Position numbers and translations under genes: made by a program. A stretch of DNA of 57,801 nucleotides, the filler included, from Dugesia japonica (lineage: Eukaryota): the NCBI GenBank assembly GCA_001938525.1. It is 5 parts of 5 records of this genome, joined end to end, with 100 filler letters (N's around TTAATTAATTAA, not from the genome) between each part and the next. Parts side by side here need not be neighbours in the genome. Positions count along the whole stretch, not along the records: positions 17,933 to 27,046 come from MQRL01584441.1; 4 more parts are not named here. One strand, written 5' to 3'. The notes below the pieces were generated by a model. It saw nothing but the letters and a program-made list of their open reading frames with translations. It made no database searches and had not been told where the DNA came from. Positions 1 through 57,801 of the stretch are shown here, in pieces. Within the stretch, counting starts at the first letter, position 1; every line of letters starts with the position of its first letter.

Positions 1-52
1 GGGGGGGGTTCACTGAATGTGTGCTGGCTATGACTGCCACTATCTATCTACT
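1..52. mobile_element. Maverick/Polinton terminus (end of an element lying mostly outside the window)
   Basis: G-run followed by CCACTATCTATCTACT; reverse complement AGTAGATAGATAGT fits the Polinton 5'-AG/AGTAG terminus. Near-identical ends occur at 11459 and 27401. Confidence 0.65.
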
Positions 53-154
53 GATTAGTCATGTGATTGCTAACCAGTTTAATTGTATGAAGATATAACA
101 AAACTTAAGAAAATTTAGACATTTTGTAAAAATAAATAATCCACTTACTTTTTA

Positions 155-769
155 TTATTTATAGACTATAACACCATTTGGATTGAAAACATCAGTTAAA
201 ACTCTAAGATGATCAGGACATTGCTGTGTAAAATCCAGAAAAGTATATCCATGAGGCATTACTGTTGCATCTTTAAATGAATCCAATAGAAATTGTCGAT
301 TATTTGGATACACTTGTCTTGCTATAAAATCAACAACAGTTTGATCTCTTGGATTTTGAAATATAACCAAATATTGAACATTTAAATTACGAGTTCTATG
401 ATCACCACCTTTTTGAAATAGATTTTGTGTAATGAATATCACAGTAACACCACAATGTCTTGATATTTTTGTGAATAAATTGTTAAAGTCCTTTTCATTA
501 TTAGCTTCTTGATACAGATCATCAACAACATTCAAATCACCAGTTTTCAATTTCTTGCTCCAATTGTCATCAAATCAGTTAATTATGGTCATTTTTCTAT
601 CGCAAAATGCTGATTGAGTCATTTCATGCTCTTTATCTGCATCCCTCCCAATATGTTTGATTGAATTTTGATTTGAATAAGTTTGATTTCAATAATTTAC
701 ACACAAACCAGATTTTCCACTACCACTTGGTCCAACAATTTGATGTACAGCATTAATCCTTAATTCCAT
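155..769 (-). pseudogene. Maverick packaging ATPase (A32/FtsK-HerA family), disrupted
   Basis: From ATG 769: MELRINAVHQIVGPSGSGKS (Walker A), then a stop. ORF 155..550 has VVDDL (Walker B), SRH, FITQNLF and NPRD motifs typical of Polinton ATPases. Confidence 0.92.
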
Positions 770-859
770 TATAATTTATGCTTGCTTAAACGTATCAATT
801 GAATTAATATTGTTTATACAAGTATAAATACCATTTTAAAAAAGAATTATTCATAAATA

Positions 860-1321
860 ATGATTTCAAATATTAATTACAGAGGAAAGGTTGATCAAGA
901 AATAACCATAAAAACGAGATTTTCATGTGGAAAACCTGCTCAAGTAGTAGAGAAAATAGACAAGTATACCCTTGTTTTCTTTAAATCCGGATACTGTAAA
1001 ATCATGTGTTGTAAGAAACCAATAAGACTAAAGGATTTAAAGTATAATATCCAGAATATTCAATTATAATGACTTACAGTTGTCCATGATTTGAGAACTA
1101 TAGATAAGTTTATATGAATTATCCAAAGTAATCAAATGCGTATATGAACCAGAAATAATCCCAGGATTAAGAATTTCAAAATATGATCCATTATCTGTTA
1201 ATTTATTTTCAAGTGGAAGATTGTACTAGTTGGAATAAAAACATTTTATTATCAATCAATCTTTAAAGAAATATTAAAGGAATTAATGAAATTAATTAAT
1301 AATTTAAATACTATTGTTTAA
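860..1321 (+). pseudogene. TATA-binding-protein-like gene (two TBP repeats), disrupted; copy 1
   Basis: Repeat 1: ISNINYRG...TLVFFKSGYCKIMCCK. After the stop at 1067-1069 and a frameshift: CVYEPEIIPGLRISKYDPLSVNLFSSGR/IVLVGIK...NTIV*. Matches TBP TALIFSSGKMVCTGAK and YEPELFPGL...LIFVSGKVVLTGAK. Confidence 0.85.
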
Positions 1322-1326
1322 ATTAA

Positions 1327-2431
1327 GTGATTGTAAGTATTGTACACTTTTCTAAAAAGGATGATGTAATCTTGTCAGAAAAACAGAAGGAAATGTTGAA
1401 AGAAATAAAACTATTTAATGAAGATGTTGTTATCAAAGATGATGATGAATTCATGTTATCTTTCATGAAATGTCATGGAAGAACTATTACTCCAAAAATT
1501 ATTTCAGAAACTAAAGGTTATTTATCATTGAATTATGAAGATTAGCTCAACAAATTTAAAGCTGATGTTGCTAATAATCTGGCAAATGTATTCCCTCTTG
1601 ATTTATTTATTGATGCCATGGAGGAAATATAAAACGATGAAATTATACTTTATCGTCATAATTTAGAAGAAACATTACAAAGCGGTCCACAATCTCTTAT
1701 TCAAATTCAATTCCTGGATAGTCTTGTAATACTCAGAAGAATAGAATTAATAGATAAACTTAAATTTAATCCAGATTCATTGGAAAGCAAATTAACTAAT
1801 TATTTTTATGCACATGAGGAACGATCTGATGAAGACTATCAGCACTTTGAATGTTACATCAATACAAAAAATAGTATAACGGTTAAATATTTAAATCGTA
1901 TATTGGATCTACACCATTCTCGTGGTAATAATGCTCAAGATTTGGAACATGAAGTGAACTATTTTAGAAAAGACGATAGTCGGTTGTTAAGAAATTATAG
2001 CTATCGGTTATCCTCCCACTAAAGTATCTAAATTTAAAGATCTTCATCGTAAAAAACTTAATTTTGATGGTATAGAAGACGCTTTAAACTTTTTAAAAGA
2101 AAAAGATTTGGAGACGTATGCAATGAATCATCCCACGATTGAATCTTGCATATCAAGGAAACATAGTGAAATAGAAACTGGTGTATCTGTAATTAAATCT
2201 CTAATACAACCTTATAAGATATCGGATAGTACAGCTATGATATCTAATTTCTTTAGAGATAGTTTAGATGATTATATTAAAGGATTACCTAATGTTCCAG
2301 TTGATTTCGATTTCATTGATCCATCGCTAGATTTTTCAAATAAAAGACCAAATATTTTTTTATTGAACAAGTTGAAAAAACTTAATGTTTTTTTATGTAT
2401 ATTGTTGTTATTTTTTGTTTGCTTTAAGTAA
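1327..2431 (+). pseudogene. Degraded Maverick accessory ORF of unknown function
   Basis: ORF pieces 1327..1545 and 1780..2022 are in one frame and read through two stops; 2108..2431 follows after a shift. No recognisable motif. Confidence 0.5.
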
Positions 2432-2529
2432 TAATACATGGTTTATTGAATTGTCTTGTAAATTTATTTACTTTCAAATTTGATATAATACACTTGCACA
2501 CCACATATTACATGACTAATATTTAAATA

Positions 2530-4470
2530 ATATACCCAAACTCTATATTACATTTTTACTATGTAAAAAGTACCTTCATAAGTCTTAAATTACAAGTTTG
2601 TTATGTAAATTAATTCACTCATAAGCCTTATATTTCATAAACCTTATGTTTCATAGTTGATATGTAAATAATACAAAATAACTATGCAAATAGTATACAC
2701 ATAAACCTTTAATATATGGTTAGTATGTATTAATACACTCGGAATACTTGCAACACATGTTTGCTATGTAAATACTACACGCAAAAACCATATATTAAAA
2801 GGCTGTTATGTAAATATTACATGGTATCTAAACAAATAATATACTCGTAAACATTATATTACACGGTTACTGTGTATTGATACACTCATAATCCTTATAA
2901 TGCATGGTTGCTATGTAAAGAATGCAATGTAACTATGCAAGTAACACATTAATAAATCCTATAATACACGGTTTCTATGTAAACAATCCACACAAAAATC
3001 ATATCTTAAATGTTACATGTTACCTAAGCAAATAATACACTCGTAAATCTTATAATAATTATTATACAAGGTTGTTATGTAAATAATTCCCTTGTAAGTC
3101 TTATATTATAAAGTTTTTATGAAAATAATATACACCCAATACACGGTTACTATGTAAATAATACACTGAAACCATATATTTCATAGTTATTATGTAAATA
3201 ATACAAGGTAGCTATGCAAATAATATACTAATTAACCCTATAGATATCAAAATATTTACTTATAAGTCTTTTTTATATAGTCTTATTAGGTATTGAAAAA
3301 TTCTGTTTTTTTTATCATTTTGCATAGTCAAATTCCCAGCTAACATGTTTTTATGAAAAAATATTATGTTTTCATCATTTTTATAGAAAGTTGTCACCAC
3401 ATATATGTTATTTTTTTATAGAAAATTGCATCGCTAATGAGATTTTTTATTAAAAATCGGTATTGAGATCTTTTATAGACAATTGTCACTAGTAATATGT
3501 TTTTTACAGAAAATTTTCACTAGTAATATTGTTTTATAGAAAATTGTCACTAATTACATGTTTTTATAGAAACATTACATGACTAATATGTATAATAGAA
3601 AAATTACATATGTTTTTAAGAAAATAAAAGTTCTATGTTTTTAAATCTTGTAAAGAAAATTTTTATCATGAAAATATCAAAGACTTCCCTCTGAAATTTT
3701 TAATGGATATTTTTTATCATGAAAATGTCACATAGACTCCCGTTTTGGAAGTTTTTTTATGTATATGTTTTATCAAGAAAATATCACAATGACTCCTCTC
3801 TTTGAAGTTTTTTGATAGATATATTTTATCATTTAAATATCGCAAAGACTCCCTTCTTTGGTTATGCACTAAAAATCACATACATGGAAATTTTTATTAA
3901 TAAATGCAATAGATATGCAACTTCGATGTCACAAGAATCCAACATACACGTACACTGAAAATCATGCGTCAAAGAATTTTTAATAAATTTCCAAGCAAAA
4001 AGAAATTTTTAAAACTCAACATGGCCGTCATTTTGAACTTTTTATTGATTTTTTAATAAATGCAATAGGTATGCAACTCAGATGTCATGAGAATGCAACA
4101 CACATACAATAAAAATCATGTGCCTAGGAAATTTTATTAATAAATGCGATAAGTATGCAACTGAGTTGCCACAAGTACGCAACACATGTACAAAGAAAAT
4201 CATTTCACATTGACCCATCCCTTGCAACATATCAAGACTACACCATCTAAAGTAAAATATAAAGAAAAAATAAATAATGCTTCACACAAGACTGTTCAAT
4301 CTCTTACAAAAATATCAAGACTGCCCCATACCATGCAAAATATATAAACTCCCCATGCTAAATATCAAGACTGCCCCATACGATGTAAAATACAGAAACT
4401 CTCCGTTACTAAATATAGAAACTCTCCATGCTAGATATCAAGACTGCTCCATTTCATACAAAAATATAAA
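2530..4470. repeat. Series of degenerate tandem-repeat arrays inside the Maverick
   Basis: GTTRCTATGTAAATAATACAC units (about 2540-3240), TTTTATAGAAAATTGTCAC units (about 3340-3600), TTTTATCATGAAAATATCA..GACTCC units (about 3660-3860), TAATAAATGCAATAGRTATGCAAC x3 (about 3890-4200), ATATCAAGACTGCCCCAT units (about 4230-4460). Confidence 0.85.
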
Positions 4471-5476
4471 GTCTGCTAAAAAATTTAAATTTCCCGCCAA
4501 AAAAAAATTTTTTTAATTTCTCACCAAAAAATACTTTTTTAGAAATTTCCACCAAAAAATAACAAGACTCCCCTCTTCCCTGCTTAAAAAATTTGAAAAC
4601 ACACTTTCCAGCCAAAAATACTCAAAAAATACTCAAAAATACATAAAACACATTAAAATGCCATTACTTTCATCAAATTCATCAATTTAAGAAAATTGCA
4701 ACATTTTTAACCAAAATAAAGATTTTAAAAATTTATGACGTCATACACCCCTAACAGAAAAATTTCAAATAAATAATAAAAAATCTGATAATTAATTCTC
4801 TTTCCACAAAATACCACTCCCTCCATCCTTAAAAATTTGTTTAACACAATTATACTACTTACAAAAATCAACCAATCAAATTAAAGCCCTTTAAATAAAA
4901 AATCAAAGCACATTCGACATACAAAGTCTTCTCCATCACATTACCTTTCCAACAACATACCTACCATTCAAATCCAATAACCCACTACAAACCCATAATT
5001 TACCAAAAAACACGCTACGATAACTCATACGACTGTTCCGTGGCGCCCCTACCCTTCTAGCAAAAACCATCCATCACACACCTTAAGTCCTTTAAACAAT
5101 GTATGGACCGAACTTTTGTCCAAATTACAAACAAATCTTAAAAACTACAACAAATTATTTCCAAGATCTCCAGCTACTCCTCGAGACCAAAACCATTCTT
5201 TCATAAACACACATGGACAACCACACACACAAACTCAACTTGATCTACTTTTTAAAAGCCCTCTTAGCAATCTAAACACACACAAATTTTAAAATTTAAA
5301 AATACGATCAAAAAAATTTTAATCCCAAAAATCTTAGAAAAAAAAATAACATAAAAATCATAGCAAAATATCATAGCACAATCATACTGTGTTTCCGAGC
5401 CCCCTCAGGGGAAGGGGTTCCCCAAAATTGTGTGGGGGAAAAAATGTTCCGATGCGCCACTTTATTCCTACTTCAA

Positions 5477-5563
5477 ATGAAGGAAAAACAAAATATCGAA
5501 TGTTGGTCATGTCATAAGATCGGTCATACTAAAGCAAATTGTCCGACAAAAAATAATATATAA
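5477..5563 (+). CDS. Mini-ORF with one CCHC zinc knuckle
   Basis: MKEKQNIECWSCHKIGHTKANCPTKNNI* is a perfect CX2CX4HX4C; an in-frame upstream ATG lies at 5444. Confidence 0.55.
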   Translation: MKEKQNIECWSCHKIGHTKANCPTKNNI

Positions 5564-5639
5564 ACAAAAGAGTGGATTTATTGCTGCATTATTACTAATA
5601 GCATTAGCAGCATTATGAATAAAAAATTTATTATAAACA

Positions 5640-6705
5640 ATGGGTAATTTAGAGTCATTATCACGAATTTATCTGAAATTTATCTCAAACTGTTGTAATG
5701 GAAACAATGTGGACAGATCTAAAAAAATCCAGCAGGATTCAAAGGATTGGAAAAGCTATAGAAAGCAACAAAAAGTTCAAAAAGCAAGACGAAAAAAATG
5801 GTTGTCGAACCAGTTAGCGTACAATCTGAACAAACCGATGTTGAAAAGATTCCCAACATGGTCGTATAAAACATATAGGATTGATGATTTATGGCAAATG
5901 GATTTGATGTAAATGATTCTATATTCAAGAATTAATAAAGGATGCAAGTATATTTTGACATGTATCGATGTATTTAGTAGATTTGCAAGAGCTGTACCTA
6001 TAAAATCAAAATCATTTATCGAAATGGAAGCTAAAATCAAGATAATGTTTAACGACAGTCATCCAGATAATTTGCAAACTGATTACGGAAAAGAATTTTA
6101 TAATACAAAAAACAAGAATAGTATTAATCATCTAAAACTTAACTATTATTCCGTATTTTCACAATATAAAGCGGCATATGTTGAAAGATTTAATCGAACC
6201 TTCAGAGATGCATTAAAAAACGTACTTTGTACATACTAGTAATAAGACATAGATTCATGTATTACCAAAAATAATTGACAGTTATAATCATATAAGGATT
6301 AAATGGAGCAAGACCCATTGATTTATCATCTGACAATTCAATGAAATTATGGTTATTGAATCAAAACCCAAAAGCAATTATAAAACATAAATATAAAGTT
6401 GGTGATCATTCATCAAAATTTTCAATAATAATTAGAGTAATGAAGTATTTCAAATATCAAAGATTAATACCAAGCAGAACCCTGTCATGTATATGATGAA
6501 AGATCATGAAGAAAATATTACTGTTGAAAGATTTTATGAACAAGAACTACAAGTCATAGAACAGCCACCAGTATTTAGAATAGAAAAGATTATAAAGTCA
6601 AAAAGAACTGGTAAATATAAACCTCTATATGTAAACTTACATGTGTGTGAAAAACTTACTTGGATATCTGCATCTCAATTAGTTAACAATGAACAACGCA
6701 AATAA
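5640..6705 (+). pseudogene. Maverick retroviral-like (rve) integrase with C-terminal chromo-like domain, disrupted
   Basis: WQMDL, YILTCIDVFSRFA, LQTDYGKEF, VERFNRT (DDE triad); C-terminal FYEQELQ...FRIEKII...TWI. Confidence 0.93.
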
Positions 6706-7726
6706 TTTCTATACAATTTTACCTAGTAATAGCTGTCCACGTATTCATCCAGATAATAATTCTAGTAAATTTATTGTTGAACTTGATAATCCAATTTACT
6801 TGAACAATAATTGAGAAGTACCATTGATGAACTTTACTATACAATACATTTTAAATCTATAGCAATGCATCTTTTGAATATGTAACTGGATATCAGCATT
6901 CAAAGGAAATATATATCACAAATAATAACAAAACAGAAAGATTAATTGTTAATAATGTTGCTGTTTTGATGTATTTGATGAAAGAAACTTGTTAGTTATA
7001 ATAAAACATCAGGATTATGATTAAATATTTGAAACTCTGGAAGAAGCGAAAAGATTTGGATTTGATAGTTTAAGTAATGATATTTCAAATAGTGGTATTA
7101 TTACTTTTCGAGACTTTAAAAATAATAGGGACATAGATAGAATTAAAGTTATATTAAAGTATTCATTAGAAAATACCGCTGTATTATCTTTTAATGACGA
7201 TTTATACATTAAAGATATACCAAAAATAAATGAATACATCACACATGCTTTTAGACATATATTCAAAACTTTTAGTTTAAAGACAAATGAAACATTTAAC
7301 GTTTCGTCAGAAACACTTAAATAAAAGAATCACCTTTGATGGAATCCTGACAGAAACATTAGAATTAGATAGTCAAACATATTCCCAAAGTAATATAAAT
7401 ATAGTTTATAAAGAGGAAATATTCAAAGGAGTTCGAAACCCAAAACTAATCACCAATCCTCATCAAAGGTTCATCTACAGTAATATTATTGAACCTATAA
7501 TAGTTGGCGATGCAAATGTTCCCTTGTTGAAATCATTATGGTTGGAGAGTTATGAAGATGAATAACTCGTTCAAATAATAGTTAAGAATCCAGTGTATCT
7601 ACCAATTGCTAGTTCATGTATAAACAATATAGAAATCAACATCATAGATGATAACGGCGATTATTTAGATTTGCCTCTGATGCAAAAACTCATTTAACAT
7701 TACACTTTAGGAAAATAAATGTCTAA
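6689..7726 (+). pseudogene. Maverick minor capsid protein (penton), disrupted
   Basis: N-terminus MNNANNFYTILPSNSCPRIHPDNNSSKFIVELDNPIYL; C-terminus FIYSNIIEPIIVGDANVPLL...NPVYLPI...NIEINIIDDNG...TLHFRK. Confidence 0.88.
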
Positions 7727-8040
7727 TACTGATATTATAGCACTATATAGCACTGGACAGTCTGGTGGTGAATTACTATACTTTGTAGGAAAATAGTATG
7801 GATTCGGATGTTGCAAACAGTTGGTCGATTTGCTTTACCTTTTCTTAATCAATAATAAAGCGAAAATTTTAACACCACTCAAAACAAATGTAATGAATGA
7901 ATTTAACAATTTTTTGGATTCAGATGAGCTTACAAAACTGATCTCAAAACCAAAGGGTGAAGAAAATCTTAAAGTTAGGGGGAAAAACGTAAGAATTTGA
8001 TCTTGATAGGTATAAACAAACGACTTAAAATATGTAAAAT
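7719..8040 (+). pseudogene. Small Polinton core-like protein with QxGG protease-site motif, disrupted
   Basis: MSNTDIIALYSTGQSGGELLYFVGK*YGFG/LQTVGRFALPFL resembles the Gly-rich small ORF found between Polinton capsid genes. End coordinate is approximate. Confidence 0.6.
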
Positions 8041-8052
8041 CATATTAGACTA

Positions 8053-8880
8053 ATGATTTGTGGAAAAACAGAATTGTGGATTTTTTATCGTCCATCTCCT
8101 CAAGGTGTTACTAAATATCGAGTATTGGAAGATGTGTTTCCAATGAATAATATTTCTGAAAGTACAAATGATGTAGAATGTTTTATAAATGAATCGCAAA
8201 CTGAATATTTGGATTTCAATGATACTTTCTTGTATGTTCAAGTGAATGTAGTGGATAAGAATGGTAAGAATCTAGAAAAAAAGTCTGATGTGGTTCCGGG
8301 TAATTTCATGTTGCATACTCTATTCAAGGACGTAATTCTTTAATCAAATAATATTAAATTTGAAGCTGCAAATGAAACTTATGTACTTAAAGCAATAATT
8401 GAGACTATTTTGAATTATAATAGAGATAATAATGATGTTTCTCTTAACGCAATAGGATATGGAAATGATGATTTTAGACAAACAAGAATTAGATCATCAA
8501 AACCATGGTCTCCATGTGGTCCTCTAAAACTAGACTTCATGAATCAACCAAAACAACTTATTCCAGGTGTCAATGCTTACATTTGATTGAAAAGATCGGA
8601 GGCAAGAATGTGTTTAGAATCCAAACTTGATGAACCAAAATATAAATTATTGGATGCAAAACTAATGATTAAAAGAGTTCGAGTGAATTCATCTGTACTA
8701 ACAGCTCATTAAATTAGACTAAGTAAACAAAATGCTATTTATTCTTTAGAAACCAAAGAAATTGTATAGTATGCAATTAGTAAAGACAGTTCATCCTTTC
8801 ATAAGGAGTAAATCTTTGGAGATCGAAGATTACCAACTTTTATTTTGGTTGCATTTAAAGATGGAGAATGGGTTAAGAAA
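8053..8880 (+). pseudogene. Maverick major capsid protein (double jelly-roll), 3'-truncated
   Basis: EYLDFNDTFLYVQVNVV, NFMLHTLFKDV, KAIIETILNY, GPLKLDFMNQPKQLIPGV, AKLMIKRVRV, RLPTFILVAF read in one frame across several stops. Confidence 0.88.
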
Positions 8881-9820
8881 ACAATATGGCGGATGAATAT
8901 CAAATATGGTGAAAAATCAACATGACGGATGAAAATTTGTATTGAATAAATTTATTGAATAGAAACTTGCTACTTATTTAATTTATAATTTTTTACTGTG
9001 TATATTTTAATTATGAATACTTTTATTGTTAAGTTTTATTGTAATTTTTCAGGTAAATCATATTTTTATGTAAATTTAAGTTTAAGTGTAAAGTTTTAGT
9101 CTAATGAGATTTTTAAATCATTTGATTTATAGATGAATTAAATTTTTCATTTAATAAAATTATTTAGAAATAATTATCTTTGGTGAGGAAATAAAAATTT
9201 AAATAATATTTGAACATTGTAAGTTTAAATTATTTATATTATTTAATAATAGTTGTTTAATATTAATTGTTTAATATTAATAATAATAATAATTTTCTTA
9301 TTTTAATAACAAGTTCTAGAATTTTCTTTATTTTAATAACCTATAATCTTTAAGTTCTAGAATTTTTCATTTTAATACTCTACCATTTTTAAGTTCTAGA
9401 ATTTTCTAGAATTTACTATTATTTTTCCTTAAATTTTTAAATTTAATTTAATTAATATTTAAATTAAAAATTCATAAAAAATGATTATAATTAATTTATT
9501 ATCAACGAATTATTATTATTTTTTGATTTATTATTCTTCTTGATAATTGATTACTATTATTATTATTATAATTATTATCATTTATTATTATTATTATTAT
9601 ATTTATTATCATTTATTATTATTATTATTAGTATTTTATCATTTTATTATCCTTATTATTATCTTATCATTTTATTATTATCATTTTATTTATTATATTT
9701 AATTATTGTTAATTGATTATTTTAAAATACTTTTAAATTATAAGATCTTTTATAAGTTACTTTTTCTAGGACTCGAATTACTGCGGTAGCAGTATACATA
9801 ATACTGATTGCCATACTGTA

Positions 9821-11190
9821 ATGGGGAAGTATTATGGCCGCCGTTATAACAAGGTGGTATATTACATATGTCCTACATGCTCAAAATTAAGTATAGGATT
9901 ATACACAGATATCTATAGTATGCATGCACAACATTTAACAGAATTTAAAAAGAAAGCGTTATTTTTAAAATTAATAAATGATTATGTTCCTCCATGTAAA
10001 AAACTAAAATTGGAAATAATATATATAAGTGACGATGAACCCGAGATTAAGATTGATCTATCTGATAATCCAGTAGCGGATTCAATTGTGGATCTAACTG
10101 TTAATTCCGTTAATGATCCGACTGTTGATTTACTTGGTACTTCTAAGGATATTGATGATGAAATAGGAAGTTTTAAGGTGATTGATAAATGGTCTGATGA
10201 TGATACTTTTGATAAAGAAATAGATGATGAAGACAATGTTCTGAATAAGTATTTACCAGAAAACCAAGTTGGTGGTTCTATTATTCTTGATGAATTTATT
10301 GTAGAGTCAGATTTACGTAAATATTATCGAGTGTTAAAATTAGATGTTTCTAATTATAATATGAGAGAAATTATACTGACTGAGACTAAGACTAAGGGAA
10401 TTTTTCATTATAACTTTGCGACAAGTTTAGAAGTTTAAGAGGGAAAATTATCAATACCACCAATTTGGGAAGGAATTTCATGGGAAAATTACTTGAAAGC
10501 TGTTGATATGTGAGAATGTTTTGGTTGTAAGAATCCTTTAGACAATATGTTCATCTATTTGAAACTTGACGTTTTTTTAGCTGATTTCTTTCAGCAAAAT
10601 TGAGCTAAATCTTTAGCACATAATAGATTAGAACCTCTTAACTAATTGGTATTCCTGGAATCAGTTGGGCTTCTGCCTTGATACACTCTAATTGAACCAA
10701 TTGAGCTTTTGACTGGCAATGATATGTACACTTTCTTTAAATATGGAATAAGAGAAGGTCTTACTTTTGTAAATAAGCATTATGTGACTACAGATGATAA
10801 TACTGAGCTTTTGTACATAGATATTAGTAATATATACGGCTGGGTTTTAAGCCGAAAGCTTCCTTATAAGAACTTTGAATAGATTCATTCTGACTTGGAA
10901 AATTCTTTTATTGATTGTATGACTTTAGACTTAGATTCGTTGTCTCATGGTTATAGTGTTGAAGTTGATCTGTTGATTCCTATCGATTTACATAACTATT
11001 TAAGTGATTTGCCAGTTGCTGCTGAAGAACAATTAGTGCCAAGTACAAAATTAAAAAATTACTACCTACACATAACCCAAAAAACTGTGCAATACATTGG
11101 AGATAACTTCAATTGTATTTACAAATCAGGGTTGAAGTTACTTAAGTTCATAGGGCTATAAAATTTGATTAAGACTTTATCTTTAAAGTA
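9821..11190 (+). pseudogene. Maverick protein-primed DNA polymerase B (pPolB), internally deleted and disrupted
   Basis: N-terminal ORF with CxxC...H...H finger, acidic tract and QVGG. Downstream pieces YLKLDVFLADFF, PGISWASAL, IELLT...MYTFFKYGIREG, LLYIDISNIYGWVLSRKLPY (PolB motif A) and DLPVAAE. Confidence 0.88.
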
Positions 11191-11199
11191 TATGTACTT

Positions 11200-11459
11200 A
11201 ATGGTATTAATTCATCGATGAAATTAATCTTGTGACATAATTTATGCGCAAAAAGTTTCCCCAATTAAATACACAGGTTAAAATCACATCAAATTAAGTA
11301 ATATTACCTAATGATGCAATATATGATGCAATTTTTAAATTCCCAACTAAATGCATTAAATTAGGATTAAATTCATTAAATGCATTAGGATTAAATTTCA
11401 TTAAGTTTACTCTGGGGTTACTGCATGTGTGGGGTTTGGTCCGCTACTATCTACCTACT
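11200..11459. mobile_element. Maverick terminal region ending ...CCGCTACTATCTACCTACT
   Basis: Follows pPolB; short ATGCATTA repeats, G-runs and the same terminal motif as at 52 and 27401. The matching opposite end is not seen. Confidence 0.7.
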
Positions 11460-11489
11460 AAAGTTGATAATTTGATAATGGATTTCTCT

Positions 11490-12280
11490 TTTTATAATTT
11501 CATACCAGATGTGTAAAAACTCATAGTTTACATTAAAAGGTGAAAGTTAATGCTTCAGGTGTGAAATTCCAAATTTCATTTCAATGAGTAAAATACCGAG
11601 CAAATGAGTTTTAAAAAATGCATAAAGTGTGAAAGTTTCCGACACTTGTTTAAAAATTCATTAAAATAACACTTGAATTTTTATGATTAAAAAATACGAT
11701 AAAAAACTAAATTTTTTTAATTTAAGGTGTTAAAAAATTGACAAAGGTATGAATTTTTCACATCTCGGGTTACGTTTCATAAGTGAAATGCATGCCGCCG
11801 GTGTGAGATTTAAAGTCACACAATGTATGAGTAAAAACAATTCATAATTTACATTAAGTTGTGGATGATCATAAAAATACAATTAAATTGAAATACTGCG
11901 TATAAAAAATAATACAATCAATTTTTAATTTAATGTATGAAAATTGACAGCACAGGTAAATTACACACCACAGATATTATTGTTTACTGTTTATATTCAT
12001 AAAATTTAGTTCCTGTGGTTAAAAAATAATAAAAATATTAAAATCAGTTTTTAACTTAATGTGTGTAAATTTCATATCACAGATATCACTGTTTACTGAA
12101 TATATTAAGGTGAAAAGAATTAACACGGCAGGTGTCACAGTTTACATTAAAGTGTGAAATTTTACAACTATTGTGTAACTGCATTCTTTGTTCCAGTCTA
12201 CCACGTTGGGTGTCCAGTATACAATAAAGTGTGAAATTTCCCAGCTACTGTATGGCGACATTCTTTGTTCCAGTCTACAA
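11490..12280. repeat. Degenerate GTGTGAAATT-rich repeat region, including a direct duplication
   Basis: TAAAGTGTGAAATTT...CATTCTTTGTTCCAGTCTAC occurs twice (about 12148-12201 and 12225-12278); ACAGATAT..TGTTTACTG occurs twice. Confidence 0.6.
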
Positions 12281-13749
12281 GTATCCATCTTCTCAATTGA
12301 TTATATTAAAGTATTTTACTTAAAATACTATTTGTTTATAACTTTTTATTCCTAAAGATTTTTATTTTTATTTATCGTGGCGTGTTTAATAAAAGAAAGA
12401 ATATTTTTCAGTCTTTTTTTGGAAGTTAGTTGTTAGAAGACTGTTTAACAACTATAAAACGTATTGATGAAAATCTAGAGAAGAAATAATGATAAATGTA
12501 ATTATGATTTGAGCAATCAAAATACGTATATCAGAAAACAAATACTGATTTATTATACAAAATACAATACATTTAAACTCAAGGTCAAATAATTTTTTTA
12601 TAATTTTAAAAATTATTTATGATATAGATAAAATGTCCTTACAATACGGGGACTACACGTTGAGATAAACATTCGGAATAACACTTAATTACCGGAGAAA
12701 CTTTGTGGCTGAGCATCGTAGATCGGATTTTCCCAGAATATTGGCTAGCAAGACTTAAGAATCTGTTACTTGAATTTGAATTCCAATTTTTAACGATCTA
12801 ATGATAAAAACTCTTTAAATGCAGATAATTCTAAGAGAAGTTGAAAGAACTAATACGGTTTGACTGATATACGTGAGAACCAAGTAAGTACTCACAATAT
12901 AAGTACTAACGAGACCAATTACTGCTTAACTTGCGAGATCGAATGAAATTGGGTGTATCCAACCTAGTTTGAACGTTGACGTAAATAAAAATAGACAAAT
13001 AGAAAAAATACTATCTTTACGAGATATTACATATGACTTCCTCCGCATTAAAAACATTTTATAGTTCAGTATACAAATTTATTTCAATGGAATTAATATT
13101 ATTGATTTCCATAAGTTCAAATAAATCGAGAAACATTATTTTGCAAAGTCTTAGAAAATATTATCGTTAATTATAAATGCTAAAAAAATTCAATTAAATT
13201 CTTATTCATTATTAATTTCTATAAAGAATACACATTTGTCTAGTATTGATTTATTATTGATTTTTATTTTAAAATATTTGTTATTATATGAATTTTGAGA
13301 AATGTAGAAATGTTCAACAAAATTGTATTACTAATTTACTTCGCATCTTTTTAGCTTCATTTAGCCGATTTAATAAGTGAAATAAGATCAAATACAAAAT
13401 TTAAATAAAATATCACATTTAATATGCACTTTTTATAAAAAGTCTATAAATATTGCGTGATAAATTAATTTACAAAAAAGAGCTGATAAATTTAAACAAA
13501 CCCATTTGCTAATAATATAGTAATCATATTGTAAATAATTTAATTACATCTTTATTCATTAATTATTATTATTATTTTGTCATGAAGTGAAAATTGGGTA
13601 ACTGTTTTTACCGTACAGTAACTATTAAATTTACATAAGGAGAAATAAAAAATGACTCTATAATAATACAGATAGAATTGTCCACGAGCAGAAAAATGCC
13701 GCTCACTCATCATTAACTTCACAAATAATAAACTTCACTTTCAATTGAT

Positions 13750-14780
13750 TGAGTGCAAACGCCAGATTCACACAAAATAAATTATTGAGTAACAAAAAGT
13801 AAGTTTCAGAACCGTAAACGCGTAATGAGTTAAACTCAAGTTTTACTAGACTACCAAATGATTTTGGTCTTATGACTGCTTCAGTATCTGCAATATTAGG
13901 AAAGCCTGGATTATTTTTTTTTTCGTTATCTTTGAATTTCAATTCTTGTTCTTTAGGCATGGCATAAAACGTAGTCTCTTTTGTTATTTCAATAAATAAA
14001 GCTACATGACGATCAAATGTAAGTTGTGGCTTGAAACTATATAAACACTTTCAGCACTACTTCATTTAAATTTGAATTCTCTATGTTCGATCGTATAATT
14101 TCATCAATAGATCCACATTTATTACTGCAATATAAAAAACGTATGATCATTTCCCAAGACTAACAAAACTACATGGCGTTCATTTGATTTTCTATTTAAT
14201 ATAAAAATTCAATTTTCTTCTTTATCAATGGTTTGATTATATGTAAACACTGTGATCAATAAATTAGTTTCTCTTCGAATTCTGAATTGTCAATGAGCTT
14301 CATCTGCATCTTGTGCTCATTACATATTAATTCATGTAGGAAATTATAATATTTTCTTCTGCCGATATCGGTTATCCTTGTCATACTTGAGTACTGCTAG
14401 TACATATAAAATATTTGTTGTCCGTATTGTAAAAATGCACTTTTACATTGGATCAATGTAATGATTCAGGACTTCGAATATATGATAGACAGATAAATAA
14501 ATTACCCGGGCAAATTTCAGCAAAATAAATCTCAGCTATAATATTCTTCTAATCTTCCACCTGCTTTATCTTCATTTGCTTTATCCGTTATTTAAACCAT
14601 AAAATAATCATTGCTTTGTACGATCACAATCATTCTTTAATTTCTTCCACTTCCTTCTCGCCATTCTTATTTTTAAATTTTATATATCTTTCAAATGACC
14701 CTATTACAATATTTGAATTTGTTTTACTTTCTTCTTCTACTTAATTTTCACGAGTTCTGGAATGAGAACCGATTTCATTT
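13750..14780 (-). pseudogene. Second, older Maverick pPolB fragment (N-terminal region up to ExoI)
   Basis: SYIRSPESL...NTDNKYF, RHVVLLVL, C*KCLYSF...FDRH, then MPKEQELKFKD...NIADTEAVIRP, paralleling the Polinton pattern CxRCL..F...H / MP...LKF.N...IYADFE. Confidence 0.62.
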
Positions 14781-15169
14781 CTAAATTATTCACCTTGAAA
14801 GTTGGCCAATAATTTCCGCTGAATTTTATTTCTGATGCCAAAATATTATAGTTTAAAAATGAAAGATGCTTATAGGTACTAAATGCAAATAGAATAAGTT
14901 TAAAACAAACATATATTAATCATTAAAACTCTTTATATGTATATTATAAAGATAGAGATGAAAATGAAGAGTCAAACTAGGTCATACAAACTAGCTTCCA
15001 ATCAAGAAATAAATTACAAAATTGATATGAAAAATGTATTCAAACAGTTCCTGGACTTATCTTAAAGAAACCAAATATCATGATACAAAAGAAATAATTT
15101 ATTTTGTAACGTTCAACATACACCTATTTTCTCTATATGTATGTATTGATTTGTTTATTCAACCGCTGG

Positions 15170-15335
15170 AAAGCGTCCACATTTGGAATTGATTTCAAAA
15201 GTCTTGTCACAATTCTAGAATCGTCCAAATGTCATCAAAACACCTACATTTAAGGGCTATTTTAATCTACATTTTCGTCGTTGATACTCGTGTTGGGACG
15301 CCTCTTTCACGGATTATCCTCCATGAAAAACCGGT
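15170..15335 (-). mobile_element. mariner transposase N-terminal remnant
   Basis: MEDNP*KRRPNTSINDENVD resembles mariner EDxPRSGRPxTxxxDENV. Confidence 0.55.
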
Positions 15336-16278
15336 AATTTTTTAATCATAAAAGCAAATAATTTTATGTAATTTTAAGTAATTTTTTAAAGTAATTTTAT
15401 GTGTGTAAATCGCATCATTTTAAATGTTTATATCGCTGATTTTCCACATTTAAAATTAAATTATATTAAATATTAAATTAAATATTAAATTATAGAATTC
15501 TAACAATGATAAAATAGATTATAAGTTGAATTTGATTCTATTAATCAATGACATTAAATTTATATGGCATGAAAATCGATGTTTATATTACTAATTTCAA
15601 TGTTATATTTTGTATATAAACTTTTAAACAGTGCTGTCTCAGAACTTTTTGAAAACAATGTTTAATAGTTGTGGATACTGACAGTTTTTCTTATAGCGTA
15701 CATGATTAGATAAAAACCAACTTTTATTCCAGATGAAATCGAATCGATATTTGGATATAAATAATTATCTAAAAGACCATCCTCTGTATTTCGGCAACAT
15801 AACCAACAAAATTCGTTTGTTTAAAGATGAAAGGAAAAGAGACAATAACACTAATAAGCATTCCTGGGGCCAAAGCTTTATAGTTTCAAAAATGAAGATC
15901 TTAGTATGACAATGAAGGCAAAATGAATCAGTTTCAAACAAACCGAAATGAATAATCAAAACTATTTAAATACATACAATAAAAATGGAGACGGAGAAGA
16001 AAAACCAAATCAAGTTATGGTGACTAGCTTCCAATCAATACATTATAGAGTATGCAACGTCCATTATTATGCCTAGAATTTAAACGCTTTTGGAGTACAA
16101 AAAATATTGATATGGGCTATGGTCATTATAAAATTAATACAAAAATATATAATTCCTGTTTTCATGATTTATTGACATCATTTTATCAAGGAAGAAGAAA
16201 AACGACGATGATTTTTATCAATTTATTATTTTTTATATATTGATTATGTAAATTGTAATAATAAGTGATGAATTATTT

Positions 16279-16437
16279 TTTTAAAATAAAAGCTTCAATC
16301 GAAATTTGTTTTTTTGGATTTTGAAAACAATTCTATATTTTGACTTTGTCTTCTTCAGGAATAGACTTGAAGACAAAGTCGAAATATAGAATTATTTTCA
16401 AAAAGCAAAAATTTTAATCGGAGCTTTTATTTTAAAT
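16279..16437. repeat. About 160-bp imperfect palindrome made of two Penelope 3'-end copies
   Basis: TTTTGAAAACAATTCTATATTTTGACTTTGTCTTC pairs with GAAGACAAAGTCGAAATATAGAATTATTTTCAAAA. The right arm and its continuation to about 16505 resemble 51465-51560, downstream of the Penelope ORF. Confidence 0.8.
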
Positions 16438-16659
16438 AAATTCTGAAAAATGATCAATAGTTACGCTCAACAGTTATTGTCGCAATAATTGCAATTGTAA
16501 ATTAATTATTTATTGGTGTATTTTTAAAATAAAAATTGTATATTGTTCTATGTAATGCTAAATTCCACAATATGTTGAATGCTCCTCTTGTTAAATGCAT
16601 TTATTATGTAATAGATAATAGATGTAATAATTGTATTCTCAATTGTTCTCGTGTGCACA

Positions 16660-17055
16660 TATCCATCTACTCACGATAATGTATGATCACATACTCTGTT
16701 GTCTATCTGTGAATATCTTATTAAGGAAAACATTACAGTCATATCTCATTCTCCGCACTATACGTACTCGTCACCATGCGACTTAATTTTACTTAGTATA
16801 CTGAATAAACCATTTCAAAGTAAAAGAAATTCAAAGTACATGTATCGAAATATGAAAATCAGTCACCGTGTTCCAATATACTGACAATTTTCAATCATTG
16901 GCCAAAAGATTAAAAAATGTACATTATTGGATGATAAATATTTTGAAAGGCACGTGTTTTCTTGATTAAAATACTTGTATTTGTGTTCGTTTTCTTGTTT
17001 ATATAATTTTTTTACTGAACCATTCTCACTACATTTGAGACACCCCTAATGTATA
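16660..17055 (+). mobile_element. mariner transposase C-terminal remnant with 3' TIR
   Basis: ICEYLIKENITVISHSPHYTYSSPCDLILL resembles HPPYSPDLAPCDFFLF; ends in CTCACTACATTTGAGACACCCCTAATGTA. Confidence 0.75.
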
Positions 17056-17183
17056 CTTTTTTTATTGAATGGATTTAAATTACAAACAATAATTACAAAC
17101 AAATCAAGCAACAAAATTAAATTACATTAAAATATAAGTCGGTTTATCTTACAAAAATTTGGAGTGCTTAAGCAAAATTCATA

Positions 17184-17503
17184 TTAAACAGATGTATCAA
17201 TTTTATAACAGGAATATGATTTTTTTGAGCAGTCAAGTGAAATTCCAGGATCATTATTTTCTGAAGTTATATAAGATGTTTCAACAGATAACTGTTGATA
17301 TTTATCATCTAATTGAGGAATAAGAAGAACAATCATTTGAGATTCTGAAACACAATGTTTTCTAAGAACTTTTCTGAGAATTTTCAATGATCCGACAAGC
17401 GAAAATATTATGAGAGCAATACTTAAAATCGTATAACTGAGTTCGACTATGTAAAGTCGAAAGATTTGAATGAAAAATGGCCTATCTTTGAATTTTCTTC
17501 GAC
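17184..17503 (-). CDS. Probable last exon of an unidentified host membrane protein
   Basis: After acceptor TTTTAG the frame is open to the stop at 17184: RRKFKDRPFF...YTILSIALIIFSLVGSLKILRKVLRK..., one hydrophobic segment followed by basic residues. Confidence 0.4.
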
Positions 17504-17832
17504 CTAAAATATTAAATTATTAAAATATGTCATTAGATAGTTAATTTACTTTCTTTGATACATTAAACGATATACATCATATATCAATAATTAAATGATA
17601 CACATTAAATTTTTTTTTGAATTGACATGTCTTTTAGTAAAATTGTAATTGCAAGGAACGTATTTTTGGAAGTTTTAATTTTTTGAATTCATAATATAAA
17701 ATATATTTAATAAAACCCTCTTTTGTTTGTTTGAATAAAATATTCTTGATAAACATATAATAAGCAAAATTAATTACAATACAAATATAAAAATATTTGA
17801 AAGATTTACAAATAATACAACTAATTAAAGCA

Positions 17833-17932
17833 NNNNNNNNNNNNNNNNNNNNNNNNNNNNNNNNNNNNNNNNNNNNTTAATTAATTAANNNNNNNNNNNN
17901 NNNNNNNNNNNNNNNNNNNNNNNNNNNNNNNN
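17833..17932. other. Artificial contig linker (N-TTAATTAATTAA-N)
   Basis: 100-nt block with a six-frame stop linker; identical blocks at 27047, 37805 and 47756. Confidence 0.97.
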
Positions 17933-18028
17933 TGTTGTGTATTGTATGTTGTGTGTTGTGTGCTAGATGTTGTGTGTTGTGTATTGTAAGACAGTCATTA
18001 TTAATATTTGTTCCGCATCCGCATTCAG

Positions 18029-18296
18029 ATTGCAGTCAGAAGCTCAAGTGTTAGAATCCAAATTTATGGATAAATGTAAGAAAAATGGTTTGAAATGCTC
18101 CTGGAAAACAAGTCTCGGCAGTCCAACTCTAAATCTCGTTCATGCGGTAGAAGAGAACAAAGCTGATTTAGTCGTCATGGGCTCTCGAGGATTGAATCTA
18201 TTCCGGAGAACATTGGTGGGTTCTGTTTCAACATATGTAACGCAACATGTCAATATACCGGTGCTCGTCGTTCCTTCCTCTTCGAGTTGGGTCTAA
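18029..18296 (+). CDS. Universal stress protein (UspA-like), terminal exon
   Basis: ADLVVMGSRGLNLFRRTLVGSVSTYVTQHVNIPVLVVP is the USP G-2x-G-9x-GS signature; preceded by a CAG acceptor. The ORF start at 17967 is probably intronic repeat. Confidence 0.92.
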
Positions 18297-20201
18297 CCTT
18301 ATTGTTATCATCATTATCATTATCATGTTATCCGGCTGCTTTATACCAAACATTTTGTTATTCTCGCTTTAATTTAATTTTATGTTTCAAATGTTGAATA
18401 ATCAATATTTTTAATAAATAAATAATCATTTGTCTTCATTCTGATTGGTTGTTGATGTTTGGTTTCTGTGTTTCGTTGGATTATTGGTTGGAATTGATTA
18501 TTATTAGAGAGAGAGAGAGAGAGAGTTTATTATTATTGATTAAGCCACTTTTCCGGCAGAATATTATTTACTATTCGATTCTTCCGACCGAGCTTTTCTT
18601 TCTCTTTTCGTTTTCGTCTGTTAGCCATAACCAAGAACCACAAGTGCTTGCAAAATCCATTTTCTCTATTTAACGAGTCTTGATTAGAATTCTGGGAAGT
18701 GAATTCTTATTAAAATAATTCTTTTGCTCTCTTTTTCTGCCCGTCGAAGTTACCGTAATAAACATTCTACGTTCTGTCTNGGACGGTCGAGTTGCTTGGA
18801 AGTCTAGTTGATCATAGCTGTCATCTCTTCGTTAAAACCCTCACTTTCTACACGTGTTTCTGATGCTTTTGCATGCAATTTGATAGCTTTCTTGTATTTA
18901 TGTGGTGTTAGCTGTTATTTGCAAATTGTAATCTTTCTTCATTGTTGTTTCTTGGAGTCTTTTGAACACTCTCGGTTTCCGTTACATTGTATTATTTGAG
19001 CTTTCCACTTTCTGTCTTTTTTTAATTGTCTTTATTTTTACCCCTTTTTATCTTTGTCATTATTGTGTCCCTCATTTTTCAAGAATTTAAAAAATCTTTC
19101 ATACCACTTTACTAATCTTGTCATGTTCCTCGGCCTCTTCAGAATAATTAATCAATGATATTTCCAGTGATTAACTCTGACAAGAACATTTACTAGTGGT
19201 GGAAATTTATTATCTAATTTATAATGCTTATGACTATTATTGTCTGATGATTCCGCGTGAATAGTTGTTTGTAAATATACAAGAATAAATGAAATAAAAA
19301 CAAGGTACTACTCACTAGACACGAACAAAAAGTTGTTTATGCACTATGGCATGAATATGAATATGGAGCCACGGCAACTTACGGAAGTCTTACTAAGGAA
19401 TCTAGTAGTTATTCGGAATTCCTTACGGGCCTCATTAAATCATATTTTTAGAATCTTAGAATTTTCAACTGTAAAAATAAAACAAATTATTCAATTTTTA
19501 TAAATAATCACAATATTCAACGTTAAATTAATTTCTTTTATAAATATTTATTTTTTCATATTAATTTGTTTTATATATCAGGTAAATTCGAAAGTTCCTG
19601 AGGTTTTTATTTATCAAACTATGAAAATCAGTAGTTAAATAGTAGCACACTGTCCAATTTTTTTTGTCACAATTTGGGGGAGGGTCAGAAACACATTACT
19701 ATTGTGACAGAATTTTTGTGACATCTTTTTCTCTAAGATTTTTAAGATCAATATTTTTTGATCAGATCAAATTTTGTTTTGAACGGATCATTTTTGATCC
19801 CGGAAAATTTTTTTAATCGGATCAGAAAATTTTTTTTGATCGATTTTATTATTTTTTTAGGAAAGAATTTTTGTTTTAATTAATGGAATTTTTCTTTATA
19901 ATTTAAAAAAATTTGTTTTAATTAATGGAACTTTTTTATTTTATTTAATGGTTTTTTTTGTTTTAATTAATGGATAGCCCACCGTTTAACAAATGGTAAA
20001 ATTGAACATCCCGACGAGACAGATCTTCAGTGTTTCGTTGAGATGNTCCCACTAGAGCATAAAGTGGATATGGATGAGGAATAAGTATTAGTTCTATCTT
20101 AGTGTCGATAGTTCCTACAAAATAAACCCTAGTTTTTGTTGTCTTATACATTTTTATCTTTAATCAAAACATTACCAAATACTATTTTAGAGCATTATTA
20201 A

Positions 20202-20628
20202 ATGGAATACAAGTGGGAGGTAAGCCTTGATGTTAACTCAAGCAGAGCTGTGTTTAAAAGATATTAAAACCCATATGATCGTAACGCAGGAGTCTTGATA
20301 GAAAGATCAAACCTTCGGTTTAACAAGTAATTGAAGAAAGACAATGGGATGCCACCGAGAGGAGTGCATAATACAACTGGTGTGACCCTAGAAGAGACAG
20401 AGTTGCATTCCCCTCGGCTCCACTTTTTTTGAGAGATCTACCGAAATACCACAAGTAGAGCGTATGTGGCACGACGGACTTTCCTTAATAGGCATCACCA
20501 CGAACAGCCTACCTTCACCCACCCAACTGAGTTCGTTTATTCAGGGCTATTTATGGAGTGCTCGTATTGGGGCGTCTAGTAGTAACGACGAAAACGGGGA
20601 AGAGGAAATCACGGATGTTTCTGTATAA
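20202..20628 (+). pseudogene. Degraded orphan ORF
   Basis: MEYKWEVSL...GYLWSARIGASSSNDENGEEEITDVSV* is readable through two stops and one shift; GC-richer than its flanks. Confidence 0.4.
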
Positions 20629-20752
20629 CGTGGTTAATTAAAATAAATGTTTAGCTAGAAATTTGCGTTATCTGTCTCGTTATTATTTTGTTGTTTATGA
20701 CACCATTCTGTCTTCATTTATTAAGCTATAGATTTCTTAGTAAACAGTCAAA

Positions 20753-21088
20753 ATGAGATCATTTTATTCTTATTGTATTTCTATTATAGTGCATTCGTCA
20801 TTAAACCGTTCGTCGACAACCAATAAGCAGATGAGAGATTCAAGTGAGGACACGGAAATGTCCTGGGAGTTATACCAGTTGGCAAAACGGCGATATGAAG
20901 CGGAGATAGCCACCGCGAACGCAAAGGTGAAACGATATAGAACTAAATACGTGAATGTTCGTAAAGAAATGGAAACTGCGCATGACCAGGAAAGAGTATG
21001 GAAATCGCAGATGGAATCATTTGCTGAAATCATCCGGCCCAGCCATGACCGGGAAAATAAACTGGTCGACGATATATTAAAGCTTTGA
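20753..21088 (+). CDS. Orphan basic coiled-coil protein
   Basis: Open 111 aa, GC-richer; helical ELYQLAKRRYEAEIATANAKVKRYRTKY segment. Confidence 0.5.
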   Translation: MRSFYSYCISIIVHSSLNRSSTTNKQMRDSSEDTEMSWELYQLAKRRYEAEIATANAKVKRYRTKYVNVRKEMETAHDQERVWKSQMESFAEIIRPSHDRENKLVDDILKL

Positions 21089-21296
21089 GAAAAAAACTAC
21101 CTAGAACCTCTGATGATAGATAAGAGCACTCAGACTAAATCCGTTTAGCCTGTCCCAATTGTACCGCACCTGTAAAATAAAGGATTAATTTTGTTATGAT
21201 TATCGTCCTCAATATATCTTATCTCAATTCTATGAACTTTTTTGTTGAATTTAATATTAATTAAAATTCTTCTGATAATAATAATTACTTAATTTA

Positions 21297-21710
21297 GTGC
21301 CTCGAATCGCGTTCCCTAATAGTCTGCGTCGATGCCATCGAATCATGCGCCGTCTCTTGATAGAAAGGCATCTTAAGCGGAATGCCGATCGAGCTCTTCT
21401 TAAACACCTCGATCAAAAGAATGAATTAATAAAGAAACTCGATCTAGTGATTAGGAAGCAGAGTGAGTTGGCAAACCAAATCAAAGCTCTGGAAGAGGAA
21501 ACCAGATTGCTGTTACAGCGGAAAATCGATTTCCTGCAGTATTTCTCGGACCTCTCCCGAATACTCGGTAACCCCACTAAGGTCCATTGGGACGACAAAG
21601 ATGATTCCGCATCGTTCAATTTTTTAACAACTGATCCGGCCCAGTGGTTAGGCCCGGTTGCATTTGGAACTTATGTAATTATTATACAAAATAAAGTTTA
21701 CCATGTTTGA
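21297..21710 (+). CDS. Orphan basic/coiled-coil protein (probably entered by splicing)
   Basis: Open 137 codons after a TTTAG acceptor; Arg-rich region followed by Leu/Ile heptads. Confidence 0.5.
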   Translation: MPRIAFPNSLRRCHRIMRRLLIERHLKRNADRALLKHLDQKNELIKKLDLVIRKQSELANQIKALEEETRLLLQRKIDFLQYFSDLSRILGNPTKVHWDDKDDSASFNFLTTDPAQWLGPVAFGTYVIIIQNKVYHV

Positions 21711-21944
21711 CTCAGTCTAACATTTAATAAATTCAGAAGAATAGGAAAAATAATGAACCCAAATCCAAAAGGGTATGGGTGTGCACTTCCCATAAGGTGA
21801 GAAGTCAACCGCTATTTGCTGAATACCTAAGTTAGGGGCGTTAGGTTAAATTCTTGAAAGGGTCCCCTGAGACCTGTTTTTCCCCAGCCACTGGTTTTTC
21901 GTTATTCAACTCAGGTGGAACCTCAACACACTCATAAACCGTAT

Positions 21945-22195
21945 AATACAGGGTTACTATGTAAACAATACACTTATTAACTATATGTTGTCATAACAAC
22001 ATTTACTTATAAGTTTTATATAGGCCTTAAAGATATTTTTCCAGTAGTCTTTAGTTATATATATGGAAAATTGACACTNTCACAAATCTTATAATGTAAA
22101 TTGCTATGTAAATAATACAAGGTATATATGTAAAAATACACTCATAAACCCTCTTTTTTCTTTAACCCTATTTAGATATCAAAATATTTACTTTG
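21945..22195. repeat. Repeat block shared with the piece-1 Maverick
   Basis: GGTTACTATGTAAACAATACAC, GCTATGTAAATAATACAAGGTA and TTAACCCTA(TT)TAGATATCAAAATATTTACTT match 2540-3262. Confidence 0.75.
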
Positions 22196-22928
22196 ATTCA
22201 AGTGGAGAATAAAGGCTTCAAGAAGTCCATTAATTCAGTAGGAGTCATTTGGAAAGTTACAAATATTGCAAAGAAGATCTAAATTTATTTACATAATGTT
22301 TACTTGAAGTTTACTTTATGTTATTTTTTATTGAAANNNNNNNNNNNNNNNNNNNNNNNNNNNNNNNNNNNNNNNNNNNNNNNNNNNNNNNNNNNNNNNN
22401 NNNNNNNNAAAAAAACTAAATAAATAAAGCAGACTTAATAATAATCCATTTATTTTAAATCACTCATAACAAAAATAACTGTTGTATTGAATCATTTCTG
22501 TCTGGAACTTCTCCATAACGAGCATTTAATTAAACTTTGCACACTCGATACAGTCATGTGTGCAAATTTCAGCTGCCATATATTGGTTGACAATCACGTC
22601 CGGAATCATTGGGTTTCTTTCTTCGTCGAGCATTCAACGTTTGTTTAATATATCCGTTAACATTCTTAAATTAAATTTATTACTAAAATTACAAAATAAT
22701 AAATATTCAACCTGCTTTACTAAATTCGTCTTCGATTTCCTTCATTGTTGATTTTCTTGCATCCATTTTAATTTAATTTACAAGAAATAATAATGAAATG
22801 CATTATATATATGTATAATAAAAAACCACAACGTAATATGTTAATAATTTGGAATTTTAATATCTACATTTAAATTGATACTTTTCATACTTGCATTGTA
22901 AATGTTTAGCGTCCGTTTTGCGAATTTT

Positions 22929-23375
22929 CTAAATTTTATCAAGCAAATTGAATAAATCTGAAGTAATGTTATTCACATATCCTTGAAAATATAAAATTTA
23001 AAGCCCTAGTATCACTACTTTTCTTGTTGAGAACACATTTACTCATAAAGGGTCATATTTTAAAAGTCTTAAATCAGGAAATAACTTTGGTTCGAACCAA
23101 CAGTTGACTATTCTTGCTAATTTATACAAATTTATTGAAACTCCCATATTTACGACAACTGTTAGTGACTGTAATTGAAAAATGTTTTATATCATAGGGG
23201 TTCAAATCATGCGGTTTCAATGGTTTCTTACATCCCATTATTCTACATTTTCCTGATCTGAAGAATACAATTTATCACTTTTAACTTTAACTTGACATGG
23301 TTTGACTATAGGAAAGCTCATTTTCTTTGTTACTTCTTGCGACATTTCACCTCTGTAATTAATATTGGTAATCAT
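22929..23375 (-). pseudogene. TATA-binding-protein-like gene, disrupted; copy 2
   Basis: MITNINYRGEMSQEVTKKMSFPIVKPCQVKVKSDK/IVFFRSGKCRIMGCKKPLKPHDLNPYDIKHF/QLQSLTVVVNMGVSINLYKLARIVNCWFEPKLFPDLRLLKYDPL*VNVFSTRKVVILGL*...; colinear with copy 1 and with both TBP repeats. Confidence 0.88.
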
Positions 23376-24647
23376 AATTGATGAATAAATGAGGAACATT
23401 GGGGTTTTGATGGATTTAATTTAATTAATTTGTTAAAACAAATATATAAAATTTGTTGGGTTGAAACACTTGAGAATGGAAAATAAAACAGCGATTAGGT
23501 ACACCTTAAATTTGAAAGATGTCACAAGAAAGAAAACGAAGAACACAGACAAAAGAAGGAGTTAGACGATTTACCGAAAGGAATAATTGAAGAAAAGACT
23601 GAAATAAAGGAAATAAATATGAGAAATGATCCGTAACCTAGTGAGTTACAAAGGAAGGTCTGGCGTCGCTACCTTATTAAACGAAGAGTGTTTCGCAATA
23701 CTGCCGGCATTAATTAAAGGATAAAACATGCAATTAATAATTTCTTCGCTAATGTTGTCAACGACGGGTTGTATTAGCACACACGCCTTGAAAGGAAATG
23801 AAATAATATGGGGGTTATGTGGAGGGGCATGTAGAAAAAAAATTCTGATGGTGGTGTTGGTGTAGTAAACTGATGGAAATTTTTTTTTCATAGGGATTGG
23901 ATAATGACAATAGACAATAAAGACATTAAAATCTAGTAATGACATTCTTAAAGTTGAGTAGCTGTTGAAAAATGAGAATTAAATTTAACCATCATTAAAG
24001 TAGCGAAAATCACTAGTAATCTAACATAATAATTATCCCACTAGTAATTTAAATGTCGCGAAATACACTGGTAATAATTTGTAATCATTATCATAGAACC
24101 ATGAATCGTATAACTATTCGTTATTACTTATTTCTAGGTCAACTCTGGCATAGACGACCCAAAAAAGAAAAGTAAAAACTTCATGTGTTAAAAATGATAG
24201 CAATTATTAGCAATGATTATAATGATCAATAATGATGCTATTAATGATGGTGCTAGAATTAATAATGATTGCCATCAGAATAATGATAAACTTTCGTAAT
24301 GTTGGGTTGCTAGGCTTTTGATGTTAGTTAATATTTGACTTTATTGCTTTTAATTTCCTTCACTAAATCAGAACGGTTTTCTTTGTCGATTATCTGTACT
24401 GTCTGGGAGATGACACCTAGCAACCACAGAAATTTGTGTTACTCTCTCCAGTAACACGATCCCCCTTTTCCCGGATTCAGCGGNNNNNNNNNNNNNNNNN
24501 NNNNNNNNNNNNNNNNNNNNNNNNNNNNNNNNNNNNNNNNNNNNNNNNNNNNNNNNNNNNNNNNNNNNNNNNNAAGATCAGAAATTTGAATTGCATCGCA
24601 TACAAAGATTATATTTTACACAAGGTTAAACACAAATTCAATGTTCA

Positions 24648-24911
24648 TTATTCATCCAGTGTGATGGTTTCTTTCGATCTTGTTCTGGCAACTTCCGGTA
24701 CCGAATTGGATGCTTGAGTTAAGGTCCGTACCGTTGCGATCAGCACACTTTCACTGTCCGCATAGGCTTCGTTGATATCCGCCATAGCACGGCAAATTTG
24801 TGATAGTGCGAGATCTCGTTCTTTTAATTTGATTATTTTTTCACGGAGTTGAGCATTTTTCCTTGCAATTCGGTAATTTCCGTCTTTAATCTTTTTTGGG
24901 TCAAACACCAT
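24648..24911 (-). CDS. Orphan coiled-coil protein
   Basis: Open 87 aa from ATG; NYRIARKNAQLREKIIKLKERDLAL helical segment. Confidence 0.45.
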   Translation of the reverse strand: MVFDPKKIKDGNYRIARKNAQLREKIIKLKERDLALSQICRAMADINEAYADSESVLIATVRTLTQASNSVPEVARTRSKETITLDE

Positions 24912-25223
24912 TTTGCCCGTAGGTCTGTGATTGAATTATCTGTAGATCTTTTGGTTTCAGACACTACAATAATCAGATAATAATCAAATAATAAATAATA
25001 ATCAAATTAGTAGTATAATTTACAATTCATTTCAACATCATTTTTAAATTATATTTTGAATAAGTATTGAAATACAACAGCTATCTCGCTCACATTAACT
25101 AAATTGTCAACCTTAAGATTACTGGTATTATTCACGACAACATGGCCGATGTTATTAATTATTATCACTGTAAATAAACAAGTAACTCTTTCAAAGAAAA
25201 CTATATTACAATGCATAACATAA

Positions 25224-25448
25224 TCACACTATGGTTTCCACACTGTTGTCATCCAGTGGTGTTAACACTTGCTGGAGTATTGTTTCGACTTTGTTGTTCA
25301 GCCGTTCCGATAGTTTAGTATATTCGTCGGCCTCCAACTGCGCTGCCCGCAACGTCCGAATCACCTGCTGCTGTTGCTTGGCGAGCTCCATTGATCGGAT
25401 CAGTAGAGATATCAGCTCTTTCTCTCTTTCCTGCTGACACTTGCTCAT
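25224..25448 (-). CDS. Orphan coiled-coil protein
   Basis: Open 74 aa; its ATG overlaps the TGA of the upstream ORF (ATGA). Confidence 0.45.
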   Translation of the reverse strand: MSKCQQEREKELISLLIRSMELAKQQQQVIRTLRAAQLEADEYTKLSERLNNKVETILQQVLTPLDDNSVETIV

Positions 25449-25747
25449 CTCCTCCAGTTGTGTCTGATGCTGTTGATCCTGTTTCTCACTCGTATTTGGA
25501 GAGTATTTATTCTCTGGACCTGCTCGGAGAACTGCGACCGTTGCCGGAGAATTTCCCGCCGCAATTCTTTTATTTCTATATCTTTAGCCCGTAATTGATC
25601 CTGAGAAATCCACCAAGGATCGTTGTCTGTTCCTTCAGTGCCGACAGAGTCCCAGAACGGTGGCATATTATTGCACGCGCTAGTTTCAAATACATAACCA
25701 GTGGGTTCTAGAGTCTGCATCGCCTCTTGTTTAGTGATTGTTGTCAT
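25445..25747 (-). CDS. Orphan protein with Arg-rich coiled-coil C-terminal half
   Basis: Open 100 aa; ATG directly after a CTAG acceptor-like site; GC-richer than flanks. Confidence 0.45.
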   Translation of the reverse strand: MTTITKQEAMQTLEPTGYVFETSACNNMPPFWDSVGTEGTDNDPWWISQDQLRAKDIEIKELRREILRQRSQFSEQVQRINTLQIRVRNRINSIRHNWRR

Positions 25748-26329
25748 CTAGATTGAAATATACTAGAACCATGTTAACAATAATATATACTACGACATCT
25801 AATTATAATAACAAATTATATTTACACATTATCCTCTGATATCACAGGTATTGATCACCTGTCAGCATGGGTGGACGTGGATCATCAGGTTATTATCAGA
25901 TACCTTTCATTGTTATCATCTCATATCTCCTGGCATTATTCATCAATTATCATATCGTCATCCTTATCAGTAAGCTTAACACTGGTACAATAATTTATGG
26001 ATGACCCATATCCCTCCCGCTGCCAGATGGTCCTCCTGCCATTAACACTAATAGGATCTAATAATAATATCATAACTAATCATTAATATAAATCGAAGTA
26101 ATATTTTCATTAAATTTTTACATCATATTCGTAGTCAATACATTAAACTAAATTAAACTACGTGAAAGAACTCAACCACACCACCACCGATTCCAATTTA
26201 TTACAACTCTTTCATATTTCATCGTTTGTGTAACTCTCATTGTCTGCAATACTCCTCTCGTAAGCATTTATATCTCATTATAAGTCTCGTCTCACACCTC
26301 ACTCTCATAATTTTCATAAACATGAGTTA

Positions 26330-26750
26330 TTTTCAATTGTCATAGTCAACTCTCTCCCATCATAATCTCTCTCAACAATCTTTCATAATTCATAATATCG
26401 CTTTCAACCATCTTTCATAATGCATAATATTATCTTTCATAACGTAATTNNNNNNNNNNNNNNNNNCTTTCAACCATCTTTCATAATGCATAATATTATC
26501 TTTCATAACGTAATTCCTAATTCGTAATAGCTCTTTCAACCATCTTTCATAATTCCTAATGCATAAGACTATCTTTCATAACATGATTCGTAATTCATAA
26601 AATCTCTTGATCACTCGCATGTCTTTCATAATTCATAATTCATAATAATACTCGCATGTCTTTCATAATTCACAAATCATAATAATACTCGCATGTCTTT
26701 CATAATTCCTAATTCATAATATCTCGACCGTATTTCATGATAAAATTCAT
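26330..26750. repeat. Tandem array of TCTTTCATAATTCATAAT-type units
   Basis: Ten or more TCTTTCATAA cores at 20-40 bp spacing, spanning a small gap. Confidence 0.85.
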
Positions 26751-27046
26751 AATGCATGGTGAACAACCTCGTGGATATCTGAATGAGGACGACCATCATT
26801 GCTAGCACGGCTAGACAATGCTGGTCCTCCCTTCAGTCTTCCAAATTATACATTCATTTTATTCTTAAAAGATCAATAAATAAAATTTACTTCTGTTCAC
26901 GAAAATTTTCAAATACTCAAATGTTTAAAATTTGTTAAGAGAAATTTGTGTTTAGTGTTGTTTTAGTGCGCCTTTGATTTCTAAAAGCATTTGCTTATAT
27001 ACTGTATTTTATTTTGACAGTTTCCGTAGGCTGCCACTTGAAAATC

Positions 27047-27146
27047 NNNNNNNNNNNNNNNNNNNNNNNNNNNNNNNNNNNNNNNNNNNNTTAATTAATT
27101 AANNNNNNNNNNNNNNNNNNNNNNNNNNNNNNNNNNNNNNNNNNNN
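27047..27146. other. Artificial contig linker
   Basis: N-TTAATTAATTAA-N, 100 nt. Confidence 0.97.
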
Positions 27147-27401
27147 ATATTACACCAATTACAATCGAATATACTGTACCACTGACCTTGAAAATTTCCT
27201 CCCATCACAATCAAGTATACGTAAACACTTTGACCTTGAAAAAAAATTTCCACCAATCACAATCAAGTATACATAAACACTCTAACCTTGAAAAAATTTT
27301 CCTCCAATCACAATCAAGTATACATAAACACTTTGACCTTGAAAAAATTTGACCTTGAGGAGGGGGGAGGGGGTGTTTATGTGCGCTACTATCTATCTAC
27401 T
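27147..27401. mobile_element. Maverick TIR end with roughly 50-bp tandem repeats
   Basis: ACCTTGAAAAAATTTCCTCCAATCACAATCAAGTATACATAAACAC x3-4, then G-runs and GCGCTACTATCTATCTACT. Confidence 0.7.
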
Positions 27402-27677
27402 GTTTTGTGTTTGCATGTTATGTTGTGCAGGTAATTGACTGTTGTTTGTTATGACTTTTGTTTGTATTGTATGTTGTATCAGTGTGGATTGATTATTGTG
27501 GATGCTGGTTGTCTGAATGTTTTCTCTAAAATAAAGGAATAATTAATTATTGATTTTAAGGTCTGGTTAGTCCTATATAGTGCTACAGGTCATAGTAGCG
27601 TGCTATATAAATAAAAATACATATAGATAATAATATAAACTATTAATAGTGAGTTTTTAAAATTTAACGTAGGGTGC

Positions 27678-28527
27678 TTAGACTAATGTCCATTGGATAT
27701 AATTTGGAATTTGTGGGTTATTGCGACGCCAATAATGCTGCTTCTTCCACCTGTATCGCTTATGCATTTGAATTATCATAACTATAAAACCGAGAAGGAA
27801 AAGTAATGCAATCATTCCCAGTATTGAAAAAGGGTCATATAATATTTTAGGATCAAATGGTTTTACTGTTGTTGTAATCCATAGTTGTAGAATTTTATTT
27901 CGTAATTGTTGATAATCTACTTTTGGATTGTCTCGAGAGTTTTCCTTGAACCACTTTAAATGCTTGTGTTTATATTTAATGTTACTTGTTTTATGACACT
28001 ACTTGGTGATGTATTTATATGTAAGGTGCTTGTTTCTCTTTGCTCTGTATATATCGCCTTGTTTGTTGATATCATATTTATGCTCGTTATTTTCTTTGAT
28101 AAAATTTTCTGATTTGATGCGGTTTTAAACACCTTTGTTATTACAACTGGCTCTTCCTTCTCTACTATCCATTGTACTATGATTTGATACCATGTGTCTG
28201 CTTCCAAACCTTGTAGCTGTATCCGACTTATTTCTCGACCAAATTTCTCCTCTATTGATACGTATAAGCCTGTTTCCATAATTAATTTGTTTCTTCTTCT
28301 TGCTGATACTTGTGTTATGTTTTCTATATCATTGTGTGCAATGAAGGTAATTTTATCTGAATATATTGTTCTGGTCAAGTAATTTTGTCCTTTTCTTGTT
28401 GAGCTGAACTTAGTGTTATTAGAGCGAGTACTGTTAATGTCAAGAGTGGTAGAGTATTCTGTGAACTCGATCGACGATTATACTTATGTTGCTTTTGAGG
28501 TTCAATTTCTGCTTCCGCTATTTTACA
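27678..28527 (-). pseudogene. Signal peptide-FN3-like-S/T stalk-TM protein following the Gypsy integrase
   Basis: Integrase frame continues CKIAEA...HKYNRRSSSQNTLPLLTLTVLALITLSSA|QQEK; after a shift IQLQGLEADTWYQIIVQW (FN3 L-x-x-L-x-x-x-T-x-Y), then a Thr/Ser-rich tract; after another shift ILGMIALLFLLGFIVMII-QMHKRYRWKK...TLV*. Confidence 0.65.
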
Positions 28528-31500
28528 TCAATTTACTGCTACAATTATTGGATCATCATTTTTATTTTCTATCACATGTAGACCGGTTGGAGTTACTTTG
28601 ACTACTTCATATGGAACTTTGTAATGTCTCGCCAATTTATTTGTTAATACTTTCTGTGTAACTGGTATTTTTATTCTCACTTTATCTCCAATTTTGAAAT
28701 TATGCTCCTTGGCATTTTTATCATATTGATCTTTGTATTGTTCTTGTTCGAATTTCACTTTTAAATTTTCATGTTTGTATACTTCTTGCAATCTCTCTTG
28801 AATCTTTGTAACATAATCTGGATTATCCATATATTGCGATACAGCCGGTTCAAATGTTACATCTATCAACATATGGTTTTGTCTTAGATACATCAAGTAA
28901 AAATATAAATATCCTGTAGCCTCATTTTCGGTTGTATTATGTATGAATAACTTGGGTTTGATAAAGAGATCACAATCATTTTGATGTTTATTTACGAAAA
29001 CTGCCAATCTATTACATAATATACTGTTAAATCTTTCTACTAATCCATCTGTTTGTGGATGATAGGTCGTTGTATTTATTTTCTTGATATCAAACATACT
29101 TGTTACTTGTTGTATGACTTCATTGAGAAAACTTTTCCCTTTGTCTGATGATAGTTTTTTTCGCGCTCCATATTTGTAAATAATTTTCTCAACTAATAAT
29201 CTTGCTACTGTTTCTGCTGCTTCATCTTTTGTAGGAAATGCTTCTGCAAACTTTGTGAAGTAATTGTTGAATACTAATATGTGTTTATTACCTTTTATGG
29301 TTGTTGGTAATTTGCATGGGAAATCCATTGCGCATGTTTCCATTGGTGAGCTGGGTCTTGGCATGGGCTGCAATGGAACTTTAGTTTTTGTTCCTGTATT
29401 CTTTCTTGTATCACAAACACTATATGCTTGACACCATTTTCTCGCATCATCTTTAATATTGTGCCTATAATACTTTTGCAACAATCTCGACGTGGTTTTT
29501 CTACTTGACAAGTGTTCTCCAAGTGCTCCATCATGGTATTGTAATAGTAATAACTGTTTTAGAGAGTCTGGCTCAATCATTAGATTTTTTCCTAGGTTAT
29601 TGTACATGAGCAGACTTTTATACATTTTATATTTAGTATTCTTTTCTTGAATCATCATCTTTTTAATTTCTTGTATTTTTATCTTTATTTTGTTCTTATA
29701 AAAATGTTTTTGGATTTGTTCAAGTTACAATTGACATAATTTCTAATACATTTATTTCTGAAATTCTGAACAATGAATCTGCATTTCTATTAGCTTTTTC
29801 TGGTTTGTATATAATACGTATGCTCATATCTTGAATTTTCATCGCCCATTTGAGTATTCTACTGGATGCAACCTTATTTTTCCACAAACCTTCTAGTGAT
29901 TTATGATCCGTTCGTATAATTATTTCAGTTCCATATATAAATGGTCTAAACTGCTTTAACGCAAATATGATAGCTAAACATTCCTTTTCGATAATTTAGT
30001 ATCTTGTTTCCGCTGCTTTTAACATTCTTCTTGCATATGCGATGACATAGTCTTTATTTTTCTCGTCTTCTTGCCCGAGTACTGCCCCCATGGCATATTC
30101 GCTTGCATCTGTCATTACTATGAATTGTTTGGTAAAATCTGGGTATCTTAGTATTAGGGTTGTTAACAATCGTTGTTTTAGTGTATTGAAGGCTCCTTGT
30201 TGCTTAGGACCCCATTGAAGTTTTTTGATTTTTCATCTAATTGCTCTACAATCATAACATTTTTGCTTTCACCTTTTGTTTTCACGCCTTTTGTTAATTC
30301 TACTAATGGTGATGCTATCTTTGCAAAGTTTTCTATAAATCTCCGATAATATCTCACTAGACCATTAAATCTTTTTAATTGTTGTACGCATTTTGACACT
30401 GGAAAATCTTGAACTGCTTTCACTTTCTCTGGATTGGGTTCTAATCCTTTTGATGATACAATATGTCCAAGGAATAAAACACTTTCCTTTGCCCATTTAC
30501 ATTTTCTTGGCTTTAATTTGATATTTGCCTTTTTGATTCTGGATAATACATTTTTTATGTTGACTAAATGTTGCTCTAACGATTTGGATGCTATTAATGT
30601 CATATATGTATACCACTACATGTTATACACCTGCTGGTACTGTGTTCATTAATCTTTGGTACGTAGCTGGTGCATTGCATAATCCAAATGATAATCGAAC
30701 AAACTCATATAGTCCACCATCAGTACAAAATGCTGTCTTTATTCGATTCTCTTTCTGTACTGGGATCACATTATAACCTTTATTGGCGTCTAAAATTGCA
30801 AAATACCACGCGTTCATGAGTTTATTGAATTGTTTGTGTATCTTTGGAAATGGATGTGTATCTTTTTTTGTAGCTTCATTAAGTTTTCTGTAATCTATAC
30901 ACATTCGAATTTCTCCATCTTTCTTTTTAACTGGTACTATTGGTGATGCCCCTTGACAAAAAACTATTTTGTATGATTCCATTAGGTTTGTTTTCCTCTA
31001 CTTGTCTTTTTATTTCTGGTTTCAACGCATATGGTGCTACATATGGTTGTTGTTTTAAAAGCCTCGTATCGCATGTGTCAATCATATGTTTTATAATATT
31101 TGTTCCTCCCATATCGAATTCATGCTTGGCAAATGCATCCTCATATTTATCCTATAATTTCTGTAATTGTTGTTTTTGACTCACTGTAATATCTTTGTTC
31201 GTTATCTTTGTTTTCTCATATTACTTAGTTTGTTTGGATTTTATGAGTTCTGTGTCAATTAATTTTCCAATTTTGCTTTGCTGATCTAAAATAAATTCAA
31301 ATAAATCATGACTACTTAACTGACTTGTCATTTTGCTTGTTTTTTTTGCGATCTCACAATGTTGTGATATGGTGTATCTGGATAATTAGGTGAAAATAGT
31401 TTATTCAGTAACTGCATGTTTGTTTTCCTTGGTTGTTTCTCAATTACAATTTCATATATCTCATATCCACTACCGTTTTCAAATAATCTTCCTAATTTTG

Positions 31501-32201
31501 TTCCTTTCTTCAGTGTCATATCGTAATTATTAACGTTTGTTATTCTCATTGGTATTGTACCTTTTTTCGGTTCTACAAATCCATACATTATTGATAAATA
31601 ATGTTTTGATGTTAGTTCGGTTCAAAAATATATGAATCTTTGCTTTGAAATTCTGTGTTAATGGGTATTATACATTCACTACAATGTTCTATCGTTATTA
31701 ATTCTGTTGCAAATACATCATAATATTTAGTTTGTACTAGTAACGGAGTTACCATTTTTAGTGTACTGTCTTGTAAGTCGATGACATAACCCTTTAATCT
31801 TGCAAGAAAATCCATGCTTGAAATGCTATTTTGTGTTCCATTTTCCATTACTCTAAACAATTTCTTATCTGATTGTGACTGTACATTCAATTATTCTTTT
31901 TGTTTTTATTATATGATCTGTAAATGATTTTATACCTTCTGGTTTATAATTTTTATGTTTTGTTTTTGTGACTCTTTTATTATTGAGCTTCTGTATCTGT
32001 TAGTGAAGGTATATTGATTCCGTTTACTATGATGTCTCTTGTTGGTCGATTATTTTCTGAGTCTATAACTACTATTTGATAATTTTTTTGATATTTGTAT
32101 TGTGATTGATCATCTATTTTTATATGTTTTAATTCGATACTTTCATGTTCATATGGTTTATATTCATTATCTGACGACGTGTAATTCTTGTCATTAGTCA
32201 T
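28528..32201 (-). mobile_element. Ty3/Gypsy family A pol (PR-RT-RNase H-INT), disrupted
   Basis: PR IVNGINIPSLTDTEAQ; RT SPIVPVKKKDGEIRMCIDYRKLN, GLYEFVRLSFGLCNAPATYQRLM; RH VMTDASEYAMGAVL; INT HHCC zinc finger, SDKGKSF, YHPQTDGLVERFN. Confidence 0.95.
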
Positions 32202-32253
32202 TTATCTAATTCTTGTTCATCATTCATGTTTACTGTGTTTCTTTAGATTTTTT

Positions 32254-34005
32254 TTAACTATGGTTTTGCACAATCACATGTTTTGCGATGAATAAACAGA
32301 AAGATGCTCCTAATTTCCAAGTGTAACCAAAACCTGCATGTAATTATCTTAAAGAAAGAAGTTGATGATCCGTTAATTTTAAGAATCTTAATACATACCA
32401 CCCAAATAAAATACATGAGAATATTACATTAACCATTACATTCGCTCCAAGAATCTATCTTAAAAATGACGCATTGTCCTTTTAAAATGATCTACGTGCA
32501 ATAGTGACTCAAAATTTACATCATTTCCAGTACTCCCTTTTACTACTTTGTCAACCATTATGGATATTATCTTTTCTCTTTGTATTGGGAAAAGCATATG
32601 TTTACTTACTTTCTCAATATTATTGATAGTGTGAATTCCAAGATTTTTCATGTTGTCAATTCTCTCCATTTCGGTTGTTCTCTGAGTTTTATCATTTCCA
32701 TTATGAAGGGAATTGGTGCTGTCTTTCTATTTGATACTGTTATCCATACTTTGTCCGTATTTTATACATAGGTTCAAGAACGTTACTACACTTTCCAATT
32801 ACATTTGGTTGATAATGTTTATCTGTTAATATTCTTGCTATTGCGAGTAAAAATACCTTTTCTCCTTTATAGATTACTGGTAATTCATTAGTGCATTTCT
32901 CATAATCTGGGAGAGTAACTGCTACTGGTTTGCATCTAAAACTTACCAAAGTTTCTCCCACTATTCTTTCAAATGTACCTTTTCTTCGAGCAAGAGTGCT
33001 ACAACCAAATCAGGTTTTGTGACTTCCATTGCCATTTTTGTTCTTAACAATTCTCGGTAAATTTTACATTCTTTCATGACGGTTTCCTGATATTTTCTGT
33101 CTATTTGTCTTAATATTTCATGATATAGGAAATCAATTTTGTTGTTTAAGTAGGCAGCTATTTTCACATTTAATTTATCTACTTCTGGTCTGGCATCTTT
33201 AATTTCCGTTGTTGATAAATATAGACCATTGTAATTGGTTATTTTTACCGCCACGCCACATTTGGTGTCTACTCCTTTTCCAATAAATCTTAGCGCTTCT
33301 TGTGTTGAAATTGATATATATATATATATATATTTGGTGTTGCCTTTTCATTGATTACTGTTGTTTTCCTTTTTTTATCTCGAATATTAGGTGGCTTATC
33401 CTTTGGTTGAGTTCCATTAATTTCTTTCATTGCCACTGTTCTTAATTTTGTGAGTGTACATTCAAACGGATTTATTTTGTATGTGATCATGGACTCTCCG
33501 GTATCAAAATTTGTATCTTTTGAGCTACAAAATGGATATGTCATCATCTTTCCAGTACCAGCGTCGAATGTTGCTTTTATTTTCTTTAATTCGACATGAT
33601 ATCAGTTTTTACTTGTCATCATATTTTATAGCTTCCTCCTCCACAATATCCAATTGCTGTGAACAATCCTACGATGTCTACTTTTTGTTTCACTATTGTA
33701 CCTACTTTTACTTGTAACTCATTACCATGTACTTTTAGCGTTTTTGTTTTAAATGCCTTTTCACAATCACTTGCATCTATTATTACTATGTCTGGAGACC
33801 AAGCTGGTATTAGTGGTATTATTTGTGTACTATCACAATATGATACTTATTCTTTAAACTTTACACTACATTCATATGCAACTGCGTGTAAAAAATCAGA
33901 TTCTTGATACAAATGAATAATTGTTGGATTTGATATTTTCATTTTTGTAGGATGCGCTTCTGGAAAATTATCTACATCTAATAGTGAATATTTTTTTGCC
34001 CCATT
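32254..34005 (-). pseudogene. env-like glycoprotein, chuvirus G / class III fusogen type, disrupted
   Basis: YSLLDVD, HLYQES...AYECSV...SYC, YLNNKIDFLY, ECKIYRELL...PDL, GETLVSFRCKPVAV...CTNELPV...RIL...C...PMYKI, TM NVIFSCILFGWYVL, LHAGFGYTWKL follow the motif order I recall for chuviral glycoproteins. Confidence 0.78.
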
Positions 34006-34029
34006 TTAGAGTATTCCTCTTGATTTGAT

Positions 34030-36807
34030 AGGGTCTCTCATAAAACTCTTGATTCTTGTTTCAGCTTTCACTAAGACCATATCACTGACTCCAATTGTCT
34101 TTTGGTTAGTATATCTTCATCTTGCTCTTTGTGCACTCTTTGAGCATTTGCTTCGCACACTTTTCTATGCTTATTTTCTTCCCAAATACGATTTCAACAG
34201 GGCTTTTCCCGATAGTATTCTGTTTTGTAGCATTCAAGGTAAATTCTATCTCTGGCAATACATTCGCATAATCCGAGGTTTTTCTTTCTTCAAGTTTCGC
34301 ATTTATCATATCTGGCATAGTTATAAACTGTCTTTCAATTTGGCCATTTGTGTTATGATGATATGGACTCAAAACCCTGAGGGTAATTCCATGTCTAGCT
34401 GCAAAATATTTCATTGATTTAGAATCATATGCTCTTCCACAATCAACTCGAATTTCTCTCGGACACCCGAACTTTAATATCTACTTCTCCATAATTGCTT
34501 TCGGTTTTGTATCTTCATCTTGTCTTGTCATTGCAACCAAGGCTACATATTTACTGCATTCTTGCTGGTTGTCTCATTTTTGTTTCTTCCTTTGTTTTGT
34601 TTGGTTTTCTGGCATGTTATACAGCTTCGAACAACCCCTTGTACTTTGCTCCACAAATGTTCCCCTTTATATTTACATTTGTATAAAAATACATTATATA
34701 TATTTTATCTTATTTTAATTTATCCGAAATTTTATTAACGTCAAATTTAAAAATACATTAGATATATTTTGTCTTATTTTAATTTATCCACAGTTTATTA
34801 AATTTCCAATTAAAAAATACATTATATATATTTTATCTTATTTTTTTATTTAAATATTTAAACAAACTGATACATTAAAAATATTTGTTAAAATACATCA
34901 TATATATTTTGTCTTATTTTCTTATTTAAATATTTAAAAAACTGATTTCAATAAATTCTAACTCAAAATACAAAAAATTAAATCTGCTTTTAAAAAATAC
35001 CTTTCGTGATCCATATGCAATTAATTTTTCTTGTCCATTGTTGTCAATTTGAGACAGTTCTACACCAATCGTGTCGAAACTCGCATCCGTGTCAAAAAAA
35101 TTCTCTATTTATATCTGGAAAACATAATATTGAAAACATCATTAGCGCTTCTTTCATTCCATTAAAAACTTCTTCTAATTCGTTCACCCATCCAATTTTC
35201 TTGTTACTTGGTCACTACATAGTTGTTCCAGCAATCTGGCTTTTTTCGAATAATCTTTAATAAACTTGCGATAGCAATTGAAAATTCCCCAAAAGCTTCT
35301 CATCTTCTTAACGCATGTTGGTTTACCAAAGTTCTGAATTGCTTCTATTTTAGTTTGATCGGATTTGACACCTTCTTTACTGAAACCATGTCCAAAAATT
35401 TGATCTCCTTTCGCATGAATTGACATTTCTCCGGGTTAACTCTTAAAACAGCATTCTTAATTTCTGTCAATACTTTACTGACTATATCATAGTATTGCTT
35501 CTTTGTTTCGGTAAATATGAGAATCTCGTCTAGATAAATCATCACTCCTTTTATTTTCCTGATCACTTTATTCATCATTTCCTGGAACGTACCTGGTGCT
35601 GCTGCAATTCCAAAAGGCATTTTACTGAAACAATATTGTCCTTGTTTGGTCGAAAAAGCCTTCTTCTCTTGAGAATTTTCACTGAGTTCTACTTGATATT
35701 ATGCATTTCCCCAGTCAATTGAGCTAAAATACTGTGTACATTCCAAAGCATCCAGCATTTCGTCCACATTTAGCATATAAAAAGATTGTCTTTCTGTTAT
35801 TGCATTGAGCTGTCTAAAGTCTAAGCATAATCATATATCCTTTTTTTCCTTTTTCAAAACGCAGATTAATGGCATATTTCATTGAGAATTACACTTCCAC
35901 ATGATACCGCTATCATACAGATTCTTGGTGGCCTCTTCAATCTTCTCTTCTAAATTCATTAGTTGACGATACAATTTCATGTTGATTGGACCTCCATTAG
36001 TGATTATTTGATGCTTCGTTAAATGTGTGCATCCAATGTCTCATTTTACCACACCCTAAACATTTTGGTGATTTCTTGTCTGGACAAATTCTACTTAAAT
36101 GCCCTTTCTTGTGGCAAGTCCAACATTCAAAGAGTGAACTTTTCAGATACTCTTTTTTTGTATGCCCATAACTCTGGCATGTCCAACACTGTGGTTCTGT
36201 TCTTTTCGTAACTCTTTCGATATTTGGTCTTCTCTCTTCGATACGTTCTCTACGTGTTACACCCACGTAACTCTTTACTACGTTAATAGTTTCTCTTTTT
36301 TCTATTTTTTCCACCAATGATAGTGTTTCTTATATATTTTCTACTTTTTCCAATTTTTGCAAGACTATTTCCTCTTCTGTCTTTTTTACTATCTGCCCAA
36401 AATATTAGCATTTTTGACAAGAGGTTTTCTTTCGTCAGCTCTCCGTTTGCTAAAGATTTATCGACCAAATCTTCCACTTTTTTAAAGAACACCTCAAGTT
36501 TTTCACCACCACGACGATAGCTTACAAGATTCTGAAAATCTTTTATTACATCTCTCTTGCTCTCAAAAGCTAATCGCAATCTCACTTAATATCCGTTCGC
36601 TTTCTTCAATGTTTTTACATATGTTTCCATTAAATCTTCATCAAGCATACATGTTATCATGCGCTACTGATCTTACTTAATAACGATGTTCTTTGCCTCG
36701 AAGTATATTTCACACCGTTTAAAAAACTTCTTTAGATCATTGCTTCTGCAAAATATCTTTGGCAACAATTTCTCTGTGATTGCATCGGTGTTTACCGCTG
36801 CCACCAT
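34030..36807 (-). mobile_element. Ty3/Gypsy family B (gag with CCHC knuckles, RT, partial RH, INT), disrupted
   Basis: gag MVAAVNTDAITEKLLPKIFC, CWTCHKKGHLSRIC; RT MPFGIAAAPGTFQ...YLDEILIF; INT SPYHHNTNGQIERQF. AT-rich repeat insertion at about 34680-35000. Confidence 0.92.
36794..36806 (-). promoter_or_regulatory. Primer-binding site TGGTGGCAGCGGT (tRNA-Leu-like)
   Basis: Complementary to a tRNA 3' end ACCGCUGCCACCA; sits at the 5' end of gag. A decayed copy follows ...AACA at 46057. Confidence 0.7.
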
Positions 36808-36809
36808 TT

Positions 36810-37804
36810 GAAACACTCATCACTTACAGCATTTTTATCGATGAACAACTTTTTAAACAAAAAAGTAGTCTCGCAATGGGTAACAATTTGTCTCCTATTT
36901 TAGCGATAATTTTTATGAACTTTATTGAAAATAAAATTGTTCTCAAAGCTAAGAAGAAGAAACATCTTTGGGTCAGTAATATAGATGATATTTTCTTTAT
37001 TACTAATTCTCCTTTAAAAATATTGTGGAACTAGCGAATAGTATTAATAATAACATCAAATTAACTTAAGAGAAGTCAGTCGACTTTCAGATTCATTTTC
37101 TGGACACCTTAATCCAAAAGAAACTTGGTGAAGTATTAACTAACCAGTTAAATATGAAACAATTATACAGTGAACAGCTATTACCCTGGAGTAGTAATAC
37201 TACCATCAGACAGAAAATTGGAATAATCAAGTGTAAAAGATTATAAGAGCTGAAAGACTATTTATAAATGAAGAAATAAGATTGACTTCACTCAGGTTGA
37301 TTAAAAAATAAAATTTCTATATAATGGTTACCCAATCGTATCTAAATATTTATCCTCAAATACAAAATTTAATAAAATCAAACAAAAGACAAACACAATA
37401 ATTAAAAGACCTTTTATTAATGAGAAATGTAGCCAAATCATGGAAAATATAATTTAAAAATCAAAACTCAAACACAATCCGAGAATTATATTTAAAACTC
37501 AAGCACTTTTGGGTATCCAATTACAGAAACCAAGACAGAACTTTCGTGGTTCCACATGCATTTGTGATGGTAGAAATATATGCAATTAAAAAAATATCAC
37601 TTAAAAAATAACATAAACCTTATGTAAGGATACATATATAGGAGAAACATGCAGAGCCATCCGTACAAGAATTAAAGAACATCTCAAACAGAAAGAAAGT
37701 GAAGTCTTCAAATTCTTTCAACAGAAACATAATATTTTACCAGAAAAATATCATATTACATGGAAAACATTAGGAACAGGCTACATTTCTACACTTCACA
37801 GAAA
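36810..37804 (+). mobile_element. Penelope-like element family 2 (RT + GIY-YIG), 5'-truncated
   Basis: LAMGNNLSPILAIIFM, NIDDIF, FLDT; YIGETCRAIRTRIKEHL. Confidence 0.9.
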
Positions 37805-37904
37805 NNNNNNNNNNNNNNNNNNNNNNNNNNNNNNNNNNNNNNNNNNNNTTAATTAATTAANNNNNNNNNNNNNNNNNNNNNNNNNNNNNNNNNNNNNNNN
37901 NNNN
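37805..37904. other. Artificial contig linker
   Basis: N-TTAATTAATTAA-N, 100 nt. Confidence 0.97.
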
Positions 37905-38159
37905 ATTATTTTATTTATTTATTTACAGTAATACTGTGACACCTGTCTGTACTCTGTACTCTCAGTACACTATAATTATTTATTTTTTATTGATGTTCCA
38001 TACGTTGTCTTCGTACTTTAAAGAATCAGCTAATGACGTCATTATTTAATACTTGGCGTCTTGTTGTTTTACTTGAAACTTGTTGTTTTATGCGAGTAAA
38101 CGAAAACAAAAATTTTGACAAAAATTTAAAATCCCTTTTCATATATTTCTGGCTACGCC

Positions 38160-38545
38160 ACTGATCTGCATTTCAATGCAACTCCCCTTTTCGATATTCC
38201 ATTTTCATGTCCAAACTGCTCAAAAATTTAAGCCGTGTTTGACACTGTGGCGTTACCGGTTTTATTGTATTTGTCATAAACATAATTGCTTTATGATCCT
38301 TTTTAATCAAAAATTTCCTTTCATATAAATACTGCCTAAAATGTTGAGTAAAATAATAAATAGCCAACAATTTGTACCTAGTTATGCAATACCCTAACTC
38401 GTATTTGGTCATCAGCTTAAATTCATAAGCAATAACACGTTCGAATCCGTGATCATAGCTTTGTGATAAAACTATACCTATTGTGTCCAATCTTGCATCA
38501 GTATTTAAAATTAAATACACAATAATTCCTCCAAAACTCAAAATT
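38160..38545 (-). mobile_element. Gypsy RNase H fragment
   Basis: ILNTDA...IGIVLSQ...ERVIAY...YCITRYKLLAI...FRQYL...DHKAI...YRKGELH. Confidence 0.88.
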
Positions 38546-38989
38546 GGAGTGATTTTGTCTGATGATTACGGTTTCTCCGCCAAAATATGTAACAATTAAG
38601 TCTTATTTTAAATGGAGTTATTTATATTCTAATATCTTCTTTATGTTTCTTCAATATACACATAAGCGGACTATTCCATTTCGATTTACATTTCTTTATA
38701 ATTTATAATTTTTTACGTTACAGTAAATATTTACAGAGAAAAAAAGTAATGCACTAAAAAGATCTACAATTTAACAAATACAATATGAATAAATTACAAA
38801 TAAATTTAGAAAATCTTTTTTGGCTCTGATACAAAAATTACAATTGACTAATTAATTAATTATCTTTAATTTTTAGCTTTTAAAAATTTCGCCTATCATA
38901 AATTCCTTACAATGATAATAATAATAATGATAATAATAATGATAATAATAATATTAATAATAATAATAATAATAGTAATAATAATAATT

Positions 38990-39800
38990 TAAATAATCAA
39001 AAGAAAATGGTAATTTTTTAATAAAAACTTTGAAAAGCCATTTAAATATATATTTTTGTATAACATGTTTCGACAGAATAATTGTCATCTTCGGATACAA
39101 TAATTAAATTCTTTTTTGAAAATTCTTAATTGAAACAATATATATTCCTTTTTTTTAATTTTTTAAAAATTGCTTATATATAAAAAAAATCGGATTATGT
39201 AAACAATTATGTAATCATTCCAATAAATCAAATTAATTAAAAACATTTAATAAAGATTTAGAAAGACTAGTTCAAACATTAATTTTTGGATTAATTGATC
39301 TAATCATCAACGCTTTACATATGACTTTCTCCCAATAATTAGTAATAATACTTCATCTACCAACTTGACGATGCTCTTGAATTCTTGTACAGAGATGACT
39401 GGAAGTTTTTCAAATGTATTTGGCATTACACCCATTACATTCATATTTATAAACAAGATCAGAACACAACTGAATTGGTGTTTTAGATTTATTACTAAAC
39501 ATATTTATGATTTTATAAGATTGCGAAACAATTTTAAAATTCAAAGAGTCATTTCTATATTTTAATAACCCATTCTTAAATTGTTTAAATCCTTCTAATT
39601 ATTGAATAGTTAATACGTAACTAAACTTATCTATCTGATCTGGGTCTTTGATAATATTTTCACAATTTAAATTATTACTACCATTATTATTGACATCCTT
39701 AATTTCATTATTATGTTTATAAACGATCTTATCGATAGTTTCACGATTTAATTTTTCCCCAATTGATTTACAATAACCTTTTTTGATTTAGTAAAGAAGT
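38990..39800 (-). mobile_element. Penelope-like element family 1, GIY-YIG and 3' end
   Basis: LVYKYECNGCNAKYI*K/SHLCTRIQEH; the 3' region is an inverted copy of 40090-40395. Confidence 0.8.
39056..39100 (-). ncRNA. Minimal type I hammerhead ribozyme-like motif
   Basis: UUGUAU-CCGAAGA-U-GACA(auuauuc)UGUC-GAAA-CAUG-UU-AUACAA: 6-bp stem I, 4-bp stem II, palindromic stem III loop; core reads CCGAAGA instead of CUGAAGA. Confidence 0.72.
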
Positions 39801-39839
39801 TAATATACCTCTTGCTTCTACTTTAGTTTCTTTGTTTTT

Positions 39840-40395
39840 GTTGAATATTGAGGAAATGATTGATTTGTTTATTGGAAATAAACCACTAGTATATAAACGC
39901 TATGTGGATGATATATTGCTGGTTCCTAATAACTTAGTAAATATTTAACCATTTCTAAACTAAATAAATTCGTTGCATAACTACCTTAGATTGAATACAG
40001 AAATAATAATATTGCCTAACATAATTTTAATTGCATATCAGTTATCAGTATAAATAATTCTAAAATTTTGTGCAAAAACTTTAAAGATTATTGGAGAGAG
40101 TCATATGTGAAGCATTGGTTATTAGATCAATTAATACAAAAATTAACGTTCAAACTGGTCTTTCTAAATCTTCATTGAATATTTTAATTTAATTTGATTT
40201 TCTTGGAGAGTTTCATAATTGCTTACATAATCAGAATTTTTATATTTAAGCATTTTTTAAAAAAGAATTAAAAAGAAGAAATAAATATTGTTTTAATAAA
40301 GAATTTTAAAAAAAGTATAAAATATAAAGTTTAAATGGTGTTTCAGAGTTCTCATTAAAAAATTGTTGTTTTTCTTCGATTATTGAAATTATCAT
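39840..40395 (+). mobile_element. Penelope-like element family 1, RT fragment joined to the 3' end
   Basis: KPLVYKRYVDDILLV, NSLHNYLRLNTE, CEALVIRSINTKINVQ. Confidence 0.8.
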
Positions 40396-40904
40396 TATTG
40401 TTGTTAATATGATCTTGGGGCACAGGAAATTGTCCGGGAGAGTAGTTAATTATTCAGGATATAAATTAACTATCTGGGATAGCAGGTGAAGCATAATTCG
40501 GCTTGATTTAAACAAAAATCATCAAACGCCCTTGATGTAAACAAATTAAAATTTCCGATCGATTGCGAAATAATTTTGTAATTTTTACGTATTATCATAT
40601 TGATAGCATCTTATCACAATGTTATGTATTACGTAATAAGCTAAACTCATCTTGATTGGCTGGCGAAAGGGGATTCTAACTAACTCTCTGATATCTACAA
40701 CTAAATTTTAATTTTTAGGAATAATTTTTACTTTTTCATTAAACGTTTTTGTAGATTAAATGAATGAAAACTGAATTTAAAAATTATTCTATACCTAATC
40801 AATGTCTAATTCAAATAAATGAGTTTCATTGGATGATAAATAATTGGATGAAATACAATTAACTATTAAAGATATTTGACATTTCATATTTTTTATTGTA
40901 ATCC

Positions 40905-41954
40905 ATGTCTTTACTTTGCTTAAATAATACGGAAAATGAAACATTTTATTTCAAGTCCAGTAAAGTAATTTTAATGATGTCGGAAATTTATCATGTTCAT
41001 CATCCGATTATCTCTCTTTCTTCATTGAGTATTGGTTTGATTTTATCAATTTTCAATATTGTTATTCTCAATATTAAAAATATGTTAACTCCAACCACGT
41101 ACATGTTAACACGAATCGGTATTATGGATATTTTTACAATGGTGATTTATATTCCTTATGTGCTGTATTTCCATGTTTTTAATCCGTGTGATATTTATCG
41201 TGGAATTGTAAAAAAATGGGCTGCGTATTTTTTATTTGTTTATATCATTATTGTTAACCTTAGCCATTGTACTAGTATTTGGCTCGCTATAATGCTGTCG
41301 GGATTTAGACTTCGGTGTTTAAGGCAATTAAATTTCAATATTGTTTCAGCTTGGAAACAAGTCAAATTTTTATCATGGATAGTTTTGATAGTCACTTGTT
41401 TCATAAGTGTTTTGAATTATTTCACGATCAACTTGGTAAAATATAAGGATCCGAGTTATGGAACAATTTATTCCATTAAAATGTCTAAACATTACTTAAT
41501 TGGTATACAAGCATTGATTATTAAACTTTTACCATCAATCATTCTTACGATTCTAGCGGGAGCAATAACTTATGAGTTAAAGAGATTTATACGATTGGGA
41601 AAATGTATTGGTAAACAAAGACATATAAGCAATACAACATACACTCTGATTGCTTTAGTACTTTTATTTATTTTCCTCGAATCTCCACAAGGCATAATAA
41701 TATTTATCAGTTCATTTGATATGTTGTTTTTTAATGAAATCTACAATCCGTTAGGAGATATGTTAGATCTCATGACAATTATTCGAACTATTGCCAATTT
41801 CTGTATGTATTGCATCATGGATAGACGATATCGGAATATATTTGTCAATATCATTTGTCCTTTTAGAAAACTCAAAACTCAAGAAAAGGATTACGCTCTT
41901 TATCCATTATGTAAAAGGAAATTCAGTTTACCGAATTGTAAAATGAATAAATAA
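40905..41954 (+). CDS. Rhodopsin-family peptide GPCR, DMSR/myosuppressin-receptor-like, intact single exon
   Basis: 349 aa with seven hydrophobic segments; TPTTYML...DIFTMVIYIPY, HCTSIWLAIMLSGFR, TTYTLIALVLLFIFLESPQGI, LGDMLDL, NFCMYCIMDRRYR. Confidence 0.92.
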   Translation: MSLLCLNNTENETFYFKSSKVILMMSEIYHVHHPIISLSSLSIGLILSIFNIVILNIKNMLTPTTYMLTRIGIMDIFTMVIYIPYVLYFHVFNPCDIYRGIVKKWAAYFLFVYIIIVNLSHCTSIWLAIMLSGFRLRCLRQLNFNIVSAWKQVKFLSWIVLIVTCFISVLNYFTINLVKYKDPSYGTIYSIKMSKHYLIGIQALIIKLLPSIILTILAGAITYELKRFIRLGKCIGKQRHISNTTYTLIALVLLFIFLESPQGIIIFISSFDMLFFNEIYNPLGDMLDLMTIIRTIANFCMYCIMDRRYRNIFVNIICPFRKLKTQEKDYALYPLCKRKFSLPNCKMNK

Positions 41955-42539
41955 AATAACTCATTTTTTAATCAACTATGACATCATTTCAATAGTGTAA
42001 ATCAAAAGCGAAATAATCTTTTTAAATTATTTTTTTAAAAAAACCATTTTAAATCATCATCGATTTTAACTACTCACCGAAACAAATGAAATTATTTTGT
42101 TATAATATTTGATTAAGAAATTGAATATTTATAGATTTTCTTTTATTATTTATTTTTATTGCAAATATTTTAATTATTTTTGTTTAAATGGTATTTTATG
42201 AAATATGAAAATAAATTAAACAAGTCATTAATGTTTTGGTAAAATTAAAATATCTATTTTATATTGAAATATTTTTGATATTAATAAAAAATATTTGAGA
42301 ACAATTATGGCGAAATAAATAACTTTTAAACAAAATGAAGAAAATAAAATACATCATCATTTGATTTTTATTATATTCACTTTCTTGAAACTGAATATTT
42401 AAACAACTAGATTATTTTTAATTTCATATTATCAATTATTTACAAATTCATAAAATAACAAATATGCGAATATTTACATTTACAATTTATAAAAATTAAA
42501 ATATGCGCTTATCAAACTAGATGAATATTTTTATCAGCA

Positions 42540-44720
42540 TTAATTTGGCAGTGAATTGAGGGCTAATTCTTCTTTTTCTTTTTCAAGATTGAGCTCGTGA
42601 GAATCCATGAATTCATGGTAGCTTGGAAAGTTATTGACCAAAGTAAGAAAATTGTGACAACGACAGATAGTTCTGCTCCAGTGAACGATGGAGGTTTGGT
42701 TGTTTTCTCTGATAGTAAAGAGCGCAGAATTTTTCATCTACCTAAACATATAACGACAAACGTGTTAAGAGCGACTTTTCATCTTGGTATGGCTAATTGG
42801 AGTCCTGCTCGGAGGTTCTTCTATTTGTCTATATTTGCTTGGTGAATATTTTCCATGGATTTTGGGAAATCATAAGGGGTTTTCATGTCTTGGTTTCGCG
42901 TTGAAGGTCCACTCGGAGTTGAATGAGAAATACAATTTACTGCGGTATTTACTTTCATTATATGCATGTTAGGATGCTTAATGTTTAAGATTTGGAAAAC
43001 AATCTGAAGTATGACATTGTGTCTGTTAATGAGGGATCACCTTGTTGCTTGATAATGGCATTGAACATCACATTGAGTCTCTATGGATGATCGACAAATT
43101 CGGTGCAGGTTTTCAGTATTTTGAAATCGAAGTTAAGAGAAATCTTGTAGCAAATTATTTATTGCCAGATGGATGAAGAACCAGTCTAAGATGTTTATCC
43201 AATTGGGATTAATGATTTATGTAGAGATGGCCATGGTACATTTACCAGTCTTAATTTGCTTAAAACATCTAATAAATTAACTAGATGCATTTTCTCCGGC
43301 TGCATTATTGAGCTAGTTTAAGGTTTCTACAATTGCAGGCAACTTGAAATATTTGAGAGGTGTTTTCGCAGCTTTTCGAACACTGCAGATCAATATATAG
43401 GAGGAGATAGTGTCTGTACAAATAAAGCTGCAAATTGTGTGCTTTACTGAATGAATAGCATATTCTGATATAGCAGAAATAAGGCCTATACTATCAAGAG
43501 GGATTGGAGCATAAATATTTTCCTTTGTAGTAGATGTTTGAAGGCCACAAAATTTCTTAATAATTCTTCTGATCTCCATATCAAGGCCCATACGAAAGAC
43601 AGTCAAAAGAGTATCTGCGCTGTTAGTATTTTTGAATTACTGATTAGATATGTTTTCGCTACAAAAGAAGACTAAACGGAAATGGATAAAGTTTGGCATA
43701 TATTTTTACCAAGACAGAAGGGTTGATTCTTGAAGTTATTCTAGGTCTTCAATTACAAATTTAAAGATAACAACTGGTGTTTATTTTGGATTATTGTCAA
43801 TATTGATAATTAAACATTGGTAAGTGTCTGAAAAGAAAACATTGGGGATTGGCATTCCTGAGAGCTTGTTGTTAAGGTTATCAATGTTGTGTAATGTTTG
43901 ATACCCGCATGTAGATGGATTAAAGAAGGGTCAACTACAAGATGACTATAGAGTAGAAGAGTCTGCCATTTCTTGAGGTTTTACATTGTTGTTTGCTATT
44001 AGAACAATATCGTCGGCGTAGACTAACAAAAAGATTCTTTGCGAAAAGATGAGTATGCCTGCATTGCCTAACATGTTACATTCGTAATTCAATGTTGAAA
44101 ACTATTATAGATAAAAGACAGCATTGATGCACATTACGTGTAACAGAAATGAACGGGTTAATCAAATTATTGCAAATGTAAACCGAAGTGCAGCTATTGA
44201 TTGATTGATCAATAATGGCAGAAAAAAGAAAAGAAATACTCATTTATTTGTGTATACCAATTATTTCCGAAATTAGGATGGATCCAAAAGAATCCGAGAT
44301 GTTTATGTAGGCTAGGTGGAGTTCTCTAGATAAAAAAAACGAAATTTGATTTATTAAACAATGTTAGGACTAAACCCAACAAACAGGTCACAATAGGCAT
44401 AGAAGAATCCATTACCTCGTTTTTCTTTTTTATAACTACTTTTAGCAAACACTTAAGACAAAATATTAGCTCAATTTTCACATATGATTAGCACAATAGG
44501 TAGTATTGAACCTGTATTCGTTAATCACATGATCTAGAAATATTCCATGATTGGTTTTTATCATTTTTTGTATTAACACTTTTGATAGGAGTTTTATTTA
44601 TTTTGTATTGAGTCTAATGACTTTGAGAGCTTTTTGGTTTTCTAGATCCCTTGATTCAAAAGTTCTGATGAATATTGCATTAAACGTAACTTCTTTATGG
44701 TAATTGGCCACTCAACTCTT
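42540..44720 (-). mobile_element. R2/NeSL-type non-LTR retrotransposon (RT, CCHC knuckle, RLE), heavily decayed
   Basis: LHLAYINISDSFGSI, LVYADDIVLIA, IYAPIPLDSIGL, RICRSSIETQCDV...INRHN, LRVDL. Confidence 0.75.
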
Positions 44721-45584
44721 GCTAACCTGTTTATACTTATTTTTGTTGACTGTTCTCACTTTTTTGAATCTCACTTTTTTGGTTCTCAGTTTTGCAACAA
44801 AAAGCAAATATAGTAAATATTTGATTAATAAACTAGGGAAGATTCAGAAAGATGTGATGGAGCACTATCCATTAAAGATAAATGCTATATAACCAACCTA
44901 TGCTGCTTTAATGAAGAGAAATAATTATAGAGAGAGAATTTGTACAAAAAAAATACATTATAAAACTTAATCGAGGTTTAAAAAACTGAAAATTATGGAA
45001 GAAATAATTGACTGTGTATAATAATAACATCAATGAACAAAATTATGTTTAACATGTTATACTTGAATATCAGATGTTCTTTATGTTAACAGAATAGTCA
45101 CCTAAGAAGAAAGTGGTGTAGACATACACAAAAAAACCAAATAATTATGTTCACAATAATCAATGCAATGACGAAATATACCGAATTTTTCTATTATTAC
45201 GAATTTTTCAAGTCAATTATGAATTAAATTATTTTATTTCATTGGTATTCTTTAATTAAATAAATAAATAGTTTTGTGTTAAATTAAATATCAAGAATAA
45301 AAATTTTTTAATTGAAGAGGTAAAACGTAAATAATTTAATAAAAATAATTAATTAAAATCTTTAGATTCCTTGTTAATATTATAACTATGTGGGTTTCTT
45401 TGCTACGATTTGAGGTATCTTTAATTTAGATTTGTTAGATTTGTTGTCTGTTGAACCTAATTTTCAAAAAAATATAATTTTCGCATAGATTCGAAAGATA
45501 TGGATTACTTTTCAAATATAATTGTATTCATTAATTTTTATAATTTGATTTTATCATTTGATACTTAAGTTGCATGACTAATAT

Positions 45585-45601
45585 TATTAATATTATTATT
45601 A

Positions 45602-45652
<51 letters not shown>
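45585..45652. repeat. (ATT)n microsatellite running into a gap
   Basis: Directly visible. Confidence 0.95.
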
Positions 45653-45762
45653 NNNNNNNNNNNNNNNNNNNNNNNNNNNNNNNNNNNNNNNNNNNNNNNN
45701 NNNNNNNNNNNNNNNNNNNNNNNNNNNNNNNNNNNNNNNNNNNNNNNNNNNNNNNNNNNNNN

Positions 45763-46890
45763 GTTTAAATTTTGTATTTTGTGTTTTGGGTTGTGAGAAC
45801 TATTTGAAATTGCTTGAATTGATCAGTTGAAATTTTTAGAAACTTGTAATTATTATTTTTTTATTGCAGTTGTAATTTATTTGGTTCATGTTAGAATTTA
45901 TTTAAATAAACTTTGTATTAAATTGTTAATTCTTTGGTATTTATTAATCTTTCTAAAAGTATAATTTTCAAACCTTTATTATTATATTTAATAACTATAT
46001 TTATTATTTCATGAGTAAATCAGAAGAAATTTTAGGGAGTTTAGGTTATCCTAACATGAGGGCAGTGGTAAACACCGACACGATTACCGAACGTCTGCTT
46101 GTAAAAATATTTCCCAAAGGTTACAATATTGAGCGTTTTATTAAGAGATGTGAGATATTTTTTTATGCAAAGAGAATTTTTCAGAAAAAAGACCAAGAAA
46201 GATTAGTCGGTCGTATGCGGGAAAGTCGGTCATATTAGAAGATAGTGCCCAGAGAGGTGATGTAACTGTGGGAACCATCGGACGAAGAATTGTTACGGAA
46301 ATACTGGAAGACGACAAATGGGGATAGAATAGAAATAAATGAACAGAGGTGACGATATAATCAGTTAAACATGATTGAAGAAGAAAACAGGAGAAAGGAA
46401 CGACAGTTTGATAGAGAATCCGAAGAGGAAAAATAGGAAAACCTGTCCAAAACAAATGAGCTCCGCCAGTAGATGAGTTGGTTGGAACCGTATATTAATA
46501 GAAAGACCGGTTGAGTGTCCTCAGGTAGCAGAGAAGTTGGAGAATGTTGGCAAAGTGGGGAGAAGGTTTATTGGTTTATGAAGAGAAGGAATTTTGTTAG
46601 TGAGGATGAAGTTGAGATAGTGGGGGCCATAGAAGAGGGACAAAAATTATAATAGGTTATAATAGGTTTCAAGGTAGACCTGGTGTCGATGTGTATTCAT
46701 GGATATAGAAACACTTCAGTTGTGATTACTAACAGAGAATTCAAAGTGTGCGATTTTGTACTCATCAAAGTAGAAACAAGAAATAAAATTCAAGACAGAT
46801 CTTGTCTAGTAAATGAGAAAATTCACGAAAGACTGTTTGCAGTACAAAGAGAAAATGGACAGGGATAAGAAAGAAATGTGGAAAATTTGT
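45763..46890 (+). mobile_element. Gypsy family B: LTR part, PBS, gag start and INT C-terminus; internally deleted
   Basis: 45765-46018 is similar to 48175-48423; MRAVVNTDTITERLLVKIF; FKVCDFVLIKVETRNK...RNVENL. Confidence 0.85.
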
Positions 46891-47755
46891 GTTTAATATT
46901 TTTATAAATATAATTTTAGCAACTGAAAGCCGTGGTTTTTAAGTCTTGTTTTTTAGAAACCCTACTATTATTAACAGACAAAGATAAAATAATTAGAGCC
47001 TATTATTAATAAGAAAAAAGTTCAAACAGATTCAGTAAAAACTGAAAATATTAAAAAGTAGAAAGTACTGTCTTGCACCGACATAATGTCTACCTCAAGA
47101 AGAAAGTGAGTATGTTTTAGACACAGATACTTCCAACAACTTTGTAGGAACCACTTTATCTTAGATACAAGATAACGAACAAGAAGTAAGTGCTTATGTG
47201 AACAAATCTTTAATAAAGTGTCAACGTCAAAATTGTAAAGATTTCAGTTTGCCCGGATTATGAAACATTAAAAGGTTAAGTAATTTTGAAAATAAATTAA
47301 ATAAATTGAATTTTTATTCTAAAACAATTATTTTATCACTTTCTTTTAGTGTTATAAGTTTTTTATTTTATTTTCGCAATCAATCTTGTTATGTGTTAAT
47401 GTTAATGTTACTGACTATTTTTCAAAGGCTTACTTTGAGGATATGACTTTCATTAAAAAATATTAAAATATATTTACAGCTTATTTTTGTATACAGCTTA
47501 CTGAAAATAACAAGATAATTTAAACAAATAAATTTTAATTTTAATAATACTTTCAATAATTTATTATGAAACCAAGAAAGTTAGCTCTTTTATTAATCAA
47601 AATAATAAATTATACTAAGCATGCTAAATAATGATATTTAGTAAAAATTTATTCATTAAAATAATATCCTCTACATTCAAATAAACTTATTCAACAGTTT
47701 ATAAATCACTTTTTTAAATAACATTTCGAATCTTTTGAAAACTTCGAATCTTATT

Positions 47756-47855
47756 NNNNNNNNNNNNNNNNNNNNNNNNNNNNNNNNNNNNNNNNNNNNT
47801 TAATTAATTAANNNNNNNNNNNNNNNNNNNNNNNNNNNNNNNNNNNNNNNNNNNN
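47756..47855. other. Artificial contig linker
   Basis: N-TTAATTAATTAA-N, 100 nt. Confidence 0.97.
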
Positions 47856-48129
47856 AAATTAATTTAAATAAAAAAAAATTAAAAAATACAAAAATTTTTA
47901 ATAATAAAGAACTTACAATATTAAGCATTATAGCTCTTAAACTTATGATAGTGTATGTAATATATTCGTATAGGTACTGATACTATTTTTAGTGATACTA
48001 TTTTTATGTATTGGTAATGATATTTACATCCATTTGTGGTGATATCGGTATGTGGAATCAATTTCTACTAGGAATTAAATAAATTAATAACTTCAAAAAT
48101 AATAATCATCATAATGATAATAATAATTT

Positions 48130-49118
48130 TAAGGAATTTATGATGGGGAATTTTTTTTAGGAAGTTCTGGTTTGTTTAAATTTTGTGTTTTGGTGCAGAA
48201 GAAGATTTTTGAATTTGCGAAAATTATTTGAAAATTGTATTTTTTTGTTATTGCAGTTGTATTGAATTTTTTTTATTCAATTGTATTGAAGCAGGTTAGC
48301 ATTTATTTAAATAAACTTTTGTATTAAATTGTTAATTCTTTGATATTTATTAATCTGTTTAAAAGTATATTTGTCAAAGTTTTATTGTTATAGTTAATAA
48401 TTATATAATTACTTCATGAGTAATTACTCAATAACCGAACGTCTGCTTCCAAAAATATTTTGCAAAGGTGACGATATTGAGCTTTTTATTAAGAGATGTG
48501 AGCTATATTTTGATGCAAAGGGAATTTGTCAGAAAAAAGACCAAGAACGGTTAATTTTATGCTTATTGGATGAAGATTTAGTAGAAGAATACGTTAAGAA
48601 AGCGAAGAAAACAGAGGGGTTTCAGTCCCGTTTGCGTCTGGCTTTTGAAACAGATAAAGACAGTAGAAGATTTACAGAATTTTTTCAATTTTAAACGAAG
48701 AAACGTGGAAGTGGCATCATATATAAAGAAAGTAGAAAATTTGGTAGGAAAAATATTTGATAATAAAGAGTTTACAAAGGAACAGTATATTGCCAAAATG
48801 CTTGTTTTTGGTGCTGAAAATAGGAAGATAGAAGAAGAAGTAGTGATGAGATAACTAGAAACATTAGAAGAAATTAAAGAAACATTATTTTGTTGGATCG
48901 AGTAGAGCAGAAAAGGGAACAAGTTAACCTATTACGCAGTTATGCGATAATTGTAAGTACACAACGAGCGTAACCGAGAGAGTTTAGAGATGCCAGACAA
49001 CGGAATAGAAGTGAAGACAAAAGAGCAAGAAAATGTTGAATATGCCATAAAGTTGGTCATTGAAGAGAGCATTTTTCTGTGAAAGAAGTACAGGAATGTT
49101 GGTCGTGTCAGACGTACG
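48130..49118 (+). mobile_element. Gypsy family B LTR part and gag, cut at the zinc knuckles
   Basis: ITERLLPKIFCKGDDIELFIKRCELYF...RLRLAFE...; CWSCQTY immediately before Penelope sequence. Confidence 0.88.
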
Positions 49119-49119
49119 A

Positions 49120-51560
49120 TACAAACTTTCATTTTCTTATTATGGAAATTGATAACAACATTGAAGACATTCAATTTAAACTATTAAAAACATATAAGAA
49201 CAACAAGAATAACAATAAAAAGTGTAATGAAAATCAGATTATTAAAGAAATTATAAATTTAAAATCAATTATCATTACACTAACAGATAAAAAAACTAAT
49301 TGGTAGCTCTTTCTGAACAAACATACAATGAATATTTTTCTGAACATTTAAATAATTATGAAACAGAACCTCACAAAACCAACTACAGAAGAAATAAGAT
49401 TCAATAAACAACTAATTCAAATAGCAGAAAAATATGAAGACCCAGTAAAATCTTTACTTTTAAAAGTCAAATGTCATGAGCCAGTTTTATTCTCAATGTA
49501 TTGTGTTCCGAAAGTCCACAAAACTACAATGAAAGAAAAATCTATGATCATCGCTTCTGATACTCCTTCAATTGCATTATGCAAATTTTTGGCAGATATA
49601 TTAAAATCACTATTACGTTTCATTCCGACACATTTAGAGAATAGTTACGAATTTATCGAACGAATTAAAAATTATGACCGGAAGAGTGATGATAAATTTG
49701 GATTGTAAGATAGTTTTTGAAAGCAATTTTAAATTTTTTATATATCGAGACGAAATTATTAAAATTATTTTGTTAAATATTTTTAATTAAATCATAAAAG
49801 AAATTTGTGAAATAAACATAGCATTTTATGTATTTAAATGTTCACGAACAACTCAACTTTCAATTTATTTATTGTAGTAAATTTTAAAATAAATTATTTA
49901 AATATATTATTTTGTAATTTTATTTAATCAAAATATTTCAAGAATAGGAATTTTTAAATTTATAATTTGTTGATAACTTTAAAAATTTGTAATTTACAGT
50001 GTATATTTAAAAGTTATAATTCGTAGTCATAAATAATATAAATGCTCGAAATTATTAAATTTTTGATATAAATTTAATTTACTTTAAAACATTTTGTTAT
50101 GGTATTTTGAAATTTTATTTAAAATATATTTTGATAAACTAATTTTTTTATTTTAAATTCTTGGTTAAAAAATTTTTAAATTTGTTTGAAAAGACAAATT
50201 TATATATGGTGTTTTTGTTTTGTCTTGAATAAATATTGGAAAGATAAATCTATATAGATCAATTTTAATTGAAGGATCTGAAAATGTCATTGATATTATA
50301 AATGACTTCTTTGAAAGATACAAAGAACACACAGATATTCCAGAGATCACCAAAAATGATTTCAAATGTTTTATTAATTTGTGTTTCTTCTCTGATAGCA
50401 TTTTTTAGGTGAAGAACTTTTTAAATAAAAAGATCGTCTCGCAATGGGTAACAATGTATCTTCAATTCTAGTGATAATTTTTATGAACTTCATTGAAAAT
50501 CAAATAATTCTTAAATCAGACAAGAAAATTTATGTATGGTTTAGATACATCAACGATGATATTTTCTTTGTAACTAATTCTCTTTTAGAGAAAATTTTAG
50601 AGTTAGCCAATAGTATAAATGATAATATTAAATTCACTTTAGAGAAATAAATTGACTTTCAGATTTCTTTTTTGACACTTTAGTCCAAACGAAACCTGGT
50701 GAAATATTAAGTACCCAATTGTATATGAAACCATTTCACAGTATACATATATTACCTTGAAGTAGTAATACTACCATCAGTCAGAAAATTGGTAGAATTA
50801 AAGGTGAAAGAATTCGAGTTGATAGACTATATTCAAATGAAGAAATAAAATTGATTTCTCTCAAGTTGAAAAAAATGAATTTTTAAATAACGGCTGCCCA
50901 AATAAAGTTATATCAAAATATTTATCTTTGAATAAAAAATATAATAAAATCAAACCAAAAACAAACACAGTTATTAAATTACCTTTTATTAATGTAAACA
51001 TGTATGTAGTCAAATCATGAAAAATATAATAAAGAATTCTAAACTAAAACACAATCCAAGAATTATACTCAAAACACAAACACCTTTGNGCATCCAATTA
51101 CAGAAACCAAGACAAAATTTTTGTGGTCCCAAATGCATTTGTGATGGTAGAAATATATGCAATAAGAAAAAATTCACTTATAAAATAACATGCACCATTA
51201 GTAAATAATCATATATAGGTGAAACAGGCAGAATCTTCCGAACATCTAAAACAAAAAGAAAGTGAAGTCTTCAAACGCTTTCAACACAAACATAAAATTT
51301 CACAAGAACAACAGCACATTACATGGAAAACACTAGGAACAGCCTATTCACAGGAAAAAACGTGAAGAATTACAAATTTAACAAGACAATTCTAAAATCA
51401 ATGTAATTAATAATAATTAAATAATTAAAATTTAAAAAAATTAAAATTCAGTAAAATAAATTAATTCAAAAATAAATTTGATCGAAGTTGTTTTTAATGA
51501 AATTTCAAAAAACAATCAATGGTTACATCGAACAATTATTCTCGCCATAATTGTAATTAA
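49120..51560 (+). mobile_element. Penelope-like element family 2 (RT + GIY-YIG) with an AT-rich insertion at about 49710-50230
   Basis: MYCVPKVHK, HLENSYEFI, MGNNVSS...WFRYINDDIF, YIGETGR; colinear with 36810-37804. Confidence 0.9.
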
Positions 51561-53419
51561 AAAAATAATGGTAACAGAAAAATTATTTCATGAATTCCGT
51601 TTTCATACCCACTGTCAACTTGTGTTGTGAATCTAAAGACAAAACACCAATAAAACAACGATTAGTAGGCTAACCAATGCCAACCTCTTTAAACTGTGAT
51701 ACTCAAATATAAACACTAAACGAAATCATTTATATAGATGTGCTTGTGTGTATAATTTCACCATTTATCATGGATTTAGAACATCAAAAAATAAATGCTT
51801 TTTTATAAAAGAACCGCTTATTGATTAGATCAGTTTCTTTCCGGATTGATTAGAAATTATTTGGGAATAAACAATAATAAATTTAGGTAAATTGATTTTT
51901 TCTTCCAGGGAGCAATTAATTCTCAGTAAAAATAAATTCGTTACCCGCAATATATTCGTATTTATTATGTTATCATTTTGTGGTGATATTATGTTATTTA
52001 TTGGTATGAATAATGAAAGCATTGTGGTAATGTTGTCAGAATATTTCATTTAAAAATGAACTTTTCGTCATGGTTTTTTTTTTAATTTATGATTTCCTAA
52101 ACTTTTTACGATATTTTATTATATCGATATTTTTTTAGAAAATATTCATTTAAAACATTTTTTTTATAAAATTAAAATTCGAAAAAATAAAATTATTTTA
52201 CCATAACAAATAAATAGAAATTCTGAGTTTTCTTTATCTAGTGATTTATAAAATTTAAATAATGTATTCAAATGTAACCATAACAATGATATCATTATTA
52301 GACAATACTATTTGCAGAGATAGTATTTTAGTAAAATTGTTAGAAATAATAATTTATGTCTCTTTTTATGAAATAAAATATCGCATTAATGTTATAGTAA
52401 AAAGTTAAAATCTAATTATAAGTACAAAGAGGAAAATATTCCATATGCATAATAACCGTAAAGTAGAAAATGTGGTGAATTAATAAAATAACGGAATAAA
52501 AAATTTTATTGAAAAAATAAAATGTTCTTGAAAGCAAAAGATCAAAATTGTTGTTATTCTGTTTTCAATAATTCCGCTATGCTTTCTTCAAGAACTATTG
52601 TTCAGTAAATTCTGATTATAAACTTTGAATTAACAACTAAAATTAAATTAATCTGATTAGATTTAATTTTCATTGGTTGTTAATTATAATTTTAAATTTA
52701 TTGAAAATAATCTCGGTTAATTGTTTGCCAACATTAAAATAAATCTTTTTTATTTTAGAAAAATTCTAACCATTGATCTAACCATTTTTATTTAGTTATT
52801 TTACAGATCAATGATTAGAATTTTTAAAAAAAAGATTTTTTTGTTGATCTTTTGCTTTAAAAAGCATTCTTTATTCAGTTAAAAATATTTAATTAATAAT
52901 GATATAAACTGATAATTTAAACANNNNNNNNNNNNNNNNNNNNNNNNNNNNNNNNNNNNNNNNNNNNNNNNNNNNNNNGGCTCTAAATTTATTATTTGAT
53001 AAATTTTACTTCATCAATATTTTCCTTTTTGAATAATTATTGATATTTTCTTTCAGGTTTTTTAATTTATTAATTAAATTTCATTATTTTACAATTACAA
53101 TTATTGCGAGAATAATTGTTGGACAAAATCATTAATCGCATTTGAGATTTCATTAAATTAGGGTAAAATCAACTATTTATCCTGAAGCCTTTGCTATTTT
53201 ACCATTCTTTAAATCCCAAGGCCATGAATGGACTTTATAATATTATTATTATATTATTATTATAAATATTATAAATAAATATATTATTATAAAAATTATT
53301 GATATAATAAAATAAAATATAATAAAGTTATATATTAATAATATGAAATATAATATCATAAATGATATACTAATAATAATAATAACAAAATTTTTTATGG
53401 GGCTATTTGAACGGGTCAC

Positions 53420-54900
53420 TCACTGACGAATATCTTTCTTGTCCTTTTTCCAATGCATACTAGATGAGCAGTCCAAGGAGAATTATACTTTCTAATAATG
53501 CCATTCTCGAATAAATTTTGAATCACCTACTCAATTTCTTTTTTCAGCTGAAACGGCATTTTATATGGTTTCACATTGATGGATTCTCGTTTTGTTACAA
53601 TTCTATGTTTTACTAAATGAATCTGTCTTACTTGATACATGGAAACATAAAACGTTTTCCAGATTTTGACATATTTCTTTTTTTTCTTTCTCTTTTGACA
53701 TACCGATCATGTGTAATGCTATTTCCTATCTTTTATCTTCCTCTATTTTACAAAATTTGGACTTTATATTATCCATTATTTCTTTTCATCCTGTTTTTCC
53801 ATTGCTTTATTACCCGCTAAAGCTGAAATTCAAAAATATTTTGAAAATTTATTCCCTTGATAATATCTGGAAATACATTTTCAACTACCACAAATTCCAC
53901 TTCCATGATCATTTCTATTAACTGTACTTTTAAAGTATTTTATCCGTTGTTTCCAACGAACTACCATTTGTACAACATAAGTTATTCTCACCAGATTACG
54001 GCCGAATTCCCGACCACTTACTCAAACATTTATCATTTACCACGTTAATATGAACTCCCATATATTACAATCCACTTCCTTAATTTGGGGGCAAACTGTT
54101 ACACTTGACCTGTCTTTCGGCCAGTCAAAAAAATTTCACCTGTTTTTTTATTTTTATGAATATTCTCACCAATTCTACTTCATAAGCCTCTTGAAACTTC
54201 AGAAACCGATACACTTTCTCAAACACTTTCTCTTTGCTTTCCTATTTATCTGCGCCTTAAAGATATTCTCTATCTGCCAACATTATTGAGCAGCTTTATC
54301 AATTTCCCTCTTGTTGAAGTCTCTATTTGGGTATAATGTCTTCCATCCTGTTTCCTCAATCTTAACATTTTTCTGTTCATTCACTTCTTCCGCTAGCATA
54401 GTATTGAAATTAATTGTATCAATTTCTATGCTCTTTTCCCGCTCCGTTCCTTTTGCTCACTTGGTCTCATTTTCCATTCTCAAGATAATACTTTGCTCTG
54501 TCTCAATCTATCACATCGAAAACAATTCAATTTTGTACAGCTGCGTCTCAAATGGCCTGACTCACCACACGCAGCATATGTCCCTTACTTTCTTACTGAA
54601 AAACTTTTACGTAATCGTCTCTTTATATGACACTCCCAGCACTCTTTTGTCTCACCTCTGGATATTTTTTGGACAAACATATCAATCTCCATACTTTTAC
54701 TCTTGAATGTTACCAATTTCTTAATTTTTTTAATGTCTTTTTTTCTTTTTGGAATGGTAAACGTAATTTTACCTGAAAATCCGAGACTTTATCCGCAGTA
54801 TTTAAATATTTCTCGATTAAATTAACTTCCCAAAAACTTGAAAACAGTTTTTCTAATTCTTTTTGGTTGCTGATTCCTCAGGATCCAAAATATAATTCAC
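53420..54900 (-). mobile_element. Gypsy family C remnant (gag knuckles to RT start)
   Basis: CGESGHLRRSC...CFRC; KPYKMPFQLKKEIE*VIQNLFENGIIRKYNSPW. Confidence 0.75.
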
Positions 54901-56804
54901 GTTTTTTATGAATAACTTTCACAGATAAATGTATTTCCGCTTTAGCCTTTTGGTATTGAGGCTAAATTTATTGTTTTCAGAGCTATCCACACAAGAAGCC
55001 ACTCCAACCGGTTCTCAAAAAATTTTTATTATAGATTTTAAAGCTTCAATTATTATATTTAAAACCCAGTGGTGTATGTTTCTCTATTTGTTTGTGTGTG
55101 ATGCTCAAAATTTAAAATCTTAAACCTCAACACTAATGATACAAATTTGTATTTATTTTATTGAAAATTTATGAAAGATTAAAAACTTCTAAAAGTTTGA
55201 AAGATTTAATGAAAATAATTCAGAAAATGACCAAGAAAAGTATATAAAAATGGTAAAACTTCAATTATGACAATTTTTTAAAATTTTAATAAAAATTTTA
55301 AAACTTTCAATGAAATATATATATTAAAACTCCAGTGGTGTAGGTTTGTTTGTGCGTGATTTCCCAAATTTTAGATTAAAGCAAAAAGACAAAAACATGC
55401 AAAGTAAAGACGACCAGACAACTTCCTGGAGTAAATGATGTGCCAAAAAATGCTGGTGGTTGGTTGGAAAATCAAGGTTGACATGAGGTTCATTGGTAAA
55501 CAGGAATAAAGAATGCAGTCAGAAGGCACTGATATCAAGTAAAATAAGATGTCTTGAGCAAGTCCTGAGCAAACAAACGAATAAGACAAAAATAAGGTGC
55601 TTAAAAGGTGGTAAGTTGTTGCGAACTTTTTTAGTAGACTTCCATTTGCATGGCACATTGGCGGTAAGTATTGTGATGATCGGTAGCATGAAATTATTTA
55701 AGTAGAGATTTGATTAATTAAAAATATTATTTGTTTCAATAAAGATAGGTTTATGTAGAATAAATAATTACTAAAAATAGTAATAAATTAAATATAAATA
55801 AATAATCATTAAAATAATTTACTAAAATATAAAAATATTATCTTAAGTTTGTTATTTTAAAATTATTTTAAGTAATTGTAAAGTTACTCAAATAGTAACC
55901 TGGTTTTTTTCAAATATTATCTTTAAGTAAAGGTAGGAAGCACCTACTATAGTTTAAATTGATATATAAGTAAACGCAAGATTGAGCATCTTGCACCAAT
56001 TAATAATTTTTTAAAGGTGCATTGGAATTTTTTTAAGACGATATTATCGACTAATTATGTTGAAATCACAGACACGCATAAAAACAAAACATACACACGC
56101 ATAACATAATAAGAAACATAACACACAATAATCAGATCCTCAACAATCAATCCTCAAAGTTTCATCAATCAGTCCTCAACGCACCCAGATCTAGAACAAT
56201 CAAGCGCTATAATTTGGATTGAGCTAGACATTTAATTCGTTATCGTTATAATTGATATTTGAACCTTTTATTATACGAACATTGTTATTTAAACATTTTT
56301 ATATAATTTCAAGTTTTTGATTTTATAATTTTTATTAATAAGTCTATTTGTAGTTAGTATTATTGATTTTTATTTCAGTGTATGTTGACAATATTTTAAT
56401 ATTGAAAAACCACGATTGATTTTATTTCTCTGTAAATATTAAGAAAAAGAAAAAGTGATTAATAATAAGTAATCTTGAAAATCACGATTGATTTTATTTC
56501 TCTGAAAAAACAATTTATTTCTATAAATATTTTTATTTATTTTAAAGTGCTTTATATTTGCATGAGAGTGAAATCAGTAGAAATTCACTCAATTTTTCAT
56601 AGTTTTTCAAATACCATCCAACCTCTCTGGGTGGCACCGCTAATTTGATGTTGAGATACTTTGGGGGATTTCGTCAAGATAAGTCAACAATGCGTTAGAT
56701 TAAATATTAATCAAAATAATCCCAATATACTATAGTTTATATTTGATTCTATATGCCTTAATATATTTAATATAAATACAATGATATCGATTATATATAT
56801 AAAT

Positions 56805-57801
56805 ATCCTTTGAATGGTCTGGCCAGTTTGTTTGTTAAACCTGTTTTTTGAATTTGGAGTCTTTATTCGCACTTTATCTCCAACTTTAAATTGATGTGGT
56901 TTCTCACTTTTGTCATAGTAATCTTTGTATTGTTGTTGTTTGAATTTTATTCTCAATCCAGCTTGTTTATACACTTCCTGTAATCTTTCCTGCATTTTCG
57001 TGACATAATCCGATTGTCCATGTGTTGTGATACAATAGGCTCGAATGTAACATTTATCGTATTGTGATTTTCTCTCAGGTACATTAAGTAGAATGGTGAA
57101 TATCCAGTTGCTTCGTTTTCTCTTGTATTATGAGCAAATAATGCTGGTTTAATAAATAAATCCCAATAACTTTGATTTTTGTTGACAAATACTGATAGTC
57201 TGTTACATAGTGTACTATTAAATCTTTTCACAAGACCGTCTGTCTGTGGGTGGTATGCTGAAGTATTTATTTTTTGAATATTAAACATTTCATTGACTCT
57301 TTTAACTGTTTCACTTAAGAAATTTCTACCTCGGTCTGATAATAATTTTTTGGGTGCTCCATATTTAAAAATAATTCTTTCTACAAACAACTTTGCAACT
57401 GTTTCCGCTGATTCATCTTTGGTGAGAAATGCTTCGACCCACTTCGTAAAATAATCGCTAAATACCCAAATATGTTTATTACCTTTTATTGTAGTTGATA
57501 ATTTGCTTAGGAAATCCATAGCACATATCTCCATTGGTGAACTAAGTATTGACATTGGATGGAGTGGTACTTTTGTTTATGTTCCAGTGTTCTTTCTGGT
57601 TGCACATATTGAACAAGCTTTTGCACCATTGTTTTACATCTTCTTGTAAGTTTTGTCAATAATATTTTTGTAAAATTCTAGATGCTGTTTTTCTACTTGA
57701 CAAGTGTCCGCCAAGAGCACTATAATGATATTGAAGAAGTAACATCTGCTTTAATGAATCAGGGACAACCCATAAATATTTTCCCATATTGTCATATACA
57801 A
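56805..57801 (-). mobile_element. Second Gypsy family A integrase copy, truncated at the GPY/F region
   Basis: Colinear with 28528..29658 (DYFTKWVEAF, SDRGRNF, YHPQTDGLVKRFN, FKVGDKVRIKTP). Confidence 0.93.

Follow-up and report, generated by a model that had tools for sequence, protein, structure and literature searches.

A broken TBP-like gene of Dugesia japonica belongs to a conserved Polinton mini-TBP family associated with a non-canonical TATA-like box

The TATA-binding proteins (TBPs) of Nucleocytoviricota and mirusviruses often have a viral RNA polymerase as partner. TBP-like proteins of Nucleocytoviricota and mirusviruses are described as keeping the DNA-contact phenylalanines and losing the N-lobe regulator signatures (PMC7221094, PMC10132985), features shared by the Polinton protein described here, and they are reported to pair often with a viral TFIIB (PMC7221094). 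Viral TBPs are also described from beta- and gamma-herpesviruses (PMC7498053). Among these, KSHV ORF24, a large, multidomain protein, is presented as part of a multi-protein viral complex; direct TFIIB binding is reported to be incompatible with the ORF24 model (PMC12529657). The herpesvirus system likely resembles the Polinton one in its polar-faced viral TBP, its non-canonical late box and its use of host Pol II, whereas the Polinton protein is a bare domain with the TFIIB-contact residues kept. The Polinton mini-TBP is probably a variant of viral TBP-driven transcription, itself known from herpesviruses.

For Mavericks/Polintons, the vertebrate set is given as eight core genes plus pm, TBP not being among them, and the accessible text of that paper does not contain 'TATA' (PMC8097293); 'tata' is likewise absent from the main text of the coral polintovirus paper. 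The legend of Fig. 5 in Starrett et al. 2021 (PMC8502044; bioRxiv 10.1101/697771), in the section on non-animal datasets, carries the gene label 'TBP', by which a TBP-like gene on a Polinton-type element has been named in print. This label could denote the mini-TBP family, the carrier element not being readable from the legend text. Section 3.2 of the same paper, on other adintovirus genes, lists no TBP, nor does the searchable part of its supplement, and sections 3.2, 3.4 and other passages give no promoter or mechanism for TBP. In the literature searched, which left many subscription papers and Repbase outside its scope, no published analysis of a TBP in Polintons, or of a TATAAAC promoter in these elements, was found. 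The original prediction that TBP is not a described Polinton gene is thus right as regards analysis, but not as regards that figure label.

The window, the whole stretch of DNA analysed here, comprises 57,801 nucleotides of AT-rich, eukaryotic DNA from Dugesia japonica (GCA_001938525.1) in five joined parts. A broken TBP-like gene, copy 1, was located at 860..1321 on the plus strand by its motifs, by an intact relative, P0004, and by mapping of its stops and frame changes. Plus-strand translation places the ATG at 860 and the closing stop at 1319-1321. The first piece (NINYRG...FFKSGYCKIMCCKK) spans 860 to about 1102, the second (YEPEIIPGL...NLFSSGR) occupies 1104-1223 in a different frame, and the third (KIVLVG...) returns to the frame of the first until the closing stop. 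The motifs NINYRG, YEPEIIPGL, NLFSSGR and IVLVG were all found where predicted. The gene had been described as carrying one stop and two frameshifts; there are indeed two frame changes, near 1102 and near 1216-1220, but the in-frame stops number two, adjacent at 1067 and 1070, both in the first piece. The Pfam scan of the first piece gave zero matches, and the second piece alone matched PF00352 with 15 bits (E=0.023), under the cut-off. A read-through with X at the stops matched two natural proteins, among them P0004 (153 aa) at E=6e-48 and with 75, 85 and 81% identity to the three pieces, respectively, so the resemblance is not due to chance. P0004 was used as the natural intact stand-in for the broken gene. 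The conserved Polinton mini-TBP gene is dead in this copy, 860-1321 (+); the locus is a fossil, and its value lies in the mini-TBP family to which it leads. On its 3' side, three or four ORF pieces at 1327-2431 (+) gave zero matches in the 82 loci described below and zero Pfam matches above the cut-off; weak Pfam matches at 1327-2428, under the cut-off, were taken as chance. RNA reads of relatives span 1201-1800 on the sense strand.

Head-to-head with copy 1 lies an A32-like packaging ATPase at 155..769 (-), with 59% identity over 207/212 aa to the ATPase of locus L005 (E=1e-78). The predicted distance of 90 bp is exact (ATPase ATG at 769 on the minus strand, TBP ATG at 860 on the plus strand), and the partner gene is at its predicted place, but it is broken as well, by 2 stops. 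The ATPase of L008, in the same cluster, matches Pox_A32 at 4.8e-6. A second Polinton block, on the plus strand, opens with the 3' end of a small conserved gene at 5538..5633 (cluster C3, HMM E=1.9e-5), called PM-like by its position (PMC8097293); in relatives C3 comes after the ATPase. It is followed by a broken retroviral-type integrase (INT) at 5640..6684 (PF00665 E=7e-5; tblastn), a broken putative minor capsid protein (mCP) at 6695..7714 (tblastn to cluster C7), a small broken gene, conserved and PW-like by position, at 7719..7916 (tblastn to cluster C16), and the 5' two-thirds of a putative major capsid protein (MCP) at 8053..8862, broken by 5 stops and 46% identical to the cluster C11 protein of L010 (E=3e-74). 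The name mCP rests on the gene order INT-mCP-PW-MCP-PRO (PMC8097293) and the name MCP on gene order and size, Pfam matches being zero for both; the jelly-roll capsid candidates are conserved ORFs whose order and size are those expected. A broken fragment of the protein-primed PolB (pPolB) lies at 10340..11196 (+), and further fragments at 13871-14134 (-) and 15682-16147 (+), all found by tblastn; L062, a member of the pPolB cluster, matches PF03175 at 3e-23.

The pPolB, the rve integrase and the A32-like ATPase, all broken fragments in the window, are intact in L008, L010, L056 and L057. These genes, together with the order INT-mCP-PW-MCP-PRO in related loci, are what the system shares with Mavericks/Polintons. 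An adenain-like protease was not found in the window; it is present in 8 related loci, one of which matches PF00770 at 3.7e-5. Self-BLAST of the first 15 kb gave no terminal pair of inverted repeats, the element being rearranged and cut off by the start of the window. INT, the putative capsids and pPolB, predicted to lie on the same piece as the TBP-like gene, are present at 5.6-11.2 kb, the capsids as putative ones, but between them and the TBP/ATPase block lie about 3.1 kb of repeat-rich DNA. Since repeats intervene and the window INT is on the strand opposite to the ATPase, as against the same strand in 15/15 related loci having both, the Polinton block either has been rearranged or consists of pieces of separate copies.

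The TBP fold was verified on P0004, which matches PF00352 at 5.8e-12 (45.7 bits, cut-off 22.9) in one stretch, residues 67-128, corresponding to the second lobe. Its AF2 model (pLDDT 95, pTM 0.83) gave 44 PDB matches at E<=1e-3 in Foldseek, the best at 3.4e-9 and all TBP among those listed, the next non-TBP fold being at E=0.05. With query TM scores of 0.62-0.75 to TBP structures, the model is a two-lobed saddle, although identity to solved TBPs is 20-26%. P0004 also matches 35 distinct PDB sequences, whose titles are nearly all TBP or TBP fusions, and its best viral structural matches in BFVD are giant-virus TBPs at 6-18% identity. In hhalign the family aligned with TBP at 99.2%, both lobes being covered. 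Of the two TBP repeats originally proposed, the second is a full TBP lobe by sequence, while the first is trimmed and becomes visible by profile-profile alignment and structure, not by sequence.

Profile searching yielded 305 clusters at E<=1e-3 from 3683 candidates, a set whose tail may include canonical TBPs; judged by score, the best 120 of the 305 are without exception complete or nearly complete members of the family. An exhaustive search gave 58 representatives (50% clustering) at E<=1e-30. The dN/dS ratio had a median of 0.28 and a maximum of 0.59 over 164 non-independent pairs with dS of 0.05-1.5 from 66 locus-encoded ORFs, as compared with 0.11 for the ATPase (12 pairs) and 0.15 for INT (8 pairs). 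By these ratios the mini-TBP family appears to be under purifying selection.

The metagenome scan yielded 78 loci, and comparison of the family alignment with viral contigs added four NCLDV-type loci (L001-L004). Linkage and motif counts were made on 72 of the 82 loci, L001-L004 and the six weakest metagenome loci, the partial matches L077-L082 (E>=1e-5), being dropped; the metagenome loci come from few samples and are not independent. Counting ATPase, INT, putative capsids, PW-like, protease, pPolB and PLA2X, a core Polinton gene was present on 35/72 loci, on 24/32 of those of at least 3 kb and on 12/15 of those of at least 5 kb, in line with the predicted Polinton linkage. Three layouts were observed: TBP upstream of ATPase-C3-INT-capsids, TBP after capsids-protease-C4, and pPolB-PLA2X-TBP-ATPase, the PLA2X-type loci matching the virion module of the Mayetiola class (Alpha) described by Starrett et al. 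TBP and ATPase occur together in 24 loci and are divergent as in the window in 2 of these (L007, L050). The proposal that this one lineage captured a TBP does not hold, the family being broad and showing at least three gene-order types (ATPase-adjacent, protease-adjacent and PLA2X-type). Searches of the viral contig set with P0004, the capsid alignment and the ATPase alignment gave zero matches. The TBP match in L002 and L003 is a 566-aa NCLDV protein with one TBP lobe and a SAP domain.

Beside the TBP gene, conserved beta-rich small proteins are encoded at L008:1256-1822, L010:1788-2135 and L032:1296-1865 (clusters C2, C18 and C21); HMM comparison shows a weak relation between C2 and C21. These proteins may resemble single-stranded-DNA-binding folds, or they could be TBP partners; an Atlas search with C2, for which the model was poor, gave scores all under 0.9. 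Host-like accessory genes were also observed, namely a ubiquitin-conjugating enzyme, a dual-specificity phosphatase, an LRR protein and RING fingers (L008:225-719, L017:4008-4316, L032:1918-3327, L052:1710-2168 and L056:13315-13893).

The origin of the family was examined in a maximum-likelihood tree of 60 rows, in which 37 family rows lie on one side of a 100/100 branch and 23 other TBPs on the opposite side (11 eukaryote-type, 8 archaea-type, 2 NCLDV and 2 unassigned two-lobe proteins; labels mostly assigned by sequence appearance, four being source-named and one of these animal). The tree is unrooted, has long branches and was built from rows other than TRF2, herpesvirus, poxvirus or mirusvirus proteins. 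The mini-TBP family does not nest among the sampled cellular TBPs, and the two NCLDV TBPs, unlike the mini-TBPs, group with eukaryotic TBP. On these sequences, the tree rules out a recent copy of canonical TBP, and it names no donor. The broken state of copy 1 and its rearranged, repeat-rich surroundings are what would be expected if a recent processed pseudogene of host TBP or TRF2 had landed in Polinton debris. This explanation is hardly credible in view of the dozens of relatives that are intact, under selection and set in Polinton surroundings, the identity of 20-26% to solved TBPs, and the position of all 37 family rows beyond the 100/100 branch relative to the 23 canonical-type TBPs, in a tree without TRF2. 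Because the family stands apart from all sampled cellular TBPs, the gene is not a recent host pseudogene, in agreement with the original prediction.

Residue counts for the mini-TBP come from 112 close relatives and 90 wider intact ones, with positions mapped by profile alignment. As in cellular TBP, the saddle fold, the C-lobe EPExFP stirrup and three of the four intercalating phenylalanines are kept (in the wider relatives, Phe41 in 88/90, Phe100 in 89/90 and Phe116 in 89/90). The mini-TBP differs in its length of about 150 aa, in being intronless and element-borne on its separate branch, and in its DNA face, where the fourth intercalating phenylalanine, the first of the N-lobe, is Pro in 80/90, and near-invariant non-canonical residues are found at Arg47 (87/90), Met49 (90/90), Ser/Thr71 (90/90) and Asn114 (89/90). 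In place of the canonical concave face of four Phe with Asn/Val/Leu/Thr, there are three Phe and several replaced near-invariant positions. The N-lobe of TBP reads the 3' half of the box; residue-to-base assignment rests on alignment and on known TBP-DNA structures, not on a DNA-bound model. The N-lobe linker is 17-22 aa long in 109/112 close relatives versus 32-33 aa in 20/20 canonical TBPs, a shortening by 13 aa, and in the P0004 model it contains no helix of at least 4 residues. The basic patch of N-lobe helix H2 is described as the site for TFIIA, TAF1, Brf1, Mot1 and NC2 (PMC7221094). As judged from alignment and model, the short linker removes most of this regulator helix in the close family; the loss is not universal, since linker length ranges over 13-50 aa across the wider family.

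The two acidic residues of the C-lobe stirrup, TFIIB contacts according to Ravarani et al. 2020 (PMC7221094), are kept as Glu96 (80/90) and Glu98 (89/90), while viral TBPs generally are reported there to have diverged at the TFIIB-contact positions. Retention of this ExE pair is also what a TFIIB sponge needs, and it agrees with an explanation in which host TBP/TFIID or a TBP paralogue reads the promoter box described below and the Polinton protein serves as a decoy or repressor competing for TFIIB or for host TATA boxes. A sponge, however, has no need of the invariant remodelled DNA face, and we consider this explanation unlikely. The decoy alternative offered by the original prediction sits badly with the DNA-facing residues, which vary less than any other part of the protein.

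Inspection of upstream regions led to the choice of a non-canonical TATA-like box, YATAAAC, which was counted in windows reaching from -100 to +30, with dereplication of the upstream regions at 80%, at loci from few metagenome samples. The box was found before most packaging and virion-type starts, including ATPase (18/19), MCP (9/9), mCP (10/13), PW-like (5/6), C3 (15/16), C19 (4/4), PLA2X (8/9), protease (4/5), C4 (9/12), C32 (5/5) and INT (11/13), relative to a background of 5.7% in 3994 windows. Before TBP starts it occurred in 3/52 (shuffle 2.25), and before C2, C8, C12, KilA-N and pPolB in 3/20, 0/8, 0/8, 0/4 and 1/3, respectively. The TBP genes are instead preceded by TATAWAWR in 22/52 (shuffle 9.2). 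The modal box position is 33-45 nt before the ATG. When nine gene classes were pooled, the box was present in the sense orientation in 82/93 windows and in the antisense orientation in none, and replacement of the position-7 C by A, T or G was seen in 7, 12 and 2 windows. Coding constraint may add to some of these counts, since 7/23 ATPase boxes lie within an upstream ORF. The distribution suggests that the box marks late-type genes, 'late' being read from the gene type, but not the TBP genes; with 82/93 against 3/52, the alternative originally proposed, that the protein drives its own promoters, gains a matching promoter box to which it would bind.

The motif was derived without the window, which carries the box within 100 nt before 5/5 packaging, virion or INT-type starts: ATPase (818, -), C19/INT (5559, 5632), mCP (6616), PW-like (7619) and MCP (8011). 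The putative ATPase box (TATAAAC, 812..818, -) is 49 nt upstream of the ATPase ATG and stands back to back with a canonical TATA box, TATAAATA (823..830, +), a candidate promoter element 37 nt upstream of the ATG of copy 1. No YATAAAC was found before the TBP-like gene of the window.

As a control, five Polinton loci (L083-L087) were collected by ATPase alone. The TBP-bearing L083 has the box before PLA2X, C3 and INT, and AATAAAC before its ATPase. In the four stretches without TBP, which are partial, two being from one bin and three of 51-56% GC, the box was found before 0/4 ATPases; L085, extending from pPolB to protease, carries no box ahead of any ORF start listed, and in L087 a box precedes a methionine internal to INT. 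Four of the five control source bins were searched, and among these the family was found only in the TBP-bearing one. These control contigs sit in bacterial genome bins, where host-animal or eukaryote contamination is likely; L083 combines the TBP gene with PLA2X, ATPase and INT.

The absence of the box before the ATPase of the four TBP-less stretches, a small and mostly GC-richer sample that lends weak support, argues against reading by host TBP with the Polinton protein as decoy, as does position 7, where C was the one base not tolerated in the yeast functional screens (PMC4457894). A C:G pair at this position is reported to be forced into Hoogsteen pairing by a TBP leucine (PMC4402545). On the side of the decoy, cellular TBP has been crystallised on a C(-25) box, according to the title of PDB 1qn3. 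The box also bears on the quite unlikely alternative that the protein bends DNA for replication, packaging or integration, for example at the termini or an origin, while another viral or host factor reads the box. Such a role would suit the frequent position of TBP beside the packaging ATPase, with both in 24 loci, and the conserved C2, C10, C18, C2H2 and KilA-N proteins could be transcription factors; it would leave the kept TFIIB-contact glutamates without purpose, and the box is TATA-like, has TATA-like spacing and is confined to the sense strand.

We consider it fairly probable, judging from sequence and model, that the intact protein is a viral promoter factor, transcribed from a host-readable promoter, binding YATAAAC, recruiting host TFIIB and Pol II, and escaping the N-lobe regulators. 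Host machinery would first transcribe the TBP-like gene, which lacks YATAAAC and often has an ordinary TATA box. The mini-TBP would then activate the genes behind YATAAAC, a box that cellular TBP would use poorly because of the C at position 7. On this box it would bring in host TFIIB and RNA polymerase II for transcription of the packaging and virion genes, and the trimmed N-lobe would free it from the host regulators Mot1/BTAF1, NC2, TAF1 and TFIIA. Among the neighbouring ORFs chosen for scanning from a total of 739, no TFIIB Pfam match was found. In a bolder and more tentative form, to which we give somewhat less than an even chance, many animal Polintons would carry a host-orthogonal two-part switch, in which a 17-kDa TBP has its N-lobe rewired for C7, has shed the dock for evictors and co-activators and has kept the TFIIB handle.

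The mini-TBP might also read the box but require viral partners in a pre-assembled complex of the herpesvirus kind, without direct use of host TFIIB. KSHV ORF24 is described as pre-assembling with Pol II and ORF34 (PMC12529657), most viral TBPs are described as diverged at adapter positions and paired with a viral TFIIB (PMC7221094), and conserved neighbour genes exist. The ExE pair is kept in the mini-TBP, however, the neighbours vary between gene-order types, and the protein has only about 150 aa without an extra domain. On this last point the evidence from the search for longer proteins is weak; it returned weak matches of partial coverage (E>=2.5e-17), of which those named or aligned are cellular-type TBPs. 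We therefore judge the need for viral partners very unlikely.

If the promoter-factor reading is true, the self-encoded TBP and its matching box would provide a concrete early/late model for the control of Polinton capsid and packaging genes, and YATAAAC would serve as a sequence marker for Polinton late genes. In the bolder form, the switch would be a minimal viral late-gene system and would allow a direct test of when virion genes are expressed by endogenous Polintons; in a vertebrate survey, Polinton particles are stated not to have been observed. The mini-TBP would represent a natural TBP with changed DNA specificity whose TFIIB docking is likely unaltered, of use in TBP biology and in the design of orthogonal promoters.

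Expression was followed in poly(A) RNA runs labelled as the same species and mapped at 85% likeness. The reads are mostly 85-95% alike to the window and differ even on the host universal stress protein (USP) exon, indicating an origin from other copies, in a strain that has diverged, and not from the copy 1 locus. This USP exon (17967-18293, +; PF00582, 1e-16) is spliced and expressed and was used as the strand control, giving 74 vs 0.6 and 87 vs 1.2 in runs X21 and X23 of one study; X24, weakly stranded on USP, and X20, too thin, were left out of strand claims. In X21 and X23, respectively, sense versus antisense reads were 30 vs 12 and 44 vs 1 over copy 1, and 52 vs 11 and 57 vs 14 over a second copy, copy 2. 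The first frameshift of copy 1 is absent from 19/19 and 29/29 reads, and the second from 16/20 and 17/20. ATPase reads at 301-600 were antisense versus sense 75 vs 24 and 67 vs 15, and INT reads were mixed to antisense, so no late programme is visible in the RNA. The sense transcripts of TBP relatives, with ATPase-sense reads in the minority, would also be expected of a decoy. The RNA pattern is explained equally well by read-through or silencing-related transcription and by an early-only state.

Copy 2, broken by frameshifts and stops, was found at 22932..23375 (-). It belongs to a subfamily different from that of copy 1 (68% nucleotide identity; nearest relatives P0026 and P0034), and no core Polinton gene was detected beside it. 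In DNA run X1, more than 100 contigs match parts of copy 2, and the summed depth over it is 2-3e5 vs 10-26 on nearby unique DNA; this is not a copy number, but the excess indicates that the TBP-like family is highly repeated in Dugesia japonica. Degenerate AT-rich minisatellites of one family lie near both TBP-like copies, at 2545-3280 and 21925-22193. Elsewhere the window contains an Srw-type GPCR (40902-41951), which together with the USP exon indicates an invertebrate animal as host, perhaps a flatworm-like one, and, from translations, decayed pieces of Gypsy-type LTR retrotransposons with protease, RT, RNase H and integrase (27959-36585, 38173-38565 and 56711-57576). Coiled-coil-rich ORFs of higher GC, without a confident Pfam family, are present at 20744-21707 (+) and 24651-25747 (-), those at 20744-21707 sitting on repeated DNA.

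Follow-up and report, generated by a model that had tools for sequence, protein, structure and literature searches.

The window analysed here is a 57,801-nt stretch of Dugesia japonica DNA, composed of five assembled pieces linked by N44-TTAATTAATTAA-N44 spacers, of which piece 2 spans positions 17933-27046. On the minus strand of this piece lies a gene for a shortened TBP (mini-TBP), with its ATG at 23375 and its stop at 22929, hereafter copy 2. A further mini-TBP gene, copy 1, is found on piece 1 (Table 1). A previous, sequence-only reading had placed the two copies on separate assembled pieces, which the spacer positions bear out, and had named a series of motifs shared between them; all are recovered from the minus strand in copy 2 (NINYRG at 23366, KPCQ at 23303, FFRSG at 23265, CKKP at 23232, KYDPL at 23060 and VNVFS at 23042) and match copy 1. 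That reading was silent on breakage. Copy 2 carries frameshifts near 23273 and at ~23180-23200, as well as stops at 23045 and 23000, and with two frameshifts and two stops it lacks the open reading frame of a functional gene.

The contig that holds copy 2 measures 2,075 bp and is bounded by gaps (22337-22408 and 24484-24573). When scanned with the Pfam TBP model, repeat 2 of copy 2 was matched with an E-value of 1.4e-4 and 22.1 bits, just below the cut-off of 22.9. Both repeat-2 Phe residues are retained, as had been stated previously; copy 1, in turn, has Ile at the first of these sites. The stirrup of copy 2 reads FEPKLF; its second acidic site is occupied by Lys, against Glu in 146/147 family members. 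This Lys is private to copy 2 because nearly all genomic relatives differ there: 185,883 of 186,852 contig depth from such relatives (run X1) show another letter. The claim that the EP stirrup is kept thus stands for the family at large and for copy 1, which has both acidic residues, and needs amending for copy 2, which has only the first. With these lesions, copy 2 is a dead relic of a Maverick mini-TBP gene and makes no functional mini-TBP.

Table 1. Positions, in window coordinates, of the features on pieces 1 and 2
Feature	Position	Strand	Remarks
Packaging ATPase of piece-1 Maverick, broken, divergent from copy 1	155..775	-	57% to L003 ATPase, E 8e-76
TATAAACA box, 49 nt ahead of ATPase start	811..818	-	
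Copy 1, broken mini-TBP gene of the other lineage	860..1321	+	stops 1067 and 1070, frameshifts near 1100 and 1218
AGTAG-starting end of piece 1, downstream of copy 1	5300..5472	-	
Decayed genes of piece-1 Maverick: integrase, minor-capsid-like, small core-like, major capsid	5640..8860	+	tblastn to L003 proteins; Pfam rve
AGTAG-starting end of repeat-derived block around copy 2	19641..19790	+	74% over 80 nt to piece-1 terminal region
Repeat block common to piece 1 (2635-3280)	21925..22193	+	inverted vs piece-1 arrangement; 72-N gap before copy 2
Assembly gap, 72 N, between repeat block and copy-2 contig	22337..22408	.	
Copy 2, broken mini-TBP gene, ~150 codons	22929..23375	-	motifs, Pfam, family-profile-guided reading

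Surroundings of the two copies

Maverick/Polinton elements are marked by an AGTAG-type end, terminal inverted repeats and a 6-bp target duplication. One AGTAG end, resembling that of piece 1, is present at the copy-2 locus, the second lying outside the window, and in the bin at 19641 the summed contig depth climbs from 30-55 to >1,000. The shared repeat block had previously been put at about 0.7 kb from copy 2. Its match to piece 1 holds; the distance is less secure, as the interval crosses the 72-N gap, across which no joint is found among the matches listed (15 of 96). Moreover, the block aligns with piece 1 in plus/plus orientation, the TBP gene and the terminal sequence in plus/minus; the block is hence inverted with respect to the layout of piece 1. 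The order of end, repeat block and TBP gene (oriented to the end) is common to both pieces. No core Maverick genes were detected on 19641-27046 in tblastx comparisons with piece 1 and seven loci; this part of the scaffold is gapped and stops at 27046. The ATPase that copy 1 has upstream is absent from the corresponding place at copy 2, where gaps flank the gene on both sides.

Several further features surround copy 2. The shared repeat block (window 2620-3280 and 21925-22193) is an array rich in GTAAAYA and CATAAAC motifs, the former of which we take to be Forkhead-like. Small, apparently open coiled-coil ORFs occur within this multi-copy region at 20753-21088 and 21345-21710 (plus strand) and at 24648-24911, 25224-25583 and 25445-25747 (minus strand); Pfam returned nothing above cut-off for them, with coiled-coil matches at sub-threshold level only, and they are possibly sub-terminal cargo genes. 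Depth, which is summed here and is not a copy number, reaches ~100x that of neighbouring repeat DNA at 22760-23670 and 24300-24483, with a near-unique stretch (23700-24290) in between; many subfamilies may share the TBP segment, or an abundant derivative may carry it. Two small ORF remnants lie beside copy 2, at 22520-22768 (minus strand), which by its sequence seems to hold a short GT-AG intron, and at 23477-23640 (plus strand). A host universal-stress-protein exon is located just beyond the repeat block (window 17967-18296; Pfam Usp, E 1e-16), and decayed gypsy-like LTR retrotransposon ORFs (integrase, reverse transcriptase) were recognised by eye at 28500-37800 and 56700-57600 of the window.

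RNA reads from three runs align at the copy-2 locus. None of 211 reads in run X19 had at least 99% likeness to the copy-2 contig, none of 28 in run X18 had at least 95%, and two of 56 in run X22 had at least 99% over 7.7 kb; 70-82% of the aligned reads continue into unlike sequence. These reads stem from related copies, and are evidence of neither expression nor silence of copy 2. Five RNA molecules of run X22 start at window position 23425 (minus strand), 50 nt ahead of the copy-2 start and ~20 nt past a TATATA, a possible, weak transcription start of the related copies.

Piece 1 is, by tblastn, a decayed Maverick of the same type as the elements that house the mini-TBP relatives described below. 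The L003 protein to which its ATPase was compared matches Pfam Pox_A32. On the capsid side, TATAAACA boxes are found at 5559, 5632, 7619 and 8011; the minor-capsid and core-protein labels used for this side are our assumption from Maverick gene order. The ATPase/TBP part and the integrase/capsid part are separated by the AGTAG end and a zinc-knuckle-like remnant (CWSCHKIGH; window 5472-5640), and piece 1 may therefore represent two elements or a single rearranged one.

The mini-TBP family and the lineages of the two copies

A database search with copy 2 retrieved seven relatives among ten candidates, six of them full length (144-150 residues), and a profile built from them picked out, at E<=1e-10, 192 representatives from 1.84 billion. 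The Pfam TBP model matched all seven relatives scanned (38.7-61.1 bits vs the cut-off of 22.9), and the intact relative P0002 falls with TBP-domain clusters in the Atlas. For the family alignment we kept 147 near-full-length sequences of 265 database proteins, excluding fragments, long forms and canonical TBPs.

At the DNA level the copies are 68% identical over 372 nt (E 6e-28), and their proteins agree at 47% of 139 residues. We built a tree of the two copies and 29 of the 147 family rows (31 rows in all), in which copy 1 pairs with P0016 (support 100/100; 83% identity) and copy 2 with P0002 and P0003 (100/99; 81% and 77% identity), with the two copies placed together in 0/200 bootstrap trees. 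Their earlier description as paralogs within a gene family is not supported as worded, each copy being nearer its own intact relative and both being dead. Rather, as judged from the tree, they are counterpart genes of two Maverick lineages that split before either decayed.

Past selection, the other half of that description, is upheld and proves to have been purifying. Over 118 codons away from the breaks, dN between the copies is 0.36 and dS 0.98, giving a ratio of 0.37 (bootstrap 0.20-0.57), a figure that is rough because dS is near 1 and hence close to saturation; a ratio near 1 had been named beforehand as speaking against selection. Over the core 98 codons the ratio is 0.29. Differences are distributed unevenly over the three codon positions (39/24/58, p=0.0007), and none of the 400 neutral simulations run for each kappa value (1, 2 and 4) yielded a dN/dS as low as that observed. 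The underlying codon alignment, for which the family profile served as a guide, comprises only the pair of copies, comparisons with four loci being saturated. Given a ratio of 0.37 and no neutral simulation as low, selection acted during element activity and not on these genomic copies. At 27 sites conserved in at least 90% of the family, copy 2 departs four times (once at the second stirrup Glu) and copy 1 eight times; the first 60 family rows depart 0-2 times.

Where do the relatives reside? Their setting could be read from L003, L004 and L007, the L001 and L002 loci being too short. L007 encodes an A32 ATPase, an rve integrase, capsid-module genes and an adenain protease, followed by mini-TBP; ATPase, integrase and protease were identified by Pfam, and an adjoining PolB-like ORF was recognised by eye only. 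In L003, an ATPase (A32), an integrase (rve) and a weak jelly-roll capsid match lie near mini-TBP, and in L004 a relative of the minor-capsid-like gene of piece 1 is found just upstream of it. Going by these neighbours, mini-TBP relatives reside in Maverick/Polinton elements. No TFIIB match was obtained among the ORFs scanned from the three loci, which are incomplete and of which a subset of ORFs was scanned.

Other observations concern the wider group. The mini-TBP gene of L003 is split by a 40-nt GT-AG intron-like insert (L003:377-416), removal of which restores the fit to the family motif, suggesting spliced nuclear expression. There is a second, full-length type of TBP with two repeats (L005:772-1293 and L008:2764-3351; Pfam 84 and 129 bits), and in L008 it adjoins a Maverick-type ATPase with canonical TATAAAAG boxes. 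The L007 and L008 Maverick contigs are filed in prokaryotic metagenome-assembled genomes and were probably mis-binned. A scan of viral contigs yielded a single TBP match, L006, which turned out to be an unrelated large-virus TBP; the other viral-contig scans for mini-TBP gave no match. Scans for further Mavericks returned seven weak ATPase matches (E 6e-5 to 3e-4) and no capsid matches.

Predicted fold and DNA-binding face

The saddle that the sequence-only reading had set as a check is formed, in prediction, by the natural, intact relative P0002 (pLDDT 95.8). Foldseek relates this model to human TBP with an E-value of 2e-9, and structure comparison with TBP gave Z 13.4 and rmsd 2.6 over 149 aligned residues, the best non-TBP row scoring 7.2. 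Repeat 1 is reduced: helix 1 of the model comprises five residues, and residues 52-60 form a coil where TBP has helix 2. Accordingly short is the spacing between G125 and N159, which is 34 in TBP and has a median of 21 in the family.

Yeast numbering was mapped via the plant-type TBP P0226; positions 194, 203 and 205 then fall on Ile, Val and Leu, in agreement with PMC1636458. By strand register, the first intercalating Phe (F99) is Pro in 144/147 family proteins, and the other three are retained (F116 in 146/147, F190 in 146/147, F207 in 147/147). Model and alignment hence confirm what had been noted for both copies, namely a shortened repeat 1 with PxQ at the site of the first Phe, and specify it as a loss of helix 2 and a Pro at that Phe. 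Measured against a canonical TBP, the family keeps three of four intercalating Phe residues and lacks repeat-1 helix 2 with its basic regulator patch (21 vs 34 residues; coil in the model), and it has the two acidic TFIIB-contact residues of the stirrup (186/188) in 144/147 proteins. The roles previously assigned to the stirrup (TFIIB) and to the repeat-1 helix patch (regulators) agree with the accessible parts of Ravarani et al. 2020 (PMC7221094), where the two stirrup glutamates are TFIIB contacts and three N-lobe regulator signature residues sit on helix 2.

The DNA-binding face, in addition, has been rewritten in both repeats. In repeat 1 we find V122R in 145/147, T124M in 147/147 and V71N in 143/147 proteins, and in repeat 2 I194R in 140/147, V203C in 143/147 and L205N in 147/147; N159S is likewise near-invariant. 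According to the available portion of PMC1636458, specificity was changed at precisely positions 194, 203 and 205 in yeast TBPm3, these residues face base pair 2 of the box, and repeat 1 contacts its 3' half. This altered face and a matching TATAAAC box go beyond what had been read from the window before, and together they point to a role in promoter specificity and not just in regulatory escape.

A TATAAAC box ahead of capsid and packaging genes

Our promoter survey covered the 110 nt ahead of 41 start codons in four mini-TBP sources (L003, L004, L007 and window piece 1) and one contrast, L008, all of which have a TBP gene. Within this distance TATAAAC precedes 13/15 packaging and capsid-module genes of mini-TBP elements, 0/7 mini-TBP genes and 0/2 packaging/capsid-module genes of L008 (full-length TBP, TATAAAAG), counts that are optimistic because the motif was picked post hoc from the very regions counted. 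The cassette genes without it are the minor-capsid-like genes of L003 and L004, and the motif also stands ahead of other ORFs (e.g., L003 1710 and two L004 ORFs). Boxes lie 17-119 nt upstream of start codons and always include the leading T of TATAAA. The extended form, TATAAACA, is on the sense strand in 7/7 cases in L007 and 6/6 in L003, each count being matched by 1/200 shuffles, and where it falls within upstream genes two reading frames are represented. A C follows TATAAA at 13/23 sense cassette sites (L003, L007), as opposed to 0/10 antisense sites and 17/95 sites in window pieces 3-5.

Discussion

What might an intact mini-TBP do? At a rough probability of 0.58, we favour a late-gene switch of the Maverick, predicted to read TATAAACA and to recruit host TFIIB and Pol II, with copy 2 as its broken relic. 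In this scheme the mini-TBP gene would be transcribed early by host TBP, which we infer from its start lacking the TATAAAC box. The protein would bind TATAAACA through its altered repeat 1, in which the changes of F99 to Pro, V122 to Arg, T124 to Met and V71 to Asn may accept a C at position 7 that host TBP handles poorly. Its EPELF stirrup would recruit host TFIIB, and loss of helix 2 would remove the surface used by TFIIA, TAF1, Mot1 and Brf1. Box binding, TFIIB recruitment and escape from the regulators could in combination so turn on capsid and packaging genes late. Binding, orientation and timing are what we infer; box positions, strand and conservation are observed, and the saddle without repeat-1 helix 2 is predicted. 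More tentatively, and at slightly less than even odds, a widespread Maverick lineage would carry a natural altered-specificity TBP of 150 residues that has dropped the regulator helix, kept the TFIIB handle and acquired a private TATAAACA box.

Host TBP, in the accessible text of PMC10005294, introduces its kink between base pairs 7 and 8, and in a plant assay with plant host TBP a TATAAACG box was left with 27% activity, a drop that we count in favour of the switch. Counted against the switch is that TATAAAC may still serve host TBP, if less efficiently. Furthermore, the repeat-2 changes at 194, 203 and 205 are unexplained by a C at position 7, because these residues face base pair 2, where TATAAACA is canonical. 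They would also fit a protein that reads the box from the opposite strand (TGTTTATA), in which case TFIIB would face away from the gene. Both points feed an alternative in which host TBP reads TATAAACA as a weak TATA box and mini-TBP is a competitor or decoy, acting at other sites or tying up TFIIB and thereby damping host or early transcription. The TATAAA core retained in the box, with the residual activity just mentioned, fits such a decoy, as does the stirrup, which is the best-kept partner surface of mini-TBP; and changes at the same repeat-2 residues enable yeast TBPm3 to recognise TGTA (PMC1636458, as far as accessible), in keeping with TGTTTATA and TFIIB facing away. A decoy, however, leaves unexplained why C is enriched at the seventh base of sense sites relative to antisense sites and pieces 3-5, and why the element with a full-length TBP (L008) has a canonical box. 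Overall, we regard it as unlikely.

ATAAACA within the box also fits the Forkhead consensus. A host Forkhead-type factor might read the box, leaving mini-TBP an architectural part in replication or packaging, such as the bending of termini or of an origin. RYAAAYA sites abound in the repeat block close to each copy (12 and 3 matches), and the polar and basic residues gained on the DNA face of mini-TBP would be compatible with this. Such a function offers no reason, though, for an acidic TFIIB-stirrup pair in 144/147 proteins, nor for boxes that invariably carry the leading T of TATAAA at 17-119 nt ahead of start codons, and we consider it improbable, more so than a decoy.

A different kind of doubt concerns copy 2 itself: the repeat in which it lies could be non-autonomous or unrelated and have picked up the gene from a Maverick. 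The absence of core Maverick genes from 19641-27046, the inverted repeat block, and a summed depth over copy 2 ~100x that of the sub-terminal ORFs with the near-unique stretch at 23700-24290 would be expected of such an insertion. Yet the locus has an AGTAG end like that of piece 1, end, repeat block and TBP gene follow the same order on both pieces, and the scaffold merely ends at 27046; we accord capture a slim chance, and even so it would leave the function of the protein family unchanged. That the copies are domesticated host paralogs selected in the host genome, to which a dN/dS of 0.37 and low-level RNA from related copies might be taken to point, has a negligible probability in view of the four breaks and lost near-invariant residues in each copy, their closer kinship to different intact relatives than to one another and the 0/211 X19 reads at >=99% likeness to the copy-2 contig.

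The wider issue is whether animal Mavericks behave like viruses with a regulated late phase. With a conserved mini-TBP and a matching box ahead of capsid and packaging genes, a single small protein and a site of 8 bp are enough to put this to the test. If intact mini-TBP indeed acts as a late-gene switch, this would constitute an early-to-late transition run by one protein with host Pol II, a much simpler arrangement than the herpesvirus complex of six proteins, and evidence for a timed virion programme in Mavericks. It would also reveal a minimal TBP for Pol II initiation and natural routes of specificity change. Copy 2 is of value in this context because it documents that this genome harboured a second lineage and that the gene was under purifying selection during the active period of the elements.

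How does mini-TBP compare with known systems? With cellular TBP (PF00352; human 1cdw, yeast 7o4i_O, archaeal 2z8u) it shares the two-repeat saddle, the EPELF stirrup, three of four Phe residues and equivalents of N69 and P191. It differs in length (~150 vs ~180 residues, at 15-23% identity), in a helix 1 of five residues, in the coil replacing helix 2, in the Pro at the first Phe and in six near-invariant changes of the DNA face. Yeast TBPm3 (I194F, V203T, L205V; accessible part of PMC1636458) is altered at three positions that are changed family-wide in mini-TBP, to Arg, Cys and Asn, respectively; however, TBPm3 was engineered and carries other residues, whereas the mini-TBP changes are natural and accompanied by those in repeat 1.

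Among viruses, the closest map is that of the MELD viruses with adintovirus-like PolB (Starrett et al. 2021, PMC8502044; preprint 10.1101/697771), where, in the accessible portions, a TBP-labelled gene appears on a Polinton-type map in the legend of Fig. 5. It is a legend label only, in the section on non-animal datasets, and may denote either the short form or the full-length one (L005/L008 type); the parts of PMC8502044 and 10.1101/697771 covered hold no analysis of its structure, shortening, selection or promoters. The TBPs of large DNA viruses, many of which were matched by the P0002 model in Foldseek, share the viral TBP fold and a lost N-lobe regulator patch (Ravarani et al. 2020, PMC7221094, accessible text), and escape from Mot1 and other regulators has been proposed for them in the same paper, whose accessible text contains the word 'polinton' 0 times. 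Unlike mini-TBP with its acidic pair in 144/147 proteins, they mostly come with a TFIIB of their own and have the first stirrup Glu in ~40% (same source). Mini-TBP does not resemble the orthogonal TBP-TFIIB pairs of large viruses, in that its stirrup is host-like and not diverged, and no TFIIB was seen among the ORFs scanned from the incomplete loci.

Functionally nearest, provided that our reading holds, is KSHV ORF24, the late-gene TBP mimic of beta/gamma-herpesviruses, which in the accessible part of the preprint (bioRxiv 10.1101/2025.08.25.672222) combines a polar DNA face, a TATTWAA ahead of structural genes and use of host Pol II. In contrast to the bare 150-residue saddle of mini-TBP with its stirrup kept, ORF24 is large, works within a six-member complex, binds Pol II directly and, by a section title, is modelled as incompatible with TFIIB (10.1101/2025.08.25.672222). 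The literature searched, with subscription journals and Repbase outside its scope and some sources accessible in part, contains no description of a shortened Maverick TBP, a host-like stirrup in this setting or the TATAAAC box. Within that literature, viral TBPs, a TBP label on a Polinton-type map and the herpesvirus TBP mimic are known; the shortened form, its host-like stirrup and the box appear to be new.

Follow-up and report, generated by a model that had tools for sequence, protein, structure and literature searches.

Ty3/gypsy elements with a GAG-ENV-POL order and a gB-type envelope protein have been reported in nematodes, bryozoans and flatworms (Chary and Hayashi, eLife RP108449, PMC13524379). 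In planarians, the giant Gypsy element Burro (GYPSM1) encodes a very long polyprotein of about 4900–5100 aa in which env lies in frame between gag and pol; its Env resembles mononegavirus fusion proteins, and ankyrin repeats, accessory ORFs and MATH, BIR, BCL2-like, SUMO-like and Smc domains have been described in it (Arkhipova and Yushenova, 2019, PMC6431247). The bdelloid elements Vesta and Juno carry, downstream of pol, an extra ORF3 that is either TM-bearing or a DEDD exonuclease (Rodriguez et al., 2017, PMC5408684). Outside the retroelements, the planarian secretory cell nidovirus has a single giant ORF with ankyrin and fibronectin-named domains and a Thr/Ser-rich region, for which a role in host interaction was proposed (Saberi et al., 2018, PMC6211748). 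In this study, we report a locus from Dugesia japonica that, with a probability of about 93%, is a dead member of a Ty3/gypsy clade whose elements encode one polyprotein consisting of Gag, then a signal peptide, gB and a TM, then PR-RT-RNase H-INT, and finally a second signal peptide, one to three fibronectin type III (FN3) domains, a Ser/Thr-rich stalk, a TM and a tail. This organization is shown in intact relatives and is broken in the window, by which we mean the whole stretch of 57,801 nucleotides that was analysed (assembly GCA_001938525.1). An in-frame env ahead of pol is known from Burro and from the GAG-ENV-POL errantiviruses; the FN3 module past the integrase is apparently new as far as the accessible parts of these sources go, and no description of it was found in the literature on fibronectin or FN3 in retroelements, though figures, sequence repositories or RepBase notes could show it.

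Features of the decayed element, in the order of its coding strand (positions count along the whole window)
Feature	Positions	Strand	Basis
Decayed gB-type (class III, chuvirus/Monjiviricetes-like) fusion glycoprotein	32260..33999	-	PF24664; tblastn to L016
Decayed aspartic protease, about 70 codons past the gB membrane region	31759..32040	-	motif by eye; tblastn
Spacer, reverse transcriptase and RNase H, frameshifted	29762..31603	-	tblastn to L016 residues 2003-2526
Integrase ORF (H2C2, core, C-terminal domain)	28531..29724	-	Pfam, homolog searches, tree
In-frame stop within the conserved end-of-integrase motif	28528..28530	-	16/16 relatives cross it in the same frame
Integrase tail and cytosolic linker, without Met	28456..28527	-	reading of the frame
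Predicted internal signal peptide (basic n-region, Leu-rich core, small -3/-1 residues)	28402..28455	-	maximum KD12 2.6; pattern in relatives
FN3-fold domain (modelled), seven-strand beta sandwich, one frameshift past the signal peptide	about 28111..28387	-	features, model, Foldseek, profile
Ser/Thr-rich stalk and juxtamembrane segment, second frameshift inside	27825..28110	-	composition
Predicted transmembrane helix, 18 residues	27771..27824	-	KD19 2.91; DNA common to many same-species copies
Basic cytoplasmic tail with class I PDZ-type end, then natural polyprotein stop	27678..27770	-	tail motif count

The integrase ORF scored above the Pfam cut-offs for Integrase_H2C2 (E 1e-11) and rve (E 5.5e-8). 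A search with it returned 11 proteins at 327–384 bits, the next best scoring 247, and a clade motif found in 11/11 of these top proteins and in 0/109 others retrieved five metagenome loci, all five of them open-frame members; further relatives were added by a second integrase search. IMG/VR yielded no clade member, and loci L001–L012 are distant Gypsy elements that were left out. In a quick maximum likelihood tree of 61 integrase rows (the window, the 34 top-ranked of 263 rows and one in nine of the remainder) the window falls in a 22-row clade with a support of 95; its end branch is long, as a decayed copy would lead one to expect.

An earlier note on this DNA had proposed that the stop after the integrase is a lesion, and that the same frame continues through an integrase-tail motif into a signal peptide. 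Both proposals hold up. All 16 relatives aligned here, which include the near-duplicates P0003 and L013, cross the stop at 28530–28528 in the same frame, with alignments reaching between 28522 and 28456, and for this reason the stop is most probably a lesion of this copy. The integrase frame stays open for 50 codons past it, up to a second stop at 28377–28375; this stretch has a basic tail motif and no Met ahead of a hydrophobic segment of 18 residues that lies exactly at 28455–28402 and has small residues at -3 and -1. Hydrophobic segments are also present in several relatives at a similar distance past the integrase.

The remainder of the module is spread over two further frames, one shift lying between 28401 and about 28378 and the other within 27998–27959. 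The ORF at 28477–27956 carries the beta domain and the stalk, in which Ser and Thr make up 31% of the first 54 aa and two N-glycosylation sequons occur, and the frame at 27998–27678 carries the TM and a basic tail of 31 residues that ends at a stop at 27680–27678. Ser and Thr make up just 12% of the 27960–27880 part of this last frame, and the path across that part is not certain. Otherwise the FN3-like domain, Thr/Ser stalk, 18-residue TM and basic tail that the earlier note had reported, with two shifts, past the signal peptide were all recovered. Contigs from two DNA runs span the shifts without gaps (X6, 0 differences and 0 gaps over 27913–28456; X1, 9 substitutions and 0 gaps over 27900–28572), and both shifts are therefore genomic and not assembly errors, to the extent that these runs, which may derive from the assembled strain itself, can tell. 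One stop and two shifts in about 850 nt fit the decay rate elsewhere in the element, and the module shares the A-rich strand composition of the element (A 0.43 vs 0.44 in INT). With the signal peptide and TM called from hydropathy and homologs, the predicted product fits the pattern of a type I membrane glycoprotein, with a signal, an ectodomain with sequons, a single TM and a basic tail. Hydrophobic stretches as such are not unusual in this DNA, since the six frames of the window hold 11 non-overlapping 19-mers with a KD of at least 3.0; the case for the module rests on the order of its parts and on the relatives, and the pieces alone prove little.

Among 20 non-duplicate clade relatives, 15 run from the integrase to a C-terminal TM without a stop and 14 contain one to three FN3-like repeats; the module is fused to INT in intact relatives and is encoded by the element, as the earlier note had held. 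The five that have no C-terminal TM are P0004, P0010 and P0128, which are possibly truncated, as well as P0121 and P0134, which end about 150 aa past the integrase without a hydrophobic segment. Single ORFs with gB before PR and the signal-FN3-TM module after INT are found in L016, P0125, P0127 and P0272, which are the relatives that reach far enough upstream to show gB (PF24664 in intact relatives, E 1e-84 to 1e-95). The layout of P0127 is that of the window. P0272 is one ORF of 3735 aa with a capsid-like N-terminus, two CCHC knuckles, a signal, gB and a TM, followed by protease, RT, RNase H, INT, a signal, two FN3-like repeats, TM and tail; its Gag matched zf-CCHC at E 5e-6 and Ty3_capsid at E 0.011, the latter below the cut-off. 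The lineages that keep FN3 repeats have integrases only 40–49% identical to that of the window. The ectodomain varies from one to three repeats, with or without cysteines, and P0011 and L015 have a different Cys-rich domain in place of FN3. An extra signal-FN3-TM unit occurs between gB and PR in L016 (residues about 1585–1765; polyprotein L016:2-10279) and in P0009 (48–229), and elements of this type would make three membrane proteins. Ankyrin domains are found in P0003, L013 and L017, and protease-like or ankyrin insertions precede the second signal in variant relatives.

Several other features of the relatives were observed. An extra aspartic-protease-like domain (D-[ST]-G) lies between INT and the second signal in P0001, P0125, P0128, L013, L015 and L017, and two or three protease-like domains lie before RT in several relatives; possibly each cytosolic loop has its own protease. 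One or two separate ORFs of about 440–505 aa follow the polyprotein (L013:1148-4251, L015:1113-2627, L016:10617-12104, L017:183-3242), two of which scored as RNase_T (DEDDh; E 1.4e-5 and 1.5e-11) and one of which had no such match. When seven such accessory ORFs were used as queries, no downstream exonuclease ORF was matched in the window at E <= 0.05. A 27-nt AT-rich splice-acceptor-like stretch at 27525–27551 (-) matches L014 at about 3814–3839 with 93% identity, lying past the polyprotein stop in the window and before the next ORF in L014; this match may be due to chance. The more distant P0200 (3243 aa) has gB before PR and, past INT, a signal-like segment with a non-FN3 ectodomain, and the truncated, distant P0133 has a signal-like segment past INT and an ectodomain that looks Ig-like by eye. 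P0004 and P0127 carry labels of bacterial metagenome-assembled genomes in NCBI (Turicibacter and Flavobacteriaceae), and they are most likely animal DNA mis-binned into these.

The Pfam fn3 model gave no row at E <= 1 on the window, so the PF00041 cut-off was not reached and we call the domain FN3-fold and not a member of PF00041. In the relatives, the fn3 match of P0004 (E 0.21) and the fn3_2 match of P0005 (E 0.69) were also under the cut-off. By language-model features, the window domain alone was assigned to fn3 at 0.91, with the ten best named matches all in the family (10/10) and a recognition of 2260, under the 2300 mark of the tool; the L016 repeats obtained 0.92 and a recognition of 1788 by the same features. 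A profile of alignment A2 matched fibronectin among PDB sequences at E 1.3e-4, and AF2 with this alignment gave seven strands with a pLDDT of 81.4 and a pTM of 0.70. A single-sequence AF2 model had a pLDDT of 43.7 and was discarded; the good model depends on A2. Its best structural match (VIA) was fibronectin 6mfa (Z 10.6, rmsd 2.3, 82 aligned), and Foldseek returned 17 matches at E <= 0.001; among the matches listed, all were FN3-type or FN3-derived, and the top matches in a viral structure library were likewise FN3-type. The nearest folds include FN3 domains of cytokine receptors, RPTP, Dscam and fibronectin. The FN3-like fold on which the earlier note had staked its reading is therefore supported, as a modelled fold.

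The sequence relationship between the window domain and the clade repeats is weak but above chance. A profile built solely from the cysteine-bearing repeats missed the domain (domain E 31), as did a cysteine-poor profile, where 37/1000 shuffles reached its score. A pooled clade profile built without the window domain gave it 7.9 bits untrimmed, equalled by 2/1000 shuffles, and 13.3 bits with 0/1000 shuffles after trimming, the trimming having been chosen after the untrimmed result. On unseeded repeats the pooled profile scored 15.4 bits for P0125, 15.9 for the first P0127 repeat and 3.7 for the second (71/1000 shuffles); leaving out one lineage at a time, 22/29 repeats stood above all 200 shuffles, and no non-clade protein was matched among 264 searched. 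BLAST and phmmer with the FN3 piece found no direct homolog, 0/229 candidates passed when the FN3 and stalk piece was compared with longer proteins, and the A2 profile search matched, besides P0003, just two proteins with multiple FN3 domains (E 7.6 and 9.9). Neither a donor gene nor a stand-alone domesticated copy of the piece was identified in those searches, which are weak negatives.

Upstream of the integrase, PF24664 matched three pieces of the window (E 4e-9, 9e-13 and 1e-5), and tblastn was collinear with L016 residues 498–1082. In the frame of the gB tail, visual inspection showed a degenerate catalytic motif of a protease, with a tblastn match to L016 1926–1950 (E 0.043). Because the intact L016 is collinear with the window over gB, PR, RT, RNase H and INT, gB is taken as part of the same element. 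The order PR-RT-RH-INT is the Ty3/gypsy (Metaviridae) pol order, and gB lies upstream of PR as it does in L016, P0125, P0127 and P0272. Over 4422 aligned nt the element has accumulated 7 stops and 12 changes of frame and so lacks the intact ORFs by which the described gB errantiviruses were selected; this copy is a decayed relative, not an intact member, of the GAG-ENV-POL gB-type group, and from the spacing of its parts we infer that it was once a single polyprotein. The 5' end of gB abuts, with no LTR in between, the truncated integrase of an unrelated Gypsy (about 36820–34010), and Gag and the gB signal peptide are absent from the window, this 5' part being lost. The earlier note had suggested looking for the 3' LTR downstream of 27678. 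None was found, nor was an LTR pair or a purine tract in the window, the 3' side of the element meeting a 52-nt tandem repeat and then a gap; the contigs of the relatives likewise yielded no LTR pair. A second integrase of the same clade, at 56808–57801 (-) with 72% nucleotide identity, breaks off at 56808 before the junction and says nothing on the module.

The surroundings of the element hold other sequences of mixed origin. The unrelated decayed Gypsy at 34010–36820 (-) has a gag with CCHC knuckles followed almost directly by RT, with no protease seen by eye, and its upstream region recurs at 50386–51346 with 79% identity; further Gypsy fragments lie at 53431–54700 (-) and 38164–38547 (-). 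Beside the gap, 27191–27347 holds three copies of the roughly 52-nt tandem unit, to which related sequence is very abundant in the DNA runs and also occurs in the RNA runs. A 350-aa intronless ORF at 40902–41954 (+) encodes an Srw-type 7TM chemoreceptor (PF10324, E 3.7e-17) and is a host gene. No tRNA gene was found in the window.

The clade resembles Smed_errantivirus_1-6 (Platyhelminthes, HSV/gB-type) in having a Ty3/gypsy pol with a gB-type env ahead of it, and 50/105 positions of the window gB are identical by hand count to a fragment of Smed_errantivirus_3 (supplement file 3, PMC13524379), as compared with 38% identity to L016 over a similar stretch; the similarity to Smed_errantivirus_3 would fit a planarian-type host. 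However, those elements are intact, and no second membrane protein past INT is described for them in the accessible passages; in the main text and seven supplement files we find no mention of fibronectin or FN3, and the word "fused" is absent from the main text (PMC13524379). As in Burro, a single gag-env-pol polyprotein is present in P0272, P0127, P0125 and L016, and ankyrin domains in L013, L017 and P0003 (PMC6431247). In contrast to what is described for Burro, P0272 is shorter and has no Pfam match to MATH, BIR, BCL2-like or SUMO-like domains at E <= 0.3, and in the parts of that paper accessible to us neither an FN3 or post-integrase membrane protein nor the word fibronectin appears (PMC6431247). 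The present element is not assigned to Burro, which exceeds 30 kb and has long LTRs. The spacer between PR and RT is conserved and may be compared with the dUTPase-like domain of Burro; no Pfam dUTPase match was listed for the relatives scanned. The RNase_T-family ORFs downstream in clade relatives recall Vesta and Juno, whose extra proteins are, however, separate ORF3s without FN3 (the accessible text has no mention of fibronectin) in elements without an upstream gB (PMC5408684). The planarian nidovirus differs in being an RNA virus, and its domains are given as fibronectin type II, a fold other than FN3 (PMC6211748).

In two DNA runs, contigs at least 80% alike to the element are deep over pol, gB and TM/tail, with 46 contigs (X1) and 34 contigs (X6) at position 27790. 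The FN3 bin, at depths of 18 and 9 that correspond to this one locus, ranks last among the 30 bins, and the linker bins are thin as well (194–1373); these contig depths are not copy numbers. The low FN3 depth may reflect either fast divergence in general or loss or exchange of the domain in other copies. In a quarter of each of two RNA runs, 0/1455 and 0/87 aligned reads matched this copy at 99% or more and none fell in the FN3 bin, and this copy looks silent in those runs. Reads from related copies were present at a low level over pol and, in X9, over the TM/tail bin.

The last three residues of the window protein fit the class I PDZ-ligand pattern S/T-x-V/I/L. An end of this kind occurs in 11/16 non-duplicate TM tails, the window included, and in 6/8 lineages, compared with 3/247 other Gypsy proteins, some of which may be cut short, and 9/174 stop-to-stop frames of the window; the Fisher p of 2e-13 is overstated, since the motif was spotted post hoc and the tails are related. 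Val is the last residue in 13/16 clade tails, which are rich in Tyr and Pro, and PPxY occurs in 3/16. The shared tail motif also marks 27678 as the natural end of the polyprotein. There is a precedent for such contacts in that hDlg1 binds the tail of HTLV-1 Env, a PDZ-binding motif being named in a title cited in that source (PMC3395148).

The earlier note placed the module at the position where env would be expected. It does sit past INT, but it does not stand in for env, because a gB/chuvirus-type fusogen lies upstream of PR; as read from these sequences, the FN3 protein is a second membrane glycoprotein. Flavivirus and alphavirus polyproteins thread the ER membrane, and the alternating signals and TM anchors of the clade polyprotein would thread it in the same style, with gB and the FN3 protein in the lumen and Gag and Pol in the cytosol. 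Signal peptidase would free the N-terminus of each ectodomain and the protease of the element would release Pol, leaving the FN3 protein as a mature type I glycoprotein in amounts equal to those of gB, since both come from one polyprotein. Its fast-evolving, exchangeable ectodomain may bind a host-surface or matrix ligand, while the PDZ-type end (with PPxY in three relatives) could place the protein, together with assembly and budding, at a PDZ-scaffolded membrane such as a cell junction, which would favour cell-to-cell spread. There is perhaps an even chance that the FN3 protein serves gB as a partner in attachment or cell contact, with the PDZ-type tail setting its position. Distinct proteins for attachment and for fusion are familiar from the herpesviruses (gD/gH-gL with gB) and the paramyxoviruses (HN/G with F). 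The clade elements would work like these, with a type I glycoprotein beside the fusogen; unlike in those viruses, both glycoproteins flank Pol in one chain, and no homology to their attachment proteins appeared as far as it was tested. The class III fusogens of rhabdoviruses and baculoviruses achieve attachment on their own, and gB therefore need not have a partner. A shared fold by itself shows no function. It is only tentatively, then, that we propose a two-protein entry system in which a class III fusogen and a hypervariable FN3 attachment protein come from one polyprotein around Pol and a PDZ tail steers particles to junctions for cell-to-cell spread.

The same polyprotein would also be compatible with an FN3 protein that acts on the producing cell, as a receptor mimic or decoy, as a modulator of adhesion or polarity through PDZ scaffolds, or in superinfection exclusion. 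The closest folds, those of cytokine receptors, RPTP, Dscam and fibronectin, agree with this, as do the Tyr/Pro-rich tails with PDZ-type ends, the other host-type cargo of the clade (ankyrin in P0003, L013 and L017; separate DEDDh exonuclease ORFs) and the apoptosis and ubiquitin domains described in Burro (PMC6431247). We nevertheless regard it as rather unlikely, given co-translation at 1:1 with a fusogen and structural proteins, a stalk of the kind typical of attachment proteins, and the thought that a decoy would more simply be secreted. A still less probable view makes the module a membrane tether and sorting device, in which the signal anchor would keep Pol at the membrane where assembly takes place, the tail would bring in PDZ or ESCRT factors for budding and the ectodomain would be interchangeable filler. 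TM/tail DNA is indeed far more common among host copies than FN3 DNA, the ectodomain is of another kind in P0011, L015 and the distant P0200, six relatives have extra protease-like domains between INT and the signal peptide, and the PPxY tails would suit budding; yet folded FN3 repeats, up to three of them, are kept across lineages with integrases 40–49% identical, which is beyond what a tether needs.

The two remaining explanations bear on the architecture. If the stop past INT were functional, the module would be a separate ORF3, reached by splicing or programmed read-through; the stop does occur in this copy, and env is a separate ORF in ordinary errantiviruses (PMC6431247). Against this, the stop falls inside a conserved INT motif that 16/16 relatives cross in frame, no Met precedes the signal peptide, and 15/15 relatives having a TM show no stop from INT to TM. 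The relatives largely refute this very improbable reading; an additional spliced transcript would still be compatible with them. Finally, the hydrophobic stretches might have arisen by chance in AT-rich DNA, or the module might be a piece of a host gene that this copy has captured or that lies next to it, as the 11 strongly hydrophobic 19-mers and the lack of a direct BLAST or phmmer homolog for the FN3 piece could suggest. This is scarcely credible in view of the same order, position and C-terminal motif in the intact relatives, which refute it, the evidence for the fold, the element-like base composition and the multi-copy TM/tail DNA in the host.

In our preferred reading, a dead copy of a clade with the single polyprotein described above, the architecture is well supported from the sequences compared, and the module appears to be a real, clade-wide feature that is seen here in a dead copy. 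The gB-type errantiviruses are widespread in animals and have been annotated with a fusogen alone. A second type I membrane protein hidden in what is annotated as the pol end, with no Pfam match above the cut-off, is one that domain-based annotation of transposable elements misses. The module is a concrete candidate for a determinant of tropism or of cell-to-cell spread, and its conserved tail motif points toward host PDZ scaffolds, to which binding is predicted. The topology would be unusual, with Pol forming a loop in the cytosol that is flanked by two membrane proteins. The planarian host is a model animal in which RNAi, proteomics and imaging could put these ideas to the test. If the two-protein entry reading is true, this would be, as far as we are aware, the first retroelement in which attachment and fusion are split between two unrelated glycoproteins.

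Follow-up and report, generated by a model that had tools for sequence, protein, structure and literature searches.

The window, the whole stretch of Dugesia japonica DNA analysed (57,801 nucleotides, filler included; assembly GCA_001938525.1), is AT-rich animal DNA. The element described here resides on the minus strand of a single gap-free contig (27147-37804, 10.6 kb), next to the remains of a second gypsy element; the two families are called A and B. Their parts, in the direction of reading, and a second family A fragment are the following.

36000-36800, minus strand: gag of the family B gypsy, an unrelated broken element (zf-CCHC, E 1e-4)
34938-36040, minus strand: family B RT and RNase H fragment (RVT_1, E 2e-24; tblastn)
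34684-34946, no strand: 64-bp AT-rich tandem repeat within family B pol
34015-34680, minus strand: family B integrase, cut right after a GPY-like motif (rve, E 5e-6)
34003-34015, no strand: secondary joint of family B integrase and family A env (truncated on both sides; composition step; step in RNA and DNA depth)
32254-34002, minus strand: family A env of the gB/chuvirus class III type, broken (PF24664; colinear with residues 1304-1896 of the relative P0128)
32265-32440, minus strand: env transmembrane helix and subsequent amphipathic stretch (sequence; alignment to a relative)
31740-32253, minus strand: acidic linker and single aspartic protease, broken (clade protease profile, 42 bits for the C-terminal part and 5 bits for the catalytic motif)
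31480-31740, minus strand: dUTPase-like remnant between protease and RT (a clade profile matches the window)
29730-31250, minus strand: RT and RNase H, broken (RVT_1; RT_RNaseH, E 4e-35)
28528-29724, minus strand: integrase, open piece of 398 aa (Integrase_H2C2, rve; within the env-polyprotein clade, SH-aLRT 100)
28402-28455, minus strand: internal signal-peptide-like stretch in the integrase frame (hydropathy 2.2; same position in relatives)
28109-28396, minus strand: FN3-like ectodomain (clade profile; Atlas 0.86, a lead only)
27835-28108, minus strand: Ser/Thr-rich stalk with an internal frame change (sequence)
27678-27830, minus strand: TM helix, then a short cytoplasmic tail that closes with T-L-V-stop, of the class I PDZ-binding type (hydropathy 3.2; C-terminus)
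56806-57801, minus strand: second family A integrase fragment, truncated, without tail, running off the window edge (DNA identity 72% over 978 nt; sister of the first in the tree)

Family A runs env, protease (PR), dUTPase-like domain, RT, RNase H (RH) and integrase (IN), and then a signal-like stretch, an FN3-like ORF, a stalk, a TM and a tail. Minus-strand domain matches and ORFs bear out the order proposed earlier from the sequence alone (env-PR-RT-RH-INT, followed by signal peptide, FN3 and TM), and the PR-RT-RH-IN order of pol is that of Ty3/gypsy elements (Metaviridae). The stretch from 34002 to 27678 is very probably what is left, on the 3' side, of a Burro-like Ty3/gypsy element in decay, a GAG-ENV-POL errantivirus, which lost its 5' half at the joint with the family B gypsy. 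The element is called Burro-like because its relatives carry ubiquitin-like, Bcl-2-like and ankyrin modules, the profile of the domain behind PR is dUTPase-like, and its env resembles that of Smed_errantivirus_3. The window copy is dead, being broken at many sites and devoid of gag. It has no ankyrin, and its spacer and LTRs appear to be lost. No PPT-like run of at least 11 purines was found in 27147-27680; the 5' half is gone, and an N gap occupies 27047-27146. By itself, the locus is ordinary transposon debris.

Tandem repeats lie behind the polyprotein end at 27183-27350 (periods 51-52) and 26365-26721 (periods 32-73); tandem repeats are also marked in Burro figures, according to a legend in PMC6431247. 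Downstream of the element, past these two arrays and the N gap, three GC-richer coiled-coil-like ORFs of 95-119 aa (24648-25747, minus strand) match no family and are unlike the accessory ORFs of the relatives. A single-exon ORF of 350 aa (40902-41954, plus strand; 7TM_GPCR_Srw, E 3.7e-17) looks intact and is likely a host gene. Two copies, 79% identical, of an RT-bearing fragment of the non-LTR or Penelope-like type were recognized by eye from ORFs at 36817-37783, where the fragment adjoins the family B gag on the opposite strand, and at 50386-51346. Isolated gypsy RNase H and RT fragments reside at 38164-38559 and 53431-53652, both on the minus strand. The identical 100-bp spacers at 17833-17932, 27047-27146, 37805-37904 and 47756-47855 (44 N, 12-bp stop linker, 44 N) are joins, not biology.

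Pfam PF24664 (Monjiviricetes_fusion) matches env in two frames translated with stops as X (E 1.4e-20 and 2.4e-13), and an intact relative covers the gene in seven tblastn pieces (combined E 1.6e-64), separated by six frame changes and holding three stops. The Env of P0128 matches PF24664 at E 1e-91, and by homology the window env would encode a class III fusogen. Domains I-II, aligned by eye to the available sequence of Smed_errantivirus_3, share 50 of 105 and 34 of 65 residues with it (about 50%); the matching N-terminal piece is 31-38% identical to the metagenomic relatives. A PDB sequence search with the env of a relative gave nothing meaningful (best E 0.045, unrelated), and none of 272 candidates was retained as a homologue of a 128-aa env piece among longer proteins. 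The hydrophobic env C-terminus spans approximately 32440-32265 and the env frame stops at 32256-32254, where the sequence-only reading had placed the end of TM and tail. The same reading had protease sequence beginning within about 50 bp: an open piece does start 53 bp after the env stop (32201), but the protease domain proper is found about 200 bp after env (~32050-32090). Neither an LTR nor gag was seen between env and PR on the same strand, as had been noted. About 70 residues of env tail precede a single PR in the window, whereas relatives have a longer env tail and at least two PR domains before RT.

The PR region (31740-32253) gave no Pfam match, and its catalytic motif is degenerate (DTE, versus DTG in relatives). 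When the post-PR profile, window included, was compared with the PDB, dUTPases filled the top 10 of 12 rows at E 0.05-2.2, a weak but uniform signal. The integrase frame is closed by a stop at 28530.

An integrase search among longer proteins gave 177 matches, the best 120 of which are listed; the top 11 are set apart (42-49% identity, 327-384 bits, the next match having 247 bits). P0128, from the cluster of one of these top matches, is a single Gag-Env-Pol ORF of 3735 aa made up of a Ty3 capsid-like Gag, CCHC, spacer, signal, PF24664 Env, PR, RT, RH, IN, signal, ectodomain, TM and tail. The window follows it colinearly between residues 1304 (33996) and 3296 (28468). Each intact relative consists of one ORF, 3400-4050 aa long. 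It opens with Gag, a spacer (which in some is ubiquitin-like or Bcl-2-like), signal, Env and TM; PR(s), dUTPase-like domain, RT, RH and IN come next, and then a signal, one or more FN3 domains, stalk, TM and tail. The lineage is not devoid of gag, as the window copy had suggested: gag lies upstream of env in intact relatives, and its absence here probably reflects the 5' half lost at 34010. Ubiquitin-like modules were found in P0129 and L005, a Bcl-2-like module in P0130 (E 0.0015), and ankyrins in P0005, P0129, P0130 and L003. BIR and MATH modules were not matched in relatives, and the cargo-carrying region is missing from the window copy. No LTR pair was found in the six relative loci examined, which may be incomplete. 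A scan of IMG/VR gave 12 loci, every one distant (21-27%).

Some relatives differ in protease number: P0003, P0005, P0134, P0135, P0139, L007 and L008 have 2-4 aspartic-protease domains per polyprotein, one often directly after integrase. Separate ORFs lie downstream of the polyprotein in L001 (9043-10371), L003 (8592-9920), L005 (12085-13470), L008 (10617-12104), L002 (3712-5556) and L004 (2684-4135), encoding a DEDDh-type exonuclease (RNase_T) in five loci and a RING finger in one. None of the 10 accessory ORFs tested had a match in the window.

Env ahead of pol is the native order of the family A element, and the env is not family B's. An env-region search with P0128 as query, restricted to proteins of 2054-6537 aa, a range which favours fused forms and excludes stand-alone env ORFs but in which env-after-IN fusions could have shown, returned 11 further proteins. 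Env precedes PR in the same ORF in all 12 env polyproteins, P0128 included; 10 reach IN, and none has env after IN. Among 28 metagenome loci fetched by integrase alignment, env was matched in two, both times upstream of PR (ORFs of 3703 and 3426 aa; L005 and P0131 are the same element), and no env was found behind IN in the seven clade loci having at least 3.8 kb there. A quick ML tree built from 57 integrases, with SH-aLRT as the sole support measure, places both window family A copies within the env-polyprotein clade (29 rows, SH-aLRT 100), and family B IN lies outside it on a very long branch. Among the joints shown (best 15 of 500), contigs from other copies connect the end of env with the pre-PR linker (32298-32198), or env with RT over a deletion (32503-30783), each with one contig in each of three contig runs. 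Env ahead of pol stands as a feature of the lineage, as proposed, on colinearity with P0128, the 12 polyproteins and the IN clade. Relatives show env fused in frame to PR, and IN to the tail; the window copy itself is broken at both places (stops at 32254 and 28530).

It had been cautioned that env might be the 3' env of family B, in which case its joint with PR would be a chance neighbourhood. The family B integrase adjoins env on the same strand at 34010, and gag-pol-env is the common order according to the available text of PMC13524379, yet this is extremely unlikely. Both sides of 34010 are cut: family B integrase lacks a C-terminal stretch that the B-like copy at 46700-46890 has, as judged by eye, and env lacks its first 7-10 mature residues and, since matches start at mature residue 8-11 in 12 of 12 relatives, its signal peptide as well. 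Sense-strand G in env (0.176) is like that of family A (0.167, p 0.43) and unlike that of family B (0.217, p 0.001). Depth was taken from one RNA run (X10) and three contig runs, each of a different study, aligned to the window at 80% likeness; it also sets env with family A, RNA depth going from ~230 to ~9 across the joint (34057). In a 553-nt X5 contig of another copy, which lies on env (33572-33942), the first 170 letters are not on family B IN. As 3759 of the 4586 X10 reads are less than 90% alike to the window, these reads come from other copies and are uninformative on expression of the window locus. Env precedes PR in every env relative found, and in S. mediterranea 830 POL and 253 ENV are entered under ENV-POL, versus 0 and 4 under POL-ENV, in the accessible part of supplement 6 of PMC13524379. 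The 34010 joint is secondary, whether due to deletion, recombination or misassembly, because both the end of the B integrase and the env leader are cut. The 5' halves of nine relatives have no match in the window, consistent with loss of gag at the joint. An assembly chimera of two repeats, in place of a genomic deletion, is unlikely, and would alter the history of the locus and leave the design of the element unchanged. High-copy repeats flank the joint on both sides, gaps in the scaffold are many, and among the matches listed (best 24 of more than 125,000 pieces) no contig bridges either 34010 or the env-PR joint at the locus. The joint, however, is inside one gap-free 10.6-kb contig, and deleted derivatives are common, both in the window (46078-46890) and among the joints in contig runs. 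The sequence at 46078-46890 (plus strand) is a family B-like internally deleted derivative, in which the gag start is joined to the integrase end; a family B-like gag fragment is found at 48426-49111 (plus strand).

An X5 contig matches 27913-28456 letter for letter, and the FN3-like ORF is therefore not an assembly error. Pol continues in frame into the signal, TM and tail in nine of the ten complete env-pol polyproteins, which upholds the earlier proposal of a separate FN3-type membrane protein after integrase. Two hydrophobic stretches behind IN were seen in one of the 109 more distant Pol matches listed, and that one features a rhabdovirus-type glycoprotein domain. An FN3 seven-strand sandwich is shown, by modelling, for the clade domain of L005: the alignment-backed model (13 rows) shows seven strands at pLDDT 83 and is superimposed on fibronectin FN3 with Z 11.0 and rmsd 2.1 over 87 aligned residues (Foldseek probability 1.0). 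The P0004 domain has an Atlas value of 0.93. For the window's own ORF the FN3 fold is weakly indicated. A clade profile built without the window, the training domains of which were picked with the motif already known from the window, ranks it first of 897 ORFs at 11-13 bits (1000 shuffles reach at most 8.2). The ORF has no Pfam fn3 match, and its single-sequence fold (pLDDT 43) gave no match in Foldseek. Searched against the full library (1.84 billion representatives), the ORF found no close homologue and two matches, both repeat proteins, namely a protein of FN3 repeats (E 6e-6 for its eight repeats combined) and a low-complexity repeat.

The C-terminus [ST]-x-[VILF] is a class I PDZ-binding motif. 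Such an end is found in 18 of 24 clade tails with TM, missing in the other 6, and found in 3 of 109 other Pol C-termini listed; the internal rate is 4%. The 24 tails are related rows, which makes p-values overstated; two duplicates were dropped, and P0006, P0012, P0137, P0130 and P0138 omitted as truncated or tail-less. The module varies among members. The TM tail is missing from P0137 and P0012, and the ectodomain of L007 and P0013 is Cys-rich and not FN3. P0011 and L008 have a second signal-FN3-TM module upstream of PR, and some members extra proteases or ankyrins before the signal. The ectodomain is variable (25-27% column identity). Depth is near single-copy over 28034-28350, and multi-copy in IN and in the TM bin, a pattern which fits either a fast-changing ectodomain or a rare variant. 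It is very unlikely that the ORFs behind the integrase are a piece of host sequence without function, captured at this one locus. The near single-copy depth of the FN3 bin and the lack of a close homologue in the full library are in line with it; the signal to TM layout in frame with IN, the multi-copy TM bin and a PDZ-type end kept across unalignable tails argue against it. The post-integrase FN3-TM-PDZ module seems conserved and undescribed. In the literature searched no published description of a signal-FN3-TM-PDZ module was found; the original Burro/Repbase descriptions and figures may show one.

Burro/GYPSM1 are giant gypsy elements of dugesiid planarians, reportedly described by Grohme in 2018. 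The env-before-pol order, regarded as new in the sequence-only reading, is already known: in the accessible texts it is published for planarian Burro, where gag, env and pol follow one another in a single reading frame (PMC6431247), and for errantiviruses of the GAG-ENV-POL order with gB-type env from flatworms, nematodes and bryozoans, six S. mediterranea elements among them (PMC13524379). Burro, as described in the part of PMC6431247 available, resembles the relatives in having an Env homologous to mononegavirus fusion glycoproteins, an in-frame gag-env-pol ORF (4900-5100 aa in Burro) and ubiquitin/SUMO-like, BCL2-like and ankyrin cargo, and resembles the window element in the dUTPase-like domain between PR and RT; decaying Burro fragments are reported there for Dugesia japonica. 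Burro exceeds 30 kb and has long LTRs, and the window element is likened to Burro1-4 by description, not by sequence. The same part of PMC6431247 describes no post-integrase signal-FN3-TM-PDZ module, and the words "fibronectin" and "FN3" are absent from it. Smed_errantivirus_1-6 share gene order and env type with the window element, which is in contrast defective and 5'-truncated; in the main text of PMC13524379, as far as available, "fibronectin" is absent and the integrase C-terminal extensions discussed are chromodomains. Mosquito BEL/Pao elements with a chuvirus-like glycoprotein (Dezordi 2020, cited in PMC13524379) are LTR elements with a class III glycoprotein of the same Pfam type, but have a BEL/Pao backbone and insect hosts, whereas the window element has the Ty3/gypsy order PR-RT-RH-IN. 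The post-integrase FN3-TM-PDZ module is, apparently, the novelty.

In the relatives, paired signal and TM segments surround each extracellular module of the one ORF. Such a polyprotein would pass in and out of the ER membrane while it is being translated, and each pair of signal and TM would place one module, Env or the FN3 protein, in the lumen. Gag-spacer and IN would be freed by signal peptidase, and the protease of the element would release the parts, the extra protease domains possibly cutting at membrane-bound joints. Env, by homology, would form a trimeric class III fusogen. Pol would be cytosolic, tethered behind the Env TM and later freed by PR, and could in this way reach budding sites without a Gag-Pol frameshift. 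The last product would be a type I membrane protein, the free C-terminus of which may bind host PDZ scaffolds; its place at the polyprotein end would be explained because a PDZ ligand needs a free C-terminus. The topology alters if the second hydrophobic Env stretch crosses the membrane.

The likeliest role of the FN3 protein, though a tentative one, would be to dock on PDZ scaffolds of the host, at junctions or in polarised membrane, and there to set the site of particle assembly or of cell-to-cell passage. By analogy with gD/gB or G/F pairs, the FN3-TM protein could conceivably be a particle attachment protein paired with Env, as the sequence-only reading proposed, a doubtful role to which type I topology, production from the same ORF as Env and hence at 1:1 in relatives, and the high variability expected of a receptor-facing ectodomain all lend themselves. 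The most conserved feature is, however, the cytoplasmic PDZ-type end; in some members the ectodomain is Cys-rich, and others carry one more module ahead of PR (P0011, L008) or lack the module altogether; given the conserved C-terminus, a role at the membrane of the producing cell seems at least as likely as attachment. PDZ ligands are common in viral accessory proteins. A host-manipulating accessory, either a receptor decoy or a junction/signalling modulator, with no part in particle assembly, is somewhat unlikely: the clade is rich in cargo modules (ubiquitin-, Bcl-2-, ankyrin-, RING- and exonuclease-like) and the fold matches include cytokine-receptor and adhesion FN3 domains, but these matches are generic (7-20% identity) and indicate no specific pathway. 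Junction targeting, particle attachment and host modulation are mutually compatible, not exclusive.

Docking on PDZ scaffolds leads to a wider picture, itself rather doubtful, in which a gB-type fusogen and a fast-evolving FN3-PDZ protein, made as one ER-threaded polyprotein, might serve as a two-component system for entry or junction-targeted transfer, with Pol carried on the Env anchor and not on Gag. Such a system is so far undescribed for Ty3/gypsy elements in the literature searched. Burro elements are abundant in planarians, and are activated in specific tissues upon SMEDWI-2 loss, according to the available text of PMC8532177. A possible surface protein directed to junction or polarity scaffolds would provide a testable handle on the intercellular movement of envelope-bearing retroelements, and on why the loss of silencing harms tissues.
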